From contig JBBRPR010000004.1 in assembly GCA_038227875.1 (NCBI GenBank), positions 128,001 through 192,000 on the forward strand: 64,000 bases of DNA, written 5' to 3'. Source of the DNA: Planctomycetota bacterium (GTDB lineage: Bacteria; Planctomycetota; SZUA-567; H5-PLA8). Within the stretch, counting starts at the first letter, position 1. Each line of letters begins with the position of its first letter. The notes beneath the pieces were generated by a model. It had not been told where the DNA came from. It worked only from the letters and a program-made list of their open reading frames with translations, and did no database searches. Made by a program: the position numbers and the translations under genes. Shown here piece after piece: positions 1 to 64,000 of this stretch.

Positions 1-595
1 TGCCCACATCCTGGTGGTAGAGCACCGGCGGTTCGGCCAGCATCGCGCCGAGGCAATTCTCAATAAAGTCGAGGTTCTCATTCCAATAGGAGTGCTGGAA
101 ACCGGGATCCAAGGCATGCACCGACCTGCCCAGACGAAGAATTTTTCGCGCGTAGTCTTCAAACGTTCGCTCCTCGTAGAAGCGCGTTTGAAATTCATTT
201 TGAGCGTTGACGCTCAATGGAACCATTGTCAACGCAGCGATGGCTTTGCCGGATTCACGGCAGGCGGATCGCCAGGCTTCCTCTCCGTCGACGTCTTTCG
301 CACGATGCAGCCACGTACCGGGAATGTGGGTCATAAGCACCATGTCCTGATCGCAATCCCCCTGTAATTTTGCGACCAGGTTCGTGTCATGCCAGTGTCG
401 CATGCCGAAACATTCGCGTTCTTTTCGACCCACATCGCAGCAGTGTTTAAAAATGACGTTCGTATCGCCCCGCCGCGCGTAGACCACGTGATTGGTCGAA
501 CCCTGTCCGAGTTGCGGCACGTCGCGGGAATACTCCGGATGCGCCGCAATGAACGCATCGACTTTGGAGAGCGTGTGCTCCATGGAGCAATTCAT
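1..595 (-). CDS. Aminoglycoside phosphotransferase/choline kinase-like (APH family) protein, truncated by the window edge
   Basis: Absent from the ORF track because it has no stop in the window. Hand translation from ATG 595 (or 583) is open to base 1: glycine-rich LGQGSTNHV, VIFK lysine motif, ending at LYHQDVG (HxD catalytic loop). Confidence 0.7.
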   Translation of the reverse strand, partial: MNCSMEHTLSKVDAFIAAHPEYSRDVPQLGQGSTNHVVYARRGDTNVIFKHCCDVGRKERECFGMRHWHDTNLVAKLQGDCDQDMVLMTHIPGTWLHRAKDVDGEEAWRSACRESGKAIAALTMVPLSVNAQNEFQTRFYEERTFEDYARKILRLGRSVHALDPGFQHSYWNENLDFIENCLGAMLAEPPVLYHQDVG

Positions 596-625
596 GGCGA
601 TAGTCCGGAACACTGCCTGTAGATA

Positions 626-1633
626 TTAATTCGAGGTGCGACACACCACGCGGCGGCGTCCCACCACATGAACCGTCCCGCGCTGATTCTGGCGCGTCGA
701 ATACACGCGCGTTTTCGCGCCGGTCATCAGCAGGATTTCCTGGGCCGCCTGGTAGGCCAGGTCGGCGCGGTTGCAATCTTCGCTCAGATGCATCTGCACT
801 AAAACTTCCGGGCCGCCGTTGGGGCCGGTTTCGACGATTTTTCGGAAGACGTCCGCGGCCTGGCCGTTTGAGAGATGACCCTCGCCGCCCATGACGCGTT
901 GAATCAAGCGTGGATGGCGGCCGCTGGTGCGTTCCAGGTGTTCGTCGTGATTGAATTCCAGCGCGAGCAAGTCGACGTCGTGAACAGCCTGCATGACTTC
1001 ATCGGCGCAGCGGCCGATGTCGACCAGGTAGCCCAGGCGCACCCATTCTTCCAGATTGGATTCTGCATAGGTCGAAGGTTCTTCCGCGAGCGTGACGGGC
1101 ACGGTCTCGGCTCCAGACGCGTGGGCGCCGATCTCCGGGCCACGTGCTTCGATGCGGAAACCGAACGTCGGCGGCGCGTCGTGGGGCACGGGAATGGGGT
1201 GAAAACGGAGCACGTCCAACGGGCCGGGTGCGGCCAGATCTTCGCCGGGTCCAAAGCGCGTGAACTGCGCGCGCCGTCCGCCGGACGCCTGCAACTGAAA
1301 GCTCGTGCCGTTGTAGGTCAGCACCAGGTCCTTCGCCGCGAGTCGCTTGAAGTAACGCCCGCCGGCGAGATGCGCCGCGTGGCGTTCGTGGCAGATAAAG
1401 GGGACCTCGTGCTCGAGGCAGTACGTCAGGCACTTTTTGGAAAGATGGTCGGCGTGCGTGTGGGTGAGAATGATGCCGTGCAGAGTGCGCCAGGAAGCGC
1501 CGGTGCCGTGGAGGCGTTCAGCGAGGTCATCGGGTTGAAAACCGGCGTCGATGAGGACGTGAAGCTGCGGTGTCATCAACAGCACCGCGTTGCCCTGAGA
1601 TCCGGAGCCCAGCACACAGAATTTTACGCTCAT
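626..1633 (-). CDS. MBL-fold metallo-hydrolase (YycJ/WalJ/PhnP-like)
   Basis: MSVKFCVLGSGSQGN start, IDAG, THTHADH metal motif, PHDA, LEFNHD, GHLSN, MHLSEDCN. Start moved to ATG 1633 from the track's TTG. Confidence 0.9.
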   Translation of the reverse strand: MSVKFCVLGSGSQGNAVLLMTPQLHVLIDAGFQPDDLAERLHGTGASWRTLHGIILTHTHADHLSKKCLTYCLEHEVPFICHERHAAHLAGGRYFKRLAAKDLVLTYNGTSFQLQASGGRRAQFTRFGPGEDLAAPGPLDVLRFHPIPVPHDAPPTFGFRIEARGPEIGAHASGAETVPVTLAEEPSTYAESNLEEWVRLGYLVDIGRCADEVMQAVHDVDLLALEFNHDEHLERTSGRHPRLIQRVMGGEGHLSNGQAADVFRKIVETGPNGGPEVLVQMHLSEDCNRADLAYQAAQEILLMTGAKTRVYSTRQNQRGTVHVVGRRRVVCRTSN

Positions 1634-1742
1634 GGCCCGTAAGAGTAACAAAGCCCGAGCGGATGAGAAGAATTTTTTCAGAGAGAAATTAGGGTAGAAG
1701 GCTGTTTTGACGAGGCGTGGGAGGTGTTGCAAGACGTCGCGA

Positions 1743-1783
1743 AACCTAACCCCCGGCCCCCTTCCCTGGGAGGGAAGGGGGAG
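1743..1783. repeat. REP-like GC-rich hairpin
   Basis: AACCTAACCCCCGG lead-in, then an 11-bp inverted repeat CCCCCTTCCCT (1757-1767) / AGGGAAGGGGG (1771-1781). Confidence 0.6.
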
Positions 1784-1791
1784 ACGGGAGA

Positions 1792-1915
1792 GCCTATCGC
1801 CTACGGCCTTCTGCCTTCTATCCCACCACTGCGCAGCAACCGCTCGCCGCTCCAGTACGCGTTCCCATCTCTGACCCCTGGCCCCTGACCCCTGGCCCCT
1901 CGCGCGTCAGCGCGC
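1792..1915. repeat. Dispersed heptamer-repeat element, copy 1 (CTGCCTTCTA ... CCCATCT(CTGRCCC)n ... GCGCGTCAGCGC)
   Basis: Tandem CTGACCC/CTGGCCC units at 1871-1900; related copies at about 34730-34796 and 53764-53858 (inverted). Confidence 0.7.
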
Positions 1916-3979
1916 TTACGCTTCCGCGGTCTCAGGCTCTTCCTCTTCATCAGCGGGCGGCGGGGTGAGCGCGACTTCGACGGCTTTGACCAAGTCCTCG
2001 CTGCTGAATGGTTTCAGCAGCACGGTGGCCGGGCCGGGGCAGCCGTCGATCAGCGTTTCAACGCTCGGGCCGCGCACGAAACCGCTGGCGAATAGCACGG
2101 GAAGGTCCGGGCGTAACACTTGCATGCGCAGGTACGTTTCGAGGCCGCCCATCAGCGGCATGTACGCGTCGAGGATCACGAGATTAATCGTGGCCGGCGA
2201 TTCCTGGAAGCGTTCGAAGGCTTCCTGACCGTTGGAGGCCAGGACGACTTCGTACCCTTGCTGGCGCAGCGACCAGCCCATGAAAGTGCGGAAGTTTTCC
2301 TCGTCGTCGGCGATCAGCACGCGGCGCACGCCGGCTTTCGCGGCGGGCATCTGCATCGGGTCGTTGGGCAGCGGCACGTGTTCGCGCGGACGCGGGCCTT
2401 CGCCGGCGGCGCGGGTGAGTCCCTGAAAGGAACTGTCGCCGCTGGCGCTGGCGACCCCGTTGCTCATGCCTGATCCGCCGTTGGCGCCGGCGTCGAGGGC
2501 GGGAAGATCCAGTTCGATCAGCGTGCCCTTGCCGCTGGTGATGACTTCCAATTGCGCGCGGTGGTAGCGGGCGATGGCGCGGGCCAGCGCGATGCCCGGG
2601 GCTTCGGTGCCGTGGCCGGACATCAGCGGGCGCGAGCCCGGCGCGCTGGGCGTCGCGGAACGCGAGCCGGTGTCTTCGATCGAAAAGGCCGCCTGAATCA
2701 GCGAGGGATGCAGTTGCCGCGGGCGGAAGGTTTTCAGCGTGAGCGTGCCGTTGACCAGGCGTGTCTGCAGGTGTTTGCCCAGCACCAGGATCATCGTGCG
2801 CAGCAGCCGGGCGTCGACGCGCACGCGGGGCAGGTCCAGGCCCAAGTCCACTTTGACGGCAAATCCGTCGGGCACGATATGCCGCAGCAAGTGTCCGGCG
2901 TCGGCGATGGCCGCGTTGAGATCGGTCTCCGGCAGCGCGCCTTCGATGCGGCCCAGCAAATCGGCGGAGCGGCGGAGCAAGCCGACCGCATCCTGTCCGG
3001 CGTCAACGATGGCACCGATATTGGGAGCGGGCAACTGGCCCGGCGGCAGCGCCATGCGCATCGCCGATGCCTGCGCGATAATCACGCTCAGGTAATTGTT
3101 CAGTTCGTGATGAATCGACGACGTCAGCATCGCCAGCACGGTCTGATCTTCAGCGACGTCCTTGCGTTCGGTTTCCAGGCGCGCGCTGGTGAGGTCGACG
3201 GCCTGCACGAGAATGCCGGAGATGTTGTTCTCGTCGCGCAAGGGCTTGAACGAAACGCCCAGCCAGTTCTGGCGGTGGGCGGCGAGCTCCGCCAGGCGCC
3301 CTTCTTCGGCAACGGCGGCCATCGCGCCGGAGATGTTGCTCCCCGCGGCGACGGCAAATTCGGAGTACCACGCCGGCGGCAGGACCACGGTTTCGCCGGC
3401 CCAGGCGCGGTCGAGCGCGCCTTTCATCGTGGGGCTTAAGATCAGATTCTTCACCCAGCTCAGCGGCCGCGACGGCGCGCTGTCGGGCTGCCGCGGGTAG
3501 CGCGTGACGCTGTTGTGCGACGAGACGAAAAACAGCGCGTGCGGCAGTCCTTGCGCGTTTTCCAGAGCGGCGCTGCGGTGGACGTGGAGTTCGCGGAAGA
3601 CGCTCTCGCGGTCGCCACATTCGTGAGCGACAACAAGGTACGCGGAGTCGACTTTACCGACGTGGGTTTCGAGGTCCGCGTCGCTCCAGGGAATCAGCGA
3701 GATGGTCAGGTCGACATTGATGGCGGCATTGTCGTGGCCGAGGAACTGGGCTTCGAGGCGCAGGCAGCCTTCCGGCCGCAGCGCCCGGATCAACGGACTG
3801 AGCCGCTCCAGGCTGGCGGCGGAGAGAAAGTCGGAGGTGTTCTTGCCGACAAGCTGGACGCGCGGGACGCCGAGCATCAGCGCGGCGGCGTCGTTGGCTT
3901 CCAGAATAACGCCCGACGCATCCTCAACGAACAGAGGATCCGCGAAGTGGGAGAAAAGATGCCGGTACCGTTCGGGCAC
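1916..3979 (-). CDS. Hybrid sensor protein: PAS, HisKA, degenerate HATPase, C-terminal receiver domain
   Basis: N-terminal PAS (ILEANDAAALMLG), H-box HHELNNYL, receiver VLIADDE...LVILD...MP...SG...LLKPF. Confidence 0.85.
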   Translation of the reverse strand: MPERYRHLFSHFADPLFVEDASGVILEANDAAALMLGVPRVQLVGKNTSDFLSAASLERLSPLIRALRPEGCLRLEAQFLGHDNAAINVDLTISLIPWSDADLETHVGKVDSAYLVVAHECGDRESVFRELHVHRSAALENAQGLPHALFFVSSHNSVTRYPRQPDSAPSRPLSWVKNLILSPTMKGALDRAWAGETVVLPPAWYSEFAVAAGSNISGAMAAVAEEGRLAELAAHRQNWLGVSFKPLRDENNISGILVQAVDLTSARLETERKDVAEDQTVLAMLTSSIHHELNNYLSVIIAQASAMRMALPPGQLPAPNIGAIVDAGQDAVGLLRRSADLLGRIEGALPETDLNAAIADAGHLLRHIVPDGFAVKVDLGLDLPRVRVDARLLRTMILVLGKHLQTRLVNGTLTLKTFRPRQLHPSLIQAAFSIEDTGSRSATPSAPGSRPLMSGHGTEAPGIALARAIARYHRAQLEVITSGKGTLIELDLPALDAGANGGSGMSNGVASASGDSSFQGLTRAAGEGPRPREHVPLPNDPMQMPAAKAGVRRVLIADDEENFRTFMGWSLRQQGYEVVLASNGQEAFERFQESPATINLVILDAYMPLMGGLETYLRMQVLRPDLPVLFASGFVRGPSVETLIDGCPGPATVLLKPFSSEDLVKAVEVALTPPPADEEEEPETAEA

Positions 3980-4057
3980 AAATTGGGCCCTTTGATCTGA
4001 CGACGATTAGCAATCTTTCGAGCGACTCACCCGCAGTTCGTCCGGAGTGTTGATCTT

Positions 4058-4087
4058 TAACCAGGTATTAAATTTAATACCAGGTTA
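4058..4087. repeat. ACC-N8-AATT-N8-GGT palindrome, family member
   Basis: TAACCAGGTATTAAATTTAATACCAGGTTA, one mismatched pair; overlaps the stop codon of the 4085-5926 gene. Confidence 0.75.
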
Positions 4088-5926
4088 CTCGTCTCCTCCA
4101 TGACCTCCGTCGTACAACGGCGTTTCCTTGATGTCGCGAGGCACGAGCACCTTGGCATTGATTTGGGTCTGGAGCGTCGAGCCGATGTATTGCGAGTAGG
4201 ACTGAGCGATCTGGCTGCGCTTTTCTTCGCGGTCCCAGGCCGTGTCCTTTTCAAACGTGACCGCGGTGGGCAGCTGCAGTTCCACCGGGAAGCCGACGTA
4301 GAAAATTTTGTGCGGCGGCGGATTCTGATTCTCCGGCGTCGGTGTTTCCAGCGGGCCACTCGCGACGGGGAGCACTTCGCCGATGCCCCGGGGTGAGGAG
4401 AAATACATCTTCGCGATCGGCGACTTGTACTGGCCGGCGATGTCGGATTTGATCTCGAGCATCTCGTCGATCTTCGGCAGTTCCTTGCCCTGATCCCAGT
4501 CGTCGTGCGCCTTCTGTGCGTCCTTGTTGGCCATATCGGCGGCATCGAGAATCTTCAGGCGTTCGATGATCGCCGGCTTGGCGTCTTCCAGCGCTTTGAG
4601 CTTGGCGTCGGTGTAGGCGGTCTTGCGCGCCATCACGAAGCCCTTTTCAGGCTTGCCCGGTTCGATCATGTTGGGCTGAGTCCAACCTTCGAACTGCTTC
4701 TTGAACCAATCCTTGTACTTTTCGTTGTCGCCGCGGCCGCCCATTTCCGGGACGTGCGCCCAGAAGAAAATGTCCTTCACCCACTCGGCGTCGGTGGCTT
4801 TGATTTCCTTCTTGCCCTTCTTATAGACATCCTGGGCCTGTTCGGGAGTGGTCCAGTAGGTCAGGTAGGTCAGGTTCTTTTTGGCGACCCATTCGTCGAC
4901 CTTGAACGGCTTGCGCTGCGCTTCCGGCTGCTTGGCCTGTTCGTCCTTCCACGCGGTTTCGGCCTTCTCGAGATCGTTCTTGATCGTGCCCAGTTCGCTG
5001 GTGGCCTGGTTCTTCTTCTCGTCGCGCCACTTGGTTTCGACATCGGCCTTGACCGTGTCATACGGCTTGAACTTCGGCGGATCGCCCGGCTTGGCCGGCG
5101 GGCCGTCCTGGTAAATGATGGGCTTCTGGCGTTCGTAGAACGCTTTCAGGTCGTCTTCGGTCGGCTTCAATCCAGCGAGGTACTTCTCGGTGTCGAAGCC
5201 GATCAGTTCCGCCGCCATCGTCGGCTGTGTGAAGAGCACGCTCTCCAGATCCTTGAGTTCTTCGGCCTTCACGTCCTTGTTGTTATTGTAGAAGCTCTTG
5301 ATCTTCTCTTCCGTTGGCTGGGGGACTTTGGTCAGGTAATCGGTGCTCTTGAATTCCGAGTAGCGGATGCGCACGACCTGCTTTTCGCGGCAGTAGTCGG
5401 CGAAGAGTTCGCCGTCGCCGACGTGGAAGTCCATCGCAAACTGCTGGAACTTGCCGCGCAGCGCGACTTCGTGGGTCGTCTCTTCGAAATCGATGCCCGT
5501 CATCTGCATCGCGTTGAGCAGCTTGCCGTAGATTTCTTCGTCGGCCTTCGGCGGCGCCTTGCCTTCACGCATCTGGATCTGGTTCTTCACGGCGTTGCGC
5601 AGGATCTGGCGCATCTCTTCGGTGCCCGTTTCGAAACCGGCGTGGCGGGCGAGGCTGACTTCCAGCATGTGTTCGCCGACGTCGCTGGAGTTCACCGGAC
5701 CGCCGCGGCGCAGATACTTGCTGAGCTTCAAGCGGTAATTGTAAGTCTCACTAGGGCTGAGCGAATATTCGGTCTTGCCCATCGAATAACGCACGGTCGG
5801 CCCGGATCCGCCAAAGAGCGTACCGCCTCTTCCGCCAAACCCGAACGCCGCCATACTGACAATCACGACTGGGAGCAACACCCAATACACGAACATCTTG
5901 TGCTGTCGAAACCATTCTAGCTGCAT
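4085..5926 (-). CDS. Membrane-anchored periplasmic chaperone, PpiD/SurA-N-like
   Basis: N-terminus LEWFRQHK plus TM helix typical of PpiD-like proteins; repeated PTEEKIKSFY / PTEDDLKAFY and KPYDTVKADV / KALEDAKPAI motifs. Confidence 0.6.
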   Translation of the reverse strand: MQLEWFRQHKMFVYWVLLPVVIVSMAAFGFGGRGGTLFGGSGPTVRYSMGKTEYSLSPSETYNYRLKLSKYLRRGGPVNSSDVGEHMLEVSLARHAGFETGTEEMRQILRNAVKNQIQMREGKAPPKADEEIYGKLLNAMQMTGIDFEETTHEVALRGKFQQFAMDFHVGDGELFADYCREKQVVRIRYSEFKSTDYLTKVPQPTEEKIKSFYNNNKDVKAEELKDLESVLFTQPTMAAELIGFDTEKYLAGLKPTEDDLKAFYERQKPIIYQDGPPAKPGDPPKFKPYDTVKADVETKWRDEKKNQATSELGTIKNDLEKAETAWKDEQAKQPEAQRKPFKVDEWVAKKNLTYLTYWTTPEQAQDVYKKGKKEIKATDAEWVKDIFFWAHVPEMGGRGDNEKYKDWFKKQFEGWTQPNMIEPGKPEKGFVMARKTAYTDAKLKALEDAKPAIIERLKILDAADMANKDAQKAHDDWDQGKELPKIDEMLEIKSDIAGQYKSPIAKMYFSSPRGIGEVLPVASGPLETPTPENQNPPPHKIFYVGFPVELQLPTAVTFEKDTAWDREEKRSQIAQSYSQYIGSTLQTQINAKVLVPRDIKETPLYDGGHGGDE

Positions 5927-6010
5927 GCTGACCCCTAATGAAAATTGCCTCTAAAGACGCGTGGACGCTACCTTAATGGAGGGGCGGGGAATTTGCCAAT
6001 GAGATAACGG

Positions 6011-6160
6011 ACTAAACGGAGTCATTGGTCATTGGGCATCGGTCATTTTTCATTTGTCATCTACGGGAGCGATAGTCAGGCATGTACGACTACCAATACG
6101 CTCCTCGGAAATGAAAAATGACAAATGACCGATGCCCAATGACCAATGACTCCGTTCAGT
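6011..6160. repeat. 150-bp long imperfect palindrome with GTCATTG-type heptamer arms
   Basis: 6011-6060 matches the reverse complement of 6111-6160 at 47/50 positions; the spacer also pairs (GGAGCG/CGCTCC, TAGTC/GACTA). Confidence 0.85.
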
Positions 6161-6164
6161 TCCC

Positions 6165-7748
6165 TCACTCCAGCCGCTTCTTCACCACCTCCACCGCGTC
6201 TTCGACCTTGATGCGGTCCTGCTTCATGCTGTCGCGTTCGCGGATGGTGACGGTGCCGTCGGTGGCGGTCTGGCCGTCGACGGTGATGCAGTAGGGCGTA
6301 CCGCATTCGTCCTGGCGGCGGTAGCGGCGGCCGATGGCGTCCTTCTCGTCGTACACAGCCTTGATCTGCTGCTTGAAGAACTTCTCGACGACCAGGCGCG
6401 CGGCTTCGGGCATGCCGTCCTTTTTCACCAGCGGGAAGACGGCGACTTTCGTCGGCGCCAGGCGCGGGTGCAGACGCAGCACCGTGCGGCCTTCCGTGGT
6501 TCCCGGCGGCGGCGGCTCTTCGACGTAGGCATCGAGCAAGAACGCCAGCGTCGCGCGATCGGCGCCGGCGGCCGGTTCGATCACGTACGGGTGGTAGTGC
6601 GCGTTCTTCTGCGAATCAAAGAAGGTCAGCTTCTTGCCGCTGGCTTTTTCGTGCGCTTTCAGATCGTAATCGGAGCGGTGGGCGATGCCTTCCAGCTCAC
6701 CCCAGCCCCACGGGTATTCGTATTCCACGTCGGCGCAGGCCTTGGCATAGTGCGCCAGCTCGGAACCTTCGTGGTCGCGCAGGCGGAGTTTCTCCTTGCG
6801 CAGTCCCAGCGACTGGTACCAGTTCATCCGTTGTTCGCACCAGTATTTGTACCAGTACATGTCGTCCTTGCCTTCGTCGGCGTACTGCGGCGGCGGCACG
6901 AAGAACTCCATTTCCATCTGCTCGAATTCGCAGCTGCGGAAGGTGAAATGTTCGACCGTGATTTCGTTGCGGAAGCTCTTGCCCTGCTGCGCGATGCCGA
7001 AGGGCGGCTTCAACCGCATGCTGTTCTGCACGTTCAGGAAGTTCACGAACATCGCCTGCGCGGTTTCCGGTCGCAGGTAGACGGCCGATTCGCCGATCGC
7101 ATCGGCCAGCGCGGCGCGCAGTTCATCGCCGCTCAGCGACTTGTTTTCCAGCCGCGCGGCGATGGTCTCGATCGGATCGATGCTGCCCAGTGAGGTCCGG
7201 AACATCAGGTTGAACTTGCGGATATCCGACATGTTCGGACTGCCGCAATTCGGACAGACGATGCCCAGCTTGCCCACCGGTCCCTTGCGCGTTTCCTTCT
7301 TGCCGCTCTGGTGATCGACGATGACTTTGAATTCGACTTCCGTGCCTTCGGCGACCTGCGGCCACTTGTCGGCGCGGCCGCGTTCCTTGCAGTCTTTGCA
7401 GTCGACCATCGGATCGCTGAAGCCGGCGAGATGTCCCGACGCGCGCCACACATTGGGGTGCATGATGATGCTGGCGTCGATGCCGACGACGTCTTCGCGG
7501 CCGTGGACCATCGTGCGCCACCACTCCGCCTTGACGTTGCGTTTCAGTTCCGCGCCGAGCGGACCGTAGTCGTAGCAGCTCTTCAAGCCGCCGTAGATTT
7601 CCGAAGACTGAAAGACGAAGCCGCGCTGTTTGCACAGCGAGACAATCTTCTCCATGATCTCCGGCTCGGCGCTGGCCTTGGGTTTGTCTTTTTTGGGTTT
7701 GTTGCTGTTCTCGGGCCTGGGACTATCGCTTTTGGGACTGTCGCTCAT
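6165..7748 (-). CDS. glyS: Glycine--tRNA ligase (alpha2 dimeric type)
   Basis: SSEIYGG, YDYGPLG, YLRPETAQ, GKSFRNEI, FEQMEMEFF, VIEPAAGADR, anticodon-binding IGRRYRRQDECGTP. Confidence 0.97.
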   Translation of the reverse strand: MSDSPKSDSPRPENSNKPKKDKPKASAEPEIMEKIVSLCKQRGFVFQSSEIYGGLKSCYDYGPLGAELKRNVKAEWWRTMVHGREDVVGIDASIIMHPNVWRASGHLAGFSDPMVDCKDCKERGRADKWPQVAEGTEVEFKVIVDHQSGKKETRKGPVGKLGIVCPNCGSPNMSDIRKFNLMFRTSLGSIDPIETIAARLENKSLSGDELRAALADAIGESAVYLRPETAQAMFVNFLNVQNSMRLKPPFGIAQQGKSFRNEITVEHFTFRSCEFEQMEMEFFVPPPQYADEGKDDMYWYKYWCEQRMNWYQSLGLRKEKLRLRDHEGSELAHYAKACADVEYEYPWGWGELEGIAHRSDYDLKAHEKASGKKLTFFDSQKNAHYHPYVIEPAAGADRATLAFLLDAYVEEPPPPGTTEGRTVLRLHPRLAPTKVAVFPLVKKDGMPEAARLVVEKFFKQQIKAVYDEKDAIGRRYRRQDECGTPYCITVDGQTATDGTVTIRERDSMKQDRIKVEDAVEVVKKRLE

Positions 7749-8083
7749 GGTAACGTTATTCTCCGTTTCACCGGGCGCTGGACGGCGCGCGGGACCGCAA
7801 AAGCTACCAGCTTATGCAGTATCAGCAATAAAAGGTATGAGGAGTTGGCCGAAGCGGCCGCGCGGTCTCCGGCCGATCAGCCGGGCCGCGCTAAATACCC
7901 AACAGCCCGCTGAAAAAGCCTCGTTCCGCCAAGTTTCTCCGTGAAACGCCTGGCAGTAAAGGCGTTTCTCGGCGCAGTCCAAGGGGTTCACAGCGGGCTG
8001 TTAAGCCGGCAAAGGAAGGAAGTGGCGTCGCGTTCATGGTCTGATCAACATATTCCATGGAGGATGAAAAAGCAATTCATCAG

Positions 8084-8184
8084 AACCCGTGTGCCAATTG
8101 GCACACGGGTTGTCGTGTCATTTTGACCTTAGGAGCAATTGCTCCTAAGGTCAGAACAACCCTGGTACAAATTTGGACCAGGGT
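8084..8184. repeat. Three tandem zero-loop palindromes of the ACC-N8-AATT-N8-GGT family
   Basis: 8084-8111 perfect 28 bp; 8124-8153 perfect 30 bp; 8159-8184 26 bp with one mismatch. Confidence 0.9.
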
Positions 8185-8315
8185 CGGAAACGTGTTGTAG
8201 GGGAACCTCCAGGACACGTGGCTTGGGGCGAGTTCCTTGCGAATAATCTTTGCGATTTCCGAACCTGGCGCGTGCTCCGTCTGTCTAGACTTCAGTAGAA
8301 CGTGGAGGCGAGCGG

Positions 8316-9260
8316 GTGACCCAGAGGGACATCGACCTGGCAAAGGCGGGCGACTTGCCGGCGTTTGAGCGGTTGGTCGAACACTTTCAGCCGATGGTCG
8401 AAAGCGTGGCGCTTGGCTTTCTGGCGCGGCACGAAGATGTGCAGGACTGCGTGCAGGAAACGTTTCTGCGCGCATACACGGCGCTGCCGGCGCTGCGTTC
8501 CTCCGTCGCGTTTCCAGTGTGGCTGATGTCCATCGCGCGAACCACGGCGCTCAACCAGCGTGACAAACGCTCGCGGCGCCGCGAAGTGACCTTGGACGTT
8601 CCGGAAGCCGATCGCGCCGGGCCAGAACCCTCTTCAGCAAACGAACCGCTGGAGGTCGCCCTGCGCGAACTGGAGCCGCGCAAACGCCAGTTGTTACTGC
8701 TCCATTATTTTGACGAATTGCCGGTCGCGCGCATCGCCGAACTGTTGTCCAGTCCGGAGGGCTCGGTTAAACGCCTGCTCCACGAAGCCCGGGCGCAGTT
8801 GCGCGAACTGCTCCAGCCCGCCGATGTGAAAGTCCGTCTGGCCGAACACGCCCCCGAATTGCGGAGACAGATTATGGACGAAGCACCGATCGTGAAATTC
8901 ACCAACATATTGCTGTTGACCGCGTTCAAGGAAAATGCCATACGCATCGTGATCGATCCGAGCGAATCCAATCCGCGCGTGAGTCTTGATGTGCTGGGTC
9001 AGATCCAGGATATTCCGCCCGCAACACCGCGTGTCCTGCAAGGCGCCTGCGATCGGCTCTGGCTGTTAAGCGGCGGAAAGAGCGTGTCAATTTACGCCAA
9101 CGGCGTATCCCGTGCCGTCCAGGCGCGGCGCGAGCCCGATGGGCGGATGACAGTGGAGATCGGCGAGCCTGACCCCTCAGGCCGGCGTGAACTGCCCGAG
9201 CACCCGCGGCCCCTGGGCTCCGGTGGCGCTGGGGAGATTGCTGGGGCGGCCGAGGGCTGA
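8316..9260 (+). CDS. ECF-type RNA polymerase sigma factor with a C-terminal PilB/GspE N2-like domain
   Basis: Region 2 (AFERLV...DCVQETFLRAY...FPVWLMSIAR) and region 4 (LLLLHYFDELPVARIAELL...GSVKRLLHEAR); tail begins DEAPIVKFTNILLLTAFKENAIRIVIDP. Confidence 0.85.
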   Translation: MTQRDIDLAKAGDLPAFERLVEHFQPMVESVALGFLARHEDVQDCVQETFLRAYTALPALRSSVAFPVWLMSIARTTALNQRDKRSRRREVTLDVPEADRAGPEPSSANEPLEVALRELEPRKRQLLLLHYFDELPVARIAELLSSPEGSVKRLLHEARAQLRELLQPADVKVRLAEHAPELRRQIMDEAPIVKFTNILLLTAFKENAIRIVIDPSESNPRVSLDVLGQIQDIPPATPRVLQGACDRLWLLSGGKSVSIYANGVSRAVQARREPDGRMTVEIGEPDPSGRRELPEHPRPLGSGGAGEIAGAAEG

Positions 9261-10376
9261 TTCGCGGGCGAGAATCGCAAACGCGATGCTCTCCTTGGCC
9301 TTCAGCGGCAATCCATACTTGTCGGACGTTTCGATCTTCAGGTTCGGGAGTTCGCGGCGCAGCAGGTCCATCAAGACGGGGTTGAGCGCGCCGCCGCCCG
9401 AGACGATCAGTTCGTCCACTTTGCCGCGGGGAATCACGAAATGCTTGAGGCTGTCGGCGATGGTCAGCGCGGTGAATTCCGTCGCGGTGGTGATGATGTC
9501 CCGGGGCATCGCGCCGATCTTGTTGCCGTAGTCGAACATCTTCATCGCATAGTCGATGCCGAATTCCTCGCGCCCGGTGCTCTTGGGCGGCTTACATTTC
9601 AAATAGTTGTGCATCATCATTTCGGCCAGCAGCGGGCGGTGGATCGTGCCTGACGCGGCGATGTCGCCGTCGCGGTCGTAGGAGTCGTTGCCTTTGGTCA
9701 TGTACTGGACCATGGCGTCGATGATCATGTTGCCCGGCCCGCTGTCGTAAGCGAGCGTGTCTTCGGGCTTTCCGGCCGCGGGGAGATAGGTCAGGTTGGA
9801 GATGCCGCCGATGTTCAGCGCGACGCGGTTGATCGTGTCGTGGGAGAACATCAGGTAGTCGACGAACGGCACCAGCGGCGCGCCTTGCCCGCCGGCCGCG
9901 ACATCGCGCGCGCGGAAATTGGAGATCACGCTGATGCCTGTGCGTTCGGCGATCACCGCTGCTTCGCCCAGTTGCAGCGTCGCGCCGAGCTGGTAGATGC
10001 TGCCGCCGGTGCGCGGCGGAATATGGGAGATCGTCTGCCCGTGGCTGCCGATCAGGTCCACATCGGCCGCGGCGACGCCGGCGGAATCAAGCAGTTGCTT
10101 GGTCGATGCGGCGAAGACTTCAGCCAGGAGATAACTGAGCTCGCAGATTTCCGCTGACGTGCCGCCCTTTGGATCGGAGGCGCGCAGAACTCTTTCGCGC
10201 ACGAATTCCGGATACGGTTCGGTGTGTTCGGCGATCAGGTTGACTTTCAACCCGCCGCGCCCCGCGCCGGAGATTTCACACAGCGCCGCATCGACGCCAT
10301 CGGCACTGGTGCCGGACATCAAACCGACGACGCGATGCGTCGTGCGTTCCTGAAATTTCTGCAGCGGCAGATGCAT
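9177..10376 (-). CDS. anmK: Anhydro-N-acetylmuramic acid kinase
   Basis: GLMSGTSADGVD, GSHGQTI, DVAAGGQGAPLVP, NIGGISN, PPKSTGRE, KESIAFA. Confidence 0.96.
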   Translation of the reverse strand: MHLPLQKFQERTTHRVVGLMSGTSADGVDAALCEISGAGRGGLKVNLIAEHTEPYPEFVRERVLRASDPKGGTSAEICELSYLLAEVFAASTKQLLDSAGVAAADVDLIGSHGQTISHIPPRTGGSIYQLGATLQLGEAAVIAERTGISVISNFRARDVAAGGQGAPLVPFVDYLMFSHDTINRVALNIGGISNLTYLPAAGKPEDTLAYDSGPGNMIIDAMVQYMTKGNDSYDRDGDIAASGTIHRPLLAEMMMHNYLKCKPPKSTGREEFGIDYAMKMFDYGNKIGAMPRDIITTATEFTALTIADSLKHFVIPRGKVDELIVSGGGALNPVLMDLLRRELPNLKIETSDKYGLPLKAKESIAFAILARESALGRPSNLPSATGAQGPRVLGQFTPA

Positions 10377-10458
10377 GGTGGATTCTCCGGGCGGCGAGTC
10401 TAGCAGTATGTGCGTTTTGCGGCAATAGAGTGGCTTCGTGGCTCTTGGGAGAGCCGCC

Positions 10459-11769
10459 CTACACCTTCACGTATCGTTTGCCGGGCAACTGTTTGCAGAG
10501 CCGCCGGACTTCCAGCACCAGCAGCGTTGCCAGCACTTCCTGCGGTTTGAGTTTGCTCGCGACGATCAGCTCGTCGACGGCGCGCGCGGTGCTCTGGTCG
10601 AGCAGATCGAAGATCAGGCGTTCGCGCGGGTTGAGTTTCTGGGCGCGGAGATCGGACGTGGTGGGGCGGGTGGGATCCAGTGGCGGCGGCGCGTTTTCGC
10701 GCGATTTTTTCCCGGTCGGCGCTTCGGGTGTGGATGGGATCTCGACCGCGGCGGCCGAATCGTCGAGCAGCGGCATGGCGATCGCGGAAGTTTTACCGGC
10801 GCGCGCCGGCGTGAGGCGCAGGCGCGGATCGGGCGGGTTGATCTTCACCAACGGTTCGGCGACTTCGCGAATTTCCTCGAGGATATCGTCGACATCTTCG
10901 ACCAGTTTCGCGCCGGCCTTGATCAGGCGATGCGGGCCGCGCGCGTTGGGGCTCTCCACGCTGCCGGGGACGGCGAAGACTTCGCGGTCCATGTCGACGG
11001 CGTAGCGCGCGGTGATCAGCGAGCCGGAAGTTTCTGAGCCTTCGACGACGACGGTGCCCAGCGTCATCCCCGCGATGATTCGGTTGCGGCCGGGAAAATG
11101 CTGCGCGGCCGGAGGCGTGTCGAGCGGGAGTTCGCTTAAAATCGCGCCGCGCCGCACGCCCTGCGCGGTGATGCGTTCGTACAGACCCTTGTTCTCCGGC
11201 GGATAAACCGTGCCGATGCCATTGCCGAGCACCGCGATGGTGCGGCCCCGGTCGACGGAAAGCGCGCCGGCATGCGCGGCCGTATCGATGCCGCGCGCCA
11301 GTCCGCTGACGACCGTGAATCCCGCCGCCGCCAGACCTGCTGCGAGCTTTTCCGCCTGCGCCCGGCCGTAGTGCGAACAGTGGCGCGAGCCGACGATGGC
11401 GATGGAGAGCATGTCTTCCGGCAGCATTTCGCCGTCGACATAGAGCACGATCGGTGGATCGTATGTTGAAAGCAGCGGCCGCGGATAAAGGGGCGAATCG
11501 AGCGTGAGGATCTGCACGCCGCGCTGCGCGGCCCGCGCGATTTCCTGCTCGGCCCACGGATCGCGTCGCGCGTCGGCGATGCCATCGACGGTGCGGGCTG
11601 TGACATCCGGAATTTCGCGCAGCCGCTCGGCCGGCGCCGCGAGCGCCGCTTCCGCCGAGCCGAAAACGCGGACCAGTTTGCGGTACGTGACCGGTCCCAC
11701 GAAGCGTGCATGGGCCAGGCGCAGCGTCGCGGCGATGGCGGCGGGTTCAGGTGCGGCGGTTTCGGGCAT
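10459..11769 (-). CDS. dprA: DNA-processing protein DprA/Smf
   Basis: IAIVGSR, VVSGLARGID, FPGRNRIIAG, SGSLITA, VFAVPG, C-terminal winged helix. Confidence 0.96.
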   Translation of the reverse strand: MPETAAPEPAAIAATLRLAHARFVGPVTYRKLVRVFGSAEAALAAPAERLREIPDVTARTVDGIADARRDPWAEQEIARAAQRGVQILTLDSPLYPRPLLSTYDPPIVLYVDGEMLPEDMLSIAIVGSRHCSHYGRAQAEKLAAGLAAAGFTVVSGLARGIDTAAHAGALSVDRGRTIAVLGNGIGTVYPPENKGLYERITAQGVRRGAILSELPLDTPPAAQHFPGRNRIIAGMTLGTVVVEGSETSGSLITARYAVDMDREVFAVPGSVESPNARGPHRLIKAGAKLVEDVDDILEEIREVAEPLVKINPPDPRLRLTPARAGKTSAIAMPLLDDSAAAVEIPSTPEAPTGKKSRENAPPPLDPTRPTTSDLRAQKLNPRERLIFDLLDQSTARAVDELIVASKLKPQEVLATLLVLEVRRLCKQLPGKRYVKV

Positions 11770-11898
11770 GAGACCAAATTATCCCGGCAACGCCGCGCGG
11801 CGAATGAAAAACGGAGCGGCCCGTGAGTACAGACCAGGCGCCTCACACCAAGGTTGCTTTATCCCGCCACGTCCGGCTTTGAAGGCGGGAGACGCACC

Positions 11899-11954
11899 GA
11901 ATTTTAAAATTTATGTATTAATGATTTGACAATGCCTATTTCACGGTCTATTAT
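11899..11954 (+). promoter_or_regulatory. Near-consensus sigma70 promoter with AT-rich UP-like element
   Basis: TTGACA (11926-11931), 17 bp, TATTAT (11949-11954); AT-rich tract upstream in an otherwise GC-rich sequence. Confidence 0.7.
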
Positions 11955-11960
11955 TAAAGC

Positions 11961-12130
11961 GCGCAGTATTCCGCTCTCTGACAACAGCATAGAGTTTCAA
12001 GAGCTGGGATATTCTGGCAGTCGGTTCCACATGAAATCGAGCTCCGTGGAACTCAACTGCCGGCGTCCCAAGGGCTTGCGTACGTCGCCAGGAAAGTACC
12101 ACAGTAGTGTTGTACTGGAAAACACCAAAC
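11961..12130 (+). ncRNA. Candidate small RNA, family unknown, ends approximate
   Basis: Follows the promoter above with no convincing CDS; long hairpin at about 12006-12070 (TGGGAT..GGCAGT..GTTCCAC / GTGGAAC..ACTGCC..GTCCCA). Confidence 0.35.
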
Positions 12131-12142
12131 ACCTAGAAATGC

Positions 12143-12170
12143 GTAACATTATGTAACATTTTGTAACATT
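12143..12170. promoter_or_regulatory. Three GTAACATT direct repeats at 10-bp period, candidate regulator site
   Basis: GTAACATT at 12143, 12153 and 12163. Confidence 0.45.
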
Positions 12171-12289
12171 TGCCTATGAAAGAGTTGTGGTACTCACCCC
12201 GTGCAATTCAGGTCAAATGTTACACGACCCGAACTTCGCAGGACATTGTTCAGCAACGTTTGGGTAGCAAACTTGTCGAACTGCGCCAA

Positions 12290-14170
12290 CTACTGATGCG
12301 CGACTTTGTCCAACTCCGCCGCCAGATCCGCGCGCAGCTGGTACCAGACATTGACGTCGGAGCTCCACGCCGGACCGGCTTTTCCCTTCGGCGCGGCGGT
12401 GTTGGCGCGACCGGTCTGTTCAGCTTTCTGGGATTCGTCCCCGGCATTCACGGTGAGGCCGGAATTTCCCAGCGCTTCGGTCAGCGCGACGGGAATCACC
12501 TTCTTGACCAGCGCATCGGCGATGGCTTCCTTGCCCTGCTGCTTGAGCAGCCAGCCATATTCGTAATCCTGCAGTCCGCGGCGGTACGCTTTCATGCGCA
12601 GGCTGGCGAGCGGGCCGTCGATGGCGGGAAGACCGACGTCCGGCAGGCGCGCGCCGGGATAAAAGAGCACTCCATTGCCCCAGCGCGTGTCGTCGGGCTT
12701 GTAGCACGGACGCGTCAGTGGCGTCTTCGCGTCGCAGAAATCCATCGCCCACCAGAACGAACCGTTGACCTTGTAGCGCCAGCAGATCGTTCCCCATGTC
12801 CGCAGTTCGACGCCCGATGCGTTGACGCCGTGGACGCCGATGCAGGGGTGTCCGGAGTGATAAAACCAAACCGTCTCGCCCTCTTTTTCGCGCGGGACGA
12901 GAAATCCGGGATTGCAGGCGCTGCCATTGGGGCACCACCAGCGGTTGATGCCGCGCGGATCGGTGGCGGGGCTGGCGGCGAGCGTCGCGGGATCGGTGTG
13001 CGAGGTCCAGATCAAATTGATCTTGCCTTTGCCTGCGCCCGCATCGAGCGCGTCCTGGAGCTTCCTGGTATTCGTGCGCGATTGCGCGTCGCTGCCGGCT
13101 TCGTCAATGATGTAGGCGAGGATGCGCTTGTGGTCCCATTTCTTCGCAACGAGATGGTCCCAGAACGCTTTGGCGCCGTCGGTATACGTCTTCAATTTTG
13201 CATCGTCGAAGTCGGGGACCTTTCCGTCGTAAGCCTGAGCGAACGGCGCGCCCCAGAAATTCACGCCGGTGTTGGCACCGGGTCCGGTGTAACCCTGTTC
13301 CTTGGAGAACAGCGAGCCGTCGAGAATCTGACCGTAGGTCTTGTCGTAGAAGTCGAGTTGCTCCAGATTCGGCCCGCGGCCCATTCGATCGAAAATGACG
13401 AAGCGGTGCTGGTGCGCCATCTGGTGGTAGCGCTTCGCCACGGCCCACCATTTATCCGGATCCTTCTTGAACGACACGCCGTGGAAGTCGTAGCAGTTGC
13501 CGTAGAATTCGCCGTAGCCGTCGACGTGAGTTTCATCCGGCAGCGTAAACGCGTGCACGTTCAGTTCGAGCGTCGCGGAATATTTCACGTCTTTGTTGAC
13601 GGTGATCTTGATCGGCGCTTCGTAATTTCCTGGCTTTGCGTCTTTGGGGACGTAGAGGTCGAGCCACACGCCCTGGTTCGGCCCATTGGCGATCTTGATG
13701 TCGAAGGGCGCGCCGACGGGTTTGTGCGCGGGATCATACGGATCGTTGAACGGCGCGAGGACGTCGGGGTACCACTTCTTGTCCGGCAGCATCGTGCTCG
13801 CCGGACCCCACGACCAATCGCCGTGCGCGACGAACTGGTAGAGTTCCTGGCTGAGCTGAATATTCTGCGCGGCGGAGATGACGCCGGGGCCTTTCAGGTC
13901 GCCGATCTCCACGTTGACGGCGCTGACGTCGGCCTTGGCGCTGAGCATGATTTGCGCCGCGACGGTTTCGTTGCGGCCAGCGTGCAGCTTCAGGCACCTG
14001 GTTTTCGCGTCCCAGAAATGGGGCGACTCCGGAACTGCGCCGTCCTTGGTGATCTTCTCGCAGTCGCCGAGCCCCGCGACGGAAAACGGCGCGTCGGCAT
14101 CGGCGCCGTGCGCGCCCAGCGCCGCGAGAACAACGCTCAAGATTGCGTGGATTATGGAGGTGGATTTCAT
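12290..14170 (-). CDS. Secreted DUF4091 / GH123-like glycoside hydrolase-domain protein
   Basis: Signal peptide MKSTSIIHAILSVVLAALGAHG; AGRNETVAAQI, QGVWLDLYVP, YIIDEA, GNGVLFYPG, SLRMKAYRRGLQDYEY. Confidence 0.7.
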   Translation of the reverse strand: MKSTSIIHAILSVVLAALGAHGADADAPFSVAGLGDCEKITKDGAVPESPHFWDAKTRCLKLHAGRNETVAAQIMLSAKADVSAVNVEIGDLKGPGVISAAQNIQLSQELYQFVAHGDWSWGPASTMLPDKKWYPDVLAPFNDPYDPAHKPVGAPFDIKIANGPNQGVWLDLYVPKDAKPGNYEAPIKITVNKDVKYSATLELNVHAFTLPDETHVDGYGEFYGNCYDFHGVSFKKDPDKWWAVAKRYHQMAHQHRFVIFDRMGRGPNLEQLDFYDKTYGQILDGSLFSKEQGYTGPGANTGVNFWGAPFAQAYDGKVPDFDDAKLKTYTDGAKAFWDHLVAKKWDHKRILAYIIDEAGSDAQSRTNTRKLQDALDAGAGKGKINLIWTSHTDPATLAASPATDPRGINRWWCPNGSACNPGFLVPREKEGETVWFYHSGHPCIGVHGVNASGVELRTWGTICWRYKVNGSFWWAMDFCDAKTPLTRPCYKPDDTRWGNGVLFYPGARLPDVGLPAIDGPLASLRMKAYRRGLQDYEYGWLLKQQGKEAIADALVKKVIPVALTEALGNSGLTVNAGDESQKAEQTGRANTAAPKGKAGPAWSSDVNVWYQLRADLAAELDKVAHQ

Positions 14171-14214
14171 AGGAGCTCCTGAATCAGCGAAATTCATTTT
14201 AGCGGGTCGACGCG

Positions 14215-16941
14215 TCAGGGTTGCACGGAAATCACGTAGTCCTGTGAGTTTTGTACGGTGGAACTCGTCCGCTCTCCGTCCGCGCCAATGATGCTGACTT
14301 TGGCTTTGGACTGAACGGTGAACGTGAACGTCCCCGCCGCGGTCGCCTTGCCGCCCACGTAGAGGCCACTGATCCGCGCGCCTTTGGGCAGCGAAGTCGC
14401 CGTGGAGTGGACGCCGCGCGTCGGAAAATCCGCGGGGAACGTCAGCTTCGTTTTGAAGCGCTGGTTGAGTTTCACCGTGCCGAGATCGATCGCGCCGGCC
14501 GGAACGCTCGCGGCGGCCGTCGCCGTTGGAGTGAGCGCAGGCGAGGCTGCGATGGAGACGACTCCGGAAGTCGTGATCGACGCGCGGGTCGCTGCGTTTT
14601 GATCGGACGCGTAGGTGTAGCCGCTCAACGAGACCCCGGTGACGGTGAAGGTGAATGTGCCGGCGGCAGTGGACTTGGCGGAGGTAAATTTAATCGTGCC
14701 GGCCGTCGTGGTTTTGGTCGAAACCGTTGCGGTCGTCAGGCCGCTCCACGTACCTGTGACATTAGCTCCGCTGATTAGCGTGCCACTGCCATCCACAATC
14801 GTGATCGTGGCGCTGGCCGATTTGGAACGCGTACCGGCGAGTTTCATGGCGATGTTGGAAACGTGGAGCGATTTTCCGGGAGACGTAGCCGGGTTAATGA
14901 CGAGGCTCAACGTTGCCGAGCCCGTGCCGCCGGCGTTGGTGGCACTGAGCGACACGCTCGACGTTCCCGCCGTGGTTGGCGTGCCGGAGATCACGCCGCT
15001 GGCCGTGTTTACCGAGAGACCGGTGGGCAGGCCGGTGGCGTTGAAGCTGGTGGGCGAGTTGCTTGCTGAAATCACATAGGTAAACGCGCTGCCCACGGTG
15101 CCGCTGGCGGAGGTCGCGCTGGAAATCGCGGGCGCCTGCGGTGGCGCGGCGTTGATGGTGAGCGCCAGTGTCGCCGAACCGGTGCCGCCATGTCCATCCG
15201 TGACGGTGACGCTGGCCGTAAAATTTCCAGCAGCCGCGTACGCATGCGTCGCGGATGCGCCGGAGGCAGTCGCGCCGTCGCCGAAATTCCAGACGTAGGT
15301 GAGCGTGTCGCTATTGGCGTCGCTGGCGGCAGTGGTGAAATTGACCGACTGTCCCAGCATGGCCGGGTTGGGAGAGGCAAACGGCGCAGAAGTGATCACC
15401 GGTGGCACGTTGGCTGCGCTGATCGTCAGCGTCAGCGTGGCGGTTCCGGTTCCACCGGAATTCTTCGCGCTGATCGTGACGGTGGATGTTCCGGCGGAGG
15501 TCGGCGTGCCGGAGATGACGCCGGTGCCGGTGTTCACAGAAAGTCCCGCAGGCAGGCCGGTGGCGTTGAAGCTGGTGGGCGAGTTGCTGGCGGTGATCGT
15601 GTAGCTGAACGCCGATCCGGTGGTGCCGCCGGCGCTCGTGGGGCTGGTGATCACCGGCGCGGGAACGACGGCGCTTTGGAATTCGTACGGCCCGATGTCG
15701 AAGCCGATGCCGGACGGACGCGGGTTGTTGTCGGCGTCTTTCGTCACGCCGGAGACTGTCACGCCGGCGTCGATGCAGGGACTGGTGTTCTTGAGGTGGA
15801 AGTCCGTGGCGCTCACAAATTGCGGATCGAACGACTTGGCCTGCGCGGCGGCCGTGGAGCTCAACGCGCCGTTGCTGCTGCAGCTGAAGATCACATTGGA
15901 CGGGTCAAACGTCAGGCCTGACGTATCAGAGTCGGCAGAGATGGCGTAGTGCTCTTTGTAGAAGATGGTGTTCTTGATCGTCACGCTGGATCCGCTGCAG
16001 AGAATAATTCCTGCGTACGAAGTGTTTCCGGAGACCAGACAATTGGAGACAATCGAATTCGCGCCGCCGACGTTGATTCCGCCGCCGCCGGCGGTCTCTT
16101 CGGTATTGTTATAGGAGAGGCAATTGTAGAGGCGGACCTGGCCGTAGACGGGCGGGTTGCCGGTGTGGCCCCAGGCCTTCATGCCGACGCCCCAGTTCGG
16201 ACCGCCGTTGCGGTCGTTGTCGTGAGCGATGCAGCCGTCCATGTAGACGGGCGCGTCAAGATCGAATCCGTCGGAGAGATTGTCGTAGGCCTGACAATGC
16301 AGCAGCGTGATGTTGGCTTTGGTGCCTTGATGACCGATGCCGATGCCGTCGGTGCCGCCCAGGCAATTGTTCGCGTAGAATTTGCAATTTACGAGCGTGA
16401 TATTGGTGAGCACGTCGGTCGTGGAGTTGCATCCGAAGTCCGCGCCGCCGGCGTCGTTAAAATAAAAGTTGCTGTTCTCGATATCGATGTCGTCGATGGC
16501 TGCATCGAAATTCACCGTCAGGCCGTTCGATCCGGAGACCGTCGACGTGTTCGACGATCCCGCGTGAAAATTGCAATTGTAGACTTTGATGTGCGCCGTG
16601 CGCATGTTCAGGCCTTCGAGGAAATTCGTGCACTCAAAACCATTAACCACGATGTAACTGGCCGCGATGCGCAGCGCCTTACCCGCGCCGCCGGCGTTAA
16701 TCGTGACGGCTCCGTTGGCCATCAGCGTGATGTACGCGCTGCTGGTGCCAGGCTTGTTGATCTGCACGTTTTCGTTGTAGGTGCCAGCGTTGACGTGGAC
16801 AGTATCGCCGGGATTGGCGGCGGCCATCGCATTGGTGATGGAGCTTCCCGGGCTGACGTAAAAATCAGCGGCGATGAGCGGCGTGCTCAGAACGCAGAGT
16901 GCCGTCGCGCAGAACACGGAGAGAGCGGTGCGGTTTGCCAT
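14215..16941 (-). CDS. Secreted right-handed beta-helix (pectate lyase-like) protein with two putative Ig domains and a PKD domain
   Basis: Signal peptide; ANPGDTVHVNAGTY; SDGFD; DFHL..SPCIDAG...DIGPYE; two SNSPTSFNATGLP.GLSVNT..GVISGTPT repeats; YVWNFGDG PKD motif. Confidence 0.8.
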   Translation of the reverse strand: MANRTALSVFCATALCVLSTPLIAADFYVSPGSSITNAMAAANPGDTVHVNAGTYNENVQINKPGTSSAYITLMANGAVTINAGGAGKALRIAASYIVVNGFECTNFLEGLNMRTAHIKVYNCNFHAGSSNTSTVSGSNGLTVNFDAAIDDIDIENSNFYFNDAGGADFGCNSTTDVLTNITLVNCKFYANNCLGGTDGIGIGHQGTKANITLLHCQAYDNLSDGFDLDAPVYMDGCIAHDNDRNGGPNWGVGMKAWGHTGNPPVYGQVRLYNCLSYNNTEETAGGGGINVGGANSIVSNCLVSGNTSYAGIILCSGSSVTIKNTIFYKEHYAISADSDTSGLTFDPSNVIFSCSSNGALSSTAAAQAKSFDPQFVSATDFHLKNTSPCIDAGVTVSGVTKDADNNPRPSGIGFDIGPYEFQSAVVPAPVITSPTSAGGTTGSAFSYTITASNSPTSFNATGLPAGLSVNTGTGVISGTPTSAGTSTVTISAKNSGGTGTATLTLTISAANVPPVITSAPFASPNPAMLGQSVNFTTAASDANSDTLTYVWNFGDGATASGASATHAYAAAGNFTASVTVTDGHGGTGSATLALTINAAPPQAPAISSATSASGTVGSAFTYVISASNSPTSFNATGLPTGLSVNTASGVISGTPTTAGTSSVSLSATNAGGTGSATLSLVINPATSPGKSLHVSNIAMKLAGTRSKSASATITIVDGSGTLISGANVTGTWSGLTTATVSTKTTTAGTIKFTSAKSTAAGTFTFTVTGVSLSGYTYASDQNAATRASITTSGVVSIAASPALTPTATAAASVPAGAIDLGTVKLNQRFKTKLTFPADFPTRGVHSTATSLPKGARISGLYVGGKATAAGTFTFTVQSKAKVSIIGADGERTSSTVQNSQDYVISVQP

Positions 16942-16977
16942 GGTCCATTTTCCTCGAGAACGCCCGCGAAGGCAATT

Positions 16978-17005
16978 ATGGATAGTCCATCAATGGACTA
17001 ACCAT
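16978..17005. promoter_or_regulatory. Tandem candidate operators ATGGATAGTCCAT and ATGGACTAACCAT
   Basis: Two variants of the 13-bp dyad ATGGACNGTCCAT upstream of the beta-helix gene; a perfect copy lies at 18171-18183. Confidence 0.6.
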
Positions 17006-17093
17006 AATACACTGTTTTTGCACGGGTGAAGAGGTTTCTGAACTAAATCTCGTGCACGTGTGCAGTTGAAATTGGGTTGAACGGGCGTGGATT

Positions 17094-18146
17094 TCAGACA
17101 GGGTCTATCGCGGCGATGACTTCGGACGACAGCACTTTGTGAATCGGCGTGGCATTCGGTTTTTCCAGCCGTTGCAAAACCAGATCGGCCGCCGCTTCAG
17201 CCACTTTCCGCCAGGGCGCGACGCAGAACGCGACCAAACCCTTGACCGTATTTTCGCGCGGTTGGTCTGCGAAGCAAATGGTCTCAAAGGTACGCCCACG
17301 TTTCGGCGTCATTCCGCGCGATGCTTCCAATGCGCCAAGCGCTTGTTTTTCGGAAAAACAGAGCAGGGCCGTGGGCGGTGACGACAGTTCGAACAACCGC
17401 TGCGTTACAAGCTTACTGCTGATTGGTTCGGCCCAGCTCAGGCACTGATAGTCCGGATTGACTTCCAGTTTCAGTTTGCGCAGCGCCGCGAGATAACCGT
17501 CGCGGCGGAGTTTCGAATTCGGCCATTCGTCCTGTTCGGTCTTTCTAAAACAGCCGAGATACCCGATGCGCCGGTGCCCTTTTTCATAGAGGAATTCGAC
17601 CGCTTTCTGCGCGCCGGCGACGTTGTCGATCTCCACGCCGTCGACGCCGTCGACGAACGAACCGAAATCGACGGTCACTCTGGGAGAATGCATCGCCGTA
17701 CCGTTGAGCGCCTCCGCACCAACCGGCCCGACCACCACAATCGCGCGCGGTTGCGTCATGTCGTCCTGGATCGAACTGGTGAAGATCAGCCCGATGCCCT
17801 TGGCAGCGAGGCGGGATTCGAGCACCGACAGAACCAACGCGTAGCCGGGAAAAATCGAGAGCGGGTCATTGAGATAAAACAAAAATTTGACCAGCCCGCG
17901 CGACTTCACCTTCTCCGTGACAAAGGTGCCGCCCGGCGGACGCTTTTCGATCAGCCCTTCGGCTTCGAGTTCCGAAAGCGCCTTGGAGATGGTGACGCGG
18001 CTGAGCTTGAATTCCTCCGAGAGCACCCGCTCCGTCGCCAGTTGCGACCCCGCCGGCCAACGGACCTGCTTCAACAGAATATCTTTGATCACCGCCTTGA
18101 ACTGCTTGTAGACAGGATCGCGCACGATCTTTGAGGAGGAATCCAT
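17094..18146 (-). CDS. Transcriptional regulator, GntR winged HTH fused to a LacI-type sugar-binding domain (AraR-like)
   Basis: PVYKQFK...GSQLATERVLSEEFKLSRVTISKALSELEAEGLI...GTFV; IDNVAGA..AVEFLYEKGHRRIGY. Start moved to ATG 18146. Confidence 0.88.
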   Translation of the reverse strand: MDSSSKIVRDPVYKQFKAVIKDILLKQVRWPAGSQLATERVLSEEFKLSRVTISKALSELEAEGLIEKRPPGGTFVTEKVKSRGLVKFLFYLNDPLSIFPGYALVLSVLESRLAAKGIGLIFTSSIQDDMTQPRAIVVVGPVGAEALNGTAMHSPRVTVDFGSFVDGVDGVEIDNVAGAQKAVEFLYEKGHRRIGYLGCFRKTEQDEWPNSKLRRDGYLAALRKLKLEVNPDYQCLSWAEPISSKLVTQRLFELSSPPTALLCFSEKQALGALEASRGMTPKRGRTFETICFADQPRENTVKGLVAFCVAPWRKVAEAAADLVLQRLEKPNATPIHKVLSSEVIAAIDPV

Positions 18147-18154
18147 GAGCGCGA

Positions 18155-18183
18155 AGTATAGCGTGGGTAAATGGACTGTCCAT
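18155..18183 (-). promoter_or_regulatory. Regulator promoter with an overlapping dyad operator
   Basis: Minus-strand TATACT (-10-like, 18155-18160); perfect dyad ATGGACTGTCCAT (18171-18183) over the -35 position. Confidence 0.55.
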
Positions 18184-18196
18184 ATTGGTGTAACAA

Positions 18197-19837
18197 TCAG
18201 CCAATCTGTTTTGGCAGTGCATCGAAGGCATGCTGGAGCGATTTCGCCTGACCGGGATTGACCATGGCGACGTAGGCAATCATGCCTTGGAGCCATGCTT
18301 CGAAGTGCGGCAGCTTTGCACGGTTCTGCGCGGCGAGTCCCTCTTTGCCGGCGCGATGAAGAATCGCGCGGAGTCGGCGGGCGAGTTTGCGCGGAACACC
18401 GGGGCGCCGGTTGACAACGATGCCCGTCACCATTTGCGCGGTGTTGGCGCGTTGAATGCGCGTCTTCTTTTCGTTGACGTCGAAGCCTTCGTGTTCGGCG
18501 ATGTGACGGATGCGTGCCAGGAGATAGCCGCTCTTTGCAGCCGCGTCGTGGCTGGCGGAAAATGTGAGATCATCGGCGTAGCGCGTGTAGGTCCAGCCGA
18601 GCTTTGTGGCGATGCCTTTCAAGCGGCGGTCCATCCGGCGCGACGCCAGATTGCTCAGCGCGGGGCTGGTACAGGCGCCCTGCGGCAGCACGCGCGGGCC
18701 GGTGGCGACGTGGTAGACGGTGCCGGCGTACGTCACGGATTTTCGAGGAGACTCCGTGCACAGCAGCGCGAAAATCGTGGCCACGGCCGGGGAGTATCCA
18801 AGCTTCTTGAAGATTCCGCGCACACGGCGGAACGAAACGGTAGGGAAGAAATCCTTCAGGTCCACGTTCACCACCACATTTTGGCCGACGTGCGGCGTCG
18901 CGTTGGTCAAGGTGTTGTGTCCGGGGGTAAATCCGTGTGCGCATTCGGGAATTTCAATGCGCTTGAGAATCTGATTGTAAATCCACTGCTGGCAGCGGGC
19001 GAGATCGCGGTGCGGTGCCGACAATTCGCGCGTCCCACCGCTCTTCTTGGGCACGGTGAAGGTGACGTAATGCGTGCGCGTTGCCGTCTCGGCATGAAAC
19101 GCCAGCCAGCGCAGCCGCTTGATGGACAACTCCAGTGCCTGCGCCACGTCCGCCGGAGTAGCCAGCAGCGGCAGATGAGCGGCGGTGAGCGCTTCGACGT
19201 TCGCGCGGCGATCGGCCAGGCCCTTCGACACGCCGCGTCCCAGGTAGATGATGTCGGTGGCCTTGCGCTGCGCCACGCCTTCGGCGTGTTTCAGTTTGCG
19301 AGCGGCAGCCTCCGCTTTTTTGCGCGCTCTCAGTTCCGCGCGCTCCTGCTCGTTTTGTTTCACAGCCTGCCGCGCCTGGGCTTCGGCATGGGCCAGGTCC
19401 GGCTTCAGGCGCGCCATTTCGTCGCCGATTTTGTGCGCTTCGAGAAGCTGTTCGGGCGTGATCAGTCCGGCGCCGACCATGCCGCGGTCGATGATCTCCG
19501 TACGCGGATCACTGGCCGGCGGAATGAGATCGCGGCGGCCGAACCACGGACTGGAGAAGCGCGAGGTGAGCGCCTTCGCGCGTTTGTTTAATTCATCGCG
19601 GCTCAGCGGCGCGAATTGAGCGAGGTTGAGATTGAGCGTGACCGGTTTGGGCTGCGGCCGGGGTGGCTGACCCGACGCGGGCGCCGCCGGTGCAGTCCGC
19701 GGGGAATTCTGTGGAGCGGGATTCGCGCGCGTTAAACTCGATGCGGTCTGCGGAGCAGGCGCCGCCGGTCCGGCGGGGCGTTCCGGCGCTTTAGCCGGGC
19801 CGAAAAGAAATTCGCGCAACCAATCCGCCAAACCCAT
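18197..19837 (-). CDS. ret: Retron reverse transcriptase, Mx162-like, with a long N-terminal extension
   Basis: PKKSGGTREL, AHGF, retron region X NATPH, DLKDFFP, LPQGACTSP, YTRYADDLTFS, retron region Y VTGIVVN; adjacent msr-msd structure. Confidence 0.93.
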   Translation of the reverse strand: MGLADWLREFLFGPAKAPERPAGPAAPAPQTASSLTRANPAPQNSPRTAPAAPASGQPPRPQPKPVTLNLNLAQFAPLSRDELNKRAKALTSRFSSPWFGRRDLIPPASDPRTEIIDRGMVGAGLITPEQLLEAHKIGDEMARLKPDLAHAEAQARQAVKQNEQERAELRARKKAEAAARKLKHAEGVAQRKATDIIYLGRGVSKGLADRRANVEALTAAHLPLLATPADVAQALELSIKRLRWLAFHAETATRTHYVTFTVPKKSGGTRELSAPHRDLARCQQWIYNQILKRIEIPECAHGFTPGHNTLTNATPHVGQNVVVNVDLKDFFPTVSFRRVRGIFKKLGYSPAVATIFALLCTESPRKSVTYAGTVYHVATGPRVLPQGACTSPALSNLASRRMDRRLKGIATKLGWTYTRYADDLTFSASHDAAAKSGYLLARIRHIAEHEGFDVNEKKTRIQRANTAQMVTGIVVNRRPGVPRKLARRLRAILHRAGKEGLAAQNRAKLPHFEAWLQGMIAYVAMVNPGQAKSLQHAFDALPKQIG

Positions 19838-19871
19838 GAACCGTTCCTATAAATGGAGCGTGCAAAAAAAC

Positions 19872-20099
19872 CGGGCGGGAGCGGCGGCCTTCTGACTTCT
19901 TCCCTATGACCAAGGTCGTTCACCCAAGAGCCAGCGACCAGTGTCGCCGGGTAAACTCTCGGGTTGTTCATGGTCCCGGCGACACTGGTCGCTGGCTCAC
20001 CACGCACAACGGCCTTGGGGACGCATGTACAGGCCAAATGCAACCACGGCGGAACACCGTAGTAGAACTTGTCTCAGTCGGCACGCGCGCTCCCACCCG
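19872..20099 (-). ncRNA. msr-msd: Retron msr-msd non-coding RNA
   Basis: a1/a2 12-bp helix between 20088-20099 and 19872-19883 (one G-U pair in the minus-strand RNA); msr hairpins 20044-20062 and 20011-20035; perfect 24-bp msd stem 19928-19951 / 19975-19998; directly upstream of the RT. Confidence 0.88.
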
Positions 20100-20116
20100 A
20101 AGCAGCATTGAACTTC

Positions 20117-21817
20117 TTATTCACCTTTAAAGAGATATCCAAAGTCGTACCAACGGTCTGATTTCTCCGCAACTCCACTCTTGCCGCTGCGCCAGACCAA
20201 CGCGCGCAACGCCAGCAAATGACGGCATGGCCCCCTGCGGATGCCACCGCGCTGATGATGGATGCACAGGCATTTTCCCCGGCGGATGCGGCCGTCGGGG
20301 TCGATTAGCAATTCGATGGGCGTGCTTTCGGAATTGCCGATGTAAAGCTTGCCGCCGTTGGGCGCGTCCTGTGTGGACTCCAGTTTGACGCGGCCCCTGG
20401 CGATGATTTGACGCGAGGCGATCAGCTCGGGATTCTCCGGGCCCATCTGATCTTCGCCCAGCGCCATGGGCATGATCTGACGCCAGCGGTAGCGCGCGGC
20501 ATGCAGGTCGTAGATCAATTGCCCGGAGTGCGCGAGTTGATTTAACGCCGCAGCCGTTTCGGCAGGACTGGCCGGCACGGTGGCATTGATTTCCGCGAAC
20601 GTCGACGCCTTGGATTCACGAACGCAACGCGAGACGTCGTAGATCATCTGCCGCGGCACTTCCGCCGTCGGCGCGAGCAGATCCAGCGCGCTGCTGCTGG
20701 TCCAATCGTTGGCCGTCCAGCCGGAGAGGCCCAGTGTCAGGCGCATTTCGCCCATGTTGGCGACCCAGAAATGCGGCATTCCGGTGCCCAGCAGATAGAC
20801 ATCCAGGCTCTCGATCAGTGGCAGCAAGCGGGCGAGCACCAGCAGGCGGCGCGTGCCCCAGACGCGGATGGGTTCTCCGCCGGGTCCGTTGTAAACCACG
20901 CCGTGTGCGACAACCGGTTGCTCCCAGGGCTCCAGCACCAGGCGCGGCGCCTGCCCGGGAATCAGTTCAAAGCGCAGTGCCCGCGGGCTTGACCGTGCCT
21001 TGTGGCGCTTGAGCCAGGCGCAAATGGAATATAACACTTCGCGCGTGAGCGTGACTTTACGCATGGGCAAACCCATCGCGCTTTGAATCTGCATGAAGCC
21101 GCGCAGCCACGAAGGCGGCAGGTCGATTTTCTCTTCGCGGTAATCGGCATTGCCCGCGGTGGCGACGCTGAATCCGGCGGGATCGATGCGGAAGCGCGTT
21201 TCCCTGTAGGAGCGCAGGCCCTGGAAATGATTGTAGAGATCCCAGGAGTAATCGACGTTGGTGGTACCGAACTTTTCGCCCTCGGACTTTCCAAAGGCGT
21301 CGCGCTGCACGGTCAGGCAGCCGTAGCTGGATTCGTCGGCCGAGAAACATTCGAAGAACACCACGTCCGGCGCCACGGTGATCACCGGATCGCAGGGCAT
21401 CAACAGCCGCCACATTTCCTGATCGTTTTTGAGCAGGTAGTTGGAATACTTCAGGCGGGCGTCCCAGTAAAGCCGGCGCTGCCGTTCGAATTGCCGTTCG
21501 AAGTCAGCGGGGACGGGCTGGTCCCGTTGCTTCAGGATGTCCACTTTCGCGCGCTCGTATTCTTCGCGCTGAAGATTTGCCATCCGCTCCTGTTCGCGCT
21601 TTTTCCATTCGTCATACGCGCTCTTGTCGCGCGGCTTGAAGCGCAGGTCGTTGATCACTACGTCGTGAAGCGCGGAGACGGCTTCGCGGAACCGCAGGGG
21701 CTTCAGCAATTGCGCGTCGAAAGCAACAGGATCGCGGGCGAGATTGGGCGAGAGGCTGAGCACCTTGCCCTCGCCGCGCAGCGCGCTGCGTCCGAGGTAG
21801 GCGAATTTGACGTTCAT
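20117..21817 (-). CDS. SWIM zinc-finger protein, retron-associated
   Basis: C-terminal CLC-x12-CRH SWIM motif; also DPVITV, FFECFSADESSYG, GTTNVDYS, WLRGFMQIQ, LGLSGWTANDW; ATGA overlap with the upstream gene. Confidence 0.85.
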   Translation of the reverse strand: MNVKFAYLGRSALRGEGKVLSLSPNLARDPVAFDAQLLKPLRFREAVSALHDVVINDLRFKPRDKSAYDEWKKREQERMANLQREEYERAKVDILKQRDQPVPADFERQFERQRRLYWDARLKYSNYLLKNDQEMWRLLMPCDPVITVAPDVVFFECFSADESSYGCLTVQRDAFGKSEGEKFGTTNVDYSWDLYNHFQGLRSYRETRFRIDPAGFSVATAGNADYREEKIDLPPSWLRGFMQIQSAMGLPMRKVTLTREVLYSICAWLKRHKARSSPRALRFELIPGQAPRLVLEPWEQPVVAHGVVYNGPGGEPIRVWGTRRLLVLARLLPLIESLDVYLLGTGMPHFWVANMGEMRLTLGLSGWTANDWTSSSALDLLAPTAEVPRQMIYDVSRCVRESKASTFAEINATVPASPAETAAALNQLAHSGQLIYDLHAARYRWRQIMPMALGEDQMGPENPELIASRQIIARGRVKLESTQDAPNGGKLYIGNSESTPIELLIDPDGRIRRGKCLCIHHQRGGIRRGPCRHLLALRALVWRSGKSGVAEKSDRWYDFGYLFKGE

Positions 21818-23601
21818 TTCTTCGCCTCCAGGGTTGCAGCTTCGAGTTGCAATTCCGGAACGAAGCGCTGGATGCTGCCGGCAATTTCCGGCCGTGCACC
21901 TGCTGCCGCAACCAACGCCGCCAGCCCCGCACGCGCTTCAGACGGACGCACAGAACGCACCGCCACGGCCAACACCGGAAGCAGGTCGACGGCGCGCTGC
22001 GGATTTTCCAGGATCGCCGCGCCGATCTGGCGCACGGCCTTGCCCTTCTGCCGTCCGCCGCGGTGCACACCCAGGAGCACCGCACACCAGACCGGAATCA
22101 GCACGTCGGCGCTGGTGCCCGGCAATTTCGAGCGGACTTCGAGCAGATCGACGAGTTTCAGGCGCACGTCGTCGTAGGGTGTTTCCACCATGCGCGCCCA
22201 GAGGCCCGCGTCGTCGAAAGCGGCGGCCGAATTCGGTGTTCCGGAGACGATCCACTGCCACGCCGCGCCGCGAATTTCGGGTTGCAGGCTGTCGAAGAAA
22301 CGGGAGATCAAATCGCGCACATAGACGTCGCGCCCGCCGAGAATTCCCAGCGCCCACTGGCCCAGCTCCGCGCCGATGGCGCCGCAGCGTGCGGCGGCAA
22401 CCGCGGCGATGGCTTCGCGGTCTTCCGGCGATTCGATGCGTTTGGCTTTCAGCAGCGTAAATCCCAATCGCGCGACGGGCGCGGCGCGTTCGCAGGTCAT
22501 TTCGATCGCCTGCGCCAGTTCCAGCCGCTCGGGCTGGACGAACTTTACAAAGCAGTCGGCGATGATCTGGAGCGCGCTGAGATTGCGCGTCTTCAACAGC
22601 CGCAGCCAGCCGCTCACGGGAAGTTTTTCGAGCCCCGCCGCCGTTTTCAGCAATTCCGCGCCGAAATGCTGGACCTCTTCGTCCTCGTGATCGAGCAGCT
22701 TCAACAAGTCCTCAGGCGAGGCGCCGTGCAGTGCGTCCTGATGCGTGGCGCGCAGCAGTTGGATACTCCAGACGCGCACCAGCCGCGCCTTTGCGTCGGT
22801 GACGAGATTCAGCAGCAGCGGCGCGCACTCGGTTTTGGACCACAGCTTGGGAAACGCGGGCGCGGCGGTGAGATCCGAAAGCCCGCGGTTCTCTTTCAAT
22901 TTGATCTGCGCGGCGCCGAAGAGCAACGCGTCATGGCGCATGAAACAGGCGTGCAGCAGCGACCATGAATCCAGGACGTTGGGCCCGCTCGCGAGGGACT
23001 CGTCGGTGTAGAGCGCCAGCGCGCGTGCAATCAGCGCCGGGTATTCGTTGGGTCGCTGGAAACCCGCGCGCCGGAAATACCGCCACGCGCGGCGACGGAG
23101 GTAATATCGGGTGCTGTAGGAGAACAGCATAAAGCCGTGGCGATTTCTCACCTTGCCGGGCACCGAGACAATGGCGCCGGTCTTGGGATTGCGCGCGGTT
23201 GTGGGCCGGTAGGCATTGCGGGGTGCATAGAGATGTTCGATCGGCACCGCGCGGCGCTCTTCGCGATTCCAGGCGTGGCGCGTGCGGAGGGACCGGCGGA
23301 CCAGCCCGTCGAATCCGGCGAGGAACACCGCCATCAATTCATCGTCTTTGCGCGCTTCGGCGTGCTTGAACAAGCGTTTGACCAGTGGCTGATGGCCGTT
23401 GCGGTCGAACGGCATCGCCGCGTAAGCCAGCATCTGCTGCCGCGCCCACGGTCGCGGGTCCTTCTTCCAGCGTTCGGCCAGACCGGCGAGTTTTTTGGAA
23501 TCGTTTACGTTCCGCAATTCGTCGACAAAGCGCGAATCTTCGGCGTTGAAATACTCATCCATCAGCAACGATGAGCCGGAATTCGCCGACGGAAGCGCCA
23601 T
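21814..23601 (-). CDS. HEAT/ARM-repeat-like helical protein, retron-associated
   Basis: Leu/Ala-rich helical repeats (LLKLLDHEDEEVQHFGAELL, FFDSLQPEIRGAAWQW, ETPYDDVRLKLV); first gene of the retron operon. An alternative start at MDEYF is possible. Confidence 0.7.
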   Translation of the reverse strand: MALPSANSGSSLLMDEYFNAEDSRFVDELRNVNDSKKLAGLAERWKKDPRPWARQQMLAYAAMPFDRNGHQPLVKRLFKHAEARKDDELMAVFLAGFDGLVRRSLRTRHAWNREERRAVPIEHLYAPRNAYRPTTARNPKTGAIVSVPGKVRNRHGFMLFSYSTRYYLRRRAWRYFRRAGFQRPNEYPALIARALALYTDESLASGPNVLDSWSLLHACFMRHDALLFGAAQIKLKENRGLSDLTAAPAFPKLWSKTECAPLLLNLVTDAKARLVRVWSIQLLRATHQDALHGASPEDLLKLLDHEDEEVQHFGAELLKTAAGLEKLPVSGWLRLLKTRNLSALQIIADCFVKFVQPERLELAQAIEMTCERAAPVARLGFTLLKAKRIESPEDREAIAAVAAARCGAIGAELGQWALGILGGRDVYVRDLISRFFDSLQPEIRGAAWQWIVSGTPNSAAAFDDAGLWARMVETPYDDVRLKLVDLLEVRSKLPGTSADVLIPVWCAVLLGVHRGGRQKGKAVRQIGAAILENPQRAVDLLPVLAVAVRSVRPSEARAGLAALVAAAGARPEIAGSIQRFVPELQLEAATLEAKK

Positions 23602-23754
23602 AAACTTTGCTCGCGAGAATAATTTTTTCGGATACGTGAATCACTCTTACTGGCTGGACCGTGCCTCGTCAATAATGGAATCGCGCCAATCGGCGTTGCG
23701 CTTTCCGCATTCCGGCGATTCGAATTTCTGCGCTGCTGCATTATCATCCCAACC

Positions 23755-25419
23755 ATGCCCCTTCACCGCTCGTGGCCTGCCTGGATTATGGCGGGGATTT
23801 TGTTTGCTTATGTTGTGTATCCCGTCGGCGCGATGCTCGGGCAAAGTCTCACGTTGCCGGTCAGTGAATACCGCGCCGACGAGATGGGTTGGAATCCAGA
23901 CCGGCAACCCTACGGCGCGCCGCTGCGGCGGCTGGCGGCGGAAAACAATGCGCTGGAGGCGCTCCGGCGTACGGCGGTGCTTGCGCTGGCGACTGTGCTG
24001 CTCGGCAGCGCGTGGGGCGGGGGACTGGCGCTGCTGTGGTGGCGGCGCGAATTTCCCGGCCGGCGTATTTTCGCGGCGCTGGGGTTTGCGCCGATTCTGC
24101 TCCCGCCGCTGGTGGGCACGATTGCGTTCTTCCGGCTGATTGGCGAAGGAGGCGCGCTCTGGCGACTGCTCGGCAGTGACGGGCGGCCGTTGTTGAGCGG
24201 CTTCGGGCAGGTGCTGATCGTTCATACGTATTCGTTCGGGATTTATGCGTACGCGTACGTCTCGGCGGCGCTGGAAGATCTCGACGTTTCTCAGGAAGAA
24301 GCGGCGCGGAGTCTCGGCGCGTCGGGGTTGCGTGTTTTTCTCACGTCCGTCTGGCCGACGATCCGCGCGCCGCTCCTGGCCAGCGCGTTCATCACGTTCA
24401 TGGCGGCGGCGGCGAGTTTCACTGCGCCGTATTTGCTCGACAACAGTCAGCGCTACCTCACCGTTGAGATTCTGAACAACGAAGGCGATCCGGGCATGCA
24501 ACGCGCGCTCAGCGTGGTGCTCGCCGCGCTGGCGTTGCTGGCGCTGCCGGCGTTTCTCTACATCAATGCGCGTGGAAAATTTGGCGACGATGTGGCGCTG
24601 AGCGTCAAGGGCGCGGCGCGGCGAGAGCTTCCGCCTGTGCATGGCGCCCGGGCGGCGCTGCACGTCGCGGTCTCGTGCGTCGCAGCGGTGATTCTCCTCG
24701 CTCCGCCGGTCACGGTGGTGATCAGCGCATTTGGCGCGCCGACGACGCCGCAGAATTCGTACACGTCGCTGCTGGGCGCGGTGGCGAGTTTGAACTTTGA
24801 CGACTGGAGTTCCATGGGGCGCAGTGCGCTCTATGCGCTCGCGGCGGCCGCGCTGGATATTGCCGTCGCGCTGGGTATCGCCTTGGCTTTACGCCGCAGC
24901 CGCGTGCTGCCGGCGACGCTGGTGGAATTTGCGGTGATGCTGGCCCTGGCGCTGCCGGGCAGCGCACTGGCGATCGCACTGCTCTCGGTTTTCAACGGAC
25001 GTTCGCTGCTGGCGTTTGGTGTGCCGCTGGGCGGCACGGGTGCGATCTTGATTCTCGCGTACTTCATCCGCGATCTGCCGCTGGCCGTGCGGCCCGTGCG
25101 CGCGGCGCTGAGTGCACTCGGCGCGAATCTGGAACATGCAGCGGCGGGCCTGGGCGCGGCGCCGATCAGCGTGCTCTGGCGCGTGACGCTGCCGCTGATG
25201 CTGCCGTCGGTGATTGCGGCGGCGCTGATTTGTTTTATTACCGGGCTGGGCGAATATGTGGCGTCAAAGTTACTGTATGGTCCGCTGACACAACCGGTCA
25301 GCCAGCGCATCGAAGAACTGTCCCGCAGCAGTCCGGCGTCCGGCTATGCTTTGGCGCTGTGGCTGATGCTCGGCAGCGCTGCGGTGATTGGGATTTCGCG
25401 GGTGGTTCGGAGGAGATGA
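23755..25419 (+). CDS. ABC transporter permease, Fe3+/thiamine (FbpB-like) two-domain type
   Basis: Many TM segments; two EAA loops (EEAARSLGAS, EHAAAGLGAA). Confidence 0.88.
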   Translation: MPLHRSWPAWIMAGILFAYVVYPVGAMLGQSLTLPVSEYRADEMGWNPDRQPYGAPLRRLAAENNALEALRRTAVLALATVLLGSAWGGGLALLWWRREFPGRRIFAALGFAPILLPPLVGTIAFFRLIGEGGALWRLLGSDGRPLLSGFGQVLIVHTYSFGIYAYAYVSAALEDLDVSQEEAARSLGASGLRVFLTSVWPTIRAPLLASAFITFMAAAASFTAPYLLDNSQRYLTVEILNNEGDPGMQRALSVVLAALALLALPAFLYINARGKFGDDVALSVKGAARRELPPVHGARAALHVAVSCVAAVILLAPPVTVVISAFGAPTTPQNSYTSLLGAVASLNFDDWSSMGRSALYALAAAALDIAVALGIALALRRSRVLPATLVEFAVMLALALPGSALAIALLSVFNGRSLLAFGVPLGGTGAILILAYFIRDLPLAVRPVRAALSALGANLEHAAAGLGAAPISVLWRVTLPLMLPSVIAAALICFITGLGEYVASKLLYGPLTQPVSQRIEELSRSSPASGYALALWLMLGSAAVIGISRVVRRR

Positions 25420-25421
25420 AG

Positions 25422-27872
25422 ATGAAAGCCGTTCACCCCAGTCTCATCCTGGCGCTCTGTGCGATCGCGTTTGTGTCAGGAAGCGTTCGCGCGGTTGAGT
25501 CCGCACTCGAACCGCCCTTCGAACGCGGCGCCGATTTTATCCAGAACGAATTGCATCTCGCCCGCACCGGTCTGCGCGCGATGGCCGTCGCGGCTCATCC
25601 CGATGATGAAGACGGCGGGACGCTCAGCTACCTGCGCCGCACGCTCGGCGTGGAGACGCATATCGTTTTCAGCACGCGCGGCGAAGGCGGGCAGAATGAG
25701 ATCGGACCGCAGCTCGGCGCGGAACTGGCGGTGCTGCGCACGCAGGAAATCGAGGCGGCCTGCAAGATCCTCGGCGCGAAGCCGTGGTTTCTCAACCTGC
25801 CGGATTTCGGGTTCTCGAAATCCGCCGACGCGACGTTCGAAAAATGGGGCCACGACGAAGCGCTCCGCCGCCTGGTCCGCATCGTCCGAATCGTGCGCCC
25901 GCACATTCTCTTCACCAACCACGACGCCAACGGCAACGATCACGGCCATCACGTCGCGACCGGCAAGCTGGTGGAGGAAGCTTTCGACGCGGCGGCCGAC
26001 GCGGAGAAATTCAAAGACGACATGGAGAAAGACGGCACGAAGCCGTGGAGCATCTCAAAGCTGTACGTCCGGCATTTCGCGCCGCCGGGCACGACGCTGA
26101 CGTTCGAGATCTCGGAACCGAATCGCATCACGGGGCTCAGCGCCGGGGATATTGCGGCATACGCGCTGACGAAACATGCAAGCCAGGGGATGCAGTTCAC
26201 GCGAAAGATTGGCGAGAAGGAGATGCGGTATTTCACGCTTGTGAAAACGCGGTTTGAAAAGAAAGATGACGTATCGTTGTTGAGCGGCTTTAAAGTTGAA
26301 CCTGAAACACCTGTTGAAACGCATTCGATGGATCATCAAAAATTAGACACGGTTTTCCTCTTCCCAAGTTCCATTGAAATCGCAAAGACATACGCAGGCT
26401 CGAACGACGATCGCAAACCACACGTCGCGGCTGCCTGGGTCGAGTGCAGCGGATTGAAATTCCAGTGCACGGTCGACGATACCGTGCTTTCGCCCGACGA
26501 GCCTGTAAAAATAACCTGCCGGATCGCGAATTCGGGTCAGGAGACGTTACACCTTCAAACCTGGAAACTGATCGGCGAATCGGCAGGTTGGAGCGTCAGC
26601 GATGGCAAACTCGATCGCGATCTGAAGGCGGGTGAGAATTTTGAATTCGAGGTCAGCAGTGCTGCCAACCCGAACGCCTTTCCAACGTTTCCCAAAGTGG
26701 ATTATATTTTCAGTCGCATCGAATCGCGTTCGCCGCTGCAGATGAAGTGTGTCGTGAACGACATTCCTATCATTGCGTCTATCCCCATAGACCTCACAAC
26801 CCCACTCACGACATCCATCCGCCCCGATCCGATCCTGCTCTTCGACGACCCCGACCATGCCGACGACGTTTCGCTGCTCGGCAAGTTCACGCTGGCGATC
26901 ACCAACAACCGGCGCGTCACCGGGGCCGATCCGCTGATGTACTATGCCGGGATCAAGCCGGTCGCCAACGCGCCGGTCGACAACCCCGCAGCGTTTCCGT
27001 TCCGCGACAAGGGCGAAACGCTCTCGCAGCAATTCAAATTCATGGCCAGCAACGAAAAGCTGAACGCCGGCGACGTCGCCGTGCCGCTGAACATCTGGAC
27101 GGAGAAAATCAACTTCGGCGGCCCGGTCGCGCATTTGCGGCGCGTGCCACTTAAGCTGCCCAGTCCGCTGAGCGTCGCGTTGGTGAAGACAACGGGCGAC
27201 GACGTCTGGAACGCGCTGAAAACGCTCGAGGCCGCAGGCTTGGGCTTGAGCGTCACGCAGCTTTCCGACGAAGACCTGCGCACGCTCGACTTCAATCGCT
27301 TCCACACGATCATCCTCGACATCCGCGCCACGCAGTACCGCCCCGTCCTGCGCAGCGTCAAAGAACGGCTGACGCAGTTCATGAAAGACGGCGGCAACGT
27401 TGTCTGTCTCTATCAGAAGGACTTCGACTGGAACGTTGCCGACAAGGAGCATCCCGTCCGCGGCACCGGATTCTTCAAGGGGCAGGGCGGCGGCGGGGAA
27501 CTCGCGCCGTTTCCATTGGAGCTTTCCTTTAAGCGCGTGACGCATCCGGACGCCGAAGTGCGGCTCCTGAAGGCCGATCACCCGCTGCTGCAGCAACCGT
27601 GCAAAATCTGGGCGAAGGATTTTCAAGGCTGGGTGCAGGAACGCGCCGTCTACATGCCCGTCTCGTGGGCGCCGCAGTACACCGCGCTGCTGTCGAGCAA
27701 CGACCCCGGCGAAAAGCCGCTCGACGGGGGGCTGCTGGTCGCCGAGGTCGAGCAGGGCAGCTTCATTTACACCAGTTATGTCTGGCACCGCCAGTTGCGC
27801 GGCGGCGTGCCGGGGGCGTACCGCTTTCTGGCGAATCTGATCAGCTATCCGCGAGTAAAGAAGGGCAACTGA
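25422..27872 (+). CDS. Secreted PIG-L/LmbE-family deacetylase with a C-terminal GATase-like domain
   Basis: AHPDDE, TRGEGGQN, DFGFSKS, HGHH; WVQERAVY, SNDPGEKPLDG, VPGAYRFLANL; AGGAG RBS at 25411. Confidence 0.88.
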   Translation: MKAVHPSLILALCAIAFVSGSVRAVESALEPPFERGADFIQNELHLARTGLRAMAVAAHPDDEDGGTLSYLRRTLGVETHIVFSTRGEGGQNEIGPQLGAELAVLRTQEIEAACKILGAKPWFLNLPDFGFSKSADATFEKWGHDEALRRLVRIVRIVRPHILFTNHDANGNDHGHHVATGKLVEEAFDAAADAEKFKDDMEKDGTKPWSISKLYVRHFAPPGTTLTFEISEPNRITGLSAGDIAAYALTKHASQGMQFTRKIGEKEMRYFTLVKTRFEKKDDVSLLSGFKVEPETPVETHSMDHQKLDTVFLFPSSIEIAKTYAGSNDDRKPHVAAAWVECSGLKFQCTVDDTVLSPDEPVKITCRIANSGQETLHLQTWKLIGESAGWSVSDGKLDRDLKAGENFEFEVSSAANPNAFPTFPKVDYIFSRIESRSPLQMKCVVNDIPIIASIPIDLTTPLTTSIRPDPILLFDDPDHADDVSLLGKFTLAITNNRRVTGADPLMYYAGIKPVANAPVDNPAAFPFRDKGETLSQQFKFMASNEKLNAGDVAVPLNIWTEKINFGGPVAHLRRVPLKLPSPLSVALVKTTGDDVWNALKTLEAAGLGLSVTQLSDEDLRTLDFNRFHTIILDIRATQYRPVLRSVKERLTQFMKDGGNVVCLYQKDFDWNVADKEHPVRGTGFFKGQGGGGELAPFPLELSFKRVTHPDAEVRLLKADHPLLQQPCKIWAKDFQGWVQERAVYMPVSWAPQYTALLSSNDPGEKPLDGGLLVAEVEQGSFIYTSYVWHRQLRGGVPGAYRFLANLISYPRVKKGN

Positions 27873-28085
27873 AGCGGCGAAATTCAATTCGCCACGGTAC
27901 CTCCCTTCGAGACTCGAGTCCCTAAGGGACATCAACGTGATATCACCCAGTCCAATTTCGCTATGCACTTCGTTTGTTTTTCGTTTTTCAAATTTCCCCG
28001 CCGCCAACCCGACAGACACCCAACGACATAGGGTACATTGAATACAGAGGCGGACTTCCCGCCCCGGCCTGCGGAGGATTGTACC

Positions 28086-28451
28086 GTGCCGAAACTCTTA
28101 ATTGTCGAAGACAACCCCGACCTCCGCACCCTCTATCAGGAGGAGTTCACCGATGACGGCTACGACGTCGCGGTAGCGGAGAACGGTCAGGCGGCGCTGA
28201 TGCTCGTAGAATCCTGCCAACCCGACCTGATCGTGATGGACATCTCCATGCCCGCCATGGACGGCGTCCAGACGATGCACGAAATCCTCCACAAACACCG
28301 CGTCATCCCGATCATTATCAACACCGCATTCCCGCAATACCGCGACGACTACTCGACCTGGCCCGCCAACGCGTACGTGTTGAAGTCCGGCGATTTGACG
28401 GAGCTCAAGACGCGGGTCAAGGAGCAGTTGACGCTCTTTAATCTGGCGTAG
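28086..28451 (+). CDS. Single-domain response regulator (CheY-like)
   Basis: LLIVEDN, PDLIVMDISMPAMDG, NTA, VLKS; GGAGG upstream of GTG 28086. Confidence 0.9.
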   Translation: MPKLLIVEDNPDLRTLYQEEFTDDGYDVAVAENGQAALMLVESCQPDLIVMDISMPAMDGVQTMHEILHKHRVIPIIINTAFPQYRDDYSTWPANAYVLKSGDLTELKTRVKEQLTLFNLA

Positions 28452-28541
28452 AGAGAACGTGGCTGTCTCGCGAGCCGAGAAACGTCCGTGCGTCCGTGCG
28501 TGGCAGTGCACAGGCTGCCAACTGAAGTTGCCTAGTGCCTT

Positions 28542-29309
28542 CTATTTTTTTCCAAACACTCCCGCGTTCGATCCAAACTGCAGTACCTTATTCAGCACCA
28601 GTTTCGGATCGGGTCGGTCAGAGACGATTTCGGAATAGTGGACCCATTGCACGACGCCTTTGGAATCGATCAGCACGTTCGCGGGAATTGAGAGCGCCTT
28701 GCCCACCTTCCCGAACGTCGCGTGCTGCAGATTCAATTTGCGAATCACGGAGCCGTCGGGATCGCAAGCAAGAAAAACAGGCAGCGCGGGATAGTTTTTG
28801 CGACCTTCCTGAATTGTCTTCAGCGGTTCGATGCACACCGCCACGATCTCGCCGCCTTTGGCTTTAATCGTCTCATGAACTTCGCCGAGCCGCCGCAATT
28901 CATCGTCGCACGACATGCACCAGAAGCCGCGGAAGAAAATGAAGAGGACCGGGCCTTTGCCCACAAACTGGTCCGACGAGAGAGCCTTGCCGTCTTCGCC
29001 CGTGACTTCGAATTCCGGAATCGTTTTTCCCACGTGCGGCCGGTCCGGATGAACCGGCAGCTTGATCATGATGTAGTACATCAGCGTGAAGAGCGAGAAC
29101 GACGCGCACGTGGCCGAGAATAGCCACATATTCAAACGGGGACTGCCCGAAGGCAGTGCAAACGCCGCGCACGCCATCAACAGCGAGCCGTACAACAGCA
29201 CGCGCGTCGGCCAGAGCGTCCGCCGGTACTTCGGGCTTTTCACCACCGGCACATAAGAGACCCAGCCGATGAAGGAGACCACGAAAGAAGCGATGGCGAG
29301 GATCGGCAT
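28542..29309 (-). CDS. Membrane-anchored AhpC/TSA peroxiredoxin-like redoxin
   Basis: About three N-terminal TM helices, then VGKTIPEF, FFRGFWCMSC (CxxC), DPDG, PANVLID. Confidence 0.8.
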   Translation of the reverse strand: MPILAIASFVVSFIGWVSYVPVVKSPKYRRTLWPTRVLLYGSLLMACAAFALPSGSPRLNMWLFSATCASFSLFTLMYYIMIKLPVHPDRPHVGKTIPEFEVTGEDGKALSSDQFVGKGPVLFIFFRGFWCMSCDDELRRLGEVHETIKAKGGEIVAVCIEPLKTIQEGRKNYPALPVFLACDPDGSVIRKLNLQHATFGKVGKALSIPANVLIDSKGVVQWVHYSEIVSDRPDPKLVLNKVLQFGSNAGVFGKK

Positions 29310-29355
29310 GGTGCTCCAAATAAGAAAAGGCGCGCGGTTAGACGGTAAACGGCTC

Positions 29356-29446
29356 TTTTCGATTTTCCATCCGTCATTTTCCATTTTCCACCGCCAGATT
29401 CCCACGCTTGCGAATTGAAAAATGGGAACATGAGAAATGGAAAATG
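29356..29446. repeat. Inverted heptamer arrays (CCATTTT-like and AAAATGG-like)
   Basis: Degenerate tandem heptamers at 29356-29390 facing their complement at 29414-29446, in the divergent spacer before mdh. Confidence 0.5.
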
Positions 29447-29522
29447 TTCTCTCCCCGTGACTGGCACGCACTGCCTTCCCTTGCTATATCTAAGCGGGCT
29501 CAAAAAATACGGAGGTGTTGAA

Positions 29523-30512
29523 ATGACGGCGAAGAAACCTGTTCATGTTACGGTGACCGGCGCGGCGGGCCAGATTGGCTACGCGTTGTTGTTCCGCATT
29601 GCTTCGGGACAGTTGCTGGGAGCCGACCAGCCGGTCGTGCTGCGGCTGCTGGATCTGGAGCCGGCGATGAAGGCGCTCAACGGCGTCTGCATGGAACTCG
29701 ACGACTGCGCGTTTCCGCTGCTGGCGGGAATTGAACCGACGTCCGATATGAACAAGGCTTTCGACGGCACGTCGTACGCGCTGCTGGTCGGTGCGATGCC
29801 TCGCAAACAGGGCATGGAACGCCGCGACCTGCTCACGGCCAACGGTGGTATCTTCAAGCCGCAGGGCAAGGCCATCGCCGCGAAGGCGGCCAGCGACGTG
29901 CGCATCCTTGTTGTCGGCAACCCGTGCAACACCAACTGCCTGATCGCGCGCAGCAACGCGAAGGAAATTCCGGCCGAACGCTGGTTTGCCATGACGCGCT
30001 TGGACCAGAACCGCGCCAAGACGCAACTGGCGAAGAAGGCCGGCGTTGCCGTCGCCGACGTCAAGAACGTGACGATCTGGGGCAACCATTCGGCCACGCA
30101 GTTCCCCGATGCGAAGAACGCGACGATCGGCGGCAAGCCGGCGTACGACGTGATCTCCGATCACGCCTGGCTGCAGGGCGATTTCGTCACGACCGTGCAG
30201 AAGCGCGGCGCGGCGGTGATTGAAGCCCGAGGCTCGTCGTCGGCCGCTTCGGCCGCCAACGCGATCGTCGATTCGGTAGTAAGCATCCGCACCGCAACCG
30301 CGGCGAACGATTGCGCGGCGCTGGCGGTGGTGAGCAAGGGCGAGTACGGCATTCCCGCCGGCCTGCAGTTCGGCTTCCCGATCAAGACGGATGGCACGAC
30401 GTGGAGCGTCATTCCGAATTTGCCCGTCGACGATTTTGCGAAGAGCAAGATCAAGATCACGACCGACGAGCTGATCGCGGAACGCGAGGACTGCAAAGAT
30501 CTGCTCGGCTAA
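29523..30512 (+). CDS. mdh: Malate dehydrogenase (MDH type 2)
   Basis: [62 protein letters not shown]. Confidence 0.96.
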
Positions 30513-30539
30513 ATTCAGAACGACGACTGAAGAATGAGG

Positions 30540-30575
30540 AATCAGGCGCCCGTCATTGGGCGCCTGATTTTTTTT
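30540..30575 (+). terminator. Intrinsic terminator of mdh
   Basis: 12-bp stem AATCAGGCGCCC/GGGCGCCTGATT followed by a T tract; overlaps the end of the convergent AraC gene. Confidence 0.8.
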
Positions 30576-31437
30576 GATTCCGCCAGGCCAATGGCGTGAC
30601 GTTGAATTCCCCGCGGAAGGCGCGGCCGAAGGCGGTGCCGTCGCGGTAGCCGACCATCTGCGCGATGGCGTTGGCGGAGAGATTGGTCTGCTGCAGCAAC
30701 GTTTGCGCGCGGAGCATCCGTGATTGCAGCAGAAAGTGGCCGGGCGTCTGCTTTCGGAGATCGAAGTATACGTCGCTGAAACGCGAACGGCTGAAACCCG
30801 CGGCCTTCGCCATATCGGCGACGCCAAGGCCCGCGGCGAGATCGTTGCGGACGAGCGATTCGGCGCGCTCGATGCGTTCCTGATGGGAGAGCATGTTGGG
30901 CTGCGCGCCGCGTTCCCACTCGAAACTGACCCAATCGAGCAGCAGGCCTTCCAGCACGTACTGCGCGCGCAGCACGCGCGCGGGCTGGCCCGTGCGCCAT
31001 CCCTTCACGATGGCGGGAAGGACTTCGGCCACGCGCGCCCAGAACAGCTTCGGCAGCACGATGGGCAGATCGACGCCCCAAATGTCGCGCGGAGAAGGCT
31101 GCGCGAATTTGCGCGTCGATTCCCAGTGCGGATCGTTGCAGATCGGCCACGGATGGCGTCCGCGCAGATTATTCCAGATGACTTCGAAGTGCGCCCAGAT
31201 CGGCAGATTGCCTTTGCGGCAATCGATGTCGCTCATCACGCACGGCGGCAAAAGATAGCAGCCGCCGCGCGGCACGAGAAATCGTTCGCCCTCGACGGAA
31301 AGTTCCTCTTCGCCTTTCAACGAACAGGTCAGCACGTAGTTGGTGAGCCGGCGTTGCGGGACCGACCACGGACGCAGCCGGGCCGCATCACCCGCTGCGA
31401 CGATATGGACGTTGTACGGCCCGGTGAGAATTTCCAT
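30553..31437 (-). CDS. AraC-family transcriptional regulator
   Basis: Cupin-like N-terminus; C-terminal double HTH (IAQMVGYRDGTAFGRAFRGEFNVTPLAWR). Confidence 0.9.
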   Translation of the reverse strand: MEILTGPYNVHIVAAGDAARLRPWSVPQRRLTNYVLTCSLKGEEELSVEGERFLVPRGGCYLLPPCVMSDIDCRKGNLPIWAHFEVIWNNLRGRHPWPICNDPHWESTRKFAQPSPRDIWGVDLPIVLPKLFWARVAEVLPAIVKGWRTGQPARVLRAQYVLEGLLLDWVSFEWERGAQPNMLSHQERIERAESLVRNDLAAGLGVADMAKAAGFSRSRFSDVYFDLRKQTPGHFLLQSRMLRAQTLLQQTNLSANAIAQMVGYRDGTAFGRAFRGEFNVTPLAWRNQKKSGAQ

Positions 31438-31606
31438 GCTCTCCAGAATGCGACAAAAAGACAGTAATTCAAGCAGGAAGAAAGGCCTGTTTTGCTAAAA
31501 ACAGGACAAATTATCGATCATATTGGAAAAGTTGCTGATGTACCGCAGACCCGATCAGGTGTAGATTTTTCAGTGCTGTCTATCCGCCCCCGAAAGGATC
31601 TCCGCC

Positions 31607-33736
31607 ATGCGCCTGATTGCCTGGATCGCTCTGCTGAGTGCGCCGCTGCTGTGCTTCATCGGGGCTGCGCAGGACACCGCGCCGTCGCCCGCCCATCCCA
31701 TGGGCTTTCGCGGCGATGGCAGCGGAAAATACCCCAACGCCAATCCGACCCTGGATTGGGGTCGCATCGCCAAAAGCGTCGTGGAACTTTCCGCTCAGGC
31801 GCGCAAGCCCAAGGACGACGACATTCCCGCTAAGGACACTGCCCTTAGTGACGGGACCATTCGCTCGTGGCTGATCCTCGGTCCGATCCCGATCACCAAG
31901 GAGATGAAGGCCGAAGACATTCTGTCGAAAGTCGAATCGCTGCAGCCCGACGACAAAGAGAAGTCAGGCGACCTGGCCTGGCAGTCCGTCAAACTGGAGA
32001 CCGGCTGCATCGATCTGTGCTCGATCTTGAACGTCGAGCCCGACAAGACCGGCGTCGCCGCGTTTGCGCATACATACATCTATTCGCCGTCGGGCCAGCC
32101 AGTCGCATACAATCTCATGTTCCAGGGACAAGGCATGCATCGCGTCTGGCTCAATGGCGCCGTGGTGCTCACCAGTCCGCAGAACGAGGACATCGGCACA
32201 GGAGCGCGGTTGTCGCTGCCGCTGAAAAAAGGCTGGAATCGCCTGCTGGTGTTGAATGCCCGCACGCTGAACTTCCGCAAGAGCTGGTGGATCAACGGCA
32301 GCCTGTTTGGCGACAAGAATCCGGAGTACAACTCGCGCGGCATTGCCTGGCGCACGCCGCTTCCGGCTTCGGGAAGCAGCGCGCCGGTGATTCTCGGCGA
32401 CCGCATCTACTGCACCCTGGAAAATGGCTGCGTGATGTGTCTCAACAAGGCCGACGGCAAGCCGCTCTGGTGCCGCACGCTGACGTACTACGACCTGGCA
32501 ACAGAGGAAGAGCGAAAGGAGAACGCGCCGGCCTTCGCCGAAATGGCGCCGTTCGCCGAGAAGCTGAAGAAGCTCGATGAGACGGATCTGATTGTCCCGT
32601 GGAAGATGCCCCCGCTGGAGGCCGAATTCCGCTGGAGCGTCGAAGCGGCCTTGTACCGCGGCATGGCGAAAATCTCCCGCGAGAAATACGAAGGCGTCTT
32701 TTCGCTCTGCGAAGTTGGCGTAAGCGCTCCGGCGCCGATCACGGACGGTGAATCCATTTACGCGGTGTTCGGCACCGGAGTCTGCGTCTGTTATGACCGC
32801 GACGGCAACCGAAAATGGATGCGCCTGCTGAATCACAAGGCCGTTGAGCATGGATACACGGCCTCGCCGCTGCTGGTAGACGGAAAGCTGATCGTCTACT
32901 TCAACAACCTCACGATCATGAATGCGAAGACCGGCGACGTGATCGTGGATCGTCCGCACTTTCTGGCGCCCGGCACGCAATTCAACTGGTACACCCACTT
33001 TCACGGCGTGGGCTCGGTCATGACCGCTGGAACAGAGAAAGTGCTCTACTTTCTGAACGGAGAGTTTGTGCGGCTCTCCGACGGCAAAACGCTGACGCTT
33101 GACGACAAGAAGCTGGCGGTGCTGGGTCCGGTCAACCATACCGAAGGCGGTGCGAACCGCATTGCGCAGACGTTGGTGGAGAATGGCATCGGCTACAAAA
33201 TCGCGAACAAGTCGAAGCTGGTCACGTTCAAGCTGCCGCCACTCGATGGCGACAAAATCGAACCCGAGATCATTCGCGAGATTCCGTTCAACATCGACAA
33301 GTTCCCGTACTACTACGAAAACTTTTTCGATGCCTCGCCGCTGCTCCTTGACGGCCTGATCTACCTCGTCACCGACTTTGGCGCGCTCACGGTAATCGAC
33401 GTCAACACCGGCGCGACCGTGTACCAGAAGCAGCTCGATCTGGAGGTCTACATGCCGTACAACGCGCCGGACAACCGCTTGAAGGGCGGCGTCTCGGCGA
33501 GCCCAACGCTCGGCGGTAAGTACATCTACCTCTTCGGCAACCAGGGTGCCGTGCTGGTGATCGAACCCGGCCGCACGTACAAACAGGTCGCCAAGCTGCG
33601 CCTGGAAAATCTGCCCGAGAACCAGGCGCCGTGGAGTTTCCAGCATCAGGACGTGACGATGACCGAGCCTGTGTTCGAAGGCGAGCGCATGTACTACCGC
33701 TCCGAAAACGCGTTGTTCTGCATCGGAGCCAAGTGA
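31607..33736 (+). CDS. Secreted PQQ-like beta-propeller repeat protein (BamB-like family)
   Basis: Signal peptide; FRGDGSG; WRTPLP..GSSAPVI.GDRIY; repeated ASPLL motifs; LFCIG C-terminus. Confidence 0.8.
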   Translation: MRLIAWIALLSAPLLCFIGAAQDTAPSPAHPMGFRGDGSGKYPNANPTLDWGRIAKSVVELSAQARKPKDDDIPAKDTALSDGTIRSWLILGPIPITKEMKAEDILSKVESLQPDDKEKSGDLAWQSVKLETGCIDLCSILNVEPDKTGVAAFAHTYIYSPSGQPVAYNLMFQGQGMHRVWLNGAVVLTSPQNEDIGTGARLSLPLKKGWNRLLVLNARTLNFRKSWWINGSLFGDKNPEYNSRGIAWRTPLPASGSSAPVILGDRIYCTLENGCVMCLNKADGKPLWCRTLTYYDLATEEERKENAPAFAEMAPFAEKLKKLDETDLIVPWKMPPLEAEFRWSVEAALYRGMAKISREKYEGVFSLCEVGVSAPAPITDGESIYAVFGTGVCVCYDRDGNRKWMRLLNHKAVEHGYTASPLLVDGKLIVYFNNLTIMNAKTGDVIVDRPHFLAPGTQFNWYTHFHGVGSVMTAGTEKVLYFLNGEFVRLSDGKTLTLDDKKLAVLGPVNHTEGGANRIAQTLVENGIGYKIANKSKLVTFKLPPLDGDKIEPEIIREIPFNIDKFPYYYENFFDASPLLLDGLIYLVTDFGALTVIDVNTGATVYQKQLDLEVYMPYNAPDNRLKGGVSASPTLGGKYIYLFGNQGAVLVIEPGRTYKQVAKLRLENLPENQAPWSFQHQDVTMTEPVFEGERMYYRSENALFCIGAK

Positions 33737-33789
33737 CGGCAAGTGTGATCTGCAGTGGTCCGCCGAGCGGCGCATTTTAGCATGAGGTC

Positions 33790-34659
33790 ATGCCCGCTCC
33801 GCAATCCAACCTGGTCTTCAAACATTCGCCGGGCCTGGATTCTGGCGCGACACTGGGTGTGCGGCCGCAGCTGACCTCAATCGCATTGATTACCGTGCGC
33901 GGCGAATACGTTTACGATTGGCATCGTCATGAAAATTATGAATTGATCGTCGTCGCCCGCGCGCCCTACGCGTGTGAACTCAACGACGCCACGTTGAATC
34001 TCAACACCGGCGATGTGCTGGTGGTCAAGCCCGGCGATCGCCACCGCGATCTGTTGAAGGCTCCGGTGAGCTACTACGCGCTGAACCTCTCGTTGCCGAC
34101 GCCGCGCCGAAGCGAGCTCTCGTTTTTCGCCGATGCCATCTCACCGGCGCAACAAGTCTGTGCGCTGCCGGTCGCCATCAAGCTCTGCAAGAAACTCTAC
34201 CGCGAAGGCTTGCGCAATGACGCGGTCTCCGGTCCGCTGCAGAGCGCAATGATCACGCAACTGGTCTGGCGTTTGGTGCGCGCGTTCGATCCGGCCTTGG
34301 TCTCCCCCTATTTGATCCGCCGTTCCGCACAGCAGGAATTCCGCGCCGCGATCGAGCGCTATTTCCTGCAGCACATTTCCGATACGCCCAGTCTCGAAGA
34401 AATCGCCGAAGCCATGCAGATGGGCTCGCGCTCGCTGACCCTGAAATGCAAAGCGTTGCTCCAGACCTCGCCAGTGCGCGCGTTCAAACAATTCAAGCTG
34501 AACCACGCCATGGAACTGCTCCAGCATTCGGCGATGCCGATCAAAGAAATCAGCCGCTACTTCGGCTTCAGCAACCCTTTCCATTTCTCCCGCGAGTTCA
34601 AACGCTGCCACGGAAAGTCCCCATCGGAATTTCGTTCCAGAGATTTGGCCGATGGATAG
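33790..34659 (+). CDS. AraC-family transcriptional regulator
   Basis: WHRHENYEL cupin; IKEISRYFGFSNPFHFSREFKRCHGKSPSEFR. Confidence 0.9.
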   Translation: MPAPQSNLVFKHSPGLDSGATLGVRPQLTSIALITVRGEYVYDWHRHENYELIVVARAPYACELNDATLNLNTGDVLVVKPGDRHRDLLKAPVSYYALNLSLPTPRRSELSFFADAISPAQQVCALPVAIKLCKKLYREGLRNDAVSGPLQSAMITQLVWRLVRAFDPALVSPYLIRRSAQQEFRAAIERYFLQHISDTPSLEEIAEAMQMGSRSLTLKCKALLQTSPVRAFKQFKLNHAMELLQHSAMPIKEISRYFGFSNPFHFSREFKRCHGKSPSEFRSRDLADG

Positions 34660-34729
34660 CGCTCGCGCGAGTTTCATTCGACATTCAACCGTTCCACCGC
34701 AACCAGCGCACGCTTCCACCTGCGCACTC

Positions 34730-34796
34730 ACCCACTTCTGGCCCCTGGCCCCTGACCCCTGACCCCTGACCCCTGACCCCTTGGCGCGTCAGCGCC
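34730..34796. repeat. Dispersed heptamer-repeat element, copy 2
   Basis: Six tandem CTGRCCC units (34738-34779) followed by GCGCGTCAGCGC, as at about 1902. Confidence 0.7.
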
Positions 34797-34892
34797 ATGC
34801 GCAAACGGATATCTCTTTGCGTTTTCAGCCATGGTGACGGCGCGGTTCCGCGGGGTATGGTTCGTGAGGACACCTCAAGGAGCCAATCCCAC

Positions 34893-35639
34893 GTGAAATC
34901 GATCCCCTACCGTTTGGGCGTAGAGACGTACTGTTTTCGGGAATTCAAAGACAACCGCGAAGTCATCCGCCAGATGAAAGCGGCGGAGCTATCGCACGTC
35001 GAACTCTGCGGCATGCACGCGGACTACTCGAGCACCGCGGCCTTCGATCCGACGCTCAAGCTCTACCGCGACGCCGAGATCAGCATCGACGCGATTTTTC
35101 CGTGGGGCATGAGCAACGATGCCGCCAAGGAGGAATCCTACTACGCCTGCGCGAAAGCCGCGGGCGCGCAAGCGATCTGCGCCCACTTCGGGCCGGTGGA
35201 AATCGAATCCTTCCGCGTCGCCGAACGCCTCGCGGAAAAGTACGACGTCAAGGTCGCACTCCACAATCACGGCGGCTACCACTGGCTGGGCTCGTCGGAG
35301 ATGCTCGACTACGTCTTCAAGCGCACCAGCCCGCGCATCGGCTTGTGTCTCGACACCGCGTGGGCGATGGCCGCCGGGGAAGACTGGCTGCGCATGGCCG
35401 AGAAATTCGCCGATCGGCTTTACGGCATCCACATCAAGGATTTTGTGTTCGACCGTCAGGGCAAGACTACCGACATCGTCTGCGGCAAGGGCAATCTCGA
35501 TCTGGCGAAGCTCGACGCCACACTCACCAAAATCGGATTCACCGGCTACGCCATGCTCGAATACGAAGGCGACGCTGATAACCCGCTGCCCGCAATCAAG
35601 GAATGCGCGGCGGCCGTGCGAAAGGAATTCAAGTCATGA
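34893..35639 (+). CDS. Sugar phosphate isomerase/epimerase (xylose isomerase-like TIM barrel)
   Basis: ALHNHG, CLDTAW, IHIKD, LEYEG; AGGAG upstream of GTG 34893. Confidence 0.85.
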   Translation: MKSIPYRLGVETYCFREFKDNREVIRQMKAAELSHVELCGMHADYSSTAAFDPTLKLYRDAEISIDAIFPWGMSNDAAKEESYYACAKAAGAQAICAHFGPVEIESFRVAERLAEKYDVKVALHNHGGYHWLGSSEMLDYVFKRTSPRIGLCLDTAWAMAAGEDWLRMAEKFADRLYGIHIKDFVFDRQGKTTDIVCGKGNLDLAKLDATLTKIGFTGYAMLEYEGDADNPLPAIKECAAAVRKEFKS

Positions 35640-36838
35640 GCAGTAAAATCAAGCTGGCCCTGATCGGCTGCGGAATGATCTCGGGCAATCACGTCGAAGG
35701 TTATCGCGCCTTGAAGCAGGGCGGCTGCGACGAATTCGATGTCGTCGCCGTCTGCGACATGAAACTGGACCTCGCGCAGAAGACCGCCAACACCATCGGC
35801 GCGTTCCAGGGGACAACGCCACGCGTTTTCAAAACACAGACGGAGATGATTCAGAGCAAAATCGCCGACGCCGTCGACATCTGCCTGCCGCACTGCTTCC
35901 ACCACTCCGTGGCGATTCAGTGTCTCGACGCGGGCCTGCATGTCCTGCTGGAAAAACCACTGGGCATCACAGCGTTGGCCAGCCGGCGCATCATCGACGC
36001 CGCCGAACGCAACAAGCGCACGCTCGCCACGGCCGAAAACGTGCGCCGTGATCTTCCCGCGCGCGCGTGTACGTGGGCGTTGCGCGACGCGAAGTTGCTC
36101 GGCGAACTGATCTCCGGCGCCGTCCACGGCGTCCAGAGCACGGGAATCAATATCGACGATCCGGCGTGGCGCTGGCGCGGCGTGCGGCTCCTGACCGGCG
36201 GCGGCATGATCTTCGACAGCGGCGCGCACTTCGCCGACATGATGCTGGTGCTCTTCGGTGAGCCCGACGAGATCTACGCGCGCACGCGGACGTTCGACAC
36301 GCGCGAGGTCAACGACATCCCGCGCCTGGGTAAAGCGAATCTGGACGTGGAAGACAACTGGAACGCCGTGCTGAAATTCAAGAGCGGCGTGGAAGTGAAC
36401 TGGTCGTTCGCGAATCTGGTTCAGCCCGTGCAGAACAATAGCGCCGTCTACTACGGCAGCAAAGGCACGATCCGCGATCTCGGCTGGCCCTTCCATCCAT
36501 TCCAGGGCGGCGGCGAGATGACGCTGAAGGACGGCGCAAAGTTGAGCAGCGATCAGATCCAGAACAAATTCCTGCTGAGTCTGAAGCCCGGCGAAAAGGA
36601 ACGCTTCTTCCCCTACGGCGTCACCGACGGCTTCGGAGTGGAAATCTGGGATTTCGTCAACGCCATCGCAACGAATCGCGCGCCGGAAATGGATGGTTGG
36701 GCCGGGCTGAAGGCCAAGGCACTCTGCCTGTCCTGCTACGAATCCGCGACGTCGGGTCAGGTCGTGAAGTATCAGGATGTGCTCAACGGAAAGGTCGACG
36801 CGTACCAGCAGCCGATCAATCGCTTCTGGGAAATTTAA
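35636..36838 (+). CDS. Gfo/Idh/MocA oxidoreductase
   Basis: [29 protein letters not shown] coupling to the upstream gene. Confidence 0.9.
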
Positions 36839-36949
36839 GCGTGGCGGCAACGCGCGCTGCATAGAGCGCGCGAGTGGCCAGAAGGTGGTGTCGGTTGGCC
36901 GTCCGGGTTGGCGAGCACTTTCCGGACCGCTGCTGCGGCTGCAGTCTGC

Positions 36950-37975
36950 CTACTTGGCTATTACTTCGTCCGTCTTCCACGCGCTCTGGCCGGCGAAATG
37001 GCAGGCGGCACAATGGCCGGCATGGTGCTCGGCCAGCGGCGGTTCCTTCGCGCAGACGTCGGCGGCGAGCGGGCAGCGCGTGCGGAAGCGACAGTCGTCT
37101 TTGAATAGTGTGGCTGCGGGAACGATGCCGGGAATCACGGCCAGTTTGTGGCGGCCGCGCTGGCTGGATCCGGGTTCCGGGCGCGCGCGCAGCAGACCCT
37201 GCGTGTACGGATGCAGCGGCTTGCTGAAGATTTCCGTAGTCCGCGACTGCTCAATGATTTTTCCGGCGTACATCACGAACGTCCGTTCGGCCATCTCCGC
37301 GACGACGCCCAAGTCGTGCGTGATCAGCAGCAGCGAGAGGCGGCGTTCCTGCTGCAGTTTGCGGAGCAGGTCGAGAATCTGTGCCTGGATCGTGACGTCC
37401 AGCGCCGTGGTCGGTTCGTCAGCGATCAGTACTTTCGGATTGCAGATCAGCGCCATGGCGATGCAGATGCGCTGCTTCATGCCGCCGGAAAGCTGATGCG
37501 GATAATCGTGCGCGCGCCGCTGCGGATCGGGAATGCCGACCTGCTTCATCGCATCAAGCGTGCGGTCCCACGCGTCTTTCGAGGACGTTTTCGGATTGTG
37601 CGTCAGCCAGGCTTCGGCGATCTGGCTGCCGACGGTGAAGACCGGATTGAGCGCGCTCTGGGGTTCCTGAAAGATCATCGCGATCTCGCGGCCGCGCACG
37701 CTGCACATCTCGCTTTCGGGCAGGTTGAGCAGGTTGCGGCCGTCGAGCAGAATCTCGCCGGACGGAATCCGCGCCGGCGGCATCGGCAGCAGTCGCATCA
37801 GGGTGAGACTGGTGACCGACTTTCCGCACCCCGATTCGCCAACCAGCGCCACGCATTCTCCCGCGCGGATATTGAACGTGATCCCGTCGACCGCGCGAGC
37901 GATCCCCGCGTCGGTGTAAAAGTGCGTGCGCAGATCCTTGACGTCGAGCAGAATTTTGGATTCGGAGTCAGCCAT
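36950..37975 (-). CDS. oppD: Oligopeptide/dipeptide ABC transporter ATPase
   Basis: [39 protein letters not shown]-terminal Cys motif. Confidence 0.92.
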
Positions 37976-37987
37976 AATCAGGCAGCA

Positions 37988-39307
37988 TCACTTTCTCAAC
38001 TTCGGGTCCATGGCATCGCGGAGACCTTCGCCGACCAGATTCATCAATGTTACGCTCAGGAAAATCATGAAGCCGGGATAGAGCATCAGCCACCAGAGGC
38101 GCACGGGATCCTGGCGGGCCTGGTTGAGCAGTTCGCCCCAGCTGGGCGTGGGCGGTTCGACGCCGAGACCCAAAAAGCCGAGTCCGGTTTCGGAGAGAAT
38201 CGCGCCGGCGACGCCAAACGTCGCAGCCACCAGGACGGGTGCCAGCGCGTTGGGCAGAATATGACGGAAGATGATGCGCGAATCGGAGACACCCAGCGCC
38301 CGCGCCGCGGCGATGTATTCCAGCTGCCTGACTTTCAGCACTTCTCCGCGGATCAATCGCGCGATGCCCATCCAGCCGGTCAGGCCAATGGCGAACATCA
38401 CCCAGAAAATGCTGCGCTGCGGCACGATCGCAATGATCGTCAGAATCAAAAAGAAGGATGGAAAGCAGATGAAGATTTCGATGATGCGCGAGGCAATGAT
38501 GTCGACCCAGCCGCCAAAATATCCAGCGAGACTGCCGAAGAGAATGCCGATCGAGACGGCCAGTCCGATCGCCAGGAATCCGACCGCCAGCGAAATGCGC
38601 GAGCCGTGAATCAACCGCGCGAGAACGTCGTGTCCGTCGGTGTCACTGCCGAACAGATGGCGTTTGTCGGGACCGTTGCTGTTGGTTGACGTCTCAAGTT
38701 CGAGCGAACCCCAAGGCACAACCGTGAATAGCACAGAGTTCCCGGGCACGTCAGCCAGTGCGCGGTAATCGGTTTCATCGTTTTTGCCGCCGAGGAAAAG
38801 CGAGGCGACGAAGAAGATCACGAAAAGTCCCAGCAGCGGGCGGTACCACGTGCCGGAGAAGCTCACCGCGTCGGCCCTTTCAACTCGAACTACGATACGC
38901 GGTACGATGAAATAAAATGCGAGTCCCACCACCAGCGTCATCAATACACAATTGTAAAAACGGTCGAGATGCGAAAGCGGCGAAATGAATTCGCGGATCA
39001 GCGGGAAAGACATGCCAGCCGGCGAGTGGATATACCACGGGAGGCGATTGGCCAGCAGCGGCGCCGTGAGCGCTACGAGGAATAGCAGCCCGAGCACGTA
39101 TAAGGCGAAATAGGCATCGCGGCGTTTGCGGAATTGCTGCCACGTGAGTACCCAGAATCCCCGCGACGAGGGCGGCATCTCGAGGCTCATGACGCCCGGC
39201 GCGGGAGACTCGGCAACTGCCACGGCGGCGACACTGGGCGAATCGGTTGCAGCCATTTTGGGCGCAGTGTCGTCCTGCCCCTGAGGTCCGCGCTCGCCGG
39301 TGCTCAT
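37988..39307 (-). CDS. oppC: Oligopeptide ABC permease (OppC-like)
   Basis: HLFGSDTDGHDVLARL, YIAAARALG, RHILPN, PSWG. Confidence 0.88.
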   Translation of the reverse strand: MSTGERGPQGQDDTAPKMAATDSPSVAAVAVAESPAPGVMSLEMPPSSRGFWVLTWQQFRKRRDAYFALYVLGLLFLVALTAPLLANRLPWYIHSPAGMSFPLIREFISPLSHLDRFYNCVLMTLVVGLAFYFIVPRIVVRVERADAVSFSGTWYRPLLGLFVIFFVASLFLGGKNDETDYRALADVPGNSVLFTVVPWGSLELETSTNSNGPDKRHLFGSDTDGHDVLARLIHGSRISLAVGFLAIGLAVSIGILFGSLAGYFGGWVDIIASRIIEIFICFPSFFLILTIIAIVPQRSIFWVMFAIGLTGWMGIARLIRGEVLKVRQLEYIAAARALGVSDSRIIFRHILPNALAPVLVAATFGVAGAILSETGLGFLGLGVEPPTPSWGELLNQARQDPVRLWWLMLYPGFMIFLSVTLMNLVGEGLRDAMDPKLRK

Positions 39308-40614
39308 GATTCCTGCGCCTCAAAGGTGACGCGCGGATCGAGCGTGGGCAGCAGTAAGTCGGAAATCAGAGTGCCGAAGAGCACGAGAATCGCGCCCATG
39401 AATGTTTCAGCCATGACCAAGTTGTAGTCGCGGGCTTCGACGGCTTCGAAAAAGAGCAATCCCATGCCGGGGATGCTGAAGATGGTTTCCACAATCACGG
39501 CGCCACCGATCAGCGCGGGGAAAATCCCGGCGATTTGTACGATCACCGGGGTTAGCGCGTTGGGCAGCGCGTGACGCACGATCACCTGCCAGCCTTTCAA
39601 GCCCTTGGCGCGCGCTGTACGGATGTAATCCTGGCGCATGATTTCCAGCAGACCGACGCGAATGAAACGGCTTTCACCCGCAAGGCTGGCATACGTCAGG
39701 CAGAGCACGGGCATGATGTAATAGGGGACGCACGCTTTGAGCAGATCCAGGTAATGCATCTGCGAAGCGTTTTCGGGTTCGAGGCCGGCGATGGGGAAAC
39801 CGGCGTTGCGAACGGTAAGGTGCGCGGGGTATTGGCCGCTGGCGATGAGTGTTGCCATTTCGCCAATGCTCAGGTTGTTGCCAATCCAGATGGAAATCAA
39901 TGCCAGCGTGCCGAAGAGCAGGATCATCACGCCGGTCCACGAGGCCGAACCCAGAAAGACCGAACCCGCCCGTGAGAGCGCACTGCGTTGCGGGCCTTCG
40001 CCCTTGGACAGATTCTTCTTTGGATAGATGAACATGTTGAGGGCGAATGCAATACAGACGAAAAGTGCGGTCTGTTTTAGTACGGAGATGCCAATGGGCA
40101 GCCAGCTTAAGAAGTAGCCGCCATGTCCAAACGCCACGACAAACACCAATCCCACCCAGAAGGCAGGCAACGAGTAGAGCAGAAAGAGCATCACGGTGAT
40201 GACGCGTTCGCGGATGGTCAGCGACTTCACAGCGCTGTCAACACCCAGAGGCAGGCCTACAAGGTACGCCAGAATGATCGAGAAGATGTTCAGTACGATC
40301 GTGTTGGGCAGACGCTGGAAGATCACGTCAAAGACGAACACTTTGTACTTGGATGAGACGTTGAGTTTCGGGCGGAAGAAATCGTTTACCCAATAAAAAT
40401 ATGCAATGGGTGCGGGCTTGTCGAGATGGAGCAGCTTTTTGTAATCGCCTTGATCGCCGGAAGTCAGAGTCTGGCGCTGCGGGCCTTTCTCAAGGTCGCC
40501 TTTCATGGCGGTCGGATTGCCAGGCGCCAGCCGGATGATCACATACGTCAAAAACGTAATCCCGATCAGCGTCGGGATCATCAACAGCAGGCGTTTTATG
40601 ATGTAGGTCGTCAT
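39304..40614 (-). CDS. oppB: Oligopeptide ABC permease (OppB-like)
   Basis: MTTYIIKRLLLMIPTL, QDYIRTARAKGL, RHALPNAL, ETIFSIPGMG, LDPR. Confidence 0.88.
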   Translation of the reverse strand: MTTYIIKRLLLMIPTLIGITFLTYVIIRLAPGNPTAMKGDLEKGPQRQTLTSGDQGDYKKLLHLDKPAPIAYFYWVNDFFRPKLNVSSKYKVFVFDVIFQRLPNTIVLNIFSIILAYLVGLPLGVDSAVKSLTIRERVITVMLFLLYSLPAFWVGLVFVVAFGHGGYFLSWLPIGISVLKQTALFVCIAFALNMFIYPKKNLSKGEGPQRSALSRAGSVFLGSASWTGVMILLFGTLALISIWIGNNLSIGEMATLIASGQYPAHLTVRNAGFPIAGLEPENASQMHYLDLLKACVPYYIMPVLCLTYASLAGESRFIRVGLLEIMRQDYIRTARAKGLKGWQVIVRHALPNALTPVIVQIAGIFPALIGGAVIVETIFSIPGMGLLFFEAVEARDYNLVMAETFMGAILVLFGTLISDLLLPTLDPRVTFEAQES

Positions 40615-40700
40615 CGACTTCTTAGTTGAGCGCTCGCGGGTTGCGCGGGCCAATTGGTCCGCGTTTTGGCTCGTACAGGCGATTGGCCCGCACGTTTAGG

Positions 40701-43097
40701 CTAGTCTTTCATGCGTTGGTACTGACGTGGCATCCACCAGTATCGGGAGAAAATCTGATCCTTGGCGCCGAACGGAACATATTGAATGCGCTCCTCACCC
40801 GGCTTCAGCGGCAGGTAATTGTTGCGCAGATCGGCGTTGTGCGCGGCCAGCGCCATGGTGTTGAACATGAACGTGTACGGTTCTTCGTCGTGCTGGATTT
40901 CGTGGAAGCGCCAGCAGAGCTTCTGGCGTTCCGAGAAATCGAACGTGCGCCGCAGCTTTTCGATGATCTGATCGGCTTCCGCGTTGACGAAATAACTGTG
41001 GTTGCTGCCCTCGCCGGCGGCCTGCGACGAATGCCAGAGCTGATAAGGGTCGGGATCCCAGCCCAGCGACCAGCCGAGCATGATCGCGTCGAATTCGCGC
41101 TTCTTGATGCGGTTGAGGAAGACGGCCCATTCAATGGGATCGAGTTCGCAATCGACGCCGACTTTTTTCAGATCGGCCTGGACGGAAACGAGAATCTTCT
41201 TGCCGGTTTCCGAAGCGGCCGGGAACAGGATGCGCAACTTGAGCCGCTCGCCGTCCTTGTCCAGGAAACCGTCGCCGTCGTGGTCGGTCCAGCCGGCTTC
41301 GGCAAACAACTTCTTCGCGGCTTCGGGATCGTAGGGCCAGGGCTTGATGTTGGGGTTGTTGTACGGCCCGTTGGAATAGAACGTGCCGCTCACCACTTTG
41401 CCCAGATCGTAAAGAAGCTCGTGTAGAATCTTCTCGCGGTTGATCGACATGGTCAGCGCCTTGCGAACGCGCTTATCGGCCAGTTTTGGCAGGCGGGCGT
41501 TCCAGCCGATGTAGTTGTAATAAAGGTCGTACTGCTTGAACGACTTCAATCCGTGCTCTTCCCCAAACGGCGGCTTGGTCGCGTCTTCTTTCCATTGGGG
41601 AGGCGTCAACCCGCTCATGTCGAGTTTCTTGTTCTTCAACATCTGCAGACGCACGGCGCTTTCTTTAATGATGTGGAAATAGACGATCTTGAAATTTGGC
41701 TTCGTGCCCCAGTAGTTTTCATTACGCTCCAGGACAATGCGCTGCTGCGGGAGCCACTCTTTCAATTTGTAGGGGCCGGTGCCAAAGGCTTCCTTGTTGT
41801 GCGCGCTGGTGTTGAAATCATTGGGGCTTGCGTATTTGTAAATGTGTTCGGGCAACAGCGTCAGACCGGCAGAGGACTCGAACGCACCATTGAACAGTTT
41901 GCGCCAGGTAAAGCGCAGCGTGCTGTCGTCGAGGGCTTCCAGCTTCTCGCAGTCGATGTAATAATTGCGCGCCGGCTGGCAGTCGATGCCCGGATCCTTA
42001 AGCGTATTGAAGGAGAACGCAAAGTCCTTCGTTGTCAGCGGCGTGCCGTCGTGCCATTTGACGCCTTGGCGGAGATGAAACGTATAGTAAAGCTTATCTT
42101 CAAAACTGTAGGTCTCGGTTTTGTCGATCAGCCAGACCTGTCCCTTCGGGCCAAGTTGCTCTTTCTGCGCGAGAAAATCCTTTACCAGTGCCTCTGCCGA
42201 TTCCTTCGTTCCGGGAAGTCGGAAGACGTAACCCGATTCACCTTCCCAGACCTGAGTGCCCACCAGCTTCAATTCCGGTTTGGAAGCAACCAGTGCCACG
42301 AATCGTTCCATGACTTTTCGCGCGTCGGGCAAGTCCTTCTCGCCGGCATCCGGAGCAAACTTGGTGATCACCCACTGGACCGGAACAAATGAATCCAGCG
42401 AAACCACCTTGGCCACTTCAGCCAGGTAGGCGTCGCCGAGCTTCGAAATATCGAGCTTCACTCGGCCATCGGCATCCGCGGAGACCTTGATCCACCGTTT
42501 CGCGTCGGCGGAGAGTCCCGCGTTCAGTTTCTCCGCAAGGTCCTTGCCGGCGCCTTTCGCTGGAATGCCCCAGGAACTCTGAGCCTGCTCCCAATTTGTC
42601 GCCAACTCCGGCACCCAGATGTCCAGGTTCTTGTAATCGCGGCTGGCCAAGCTCTCGCTGATGTACGAATGTACGTCGGAAACCGTGGCGTCGTTTTCCG
42701 TCAGCGGGTTGAGCGTGCCGGGATCGGATCCAAAGGCGCGATAGAGCGTGCCGCCTTCTTCCGCCTTAGGGTCGATGTACTGCTTTTCGGCCTCTTCGAG
42801 TGTCGGAATGATATTGGAATCGGCCGATATAACCGTGCTGGTCGCAGTTCCCGTCGACGTCCCTGTGGCATTTTCCGTTGACGTGTTAGGACCGACGACT
42901 ACGGCGCGGCCGGGTTTCTTCAACTCGGCGAGAATATCGCGAAGTACATTCTCGTGTTCATCCTGCTTCTTGGAAATTTGGTCCATGCGGCCGGCAACAT
43001 CGTGCTCGTTCTGCCGCATGATGATGAACAATTCGATCACGACAATGATCAGCAGAGTACTGAAAACAATATCACGAAAGACACTTCGTTCGCCCAT
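40701..43097 (-). CDS. oppA: Family 5 (peptide/nickel) ABC substrate-binding protein with an internal insertion
   Basis: N-terminal TM anchor; DPGTLNP, FHLRQGVKWHDG, GTGPY, DKRVRKAL, YDPEAAKKL. Confidence 0.85.
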   Translation of the reverse strand: MGERSVFRDIVFSTLLIIVVIELFIIMRQNEHDVAGRMDQISKKQDEHENVLRDILAELKKPGRAVVVGPNTSTENATGTSTGTATSTVISADSNIIPTLEEAEKQYIDPKAEEGGTLYRAFGSDPGTLNPLTENDATVSDVHSYISESLASRDYKNLDIWVPELATNWEQAQSSWGIPAKGAGKDLAEKLNAGLSADAKRWIKVSADADGRVKLDISKLGDAYLAEVAKVVSLDSFVPVQWVITKFAPDAGEKDLPDARKVMERFVALVASKPELKLVGTQVWEGESGYVFRLPGTKESAEALVKDFLAQKEQLGPKGQVWLIDKTETYSFEDKLYYTFHLRQGVKWHDGTPLTTKDFAFSFNTLKDPGIDCQPARNYYIDCEKLEALDDSTLRFTWRKLFNGAFESSAGLTLLPEHIYKYASPNDFNTSAHNKEAFGTGPYKLKEWLPQQRIVLERNENYWGTKPNFKIVYFHIIKESAVRLQMLKNKKLDMSGLTPPQWKEDATKPPFGEEHGLKSFKQYDLYYNYIGWNARLPKLADKRVRKALTMSINREKILHELLYDLGKVVSGTFYSNGPYNNPNIKPWPYDPEAAKKLFAEAGWTDHDGDGFLDKDGERLKLRILFPAASETGKKILVSVQADLKKVGVDCELDPIEWAVFLNRIKKREFDAIMLGWSLGWDPDPYQLWHSSQAAGEGSNHSYFVNAEADQIIEKLRRTFDFSERQKLCWRFHEIQHDEEPYTFMFNTMALAAHNADLRNNYLPLKPGEERIQYVPFGAKDQIFSRYWWMPRQYQRMKD

Positions 43098-43301
43098 GAA
43101 GCCCTCGCTGGAAGGGAACCCACCGGTGAACTTCTCCGGGGTACGTATTGCTACACACTAGTCGCCGGTCAGACGATGGGTGTGATGGTAGCATGCCCTG
43201 AAATAATTAAAAAGCGCATCCGCGCGCCGTTGCGCGTGCCTGCCGGCGAGAAACGTCGGGGACGCGCGTAGTCTCGCAGGCGTTCACGCCAACCCCAGGC
43301 A

Positions 43302-44564
43302 TCACAGCAAATACGGAATCGTCTGCGGGCCTTCCGGGAGGACGGCGATGGGGGCGTCGGTGCCGATATTCTTCAGCTCCTCGCTGATGCGCGCGGCGAT
43401 GTCGGTGATAGGCTCCAGGTGCGCGGCGCGGACTTCGTCGGGCGGGATCTCGCTGTAGAGCGCCACGCGCGCTTTTACCTGGATCATCGCCAGCAACTGC
43501 GCTTCCCACTGGTCGTACATCGAAAATCCCGGCGCGAGAATCGTGTCGAGGATCGCTTGCGGGGATTTGCCTTCGATCATCAGTTTTTTGAAATTGCCGT
43601 GCGTCGGGAAGCCATCGTTGCAGCGCGCGGCCGCGGCGATCAGGCCGCCGGGCACGACGACCTGTGCGGCCGCCGACATGCCTTTCACGGTCTGGTAGAG
43701 ATTCTGGTCGAGCGGGTAGCCGGCGTTGGTCGTGAGCACGATCGGAAAGGGCTTGGGGCAGCCGACCATCGCGGTTTTCTTCGCGAAGGCGCAGCCTTCT
43801 TCGTGAGCTTTGATGACATGTCCGCAGAAATAGCGCGTGATCTCGCGCTTGCGGTTCTGCGTGACGTTGACGAGGAAATCGACGGGCAGCAGCGAACCGT
43901 TGGCGCGGACTTGTTCCTGCGTGGGATTGTCTTTGAGTTCGCCCCAGGCGCTCTTGGGGCTGCCGATCACTTCGGCGCGGTGATAATGCATGATCGCGGC
44001 GATGTCGGCGACGGCCGGGAAGACGCCCTTGTAACCGCCGGAGAATCCCGCCATGAAATGCGGCTCGATGAAGCCCAGGACGATGCGCTTGTCGGCTTCG
44101 ACGGCTTCTTTGTTCATGTAGACGGCCCGGCCGTCGGGCGTTTTGCCGGCGAGCGCCAGGGTTTTCGGGTCGTGAGCATTGTGGTTGACGACGCGGTACT
44201 TTTTCGCCACGTTCTCGCCGACCATCACCGACAGTTCCTGCGGCGTGTTGACGCGGTGCGAACCCGTGCCGTTGACGATCGTGAAATTTCCGGCCGGGAC
44301 GTAGCTGAGCTCTTCGAAAATCCACGGCAGCAGCCGGTCGGTCGGCAGCGGGCGCGTGATGTCGGGGATGATGATCGCGACCCGGTCGGTCGCTTTGACG
44401 ATCTCTTTGAGCGGCTTAGAGCCGATCGGCGAGCGCACGGCGTCGCGAAAACCGGCGGCTTCGTCGGCCAGCCCGCTCAGGAATTTCGGCTCCAGCAGCG
44501 TGACATTCGAGCCGGGAACGTCCACGGAGAGACCGGTGGTGCCGTACTGAAGATGAACTTTCAT
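43302..44564 (-). CDS. larA: LarA-family nickel-pincer racemase/epimerase
   Basis: PDITRP, GSHR, NHNA, IEPHFMAGFSGGYKGVFP, GYPLDQNLYQTVKG. Substrate not determinable. Confidence 0.85.
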   Translation of the reverse strand: MKVHLQYGTTGLSVDVPGSNVTLLEPKFLSGLADEAAGFRDAVRSPIGSKPLKEIVKATDRVAIIIPDITRPLPTDRLLPWIFEELSYVPAGNFTIVNGTGSHRVNTPQELSVMVGENVAKKYRVVNHNAHDPKTLALAGKTPDGRAVYMNKEAVEADKRIVLGFIEPHFMAGFSGGYKGVFPAVADIAAIMHYHRAEVIGSPKSAWGELKDNPTQEQVRANGSLLPVDFLVNVTQNRKREITRYFCGHVIKAHEEGCAFAKKTAMVGCPKPFPIVLTTNAGYPLDQNLYQTVKGMSAAAQVVVPGGLIAAAARCNDGFPTHGNFKKLMIEGKSPQAILDTILAPGFSMYDQWEAQLLAMIQVKARVALYSEIPPDEVRAAHLEPITDIAARISEELKNIGTDAPIAVLPEGPQTIPYLL

Positions 44565-44597
44565 GCGTGTCTCGCTTTTCTGGAACCCAAGAGCTTT

Positions 44598-44634
44598 AAA
44601 ACAAGAATGCCGGTTTAAGAATAAACCGGCATTC
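44598..44634 (-). terminator. Intrinsic terminator after the 44688-45542 gene
   Basis: 13-bp stem GAATGCCGGTTTA/TAAACCGGCATTC (44605-44634) followed on the minus strand by TTGTTTT. Confidence 0.7.
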
Positions 44635-44687
44635 CGTTGAATCCAGGATAGGGACTACAGCCCCTATGTTGGCTTTTGACCACTTAC

Positions 44688-45542
44688 CTATTCCGTCGGC
44701 TTCGCCTTGGTCAGCGGCTTGAGGTACTTCGCGTACATCGGCAGCGTTTCATCGGGATCGGAATTTTCCTGAAGCGCTTCCAGCGAGAGGTAACCGCGGA
44801 AGTTGCCCGACTTGAGCAGATCGGCGACGCGGCCCATCGGCACGAAGCCTTCGCCCGGTTCGCACGGAATCAACTTGGTGCGGTCGTCGTTGAAGGAGCA
44901 ATCGTGAACGTGGACGTGGCGAACGTGATCGCAGATCGAATCGTAGGTGTCTTCGACCGTTTCCAGGACGCGGATCGGGTGGAGCACATCCCAGAGCACG
45001 CCCAGCTTCTTCGAGAAGACCTGGCTCAAGACTTCGCTGACGTACTTCGAGTGGCTGAAGGCATCGTGCGTTTCCATCAGGATCATGGAGCGCATCTTTT
45101 CCTTCTCGGCGTACTCGGTGCATTCGTCCAGCGATTCGGCGATGTAGTCGATCACGCCGGTCGTTTCCATGCCGTGCGGGATGTCGCCGCCGAAAATTCG
45201 GATGTACGGCGCGCCAACGGCGTCGGCCAGGCGCAGGCACTGCTTCACGTTTTCAATCGTCTTCAGGCGTTCCGCCGGATCGGGATTGGAGAAGGTGAAG
45301 GACGTCGAGATGCAGGAGACGGCCATGTTGGCGGCGTCGAACTGCTTGCGGACGTCGGCGAGGTAATCGGCCGGGCTGTCCAGCTCAACGCCGTGCAGAT
45401 GCCCCTTGCCGATGCGCAGCTCCACACCATCGTAGCCGTAGGTCTGCATGCCGTCGACGATTGCGGCGACAGTCCATTCCGGACAAACCCACGTGCTGAA
45501 GCTCAACTTCAAATTATACGTCGTTGCGTACGCTGTCGCCAT
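44688..45542 (-). CDS. Sugar phosphate isomerase/epimerase (TIM barrel)
   Basis: GYDGVELR, IRIFGG, METHD, WDVLHP, HVHVHD, LSLE. Confidence 0.87.
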   Translation of the reverse strand: MATAYATTYNLKLSFSTWVCPEWTVAAIVDGMQTYGYDGVELRIGKGHLHGVELDSPADYLADVRKQFDAANMAVSCISTSFTFSNPDPAERLKTIENVKQCLRLADAVGAPYIRIFGGDIPHGMETTGVIDYIAESLDECTEYAEKEKMRSMILMETHDAFSHSKYVSEVLSQVFSKKLGVLWDVLHPIRVLETVEDTYDSICDHVRHVHVHDCSFNDDRTKLIPCEPGEGFVPMGRVADLLKSGNFRGYLSLEALQENSDPDETLPMYAKYLKPLTKAKPTE

Positions 45543-45759
45543 GAAACCTGAAACTCCGCGCTAGAAAACAAAATGACCACCGCCGGGGGCTCGCGTTCCC
45601 ACGGGGGCTCACGATACCTTGGACTACAGGATGGAAGAGTCTAGAAACGGACAGGGTTTAAGTCAAGGCAAAGCGACGGTTGTTATTGGGAAGTTTGAAG
45701 TTAAGCTTCCGCAATCAACACGAACACCCTCCGCCTGCGCCCTCCAGGAGACACCTCCT

Positions 45760-48700
45760 ATGACCTATTTGCACCTCCCCAGTTCGCGCGAGGAGGCTCA
45801 AAATTGGAATTTCACACTCGGCGTTCCTGGATTCCGCTTCGCCGACCTCAACCGTGTCCGCCGCCTGATGGCGCTCGATGCGCTGTTCCTCGAAGACCTC
45901 ACCCAGAAAAATCCCGAGCTCGCTCAATGCTTCAAAAAACTGCGTGAAACGGCTGGCGAGGGTGCCGATCCCGTCAAGCTCAGCAATACGCTCATCCAGG
46001 TCGGCAAACACGTCGGCCCGTTCATCGCCAGAATTTTCCACATCGAAGCGCAGGCCGCGGAGCTCAACCAGCGCGCGCTGAATGAGAAAATAATCTTCCG
46101 CTGCCGCCGCGAATTTTTCGAACGCCGCGTCTACCGCACAACCGTGACGCCCGATGACGTCGCCGCGATGGATCTGCCGAAACTCGAACGCGCCTACCGC
46201 AACGCCAGCGAATCGATCCTGTGGGGGCGCCTGGCCGCCGATCCGGAACGCGAACTGGCCGAAACCGCGCTGGCGCTGCTCGACCGCGAAGCGCACGCGA
46301 AAGGCGCGGAGAAGGAAGCGGCCACGCGGCAGCTCGACGATGTCGTGAACTGGTCGCGCGCGCTGGCGTTCCATCCGAAGCTCAAGCACAAGTCGCGCGA
46401 GTGGGCGCTCTTTTTCCGGCCGGAGAAACTCGATTACGAGAACCTGGTCGAACGCCACTTCGACGATGAAAACGTGCCGACGCATTTTCACGGACCGGAA
46501 GAAACGCGCCGCCACCGCGACGGTTTCGACCTGACCGACCGCCGTGCCACGCCGCGCCAGGCGCTGGGCGAGATGGACTACTGCATTATTTGTCACGACC
46601 GCAAAAAAGATTCCTGTTCGCACGGCTTCCCGGAAGCCGACGGCAGCTTCAAGAAAAACCCGCTCGGCATCCCCATGACCGGCTGCCCGCTGGACGAACG
46701 CATCTCCGAAGCGCATTACCTGAAGCGCGAAGGCCATGCGCTCGCCGCGCTGGCGATGGTGATGATCGACAACCCACTCTGCGCCGGCACCGGCCACCGC
46801 ATCTGCAACGATTGCATGAAGGGTTGCATCTACCAGAAGCAGACGCCGGTCAACATTCCGCAGGCCGAGACCAACATCCTCACCGACGTGCTGAAGCTGC
46901 CGTACGGTTTCGAAATCTACTCGCTGCTCACGCGCTGGAATCCGCTCAACGTCCGCCGGCCCTACCCGCTCCCTTATAATGGGAAGAAGGTGCTGGTCGT
47001 CGGGATGGGTCCTGCCGGGTACACGCTCTCCCATTATCTGCTCAACGAAGGCTTCGGCGTCGTCGGTATCGAAGGGATGAAAGTCGAGCCGCTCTCCAAG
47101 CGCATGCGCGGCGCGAAGCGGCGAGTGCCTCAGCCCATTCAAGAAATCACGGCCATCGTCGGACCTCTCGATGAACGCACGATTCTCGGCTTCGGCGGCG
47201 TCTCGGAATACGGCATCACCGTGCGTTGGGACAAGAATTTTCTCGACATCAATTACATCGTGCTGATGCGCCGCAAGAAATTCCGCCTCTTCGACGGTGT
47301 GCGCTTCGGCGGCACGCTGACGATCGACGATTGCTGGCGGCTGGGCTTCGATCACATCGCGCTGGCGACGGGCGCGGGCCGGCCGACGCTGCTCTCGGCG
47401 AAAAACAATCTCCTCCGCGGCGTGCGCGCGGCGTCCGATTTTCTGATGGGCCTGCAGGGCACCGGCATCTACCGCAAGAACAGCCTCGGCAATCTGCAGG
47501 TCCAGCTTCCCGCCATCGTGATCGGCGGCGGACTGACGGCGATCGACACGGCGACGGAATTGCAGGCCTACTACGCCGTGCAGGTGGAGAAGACGCTGGA
47601 ACGCTACGAGCGCCTCGCCACGAAAATTTCCGAAGTGAAAATCCGTGCGCGTTTCGACGCCGAAGAGCTGAAGATTCTCGACACGTGGCTGGAACACGGC
47701 AAGGTCATCCGCGCGGAGCGCGCGACGGCCGCGGTGCAAAAGCGCGCGCCGAATTTTAACCAGCACATCCGCGCGTGGGGCGGCGTCTCGATCGCATACC
47801 GCAAACGCGTCCAGGATGCGCCCGCGTACCGCTTGAATCACGAAGAAGTGGTCAAGGCGCTGGAAGAAGGCATCGGTTTCGCCGAATGCCTGAACCCCGT
47901 CGAATTTGTGCCGGGCCCCAACGGCGAAGTGTCGGCCGTGCGCTTTGAACGGCAGATCGTCGAGAACGGCAAGTGGCGCAACGCCGGCGAATTTTTCGAG
48001 ATGCCCGCCAAGGCCGTGATGGTCGCCGCCGGCACGCACCCCAATGCGATCTACGAGAAGGAATTCCCCGGCACGTTCAAGATGGATAAGTGGGGCGAAT
48101 TTTTCGTCGGCCACAAGCTCGTCGAAGAAAACGGCGCGCAGAAACTCGAAGCGGTGAAGCCCGGCGAGACCGGATTTTTCACCTCTTATAATAAAAACGG
48201 CAAGCTGATCAGCTTCTACGGCGACAACCACCCCATCTACGCCGGCAACGTGGTGAAAGCGATGGCCTCCGCCAAGCATGGCTACCGCGCTGTCGCCGCC
48301 GCGTTCGAAAAGGAAGTCGAGAAACTCGATCCGACCGTTCAGTCGGACCGCGAATTGGATTGGGTGAAGTTCGTCGAAGTCCTCGACATGGAAATCAAAG
48401 CCACGGTCGTCGACGTGATCCGCCTGACGAAGAACATCGTCGAAGTCGTCGTCCGCGCGCCGCTGGCCGCACGCAATTTCAAGCCGGGGCAATTCTACCG
48501 GCTGCAGAATTACGAAAACTACGCCGAACGCGTCTCCGGATTCATGCTTGGCATGGAAGGCATCGCGCTGACCGGCGCGTGGGTCGACCGTGAGCGTGGA
48601 TTGCTGGCGATGATCGTGCTGGAGATGGGCGGCAGCAGCCGCCTCTGCGCGCTGCTGGAGCCCGGCGAAGAAGTCGTGGTGATGGGCCCGACTGGCGCGC

Positions 48701-49368
48701 CCACGGAAATTCCCGAGAACGAAACCGTGCTGCTGGCCGGCGGCGGTTTGGGCAACGCAGTGCTCTTCTCGATTGCCGCGGCGCTGAAGGAGAAGAACAA
48801 TCGCGTCGTCTATTTCGCCGCGTACAAAACCGCCGCCGACGTCTACAAGCGTTCCGAAATCGAGAAGTCGTGCGACCTGGTCATCTGGAGCACCGACTCC
48901 GGTCCGGAAATTCCTGTGCGCCGGCCCAACGACCGCACGTTCGTCGGCAACATCGTTCAAGCCATGGAGGCCTACGCCACGGGCAAGCTCGGCGCGATCG
49001 ATATTCCCATCAGCGCCGTGAACCGCATCATCACCATCGGGTCCGACCGCATGATGAACGCGGTGAAAACCGCCCGGCGCAGCACGCTGGCCTGCCACAT
49101 TCCCGAAAACGCCGTGGCCTTCGGTTCGATCAATTCACCCATGCAGTGCATGATGAAGGAAATCTGCGCGCAGTGTCTGCAGCGCCACGTCGATCCGAAA
49201 TCGGGAGCCGAATCGTTCGTCTTCTCCTGCTTCAATCAGGATCAGGAACTCGATCATGTCGACTTCAAGCATCTCTCCGAGCGCCTGCGGCAGAACAGCA
49301 CCGCCGAGAAGCTGACGTCGCTGTGGATCGACTACCTCTTCGAAGCCCGCATGGTTCAGGAAGTATGA
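45760..49368 (+). CDS. Fe-S flavoprotein: GltD/NfnB-like module fused to an FNR/PyrK(NfnA)-like module
   Basis: CIICHDRKKDSC, GCP, CAGTGHRICNDCMKGC; GMGPAG and GGGLTAID Rossmann motifs; PGQFYRL, MGPTG, GGGLG, PMQCMMKEICAQC. Confidence 0.82.
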   Translation: MTYLHLPSSREEAQNWNFTLGVPGFRFADLNRVRRLMALDALFLEDLTQKNPELAQCFKKLRETAGEGADPVKLSNTLIQVGKHVGPFIARIFHIEAQAAELNQRALNEKIIFRCRREFFERRVYRTTVTPDDVAAMDLPKLERAYRNASESILWGRLAADPERELAETALALLDREAHAKGAEKEAATRQLDDVVNWSRALAFHPKLKHKSREWALFFRPEKLDYENLVERHFDDENVPTHFHGPEETRRHRDGFDLTDRRATPRQALGEMDYCIICHDRKKDSCSHGFPEADGSFKKNPLGIPMTGCPLDERISEAHYLKREGHALAALAMVMIDNPLCAGTGHRICNDCMKGCIYQKQTPVNIPQAETNILTDVLKLPYGFEIYSLLTRWNPLNVRRPYPLPYNGKKVLVVGMGPAGYTLSHYLLNEGFGVVGIEGMKVEPLSKRMRGAKRRVPQPIQEITAIVGPLDERTILGFGGVSEYGITVRWDKNFLDINYIVLMRRKKFRLFDGVRFGGTLTIDDCWRLGFDHIALATGAGRPTLLSAKNNLLRGVRAASDFLMGLQGTGIYRKNSLGNLQVQLPAIVIGGGLTAIDTATELQAYYAVQVEKTLERYERLATKISEVKIRARFDAEELKILDTWLEHGKVIRAERATAAVQKRAPNFNQHIRAWGGVSIAYRKRVQDAPAYRLNHEEVVKALEEGIGFAECLNPVEFVPGPNGEVSAVRFERQIVENGKWRNAGEFFEMPAKAVMVAAGTHPNAIYEKEFPGTFKMDKWGEFFVGHKLVEENGAQKLEAVKPGETGFFTSYNKNGKLISFYGDNHPIYAGNVVKAMASAKHGYRAVAAAFEKEVEKLDPTVQSDRELDWVKFVEVLDMEIKATVVDVIRLTKNIVEVVVRAPLAARNFKPGQFYRLQNYENYAERVSGFMLGMEGIALTGAWVDRERGLLAMIVLEMGGSSRLCALLEPGEEVVVMGPTGAPTEIPENETVLLAGGGLGNAVLFSIAAALKEKNNRVVYFAAYKTAADVYKRSEIEKSCDLVIWSTDSGPEIPVRRPNDRTFVGNIVQAMEAYATGKLGAIDIPISAVNRIITIGSDRMMNAVKTARRSTLACHIPENAVAFGSINSPMQCMMKEICAQCLQRHVDPKSGAESFVFSCFNQDQELDHVDFKHLSERLRQNSTAEKLTSLWIDYLFEARMVQEV

Positions 49369-51215
49369 TTCCCGTTCGACCAGCTCCGGGAATTCGGCGT
49401 CGCGTCGCCTGCATTGTTGCCGCGCTCGCCCTGGTCGCATTCCGCGCGCAGGGAGCGGAAATTCACGACGCCGTCGGCGACAACGATCTGCCGCGGGTGA
49501 AAGCGCTGCTCGCGAAAAATCCGGAGCTGGCCAATGCCATCGACGAACGCCGCGGCGCGCCGCCGCTGCAGTTCGCCACGAGCAAAGAGATGGCCGAACT
49601 GTTGCTCGCCAGCAAAGCGAACGTTAACGCAACCCGCGCCTCGGATGGCCGCACCGCGCTCTTCAGCGCCGCCAACGCGGTCTCATCGTATGTGTTGCGC
49701 AAGATCGGCCAGGATATTTTCTCGGAAGACATCGAGCAGATGGACCGGCTGCGCGGACACGGCAACGCGGAGCTCACGGAGTTTCTGCTGACGCACGGCG
49801 CGGAAGCCGACAAGGCCGATCACGATGGCATGACGCCACTGATGATCGCCGGCGACCGCGCCACCGCCGAAGCACTGCTCGCCCACGGCGCATCGCTTCA
49901 AGCGCGTGATAAGAAGGGGCGAACGGCGTTGCACAGTGCCACGTCCGCCGACATGGCCGAATTACTGCTCGATAAGAAACTCGACGTGGACATCCGCGAC
50001 ACCGAGGGCCTCACCCCGCTGCACACCTGCTGGGACTCGACAGTCGCGATGGTGCTGATCAAGCACCACGCCGACGTCAACGCCAAGAGCAAGAGCGGAC
50101 GCACGCCGATCTATTTTCAGGCCGGAGAGCGCGGCGTGCAGATCGCCAAGCTGCTGATCGCCAACGACGCGCGCCTGGATCTCACCGACGATGCCGGCAT
50201 CCCACCTTTAAAGGCAGTGCTGGAGCGCGGAGAATTCGACGTCGCGCAGGTCATCGCCGCCAACCGCGTCAAGACCGATGTCTTCGATGCCGCTACGCTG
50301 GGCCTGACGCAGCAGCTGGCCGAGCTGTTGAAGGCCGATCCCAAGTCCGCCAACGCCCGCGACAAGACGCAGCGCACGCCGCTGCACTGGGCCGCGCGGC
50401 GCGAGCACGCCGATGCCGTCGCGCTCCTGCTGAAAAGCAATGCCGACGTCGACGCGCGCGACGTGAACGGCCGCACGCCGCTGATCGATGCCGGCCGCTC
50501 GAAACCGGAGATCGCAAAACTGTTGCTGGAGCACAAAGCCGACATCGACGCCGTCGACGTCCAGGGCCACTGCGTGCTGGAAGAAGCAATGAGCTCCAAG
50601 TACGGCCGCGAAGAACTGGATCTGCTCGAAAAGTTCCGGCGCAAAGGCAGCAACGAACTAATCGAAGCGATCGCGCAAAAAGACGCGCCGAAAGTCCAGC
50701 AACTGCTCGACGGCGATCCGAAGCTGGTCAGCATCCGGGATTTTTCCGCCGCGACGCCGCTGCACTGGGCCGCGGTGAAAGGTTCGCCGGAAGTCGCGCG
50801 CATCCTGCTGCAGTACCGTGCTGATGTTAACGCGCTCTCCGTTGACGAAGGCACGCCGCTGCTCGACGCCGCATTGCTTCACGATAAGGCGATGGCCAAG
50901 CTGTTGATCGAAAACGGCGCGAACGTCGACGTCTTCGCCGCCGCCGCGCTGGGATTGAAGGACAACTTGCGCGACCTCCTCAAAGCCGATCCCTCGCGCG
51001 TCTGGCTGGCGATGTCCGAAGGCCAGACCGCGCTCCATCTGGCCGCGCGAACGGGAGAACTCACGTCCATCGACCTGCTGCTCGACGGCAAAGCCAACAT
51101 CAACGCCACCGACCGCAGTGGCCGCACGCCCCTCGACTACGCCCTCGCCGCACACCAGAAAGAGGTGGCGCAGATGCTGTTGAGCCACCAGGCGAAAGTG
51201 GGGAAGTTGGAGTGA
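49365..51215 (+). CDS. Secreted ankyrin-repeat protein
   Basis: Signal peptide-like N-terminus; many G.TPLH.A...GADVN-type repeats; ATGA overlap with the oxidoreductase gene. Confidence 0.9.
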   Translation: MIPVRPAPGIRRRVACIVAALALVAFRAQGAEIHDAVGDNDLPRVKALLAKNPELANAIDERRGAPPLQFATSKEMAELLLASKANVNATRASDGRTALFSAANAVSSYVLRKIGQDIFSEDIEQMDRLRGHGNAELTEFLLTHGAEADKADHDGMTPLMIAGDRATAEALLAHGASLQARDKKGRTALHSATSADMAELLLDKKLDVDIRDTEGLTPLHTCWDSTVAMVLIKHHADVNAKSKSGRTPIYFQAGERGVQIAKLLIANDARLDLTDDAGIPPLKAVLERGEFDVAQVIAANRVKTDVFDAATLGLTQQLAELLKADPKSANARDKTQRTPLHWAARREHADAVALLLKSNADVDARDVNGRTPLIDAGRSKPEIAKLLLEHKADIDAVDVQGHCVLEEAMSSKYGREELDLLEKFRRKGSNELIEAIAQKDAPKVQQLLDGDPKLVSIRDFSAATPLHWAAVKGSPEVARILLQYRADVNALSVDEGTPLLDAALLHDKAMAKLLIENGANVDVFAAAALGLKDNLRDLLKADPSRVWLAMSEGQTALHLAARTGELTSIDLLLDGKANINATDRSGRTPLDYALAAHQKEVAQMLLSHQAKVGKLE

Positions 51216-51262
51216 GGAGTAGGTCCGAGGACGGGAGAAGGAAGAAGATAATTTTGAGTTTT

Positions 51263-51316
51263 CAATTCTTAATTTTGAATTGCTGCCGCCGCGAAGTAAT
51301 TCAAAATTAAAAATTG
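51263..51316. terminator. AT-rich heptamer-armed hairpin between convergent genes, possible bidirectional terminator
   Basis: 22-bp inverted repeat (51263-51284 / 51295-51316) with 2 mismatches. Confidence 0.5.
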
Positions 51317-51349
51317 CCGGGCGGTCGCGCCGCATAAAGCCGCAGCGCT

Positions 51350-51706
51350 CTAGTTAATCTTATCCATGATCTTCTCCGACGGCGTACGCGGCAGCTCGCC
51401 TTCGAGGATCTTGATCACGATGCCTTTCACGTCATGCAGCAGGCATGTCGAGGCCACGCCGATCAGCACGCGCGACCAGTGGTTCTCGCCATACCAGAGA
51501 TCCGGCGGCGGGTTTTTCAGCAGCGAATGCTTGATGATGTCTTCCAGCGAATCGGAGCTCGCCAGCATTTCCTGAAGCTGCGTGGCCAGCTCGGGGATCA
51601 GCTCTTCGACCTCCGTGGGCGTAAGCTCGCCGCCGCGGGGCGAATTGCGTTCGATGAACAGGTTGGCTTCGCGATACACCATCGTCAGCCATTGCGCGCG
51701 ATCCAT
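51350..51706 (-). CDS. Hypothetical protein (118 aa)
   Basis: Clean ORF with AGAGG RBS-like site and protein-like composition; no motif recognised. Confidence 0.65.
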   Translation of the reverse strand: MDRAQWLTMVYREANLFIERNSPRGGELTPTEVEELIPELATQLQEMLASSDSLEDIIKHSLLKNPPPDLWYGENHWSRVLIGVASTCLLHDVKGIVIKILEGELPRTPSEKIMDKIN

Positions 51707-51842
51707 GAAAACCTCTGCACTTTTCCGCGCGCCCCGTTCGTCCGCACTGGCGGCTGGGCAGGGCGCTCTTATGCTTTCCTGAAGCGGAATGTAGAGCAGC
51801 CGCGGACGAATTGCGAGTTTCGAACCCGGGACAGACTACGGG

Positions 51843-51868
51843 ACCCTGTTGCAAATTTGCAACAGGGT
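51843..51868. repeat. ACC-N8-AATT-N8-GGT palindrome, family member
   Basis: ACCCTGTTGCAAATTTGCAACAGGGT, perfect 26 bp. Confidence 0.85.
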
Positions 51869-51901
51869 GTACGCGGACGACGAATTTCAGGAGATGAACT
51901 C

Positions 51902-52459
51902 ATGGCCGTTGAAAAGCTGGACCTCAAAGCGATCTGGGAAGCCGGCGAGACCTGGGAGCAGTGGCTGACTCACACCACCGACGCCAAGCGCCGCGACGAT
52001 ATCGACAAGAATTTCAAAGACGTGACGCTCACGCCCGATGACGTGCAGCTGCTGAAAATGATCGACCGGCCCGTGCACGTGCTCGCGCTGGCGGAAGACT
52101 GGTGCGGCGATGTCCGCCGCAACGTCCCGGTGCTCGCGCGGATCGTCGCTGAAAATCCGGAGAAGCTCCGCCTGCGCCTGGTCGACAAGGAGACCAAGCC
52201 GCAGTTGATGGTTCGCTACCTTACCAACGCCGCCGAAGCGATTCCGATCATCGTCTTCCTCAACGACCAGTTCGTGGAAGTCGGCTTCTGGGGCCCGCGC
52301 CCCGCGGAATGCAAACGCCTGATGGCGCGCGGCAAAGCGGCCGGAAAAATCGACATCGCCCGCGAACGCATCGGCGCGTTCTACACCAATGACAAACACC
52401 AGAGCACCGTCCGCGAACTGCGTGGCCTGTTCACGCTCGCCGCGGCCAAAGACGTTTGA
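51902..52459 (+). CDS. Thioredoxin-family protein (monothiol WCGD type)
   Basis: AEDWCGDV, AIP cis-Pro motif, WGPRP; AGGAG RBS. Confidence 0.85.
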   Translation: MAVEKLDLKAIWEAGETWEQWLTHTTDAKRRDDIDKNFKDVTLTPDDVQLLKMIDRPVHVLALAEDWCGDVRRNVPVLARIVAENPEKLRLRLVDKETKPQLMVRYLTNAAEAIPIIVFLNDQFVEVGFWGPRPAECKRLMARGKAAGKIDIARERIGAFYTNDKHQSTVRELRGLFTLAAAKDV

Positions 52460-52468
52460 ACTGCATTT

Positions 52469-52603
52469 CGGATTGCGGATTGCGGATTGCGGATTGGTTA
52501 AGCAGGCGCAAGGACAGGATGAGATCTTCCCGCGGTGGGGCATCACTCAGTCCTCAGTCCTCAGTCCTTCCGTTCGTCGTTTCGACATTCGACATTCGAC
52601 ATT
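52469..52603. repeat. Three different heptamer tandem arrays in one spacer
   Basis: (CGGATTG)x4 at 52469-52496, (TCAGTCC)x3 at 52547-52567, (TTCGACA)x3 at 52581-52601. Confidence 0.8.
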
Positions 52604-52657
52604 TTAATCTTCTCCCTTCAACGTTCATAACCCATCACTTAACCACGAGGGCCCACC

Positions 52658-53752
52658 ATGCCGCTGCCGTCACAGGAATCCATGGAACTGCTGGAAGCGA
52701 TGCTCGCGACGCCGTCGCCGTCGGGGTTTGAAGCGAAAATTCAGGCGGTCATCCGCGAACGCATGAAGCCCTTCGCGCATGAAGTTCACCGCGATGTCCA
52801 CGGCAACCAGTGGTTCGTGGTCAATCCCAAGGGCTCCGTGCGCCTGATGCTCTCCGGCCACGTCGACGAAATCGGGCTGATGGTCCGCTATGTCGACGGC
52901 GAAGGTTTCATCTGGGTCACGCGCATCGGCGGTCCGGATCCTGTGCAGCATTGGGGACAGCGCGTCCACATTCACACCAAGAACGGCCCGGTCCTCGGAG
53001 TGATCGGCAAACGCCCGATCCACAACACGCCGCCGGAAGACCGCGCCAAGGGCGCGAAGCTCGAAGACCTGTTCATCGACATCGGTTCGAAAGACAAGGC
53101 CGAAACCCTGAAGCGCGTGCGCATCGGCGATCCGATCACGTTCACGGCCGGGTTTGAACGGATGAGCAACGATCTGGCCATCGCCCGCGCGATGGACGAC
53201 CGCATCGGGGCGTTCGTCGTGCTGGAAGCCTGCCGCAAGGTCTACGAATACACCAAGCGCAAGAAAGCCCGCGCGATCCACACGGCGCTTTTCGCTGCCT
53301 GTACCGTGCAGGAGGAAGTCGGCCTGCGCGGCGCGCAGACGGCCGCGTATCAGATCGAACCGCACGCCGGCATCGCCGTCGACGTGGGCTTCGCCACGGA
53401 TTACCCGTCGGAAAACAAAAAGGTGATCGGCGAATACAAACTCGGCGCCGGCCCGATCCTGCACCGCGGCGCGAACATCAATCCGCGCCTGGCCGAACTG
53501 ATGGAGAATCTCTGCGAGAAGCACAGCATTCCCTTCCAGATGTCCGGCGACGGCGGCGTGACCGGCACGGACGCCGGTGCGATCCAGGTTTCCCGCGGCG
53601 GCGTCGCGGCGGCGCTGATCTCGATCCCCAATCGCTACATGCATTCGCCGATCGAAATGGTCAGCCTGCAGGACGTCGAGAATTCGTCGGAACTGCTGGC
53701 GCAGGTGGCGATCCACATGCCGGCGAATCAGTCGTTCATTCCCGAAGCGTAG
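52658..53752 (+). CDS. M42-family (TET-like) metallo-aminopeptidase
   Basis: PSPSGFE, GHVDEIG, AMDDRIG, VQEEVGLRGA, GTDAG, RYMHSP. Confidence 0.93.
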   Translation: MPLPSQESMELLEAMLATPSPSGFEAKIQAVIRERMKPFAHEVHRDVHGNQWFVVNPKGSVRLMLSGHVDEIGLMVRYVDGEGFIWVTRIGGPDPVQHWGQRVHIHTKNGPVLGVIGKRPIHNTPPEDRAKGAKLEDLFIDIGSKDKAETLKRVRIGDPITFTAGFERMSNDLAIARAMDDRIGAFVVLEACRKVYEYTKRKKARAIHTALFAACTVQEEVGLRGAQTAAYQIEPHAGIAVDVGFATDYPSENKKVIGEYKLGAGPILHRGANINPRLAELMENLCEKHSIPFQMSGDGGVTGTDAGAIQVSRGGVAAALISIPNRYMHSPIEMVSLQDVENSSELLAQVAIHMPANQSFIPEA

Positions 53753-53763
53753 CGCCGCAAGCG

Positions 53764-53858
53764 GCGAGGGGCCAGGGGTCAGGGGTCAGAGATGGGTGGG
53801 GGCGCGTGCGGGGCGGGCGCGCTCCTCGCGACGGGCGTTAGAAGGCAGTCGGCAGTCG
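53764..53858. repeat. Dispersed heptamer-repeat element, copy 3 (inverted)
   Basis: Reverse complement reads CTGCCTTCTA...CCCATCTCTGACCCCTGACCCCTGGCCCCTCG, the same layout as 1811-1902. Confidence 0.7.
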
Positions 53859-53904
53859 CTGTTTTATTCGCTATTCGCCATTCCAACATTCCCAACATTT
53901 GCAA

Positions 53905-54675
53905 CTACGCGAGAGCGCGGACAATCGCGGTTTCGACGGGGGAGTAGTCGTCGGGATTGGGGCGCTGCAGGTTCAGGTTTTCGTGCAGCGTTACGCACGG
54001 ATTGCAGATGAAGCGCACCGATTGGCCCACATTGGGACTGCGGGCGTGGAGCATGAAGGGGTGGAGCAGCACGACGTCGCCGGCGCGGCCGTTCATCTCG
54101 ATCGGACGCTGCGGCGGCTCGACGACCATTTTTTGCGTGAGCTCCCCGGCGGACAGACCTTTGGGCTCCGATGCGGCGAGGATGCGCGCGGTGCGGAAGT
54201 GCGAGCCAGCATCGACAGCAGTGCCGCCGTCGCCGGGGCCGATGTCGGAGAAAATGAAAATCGGCAGCAGTCCCTGCTCGCGGCTGTTGACGTGGTGGTG
54301 AAACTGGATGCCGTCCACGTGCCAGCCGCCGACGGGAGTCTGCCACGGCGGCGCGTCGAAGCCGGGAAAGGAGATCGGCCACCAGCCCAGCGAGGTGTGG
54401 CGGCGGTACCGGCCTTCGCCGACGACATCGTCGTAACCATCCCAGAGGCGCTGTGTGAATGCATCCGCGAAGGGTGAGACGCCGAAGTCTTCCTGCAGAT
54501 GAATCACCGCTTTGTTCCACGTGGAGCGGTCGGTGGGATGGACGCCGATTTTCGCGAAGAGAAATTCACGCACGCCGCGGGCGACGTCCGGAGAAAAAAC
54601 ATCACGCAGCAGCACGTAGCCGTCGGTGATGAACTGCTCGACTTCGGCGGGCTTCAGGACTTTCAGCTTGCTCAT
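53905..54675 (-). CDS. Phytanoyl-CoA dioxygenase (PhyH)-family 2OG-Fe(II) oxygenase
   Basis: EQFITDGYVLL, WHVDG, GGT...GSH, AGDVVLLHPFMLH. Confidence 0.87.
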   Translation of the reverse strand: MSKLKVLKPAEVEQFITDGYVLLRDVFSPDVARGVREFLFAKIGVHPTDRSTWNKAVIHLQEDFGVSPFADAFTQRLWDGYDDVVGEGRYRRHTSLGWWPISFPGFDAPPWQTPVGGWHVDGIQFHHHVNSREQGLLPIFIFSDIGPGDGGTAVDAGSHFRTARILAASEPKGLSAGELTQKMVVEPPQRPIEMNGRAGDVVLLHPFMLHARSPNVGQSVRFICNPCVTLHENLNLQRPNPDDYSPVETAIVRALA

Positions 54676-54690
54676 GATGGGTGGTCCTTG

Positions 54691-54716
54691 ACCAGGTAAC
54701 GAATTTGTTACCTGGT
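54691..54716. repeat. ACC-N8-AATT-N8-GGT palindrome, family member
   Basis: ACCAGGTAACGAATTTGTTACCTGGT, one G/T mismatch. Confidence 0.8.
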
Positions 54717-54739
54717 TAGAGTGCAACATTGTTGGTGGA

Positions 54740-55132
54740 TTATTCGCCCGCTTCGATCGGGACGCGTTCGGGGCTGGTCGTCAGGTACGTCACGGCCTCG
54801 GCTTCACTGCCGCAGACCAGCACATTCAGCCCGCGGTTGCGCGCGACGTTCTGCCAGAAACGATCGGGCAGAATCCGTTCCGGGCGTTCGACCAGCGCCA
54901 GGTGCGAAAGCGCCGCACCCAGCTCCGCGACCTTCACACCCATCTCGAACAAGGTGAGCACGCTGATCTCGCCCTCGACGTTCACAAAGTCGATCATGAC
55001 GCGCGGCTGCCTATGACGGACGCTGGCTTCAACGACCTGCTTAAACAGATCCAGCGCCACAGCGGGGGTAAATTTTCCACCGCCACGAACGACCAGGAAA
55101 TGTTCGGTCACAACCAGGCTGCTGATCTGCAT
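54740..55132 (-). CDS. Small SpoIIAA/STAS-like protein
   Basis: RVMIDF, FWQNVARNRGLNV, EAEAVTYL pattern; AAGGA upstream. Confidence 0.55.
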   Translation of the reverse strand: MQISSLVVTEHFLVVRGGGKFTPAVALDLFKQVVEASVRHRQPRVMIDFVNVEGEISVLTLFEMGVKVAELGAALSHLALVERPERILPDRFWQNVARNRGLNVLVCGSEAEAVTYLTTSPERVPIEAGE

Positions 55133-55328
55133 AGCAATCAATTCCTTGAGTTATGGATACAAAGTCACAATAATGCCTCCTGCGCATAATTCAATAGGGC
55201 CGCTATAAGAAGGTAGACCTCATGGCCACGTGGCGACAAGGTCACACAGGTACCACAGCGCGACTTGCTGCCATTGCAATTCAGACTCATTCTCCGATAG
55301 TAAGGTCAATTCAGGAGCGCGATCCACC

Positions 55329-56321
55329 ATGAGCGCCGCGAAAACGTTAGGCGTCGGAATCATCGGGCTGGGCATGGGCCACGAATGCGGCAAGTGGGTG
55401 CGCAATTCGAAGAATTGTAAAGTGACGTGCGTGTGCGACATGGACGATGCGAAGATCAAGCGCAGCGTCGATGAATTCGGTTGCGCCGGCGAGAAAAGCT
55501 TCGACGCGATGATCGCGCGCACGGACGTCGACATCGTCTACATCGTCACGCCCAGCGGCACGCACGCGGAGTTGGGCATCAAAGCCGCGAACGCCGGCAA
55601 GCATGTGCTCGTCGCCAAGCCGATGGACGTCACGGTCGAAAACTGCGACCGGCTGATCGACGCCTGCGCGCGCAAGAGTGTCCTCTGTGCGGTGGACTTC
55701 AACGGCCGCCTGACCGACCTGATGCAGCAGATCCGCTACGCCATCGACACGAAGATGTTCGGCAAACTGATCATGGGCGAAGCGCGCCTCAAGTGGTACC
55801 GCAGCAACCAGTACTACGCGGCCGGCGGCTGGCGCGGGACGTGGAAGATGGACGGCGGCGGCTCGCTGGCCAACCAGACGATCCACCAGATCGACCAGTT
55901 GCAATGGTTCATGGGTGATGTGGAAGCGGTGGTTGCAGCGGAAGTCGGCATCTTTGCTCACGATGCAATCGAGACCGAAGACCTCGGCATGGCGCTGCTG
56001 CGCTTCAAGAACGGCGCGGTGGGCAGCATCACCGGGACGACCACGTTTCCGAAGGACTTCTACGCGGGCTTGGAAATTCACGGCACCGAAGGCGCGATTT
56101 CCGCGGTGCGCGGCGACCCGGTCTGGCTCTTCCACGACGAGACTCGCAAAGAGAAGCTGAAACGCGCGGTGAATTTTACGACTCACGTGGAGAACATGGC
56201 CGCGGTGCTCAACGGCGAATGCAAGGACTTGGTCTGCGACGGCGCGGAAGGCCGGAAGTCGATCGCCGTGCTGACGGGCGTGTACCGCAGCGCCAAGGAA
56301 CACCGCGAGATCAAGCTGTAA
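55329..56321 (+). CDS. Gfo/Idh/MocA oxidoreductase
   Basis: GIIGLGMG, TPSGTH, KHVLVAKP, WRGTWKMDGGGSLANQTIH. Confidence 0.9.
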   Translation: MSAAKTLGVGIIGLGMGHECGKWVRNSKNCKVTCVCDMDDAKIKRSVDEFGCAGEKSFDAMIARTDVDIVYIVTPSGTHAELGIKAANAGKHVLVAKPMDVTVENCDRLIDACARKSVLCAVDFNGRLTDLMQQIRYAIDTKMFGKLIMGEARLKWYRSNQYYAAGGWRGTWKMDGGGSLANQTIHQIDQLQWFMGDVEAVVAAEVGIFAHDAIETEDLGMALLRFKNGAVGSITGTTTFPKDFYAGLEIHGTEGAISAVRGDPVWLFHDETRKEKLKRAVNFTTHVENMAAVLNGECKDLVCDGAEGRKSIAVLTGVYRSAKEHREIKL

Positions 56322-56420
56322 CGATTGCAGGCGGGACGCCTGCACTACAATGATATTGCAGTCCCCGGCGAGTGACGTGGTGGTCGAGCCGGCGGTTAAA
56401 AGCAATGAGGGAGAGTCTCT

Positions 56421-56879
56421 GTGCCACGCGGACCGGTTATCATTCTACTGATTGTGATCGCGCTGGGTTCCGGCGTGTATTTTGCCATCCCGGCGCTGAA
56501 GCGCTCGTTCCTCGGCAATTCGCTGCAGACCCGCGTCAAGATTCTCGCCGCGGAAGACGATCCGAACTGCCAGAAGGGCGACGAGAAAATCCCCAAGACT
56601 GTGCTCGATCTGGAAATTTTCTTCCCGATGGGCGCCGCTCCGGAGAATACCGACGCGCTCAATGTCACCGACGACAGCAACCAGCCGATCGAAGTCTTCT
56701 GGTCGCCCGTCGAGAAGGAAGACCTGCCCGACCAGGCGCTGACGCGCTGGCACATCCACGAAGCGTATTTCCCGATCGGCTTCCGCCAGGGCACGCTGCG
56801 CGAAAAGACCAAGGACCTGACGTACTTCAAAGTGCCGCAGGTTCCGTTCAACGTGACGCCCCCGCCGCAAAATCAATAG
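56421..56879 (+). CDS. Hypothetical membrane-anchored protein
   Basis: GAGGAG RBS, N-terminal TM helix, typical codon usage. Confidence 0.65.
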   Translation: MPRGPVIILLIVIALGSGVYFAIPALKRSFLGNSLQTRVKILAAEDDPNCQKGDEKIPKTVLDLEIFFPMGAAPENTDALNVTDDSNQPIEVFWSPVEKEDLPDQALTRWHIHEAYFPIGFRQGTLREKTKDLTYFKVPQVPFNVTPPPQNQ

Positions 56880-56961
56880 GCCTTCTGCCTACTGGCGAGT
56901 CAGCACTCGCAAGTTTTCAAGCAGCCGCTAAGCTTCAGGAAACCTCAACTGAAGCGGTGGC

Positions 56962-59196
56962 ATGAAACCAAAATTTGCGCTGGTCCATGGGCATCCTCGT
57001 CTCTGGCTCCGTCCCACGGAGCTTCAAAAGTTCAAGCGCGACAGTCTTCACGCGCGTAAACCGTTCCGACAGAAAATCCTGCGGCGACTCGAGTCGGTGC
57101 TCGCCGATCTCCCAGCTGATGAGTACGTAAAAAGCGCGCCGCAGCACATGGCGCTGGCGCTCGGTCAGGCTTGGCGTCTGACCGGCGATGAGAAATACGC
57201 GCGCGCCGCGTGGCGACTGCTGGAAGAGTTGGAAGTCTACGCGGGTAATTCCGGCGGGTATTCGGCGTGGGGCCTGGCCGCCGAAGCCGCGGCGATCCTC
57301 TACGACTGGCTGCATGATTATTGGAAGAAGATCGGCCGCGAACAGGATGTCGCGCAGGCGGCGTTGATCTTCGGCCGCCGGGCGCTCGAAGATCTCCTGC
57401 GCCGCTACATTCTCGACGACTGGCACAACTACGGACTCGCGCTGCAATCCGGCGTGCTGGCGGTGGCGCTGGCGGTCGGGCACGACCATCCGAAACTCGA
57501 AGACGGCTCGTTGCTGAAAACCATCGAACAGATCCACCTCACCGGGTACGCGTACGAAGGGCTGCGCATCCAGGACATGTTCTACACGCCGCCCACGACG
57601 ATGAATCTGTCGGCGGCGCTGGCGGCGCGCGATTTCGCCGGCTCCGATTGTCTGCACGAAGCCACCGGCTACCACATCATCGACGTGCGCGCGATCGTCA
57701 ACATGGCCGAACTGTGGACGCGCGCGCAGGCCGGAAAATCGCGCGCCGTGGTCTGGCCGGAATTGACACGCGCCGGACACGCCTTGCTGCAGACGTTGCG
57801 GCCCGACGGCAAGACCGTGACCTTCGGCGATTCAACGCCGGGCCGGCTCCATTGGCGCAATGCCGACGTGTTGTCCATGCTGCACGCGCGGACGCCAGAG
57901 CCGGTTTTTGCCGAGCGGCTGCGGGCGTACGACATGGTGAAGAATCATCCGCTGCCGATTTTTCAGCTGCTCTACGCCACGCCTGAAATGATGCCACGCG
58001 GAAAATCCAAACGCCCGGCCGATCCGCTGCCGCCATCGTGGCAGGCGGGCCGCTTGACGCTGATGCGCTCGGGCTGGAAGCCGACGGATACGTTCGTCAG
58101 CTTTTCGTGCGGCGATTTCGGCGGCTGGCACAACCACCATGATTGGAACACGTTCACGCTCTTCCGCGGCGGGGAACTCGCAATCGATCCGCCCGGCGCA
58201 TTCTATACAGGTTCGCACCGCCAGGAATGGCACATGCGGACGGCGGCGCACAACGGCATCCTTGTGCGCGACCCGAAGGAGAAATTCTGGAAAGGCCGCC
58301 ACGGCAAGAACGTGCCCAACGACGGCGGGCAGCGCTTTGTCAGTCTCAGTTATTCCCCGCCCCACACGAGGACCGGCGCGCCCAATCCGGTGCTCACAGA
58401 AGAACGCCGCGCGCGCCTGCACGACGAATTTTCGATGGGCAAAGTCATCGTCTTCGAACCGGGCGATAGCTTCGATTACGTCGCCGGCGACGCGACGCGC
58501 GCGTACACCTACCCGTGGTCGGGAATCGGCGACAACCCATCGCGGCGCGTCGAAGAGGCCGTCCGGCAGATCGTATTCTTGAAGCCCGACTGGATCGTGA
58601 TCTTCGACCGCGTGGAATCGACGCGGCCGGAATTCATCAAGCAGTGGCTGCTGCACACGTATGCGCCCGCGGCGTGGACGGTCCGGCGCGCGCGCAAACG
58701 CGCGGGGCCGGGCATCGTCGCGCTGCCGGAAAACGGGCCGTTCACCTTTGAGCACGAGGCCGGCCGCATGACGCTCTGGCCCCTTCTTCCCGCGGCGCGC
58801 GCGGTCCGCTCGATTGGCGGACCCGGCTACGAATGCTGGATCGATGGCGCCGGTGCCGACGGAAAAGGCAAAAACTTTCCACCCGAGGACGCCGACAAGC
58901 GTCCGACGCATTACCGCTTCGACGTTTCACCAACGCAGCCGGGCACCCGGCACTGCTTCCTCACCGTGCTTCATGCGGGATTGAAGAAGGATGCGCCCGC
59001 GTCGGGAAAGTTTGGCTGCACGGTGATTGCCCACGACGGCTTCTCCGATTGCCGCATCACGCGTGCGAACGGGGACGAACTGGCCAGCGTGAAATTCCGC
59101 GACTCCGGTCCGATCGAAGTGGAAGTGAACATCCCCGGCGAATGCGCGTACCACCGCAACACCGCGCCGGAACGCGTGCCGGTCGCCCCACATTAA
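56962..59196 (+). CDS. Heparinase II/III-like polysaccharide lyase
   Basis: HPRLW, WHNYG, LMRSGW, HNHHDWNTF, RTAAHNGIL, YVAGDATRAY, IFDRV, KQWLLH. Confidence 0.8.
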   Translation: MKPKFALVHGHPRLWLRPTELQKFKRDSLHARKPFRQKILRRLESVLADLPADEYVKSAPQHMALALGQAWRLTGDEKYARAAWRLLEELEVYAGNSGGYSAWGLAAEAAAILYDWLHDYWKKIGREQDVAQAALIFGRRALEDLLRRYILDDWHNYGLALQSGVLAVALAVGHDHPKLEDGSLLKTIEQIHLTGYAYEGLRIQDMFYTPPTTMNLSAALAARDFAGSDCLHEATGYHIIDVRAIVNMAELWTRAQAGKSRAVVWPELTRAGHALLQTLRPDGKTVTFGDSTPGRLHWRNADVLSMLHARTPEPVFAERLRAYDMVKNHPLPIFQLLYATPEMMPRGKSKRPADPLPPSWQAGRLTLMRSGWKPTDTFVSFSCGDFGGWHNHHDWNTFTLFRGGELAIDPPGAFYTGSHRQEWHMRTAAHNGILVRDPKEKFWKGRHGKNVPNDGGQRFVSLSYSPPHTRTGAPNPVLTEERRARLHDEFSMGKVIVFEPGDSFDYVAGDATRAYTYPWSGIGDNPSRRVEEAVRQIVFLKPDWIVIFDRVESTRPEFIKQWLLHTYAPAAWTVRRARKRAGPGIVALPENGPFTFEHEAGRMTLWPLLPAARAVRSIGGPGYECWIDGAGADGKGKNFPPEDADKRPTHYRFDVSPTQPGTRHCFLTVLHAGLKKDAPASGKFGCTVIAHDGFSDCRITRANGDELASVKFRDSGPIEVEVNIPGECAYHRNTAPERVPVAPH

Positions 59197-59966
59197 TCGC
59201 CGGCGTCGGGACGCTTGTTGTCGGGGTTGGGGTTCTTGAGTTCCAGTTCTTCCCACGTCGGCATGCCGTCGCGTTTGAGCTTCACCAGGTCGTCGCGGTG
59301 GTATTCGATCGCGCCTTTCTCGTTCTGGTGTGAACGAATGTCTTTGCGCGCGGTGATGGCCTTCAAGTAATCCATGTTGCGGTCTTTGAGAATTTTCAAT
59401 GCGTCGTCGGCGTTGACCCACATCGGCGGCGGCGCGTTGGGATTCGGCTTCGCGGGATCGTTCTCGTTCGTCGCCGTCTCCACGGGGTCGGGAGTTGCCG
59501 GCGTCGAACGCGATTTGGGCAGATGCGAATAAATGTAAGCGCAGACGGCGAACGCGACGGCCAGTTCCGCGAGCGTCGTCAGAATTCCCGCGATCATCGC
59601 GCCGCGGCTGGCCTTCGAGCCGGGCGCTTCGCTTTCGTAGGCGGCGCGGCAGATCCACGCGCGCGCAATGTTGGCGATGCAGAACAGCGAGAATCCGACC
59701 GCGACGGCCGGGATGCCCCACGGCACGGTCCCCAGTTGTTTGATGCGCCCCCAAATTTTGATCAGGCCGGCGAACATGACGATGATCGCGACGGTCTCGC
59801 CGGTCTTCCAGAAGATGGCGTTTTTGACTTCGCGCGCGATGATCCGGTTGAGCACCGGGCGCTCCAGTTCCAGCACGCCCTTGCCGATCAGCGATTCGCC
59901 GAACGACGTGATCACGTGAGCGACCATGAGGCCGCCGAAGACGATTATTAGTAGGGTCATGCTCAT
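59193..59966 (-). CDS. Membrane protein with a C-terminal excisionase/MerR-like HTH
   Basis: About four TM helices, a Pro-rich linker, then WVNADDALKIL...IRSHQNEKGAIEYHRDDL. Confidence 0.5.
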   Translation of the reverse strand: MSMTLLIIVFGGLMVAHVITSFGESLIGKGVLELERPVLNRIIAREVKNAIFWKTGETVAIIVMFAGLIKIWGRIKQLGTVPWGIPAVAVGFSLFCIANIARAWICRAAYESEAPGSKASRGAMIAGILTTLAELAVAFAVCAYIYSHLPKSRSTPATPDPVETATNENDPAKPNPNAPPPMWVNADDALKILKDRNMDYLKAITARKDIRSHQNEKGAIEYHRDDLVKLKRDGMPTWEELELKNPNPDNKRPDAGD

Positions 59967-60030
59967 AAGTATTTTTTTAACCGGAAGGCAATCTACGAGT
60001 CACACGAATCGGCCGCAACTTTATCCGCCG

Positions 60031-60064
60031 AAAAAGAAACCCGGACGCTCGTGCATCCGGGTTT
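60031..60064 (-). terminator. Intrinsic terminator of ilvE
   Basis: Stem AAACCCGGATGC/GCGTCCGGGTTT followed by CTTTTT on the minus strand. Confidence 0.75.
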
Positions 60065-60094
60065 TGTAAGGCCTTGGAAAATGAGCAGATACGC

Positions 60095-61171
60095 TCAGCC
60101 GAGATCGATCTTCTGCCGCCAGCCGTACGGGTCAGGCAGCACACCGAATTGAATATCAAGCAACTGCTGGCGCAATTGCATCGTGAACGTGCCGGGCTTG
60201 TCGCCGGCGTTGCGGTACATCACTTCGCCGTTGTGAAGAATTTCGCGGATCGGCGTGATCGCCGCAGCGGTCCCGCAGGCGAAGGCTTCCTTCAACGCGC
60301 CGGATTTGAAGGCCGCGGTCAGTTCATCGGTGGATATCGCGCGTTCTTCGACCTTGCGCCCGGCCGCGCGCGCCAGCTTCAGCAGCGAATCGCGCGTGAC
60401 GCCCGGCAGGATCGTGCCCGACGAAATCGCGGGCGTGACCAGCGTCTCGCCGATCACGAACATGATGTTCATGCCGCCCATCTCTTCGATGTGCTTGTGT
60501 TCCTTGGCGTCGAGCCACACGACCTGGTCGAAGCCTTCCTTGTTGGCCTTGCCCTGCGCCGCCAGCGACGCGGCATAATTTCCGCCGCACTTCGCCGCGC
60601 CGGTTCCGCCGGGGGCCGCGCGGGTGTATTCCGTCTCGGTGCGCAGCCGCACGCCGCGCGGATCGCTGGCGCCAAAATAATCGCCGACCAGGGAGACGAT
60701 GGTGAAGAAAATGTACGTCGACGACGGATTGACCTTGATCACCGCGTCGGTGCCGATCATGCAGGGACGGACGTAGAGCGTCATTGGGCGCGCCGGCAGT
60801 TCGGCCTTGTCGGTCTTGATCAGCCGCGCGATCTCCGCGATGGTCTTGGCGCTGTCGACCTGCGGCATGCACAGCCGCGTGGCCGATGAATTCAAACGCG
60901 CGATGTTGGCGTCGGGGCGGAACATCGCCGCGGAGCCGTCGGGCTGGCGGTAGACTTTGAACCCTTCGAAAATCTCCTGACCGTAGTGAAATACAACGGC
61001 CGACGGCGGCAGCGTGAACGCGCCATACGGAATGATTTCCGACGGCCCCCACGCGCTGTCCTGATAGCGCTGCACCAGCATGTGCGGCGTAAACACTGCT
61101 CCAAAACCAGGGTTGGATTTGTCTGCCATTGCTACGGTCTCCGTTTCGGTGTCCCACGTCTTCCAGTTCAC
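60095..61171 (-). CDS. ilvE: Branched-chain amino acid aminotransferase
   Basis: FHYGQEIFEGFK, LYVRP, AKCGGNY (PLP lysine), EEMGGMN, ILPGVTR, GTAA. Start may instead be ATG 61129. Confidence 0.95.
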   Translation of the reverse strand: MNWKTWDTETETVAMADKSNPGFGAVFTPHMLVQRYQDSAWGPSEIIPYGAFTLPPSAVVFHYGQEIFEGFKVYRQPDGSAAMFRPDANIARLNSSATRLCMPQVDSAKTIAEIARLIKTDKAELPARPMTLYVRPCMIGTDAVIKVNPSSTYIFFTIVSLVGDYFGASDPRGVRLRTETEYTRAAPGGTGAAKCGGNYAASLAAQGKANKEGFDQVVWLDAKEHKHIEEMGGMNIMFVIGETLVTPAISSGTILPGVTRDSLLKLARAAGRKVEERAISTDELTAAFKSGALKEAFACGTAAAITPIREILHNGEVMYRNAGDKPGTFTMQLRQQLLDIQFGVLPDPYGWRQKIDLG

Positions 61172-61263
61172 AATTTACCACACGCTTTCCCATGCAGCAC
61201 GGACTTTCTGAGCCGCCGTGGGGCGAACGCATTTTCTGCGCGGAAAATCCGCGCGCAGCGTTC

Positions 61264-62358
61264 TCACCACTGATGTTTCGGATTCTGCCGGTGCATCTTG
61301 TTGATCTTGCGCCAGCGCTCCTTTTCGGCGCGCGCGGCACTGGCGTCGACGCGGCGGTTCTGCCAGGCCAGTTCGCGTTTCTGCTTGATGTAGCTCTCGT
61401 AACGCCCGGCATCCAGAGTGCCGGCATCGAGCGCCGCCTTAATCGCGCAACCGGGTTCGGTTCTGTGGAGGCAATCGCCGAAGCGGCACGCGCTGATCAG
61501 CCGTTCGATTTCCTCAAACGTCTGCACGACCGATTCGCCGCCTGTACTTGCGGTGGCCGCGAGCCCCAGTTCGCGCATCCCGGGCGTGTCGATGATCATC
61601 GCTCCGCCGGGAAGCTGGACGAGCTGGCGATGCGTAGTGGTGTGTTTGCCGGTGTCGTCGTCGCCGATCGCGCGCGTAACCAGCAGTTGTTCTCCGGCCA
61701 GGCGGTTGACGAGCGTGGATTTGCCGACGCCCGAGGACCCGAGCAGTACGCACGTTTTTCCCGGGACGAGGTAGGGACTCAGCGCGTCCAGACCCATGTT
61801 GGCCTGCGCGCTGAGCGTCAGAATTTTCACCGCGTGAGCGATCGCGGCGACATCCGCCATCGCCGCGGCCGCTTGACTGGCGTCGGCGCAGAGATCGGCC
61901 TTGGTGAGCAGCACGACCGGCTCCGCGCCGCTCTCCCAGGCCATCGTCAGGTAGCGCTCGATGCGCCGCGGATTGAAATCGCGGTTGAGCGAACTGACGA
62001 TGAACGCCGTGTCGACATTCGCCGCGACGATCTGATCGCGGGCGGTGTTGCCGACTTCCTTGCGCCGGAATGCAGTCATGCGTTTCAGACAGCGCTGAAT
62101 CGTGGCGCGGCGTTCATCGAGTCGTGCGGAGATGCCGACCCAGTCGCCGACCGCCGGAGGTTCAGCGCCGAGTTCCACTTCATGGCGCATGCGCCCGGAA
62201 AGTTCGGCGAACAATTCGCCGCTCTCTCCGAGGACGCGGTAGCTGTTGCGGTGGCCTTCACTGACCCGCGCGAAGGAAAGCGTGCGGTGTTCTTCGGGTT
62301 CGACTTGATTGGCAAAAAAATCGATCCAGCCCAGCGCGTTCAATGTTTCGGAATGCAA
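61264..62358 (-). CDS. rsgA: Ribosome small subunit-dependent GTPase A
   Basis: AVGDWV, VAANVD, TKAD, GSSGVGKST, GKHTTT, DTPG, CRFGDCLH..EPGC. Start uncertain. Confidence 0.95.
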   Translation of the reverse strand: MHSETLNALGWIDFFANQVEPEEHRTLSFARVSEGHRNSYRVLGESGELFAELSGRMRHEVELGAEPPAVGDWVGISARLDERRATIQRCLKRMTAFRRKEVGNTARDQIVAANVDTAFIVSSLNRDFNPRRIERYLTMAWESGAEPVVLLTKADLCADASQAAAAMADVAAIAHAVKILTLSAQANMGLDALSPYLVPGKTCVLLGSSGVGKSTLVNRLAGEQLLVTRAIGDDDTGKHTTTHRQLVQLPGGAMIIDTPGMRELGLAATASTGGESVVQTFEEIERLISACRFGDCLHRTEPGCAIKAALDAGTLDAGRYESYIKQKRELAWQNRRVDASAARAEKERWRKINKMHRQNPKHQW

Positions 62359-62668
62359 AGTGAAATCCTCCGGCGCGAGGCTTCGTGACGAAGCGTCAGC
62401 GCAGCGAATCACGACGCAGGCGGGACATGGCATCATGTCCACGCGCCAGTGCGCGTGTTACGGTGACCGGGTAGCCGGTGCCGGAGGCGTTAAAAACTAT
62501 CGCGGGAAATTGGGGCGGATCTAGCGATACGTCTGAACGCGGACGGCACCGGTGGTAACGAAATCAAGATTGCTCATATCTGGGCCCTCCGCGCTGCGAA
62601 GCGGGTCATCCGTTCGCTTAAGGTCCAATCAATCACGTGAAAGAGGGGTTGTCAAATTTTTTGGCCGA

Positions 62669-62699
62669 CCAATTGTCGCGACAGTGTCGCGACAATTGG
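62669..62699. promoter_or_regulatory. Perfect 15-bp dyad containing two TGTCGCGACA palindromes
   Basis: CCAATTGTCGCGACA-G-TGTCGCGACAATTGG in the divergent spacer upstream of rsgA. Confidence 0.45.
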
Positions 62700-62730
62700 G
62701 GATCCTCGTGATTTTTTCAAACACTGATGA

Positions 62731-62885
62731 TGGTGCCACGGATGCACGAAGCCCAGAGCGTAGCGAAGGGCTTCGTTCATCCGTGCGTTGCGCATAGCCA
62801 AGCGCGGTTTCGGCATGCTCGGGTCCAACGCACGGATGAACGGATGCTTTCGCTACGCTCAAGCCTCCGCGCATCCGTGGCACCA
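62731..62885. repeat. Inverted pair of REP-like hairpins (BIME/MITE-like, 155 bp)
   Basis: Two 60-bp arms (62731-62790 and 62826-62885), about 85% complementary; each arm is itself a hairpin around GAGCGTAGCGAA. Confidence 0.8.
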
Positions 62886-63010
62886 GGAAAACAAATGTTC
62901 AAGCTCTATCCGCAAAATGCCGATGAAAGCATGTGCGGAGGTCCTGTCGGTGGGACGTGGGGGCGTCCAGACGCTTCGCACTGCGGCTTTGCTTGACGCT
63001 TTGGATCACC

Positions 63011-64000
63011 ATGGCTCAACTTTCGATCAAACTCCTCTGCATCCCGTGTGTGCTGGCCGCGGTGTTGTTCATGTCGCGCGCCAGTGGCGCGGATCTTGGC
63101 GCGGAAGTCGTCGACACACCGAGCGCTGAAAGTACGTCGGTCAGCGCATTGCCCAACGAACCGGCGCCGCCTCCGCCCGCTCCGGAAGAACCGCCGGCGG
63201 AAATCATTCCGCTGCCGCCGTCCAAACGCAGTCTCGAGCAATCCAAGCCCAGCCCCGCGCCGAAAGTTGAGAAAGCGGAGAAGGCCAAGAGCACTCCGAC
63301 TGAAACCAAGACGGACCCGAAGTCCGAGATCAAGCCAGAGAAGATGGAGCCGGCTACTCCAAACAAAACCATCGCCAGCGAAGCGCGCAAGCCGTCCGCA
63401 AATTCCTGCTACTTGAAGCCCGCGGAGCCGGGATATCCGACGGTGCTCTCGGGAACGCTCACAGAAGATCTGGAACTCACGCCGCAAATGTCGCCGGTGC
63501 TGATCAGCGGGACGTTCATCGTGCCGGAAAAGATCAAGCTTACGATCCAGGGCGGCACGCTGATCCGGCTACGCGGCGATCCGCAGGGCGTGAAGGCTCC
63601 CGGCGCGCCGGACCCGACGCAGAGCGCCGTGGTGTGGATCTGGGGCACGCTCACGACCAGCGGCGCGACGGGCAATCCCGTTGAGTTCGTGAATCTGGAG
63701 AAGGCCGACGGTTCGCTGCTGCTTTACGGCACGAACGACTGCAAGCTCGATGGAGTCCGCCTCAAAGGCATGAACGTCGCGCAGAGCGGCGGAACGGCGC
63801 TGTGGACGAACTGCGAATTCGTGGGCAGCGGCTCGTACGCGATGGCGGCCGGCGCGGGCGTTTTCACGCAGTGTACGTTCCGGCGCTTCGGCGGCATCTT
63901 CGCGACGTACGATGTCGCGCCGTGGTCGCTGCTGGTGCGCAAGAGCTTGTTTGAGCGCTGCCGCGAAGGCATCATCCTCGGCAGCAACCCCGGCGAAGCG
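63011..64000 (+). CDS. Secreted protein with a Pro/Lys/Glu-rich linker and a right-handed beta-helix-like domain, truncated by the window edge
   Basis: Absent from the track (no stop). Hand translation: signal peptide MAQLSIKLLCIPCVLAAVLF, then SGTLTEDLELT..SP..ISGTFIVP...LTIQGGT, GTLTTSG...PVEF, NCEF/QCTF repeats. Confidence 0.7.
   Translation, partial: MAQLSIKLLCIPCVLAAVLFMSRASGADLGAEVVDTPSAESTSVSALPNEPAPPPPAPEEPPAEIIPLPPSKRSLEQSKPSPAPKVEKAEKAKSTPTETKTDPKSEIKPEKMEPATPNKTIASEARKPSANSCYLKPAEPGYPTVLSGTLTEDLELTPQMSPVLISGTFIVPEKIKLTIQGGTLIRLRGDPQGVKAPGAPDPTQSAVVWIWGTLTTSGATGNPVEFVNLEKADGSLLLYGTNDCKLDGVRLKGMNVAQSGGTALWTNCEFVGSGSYAMAAGAGVFTQCTFRRFGGIFATYDVAPWSLLVRKSLFERCREGIILGSNPGEA

Follow-up and report, generated by a model that had tools for sequence, protein, structure and literature searches.

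We found that a four-part operon in the window, i.e., the 64,000-nucleotide stretch of Planctomycetota DNA analysed here, is a further member of retron type XIII, a class that has already been described and whose mechanism is unsolved, and that its SWIM protein is predicted, from a structural model, to contain a two-domain DNA sliding-clamp fold. The discovery of msDNA in 1984 was made in myxobacterial retrons that belong to type XIII, among them Mx162, the first retron found. The operon lies entirely on the minus strand, in the order HEAT, SWIM, ncRNA and RT, with the following features (positions are those of the window):

18197..19837, minus strand: retron RT of type XIII/clade 10, 546 aa (PADLOC RT_XIII)
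19799..19837, minus strand: N-terminal aromatic amphipathic helix of the RT, a putative membrane tether (comparison of RTs)
19867..20104, minus strand: msr-msd ncRNA, about 238 nt (RNAalifold, model bounds)
19910..20018, plus strand: predicted msDNA duplex region (inverted repeats, DNA fold z -7.0)
20073..20073, minus strand: candidate branching G, just 3' of a1 (near-invariant column)
20117..21817, minus strand: SWIM protein, 566 aa (PADLOC SWIM_XIII, E 1.7e-184)
20219..20272, minus strand: SWIM zinc finger, CxCx12CxH (conservation)
20474..20662, minus strand: winged-helix domain, aa 386-448 (VIA, weak profile matches)
20696..21724, minus strand: predicted sliding-clamp (PCNA/beta-clamp) fold, aa 32-374 (Foldseek, VIA, conservation, HHalign)
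21814..23601, minus strand: HEAT/ARM alpha-solenoid protein, 595 aa, WGR-less type XIII form (PADLOC HEAT-ARM_XIII)

An earlier sequence-only reading of this DNA had described four co-oriented, tightly packed elements of a type XIII retron, and re-derivation of the ORF coordinates gave the same picture: the HEAT and SWIM ORFs overlap by ATGA (tcat on the plus strand, 21814-21817), and the 279-bp gap between SWIM and RT (19838-20116) contains the ncRNA. The PADLOC search proposed in that reading returned type XIII models as the top-scoring ones for each of the three proteins, with HEAT-ARM_XIII (PDLC02922) matching aa 5-589 of the HEAT protein at E 1.2e-192. Specifically, the RT scored 526 bits against RT_XIII (E 2.2e-158) and 340 bits against the next model (9.2e-102), the solved sequences closest to it are retron RTs, and the RT tree held type XIII-like RTs only. 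The YADD, NAxxH and VTG motifs read from the RT sequence are present as YADD (aa 420-423), NATPH and VTGIVVN, and the HEAT, SWIM and RT ORFs are all intact with all their motifs. Contigs of a sequencing run, a possible source of the assembly and thus not independent of it, span 17000-20000 and 19972-23606 with zero differences. A promoter and terminator scan of the locus stayed at chance level.

According to the paper that defined type XIII (Mx162/Mx65/Ne144/Sa163; PMC7736814), the class shares with our locus a clade-10-type RT with a long N-terminus, an msr-msd ncRNA, a cluster-114 DEDE/wHTH/SWIM gene and a HEAT gene upstream of it; the locus differs in its WGR-less HEAT protein and the amphipathic N-terminal helix of its RT, and the core published as "DEDE transposase-like" is modelled here as a sliding clamp. 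The expected co-occurrence of the RT with the accessory genes was borne out: a SWIM gene lies within 13 kb of the RT in 19 of 22 strong RT_XIII places, and all three genes stand together at 14 of the 20 SWIM places fetched. The parts are nevertheless not all obligatory, because the SWIM-finger ligands are lost in two related loci, HEAT is undetected in two and SWIM in one.

The ncRNA that the sequence-only reading placed in the gap is supported by both thermodynamics and covariation. The gap folds far better than its shuffles (z -7.46, with 0 of 200 as good), and in an RNAalifold model of 18 loci 42 of 53 pairs were compensatory, pair counts that none of 500 shuffles and none of the slid controls reached; Rfam returned nothing for it. 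The model comprises a terminal a1/a2 stem (20088-20099/19872-19883), an msr hairpin (~20044-20062), an msd outer stem and a long hairpin. In the predicted msDNA duplex, an 11-bp outer repeat (19910-19920/20008-20018) is followed by an internal loop and a perfect 24-bp inverted repeat (19928-19951/19975-19998) that closes on a 23-nt loop. The RT would presumably prime at the branching G and copy the msd into a DNA of roughly 130-140 nt carrying the 24-bp GC-rich hairpin, its ends being predicted from the sequence. The candidate branching G is nearly invariant in the alignment, and three loci show the classic TAGC context at the same column (for branching-G contexts see PMC6868368).

The SWIM protein consists of an N-terminal beta-hairpin, the predicted two-domain clamp with a helical insertion (aa ~60-139), a winged helix, a beta-sheet with the SWIM zinc finger, and an aromatic C-terminal tail. 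Its AlphaFold2 model is confident (pLDDT 87). Foldseek aligned the model with human PCNA (E 3.5e-7, prob 1.00), and the best clamp match by VIA reached Z 15.5 at an rmsd of 2.8 over 213 residues; every one of the first 27 VIA rows was a clamp, as were all Foldseek matches listed, with no transposase among the matches listed. Sequence profiles gave a weaker signal: HHalign matched the clamp region to DnaN (P 0.00055, prob 30%) and found nothing between clamp domain 2 and DnaN or between domains 1 and 2, the clamp family HMMs of Pfam and NCBIfam did not match the protein, PDB sequence searches returned weak wHTH matches only, and ESM Atlas returned SWIM or hypothetical clusters only. The winged helix resembled wHTH/Z-alpha domains by VIA (Z 10-10.7) and the DprA wHTH (Z 9.8), and the ligands of the zinc finger (C516-x-C518-x12-C531-x-H533) were 96-99% conserved in our main alignment. 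The sequence-only reading had recognised no toxic enzyme domain; this holds at the level of family HMMs, where neither the SWIM nor the HEAT protein matched an enzyme family of Pfam or NCBIfam, and not at the level of fold, where the SWIM protein is recognisable as a probable two-domain sliding clamp. We found no literature on a retron-clamp link or on a SWIM clamp fold, with subscription journals mostly outside the search. A shared clamp fold by itself shows no function.

Conservation within the clamp region concerns charged residues. Six acidic residues are conserved (D143, E156, D161, E162, D189 and E228), of which D143, E156 and D161 reach 97-100%, and from the topology of the model we infer that they cluster in space. 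Four basic residues (R44, R202, R279 and R324; 84-96% conserved) lie on or just after four clamp helices. The strongest couplings (F158-Y165, V255-F283, L338-A353 and F350-G363) agree with neighbouring clamp strands; none appeared at the ring interface (z 2.0), in an underpowered comparison (311 sequences, Meff 222) whose within-subunit control reached only z 3.4. A coupled pair at the N-terminus (9-232, z 4.2) is only a hint of self-capping, and beta-clamp alignments that extend to model residues 7-10 and 508-510 hint only at capping. A helix at aa 235-247 stands in place of the interdomain loop and may fill the peptide pocket.

The SWIM model has its two clamp domains in common with PCNA, 9-1-1, the bacterial beta clamp, UL44 and T4 gp45 (Z 10-15.5, rmsd 2.8-4.5 over ~190-230 residues), as well as basic residues on helices. 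It differs from them in sequence (4-13% identity) and in its additional parts, namely the 80-residue helical insertion, N-terminal hairpin, wHTH and SWIM finger; moreover, the operon contains no clamp loader gene, and the host genome's own dnaN is located elsewhere. The same clamp-wHTH-SWIM core recurs in a pair that lacks the RT, the ncRNA and the helical insertion, formed by a SWIM gene with DUF6493/DUF7824/DUF7825. In such RT-less homologs D143, E156, D189, E228 and the zinc ligands are invariant (10 of 10 aligned), whereas Cys-Cys replaces D161-E162 in six of seven, a swap between metal ligands. A large helical protein adjoined the RT-less SWIM gene in all six cases tested, although this partner lies downstream and does not match the type XIII HEAT models. 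We found no literature on DUF6493.

The HEAT protein is modelled as mostly helical (AF2 pLDDT 91), and a fold search returned generic solenoids only, with no effector fold. Two basic segments stand out in a comparison of 120 homologs: a helix around aa 164-177, which is invariant, and a conserved glycine-rich motif at aa 513-519; simple patterns found no PIP or clamp-binding motif in either HEAT or RT. The extended N-terminus of the RT comprises an amphipathic helix, a Pro-rich linker and a charged helix. Such an N-terminal helix occurs in 15 of 25 RTs, with hydrophobic segments instead in four of 25 (starts and classes assigned by eye, with no control). One study places clade 10 RTs with the best producers of RT-DNA (PMC10849725). 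The layout of RT, msDNA and effector is common to Eco1/Ec86, Eco2, Eco7, Eco8 and Eco11, which also provide the nearest solved RT sequences; their effectors are known enzymes and their defence is demonstrated, whereas in the window locus both effector and defence are putative.

The system occurs in three of 41 near relatives and its long form in 20 of 401 genomes of the phylum, a patchy spread that is typical of defence and that we count for the explanation proposed below. In the window the operon is flanked by a GntR-LacI regulator and an ABC permease. The sequence-only reading had seen no mobile-element genes at its flanks, and a Pfam search of 38 other window ORFs (a subset of those in the window) agreed, with none in a mobile-element family; PADLOC found no neighbouring defence genes among nine window ORFs (0/9). 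Elsewhere the flanks consist of housekeeping-type genes and differ even within a family. At 24 related loci, 140 flanking ORFs gave seven PADLOC matches (with no background control), of which three are generic kinases, one is a dGTPase, one is a Fic and two are partial, and the flanks of type XIII relatives are not defence islands. A scan of viral contigs matched a single 56-aa fragment. These few flank matches, the single viral fragment, the lack of a PIP or clamp-binding motif in RT and HEAT by simple patterns, the missing parts in some relatives and the vertical inheritance described below count against that explanation.

We infer, as did the sequence-only reading, a defence or sensing module. 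Our preferred explanation, tentative and at somewhat less than even chances, is that this intact type XIII retron acts as an msDNA-gated abortive anti-phage module with a repurposed sliding clamp as its effector. The RT, msDNA and HEAT solenoid would form a single complex, probably at the inner membrane via the RT's amphipathic helix and the SWIM aromatic tail, and would restrain the clamp-like SWIM effector, with the msDNA hairpin as its decoy ligand. In other retrons, RT/msDNA neutralises a toxin, and phage helicases, SSBs, nucleases or methylases act as the trigger (PMC12746101, PMC13276650). Here, unwinding, cutting or coating of the msDNA by DNA-processing proteins of the phage would free SWIM onto chromosomal or phage DNA. 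SWIM would need no clamp loader and would form an open arc, comparable to herpesvirus processivity factors, and not a loaded ring, with its basic helical face and winged helix contacting duplex DNA or the ends of DNA. The infected cell would then be arrested in one of two ways: the invariant acidic residues in clamp domain 1 may build a metal site, which would make the clamp a nuclease, or SWIM may block forks without catalysis; we lean very slightly towards the metal site. A broader scenario seems to us rather doubtful: an ancestral RT-less clamp-SWIM/helical-repeat pair would have come under msDNA control (including in Mx162) and gained the helical insertion and acidic metal site, becoming a membrane-tethered DNA-end/fork sensor-nuclease that serves as an immune or DNA-break effector and is PARP-wired in some lineages.

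Several other explanations compete with an msDNA-gated anti-phage module. In one, which we regard as unlikely, the locus is a domesticated sensor of DNA damage or stress, in which clamp-wHTH-SWIM and HEAT (often WGR-HEAT) recognise breaks or ends and msDNA tunes the response, in some lineages together with a WGR-PARP, a macro domain or an ADP-ribosylhydrolase. Mestre et al. report vertical inheritance of type XIII in myxobacteria and suggest non-defence roles (PMC7736814), in keeping with such a sensor, as are the housekeeping flanks and the existence of RT-less clamp-SWIM/DUF6493 pairs. PARP is also rare (4 of 401 genomes), yet two of the four genes lie within type XIII loci, adjoining two other type XIII lineages, a third genome carries type XIII genes on other contigs, and ADP-ribose genes stand beside 5 of 26 RT-linked loci. 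However, these five loci fall within only two RT clades, the query genome is itself among the PARP genomes, and WGR, PARP, macro and ARH genes are all absent from the window locus; the system is patchy among close relatives, and the PARP linkage is equally compatible with defence.

Less probable still is a clamp domain that serves as bait, mimicking the host beta clamp for phage proteins that bind or inhibit clamps, with HEAT providing the output, or the tethered complex doing so by disturbing the membrane. The clamp fold, a solved complex of a phage protein with the beta clamp (7evp), the membrane-type termini of RT and SWIM, and a co-evolution of the RT that is stronger with HEAT than with SWIM (Mestre et al., PMC7736814) all suit a bait, but the helix at aa 235-247 may occupy the peptide pocket, conservation falls mainly on acidic and basic residues with no obvious pocket, and HEAT lacks an effector fold. 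We give little credence to the idea that the locus is a relic, silent or neutral, which brings no benefit whether or not it makes msDNA. Some relatives are indeed broken or partial (frameshifts in L006; L047 without SWIM), and two 151-nt contigs of one RNA run, identical to 19994-20138 and 20391-20541, are not taken as transcription; against this stand the three intact ORFs, the perfect hairpin and the strong covariation. Finally, Mestre et al. 2020 suggested, from the DEDE motif, a nuclease derived from a DDE (IS256/Mutator-like) transposase (PMC7736814). Its residues (D143, D151, E156, D189 and E228) are present and conserved, with a last spacing of 38 versus 37, but they lie within the confidently modelled clamp domain, the matches listed include no transposase, and the modelled core does not look like that of a transposase; we regard this origin as highly improbable.

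The window locus is one of many of its type (143 of 1,286 candidates in one survey), and it adds chiefly a compact, intact, WGR-less version. We found no experiment on type XIII function, defence, toxicity or mechanism in a literature search that had subscription journals mostly outside its reach. The clamp model would replace the published "transposase-like" guess, and it points to the acidic site, the basic DNA face, the zinc finger and the membrane helix as candidates, and to the msDNA hairpin as a candidate ligand. If true, an effector derived from a clamp would put a core replication fold to a new use.

The sequence-only reading had described co-oriented open reading frames, here three on the minus strand, an ATGA overlap, a 279-bp gap and characteristic RT motifs, all of which were confirmed on re-reading the window sequence, and its type XIII retron call held up when PADLOC was run. 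The best model for the RT was RT_XIII (E 2.2e-158; next model 9.2e-102), while the SWIM and HEAT proteins matched SWIM_XIII (E 1.7e-184) and HEAT-ARM_XIII (E 1.2e-192). Given that exactly these parts define type XIII in the excerpt consulted of Mestre et al. 2020 (PMC7736814), and that the class made up 143 of 1,286 candidates in a 2026 survey (PMC13712802, in part), the window locus is a new member of a known, common class. Term searches found no type XIII or SWIM passage in bioRxiv 2020.06.21.156273, PMC12548924 and PMC8632793. The features concerned are:

Window 21814-23601, minus strand: HEAT protein, 595 aa
Window 20117-21817, minus strand: SWIM protein, 566 aa
Window 18197-19837, minus strand: RT, 546 aa
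Window 17094-18296 (longest ORF): GntR-LacI regulator, overlapping the RT end; 18146 is the more probable start, with a promoter-like site upstream of it
L007:6007-15202 (contig C83 of the query genome, G000): second type XIII retron, with RT, ncRNA, a SWIM protein about 35% identical and an 846-aa HEAT protein

The retron's neighbours are the regulator and an ABC permease. No mobile-element family was found by Pfam among 38 window ORFs, as the first reading had it, and module GC (0.60-0.65) is in line with the window. Named relatives and related loci from the phylum suggest that a planctomycete is the probable host. For three long window ORFs (4085-5926, 59193-59966 and 60324-61427), neither Pfam nor PADLOC gave a family at the cut-offs applied.

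Searching 401 genomes of the phylum with an alignment of 129 SWIM homologs, out of about 270, gave matches in 25; the long SWIM form occurred in 20 genomes and 22 places, two of them in the query genome. Within the stretches fetched for the 20 places outside it, 16 had an RT and 14 both RT and HEAT; three of the four RT-free places were short contigs. The expected co-occurrence of RT and accessory genes was borne out from the RT side: at 19 of 22 RT_XIII places (E 1e-135 or better) the contig also carried SWIM, no more than 13 kb away, while SWIM lay on other contigs in two and was absent in one. The three genes stood together in five of six named genomes, the sixth stopping at a contig edge. 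Only 3 of 41 near relatives, query genome counted, carried the locus. For L047:8190-12228, a related locus that has HEAT and a type XIII-like RT, neither that stretch nor a genome search yielded SWIM. In family f10, where 39 of 40 genomes match, most matches come from another retron-like RT (E 1e-93 to 1e-113 to RT_XIII), also seen in other families, which is apparently vertically kept.

The AlphaFold2 model of the SWIM protein (pLDDT 86.8, pTM 0.83) points to a sliding-clamp fold. All Foldseek PDB matches listed were PCNA or 9-1-1 (best E 3.5e-7), and in VIA-align over 48,161 chains the top 27 rows were clamps (best Z 15.5, rmsd 2.8, 213 residues), followed by winged helices at aa 386-448; viral matches were PCNA and beta-clamp proteins. 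The predicted strand and helix order can be mapped onto the two domains of PCNA once a helical insertion of 80 residues, following the first helix, is set aside. Top sequence couplings agree with clamp strand neighbours, and HHalign of the insertion-free region against five DnaN sequences gave a weak match (P 0.00055, prob 30%). The basic residues R44, R202, R279 and R324, which lie in the four clamp helices or directly follow them, are 84-96% conserved. The query genome has its replicative dnaN elsewhere. Two related loci, L017 and L018, have other residues in place of the SWIM CxH ligands, and their RT begins with a hydrophobic stretch.

RT-less SWIM homologs retain D143/E156/D189/E228 as well as the zinc ligands, but are shorter, lack the helical insertion of type XIII SWIM and have Cys-Cys at 161-162 in six of seven. 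They sit upstream of DUF6493/7824/7825 proteins in 6/6 tested (880-1100 aa across L035-L043); no mention of DUF6493 was found in the literature searched.

The HEAT model (pLDDT 91) matched generic solenoids only; the protein may bind nucleic acid, to judge by an invariant helix rich in arginine. Judged by eye, 15 of 25 RT N-termini carry an aromatic amphipathic helix, usually with a Pro-rich linker, the others having hydrophobic segments (4), an extra domain (2) or none (4); 117 of 119 close SWIM homologs have an aromatic C-terminal tail. The simplest reading of these RT and SWIM termini is a putative membrane tether. At L031 and L032, SWIM and RT are present but HEAT was not detected, and the N-terminus of the RT resembles a transmembrane segment; in L031 the SWIM helical insertion is short or absent.

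That the gap before the RT holds an ncRNA is supported by its folding (z -7.46), by compensatory change at 42 of 53 consensus pairs across 18 regions, and by held-out copies. Besides a perfect 24-bp hairpin, the gap contains outer and terminal repeats. All five measures exceeded 500/500 shuffles and slid controls, in a test that is partly circular because the structure came from the same alignment. The alignment omitted L003, a near-duplicate, and L002, L004, L005, L019, L021, L023, L031 and L032, where the full RNA was not located. Across 40 sources scanned, the model recovered L002, L003, L004, L005 and two copies in L019, weak copies in L034 and L031, and none in L021, L023 or nine RT-less loci. 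G20073 is the likely branch point, judging from the ncRNA alignment and from contexts in the part consulted of PMC6868368, and in the predicted DNA fold an internal loop separates an 11-bp stem from the 24-bp hairpin. The L019 copies stand in tandem (7384-7937) in the space separating HEAT from SWIM. At both L005 and L019 the ncRNA precedes SWIM, and the RT there has an extra N-terminal domain. L002 has an additional perfect 28-bp hairpin (3778-3850) between its matched ncRNA (3521-3755) and RT, which may be another ncRNA of a different kind.

PADLOC matched 7 of the 140 ORFs flanking 24 related loci, mostly with generic families, and 0 of 9 in the window, which gives no indication of defence islands. 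Five of 26 RT-linked loci have ADP-ribosylation genes beside them; these five fall in two RT clades (L006 was dropped from the tree as frameshifted), and type XIII loci contain two of the four PARP genes found in 401 genomes. None flank the window retron. At the query genome's second, divergent type XIII locus (L007), co-oriented macro, WGR-PARP and ADP-ribosylglycohydrolase genes directly precede the retron, this PARP being the only one found in that genome. WGR-PARP, macro or ARH neighbours also occur at L046:658-12620 (two PARPs), L019:11716-13323, L028 and L005:4554-14842, where the WGR part and the PARP part lie on either side of an HTH_28 ORF that may be an insertion sequence.

On the analogy of retrons already characterised (PMC12746101 and PMC13276650, in part), and with clade 10 RTs described as abundant RT-DNA producers in the section seen of PMC10849725, we tentatively favour, at slightly under even odds, a clamp-like DNA-binding effector that msDNA would restrain and that would cause abortive infection; we infer every step after msDNA synthesis. 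A domesticated DNA-damage sensor is less probable, perhaps a one-in-four prospect; the excerpt of Mestre et al. (PMC7736814) reports vertical inheritance and possible non-defence roles for type XIII.

We consider it unlikely that the clamp serves as bait. Still less likely is that the locus is a relic. A DDE transposase core in the SWIM protein seems very improbable: Mestre et al. proposed an IS256/Mutator-like DEDE motif for it (PMC7736814, in part), and with the acidic residues D143, E156 and D161 97-100% conserved, residue conservation and the clamp model together indicate that this motif is real, but located on the predicted clamp domain. The window locus matters less in itself than for its predicted clamp fold, which offers something to test in a long-standing, unsolved class of retrons.
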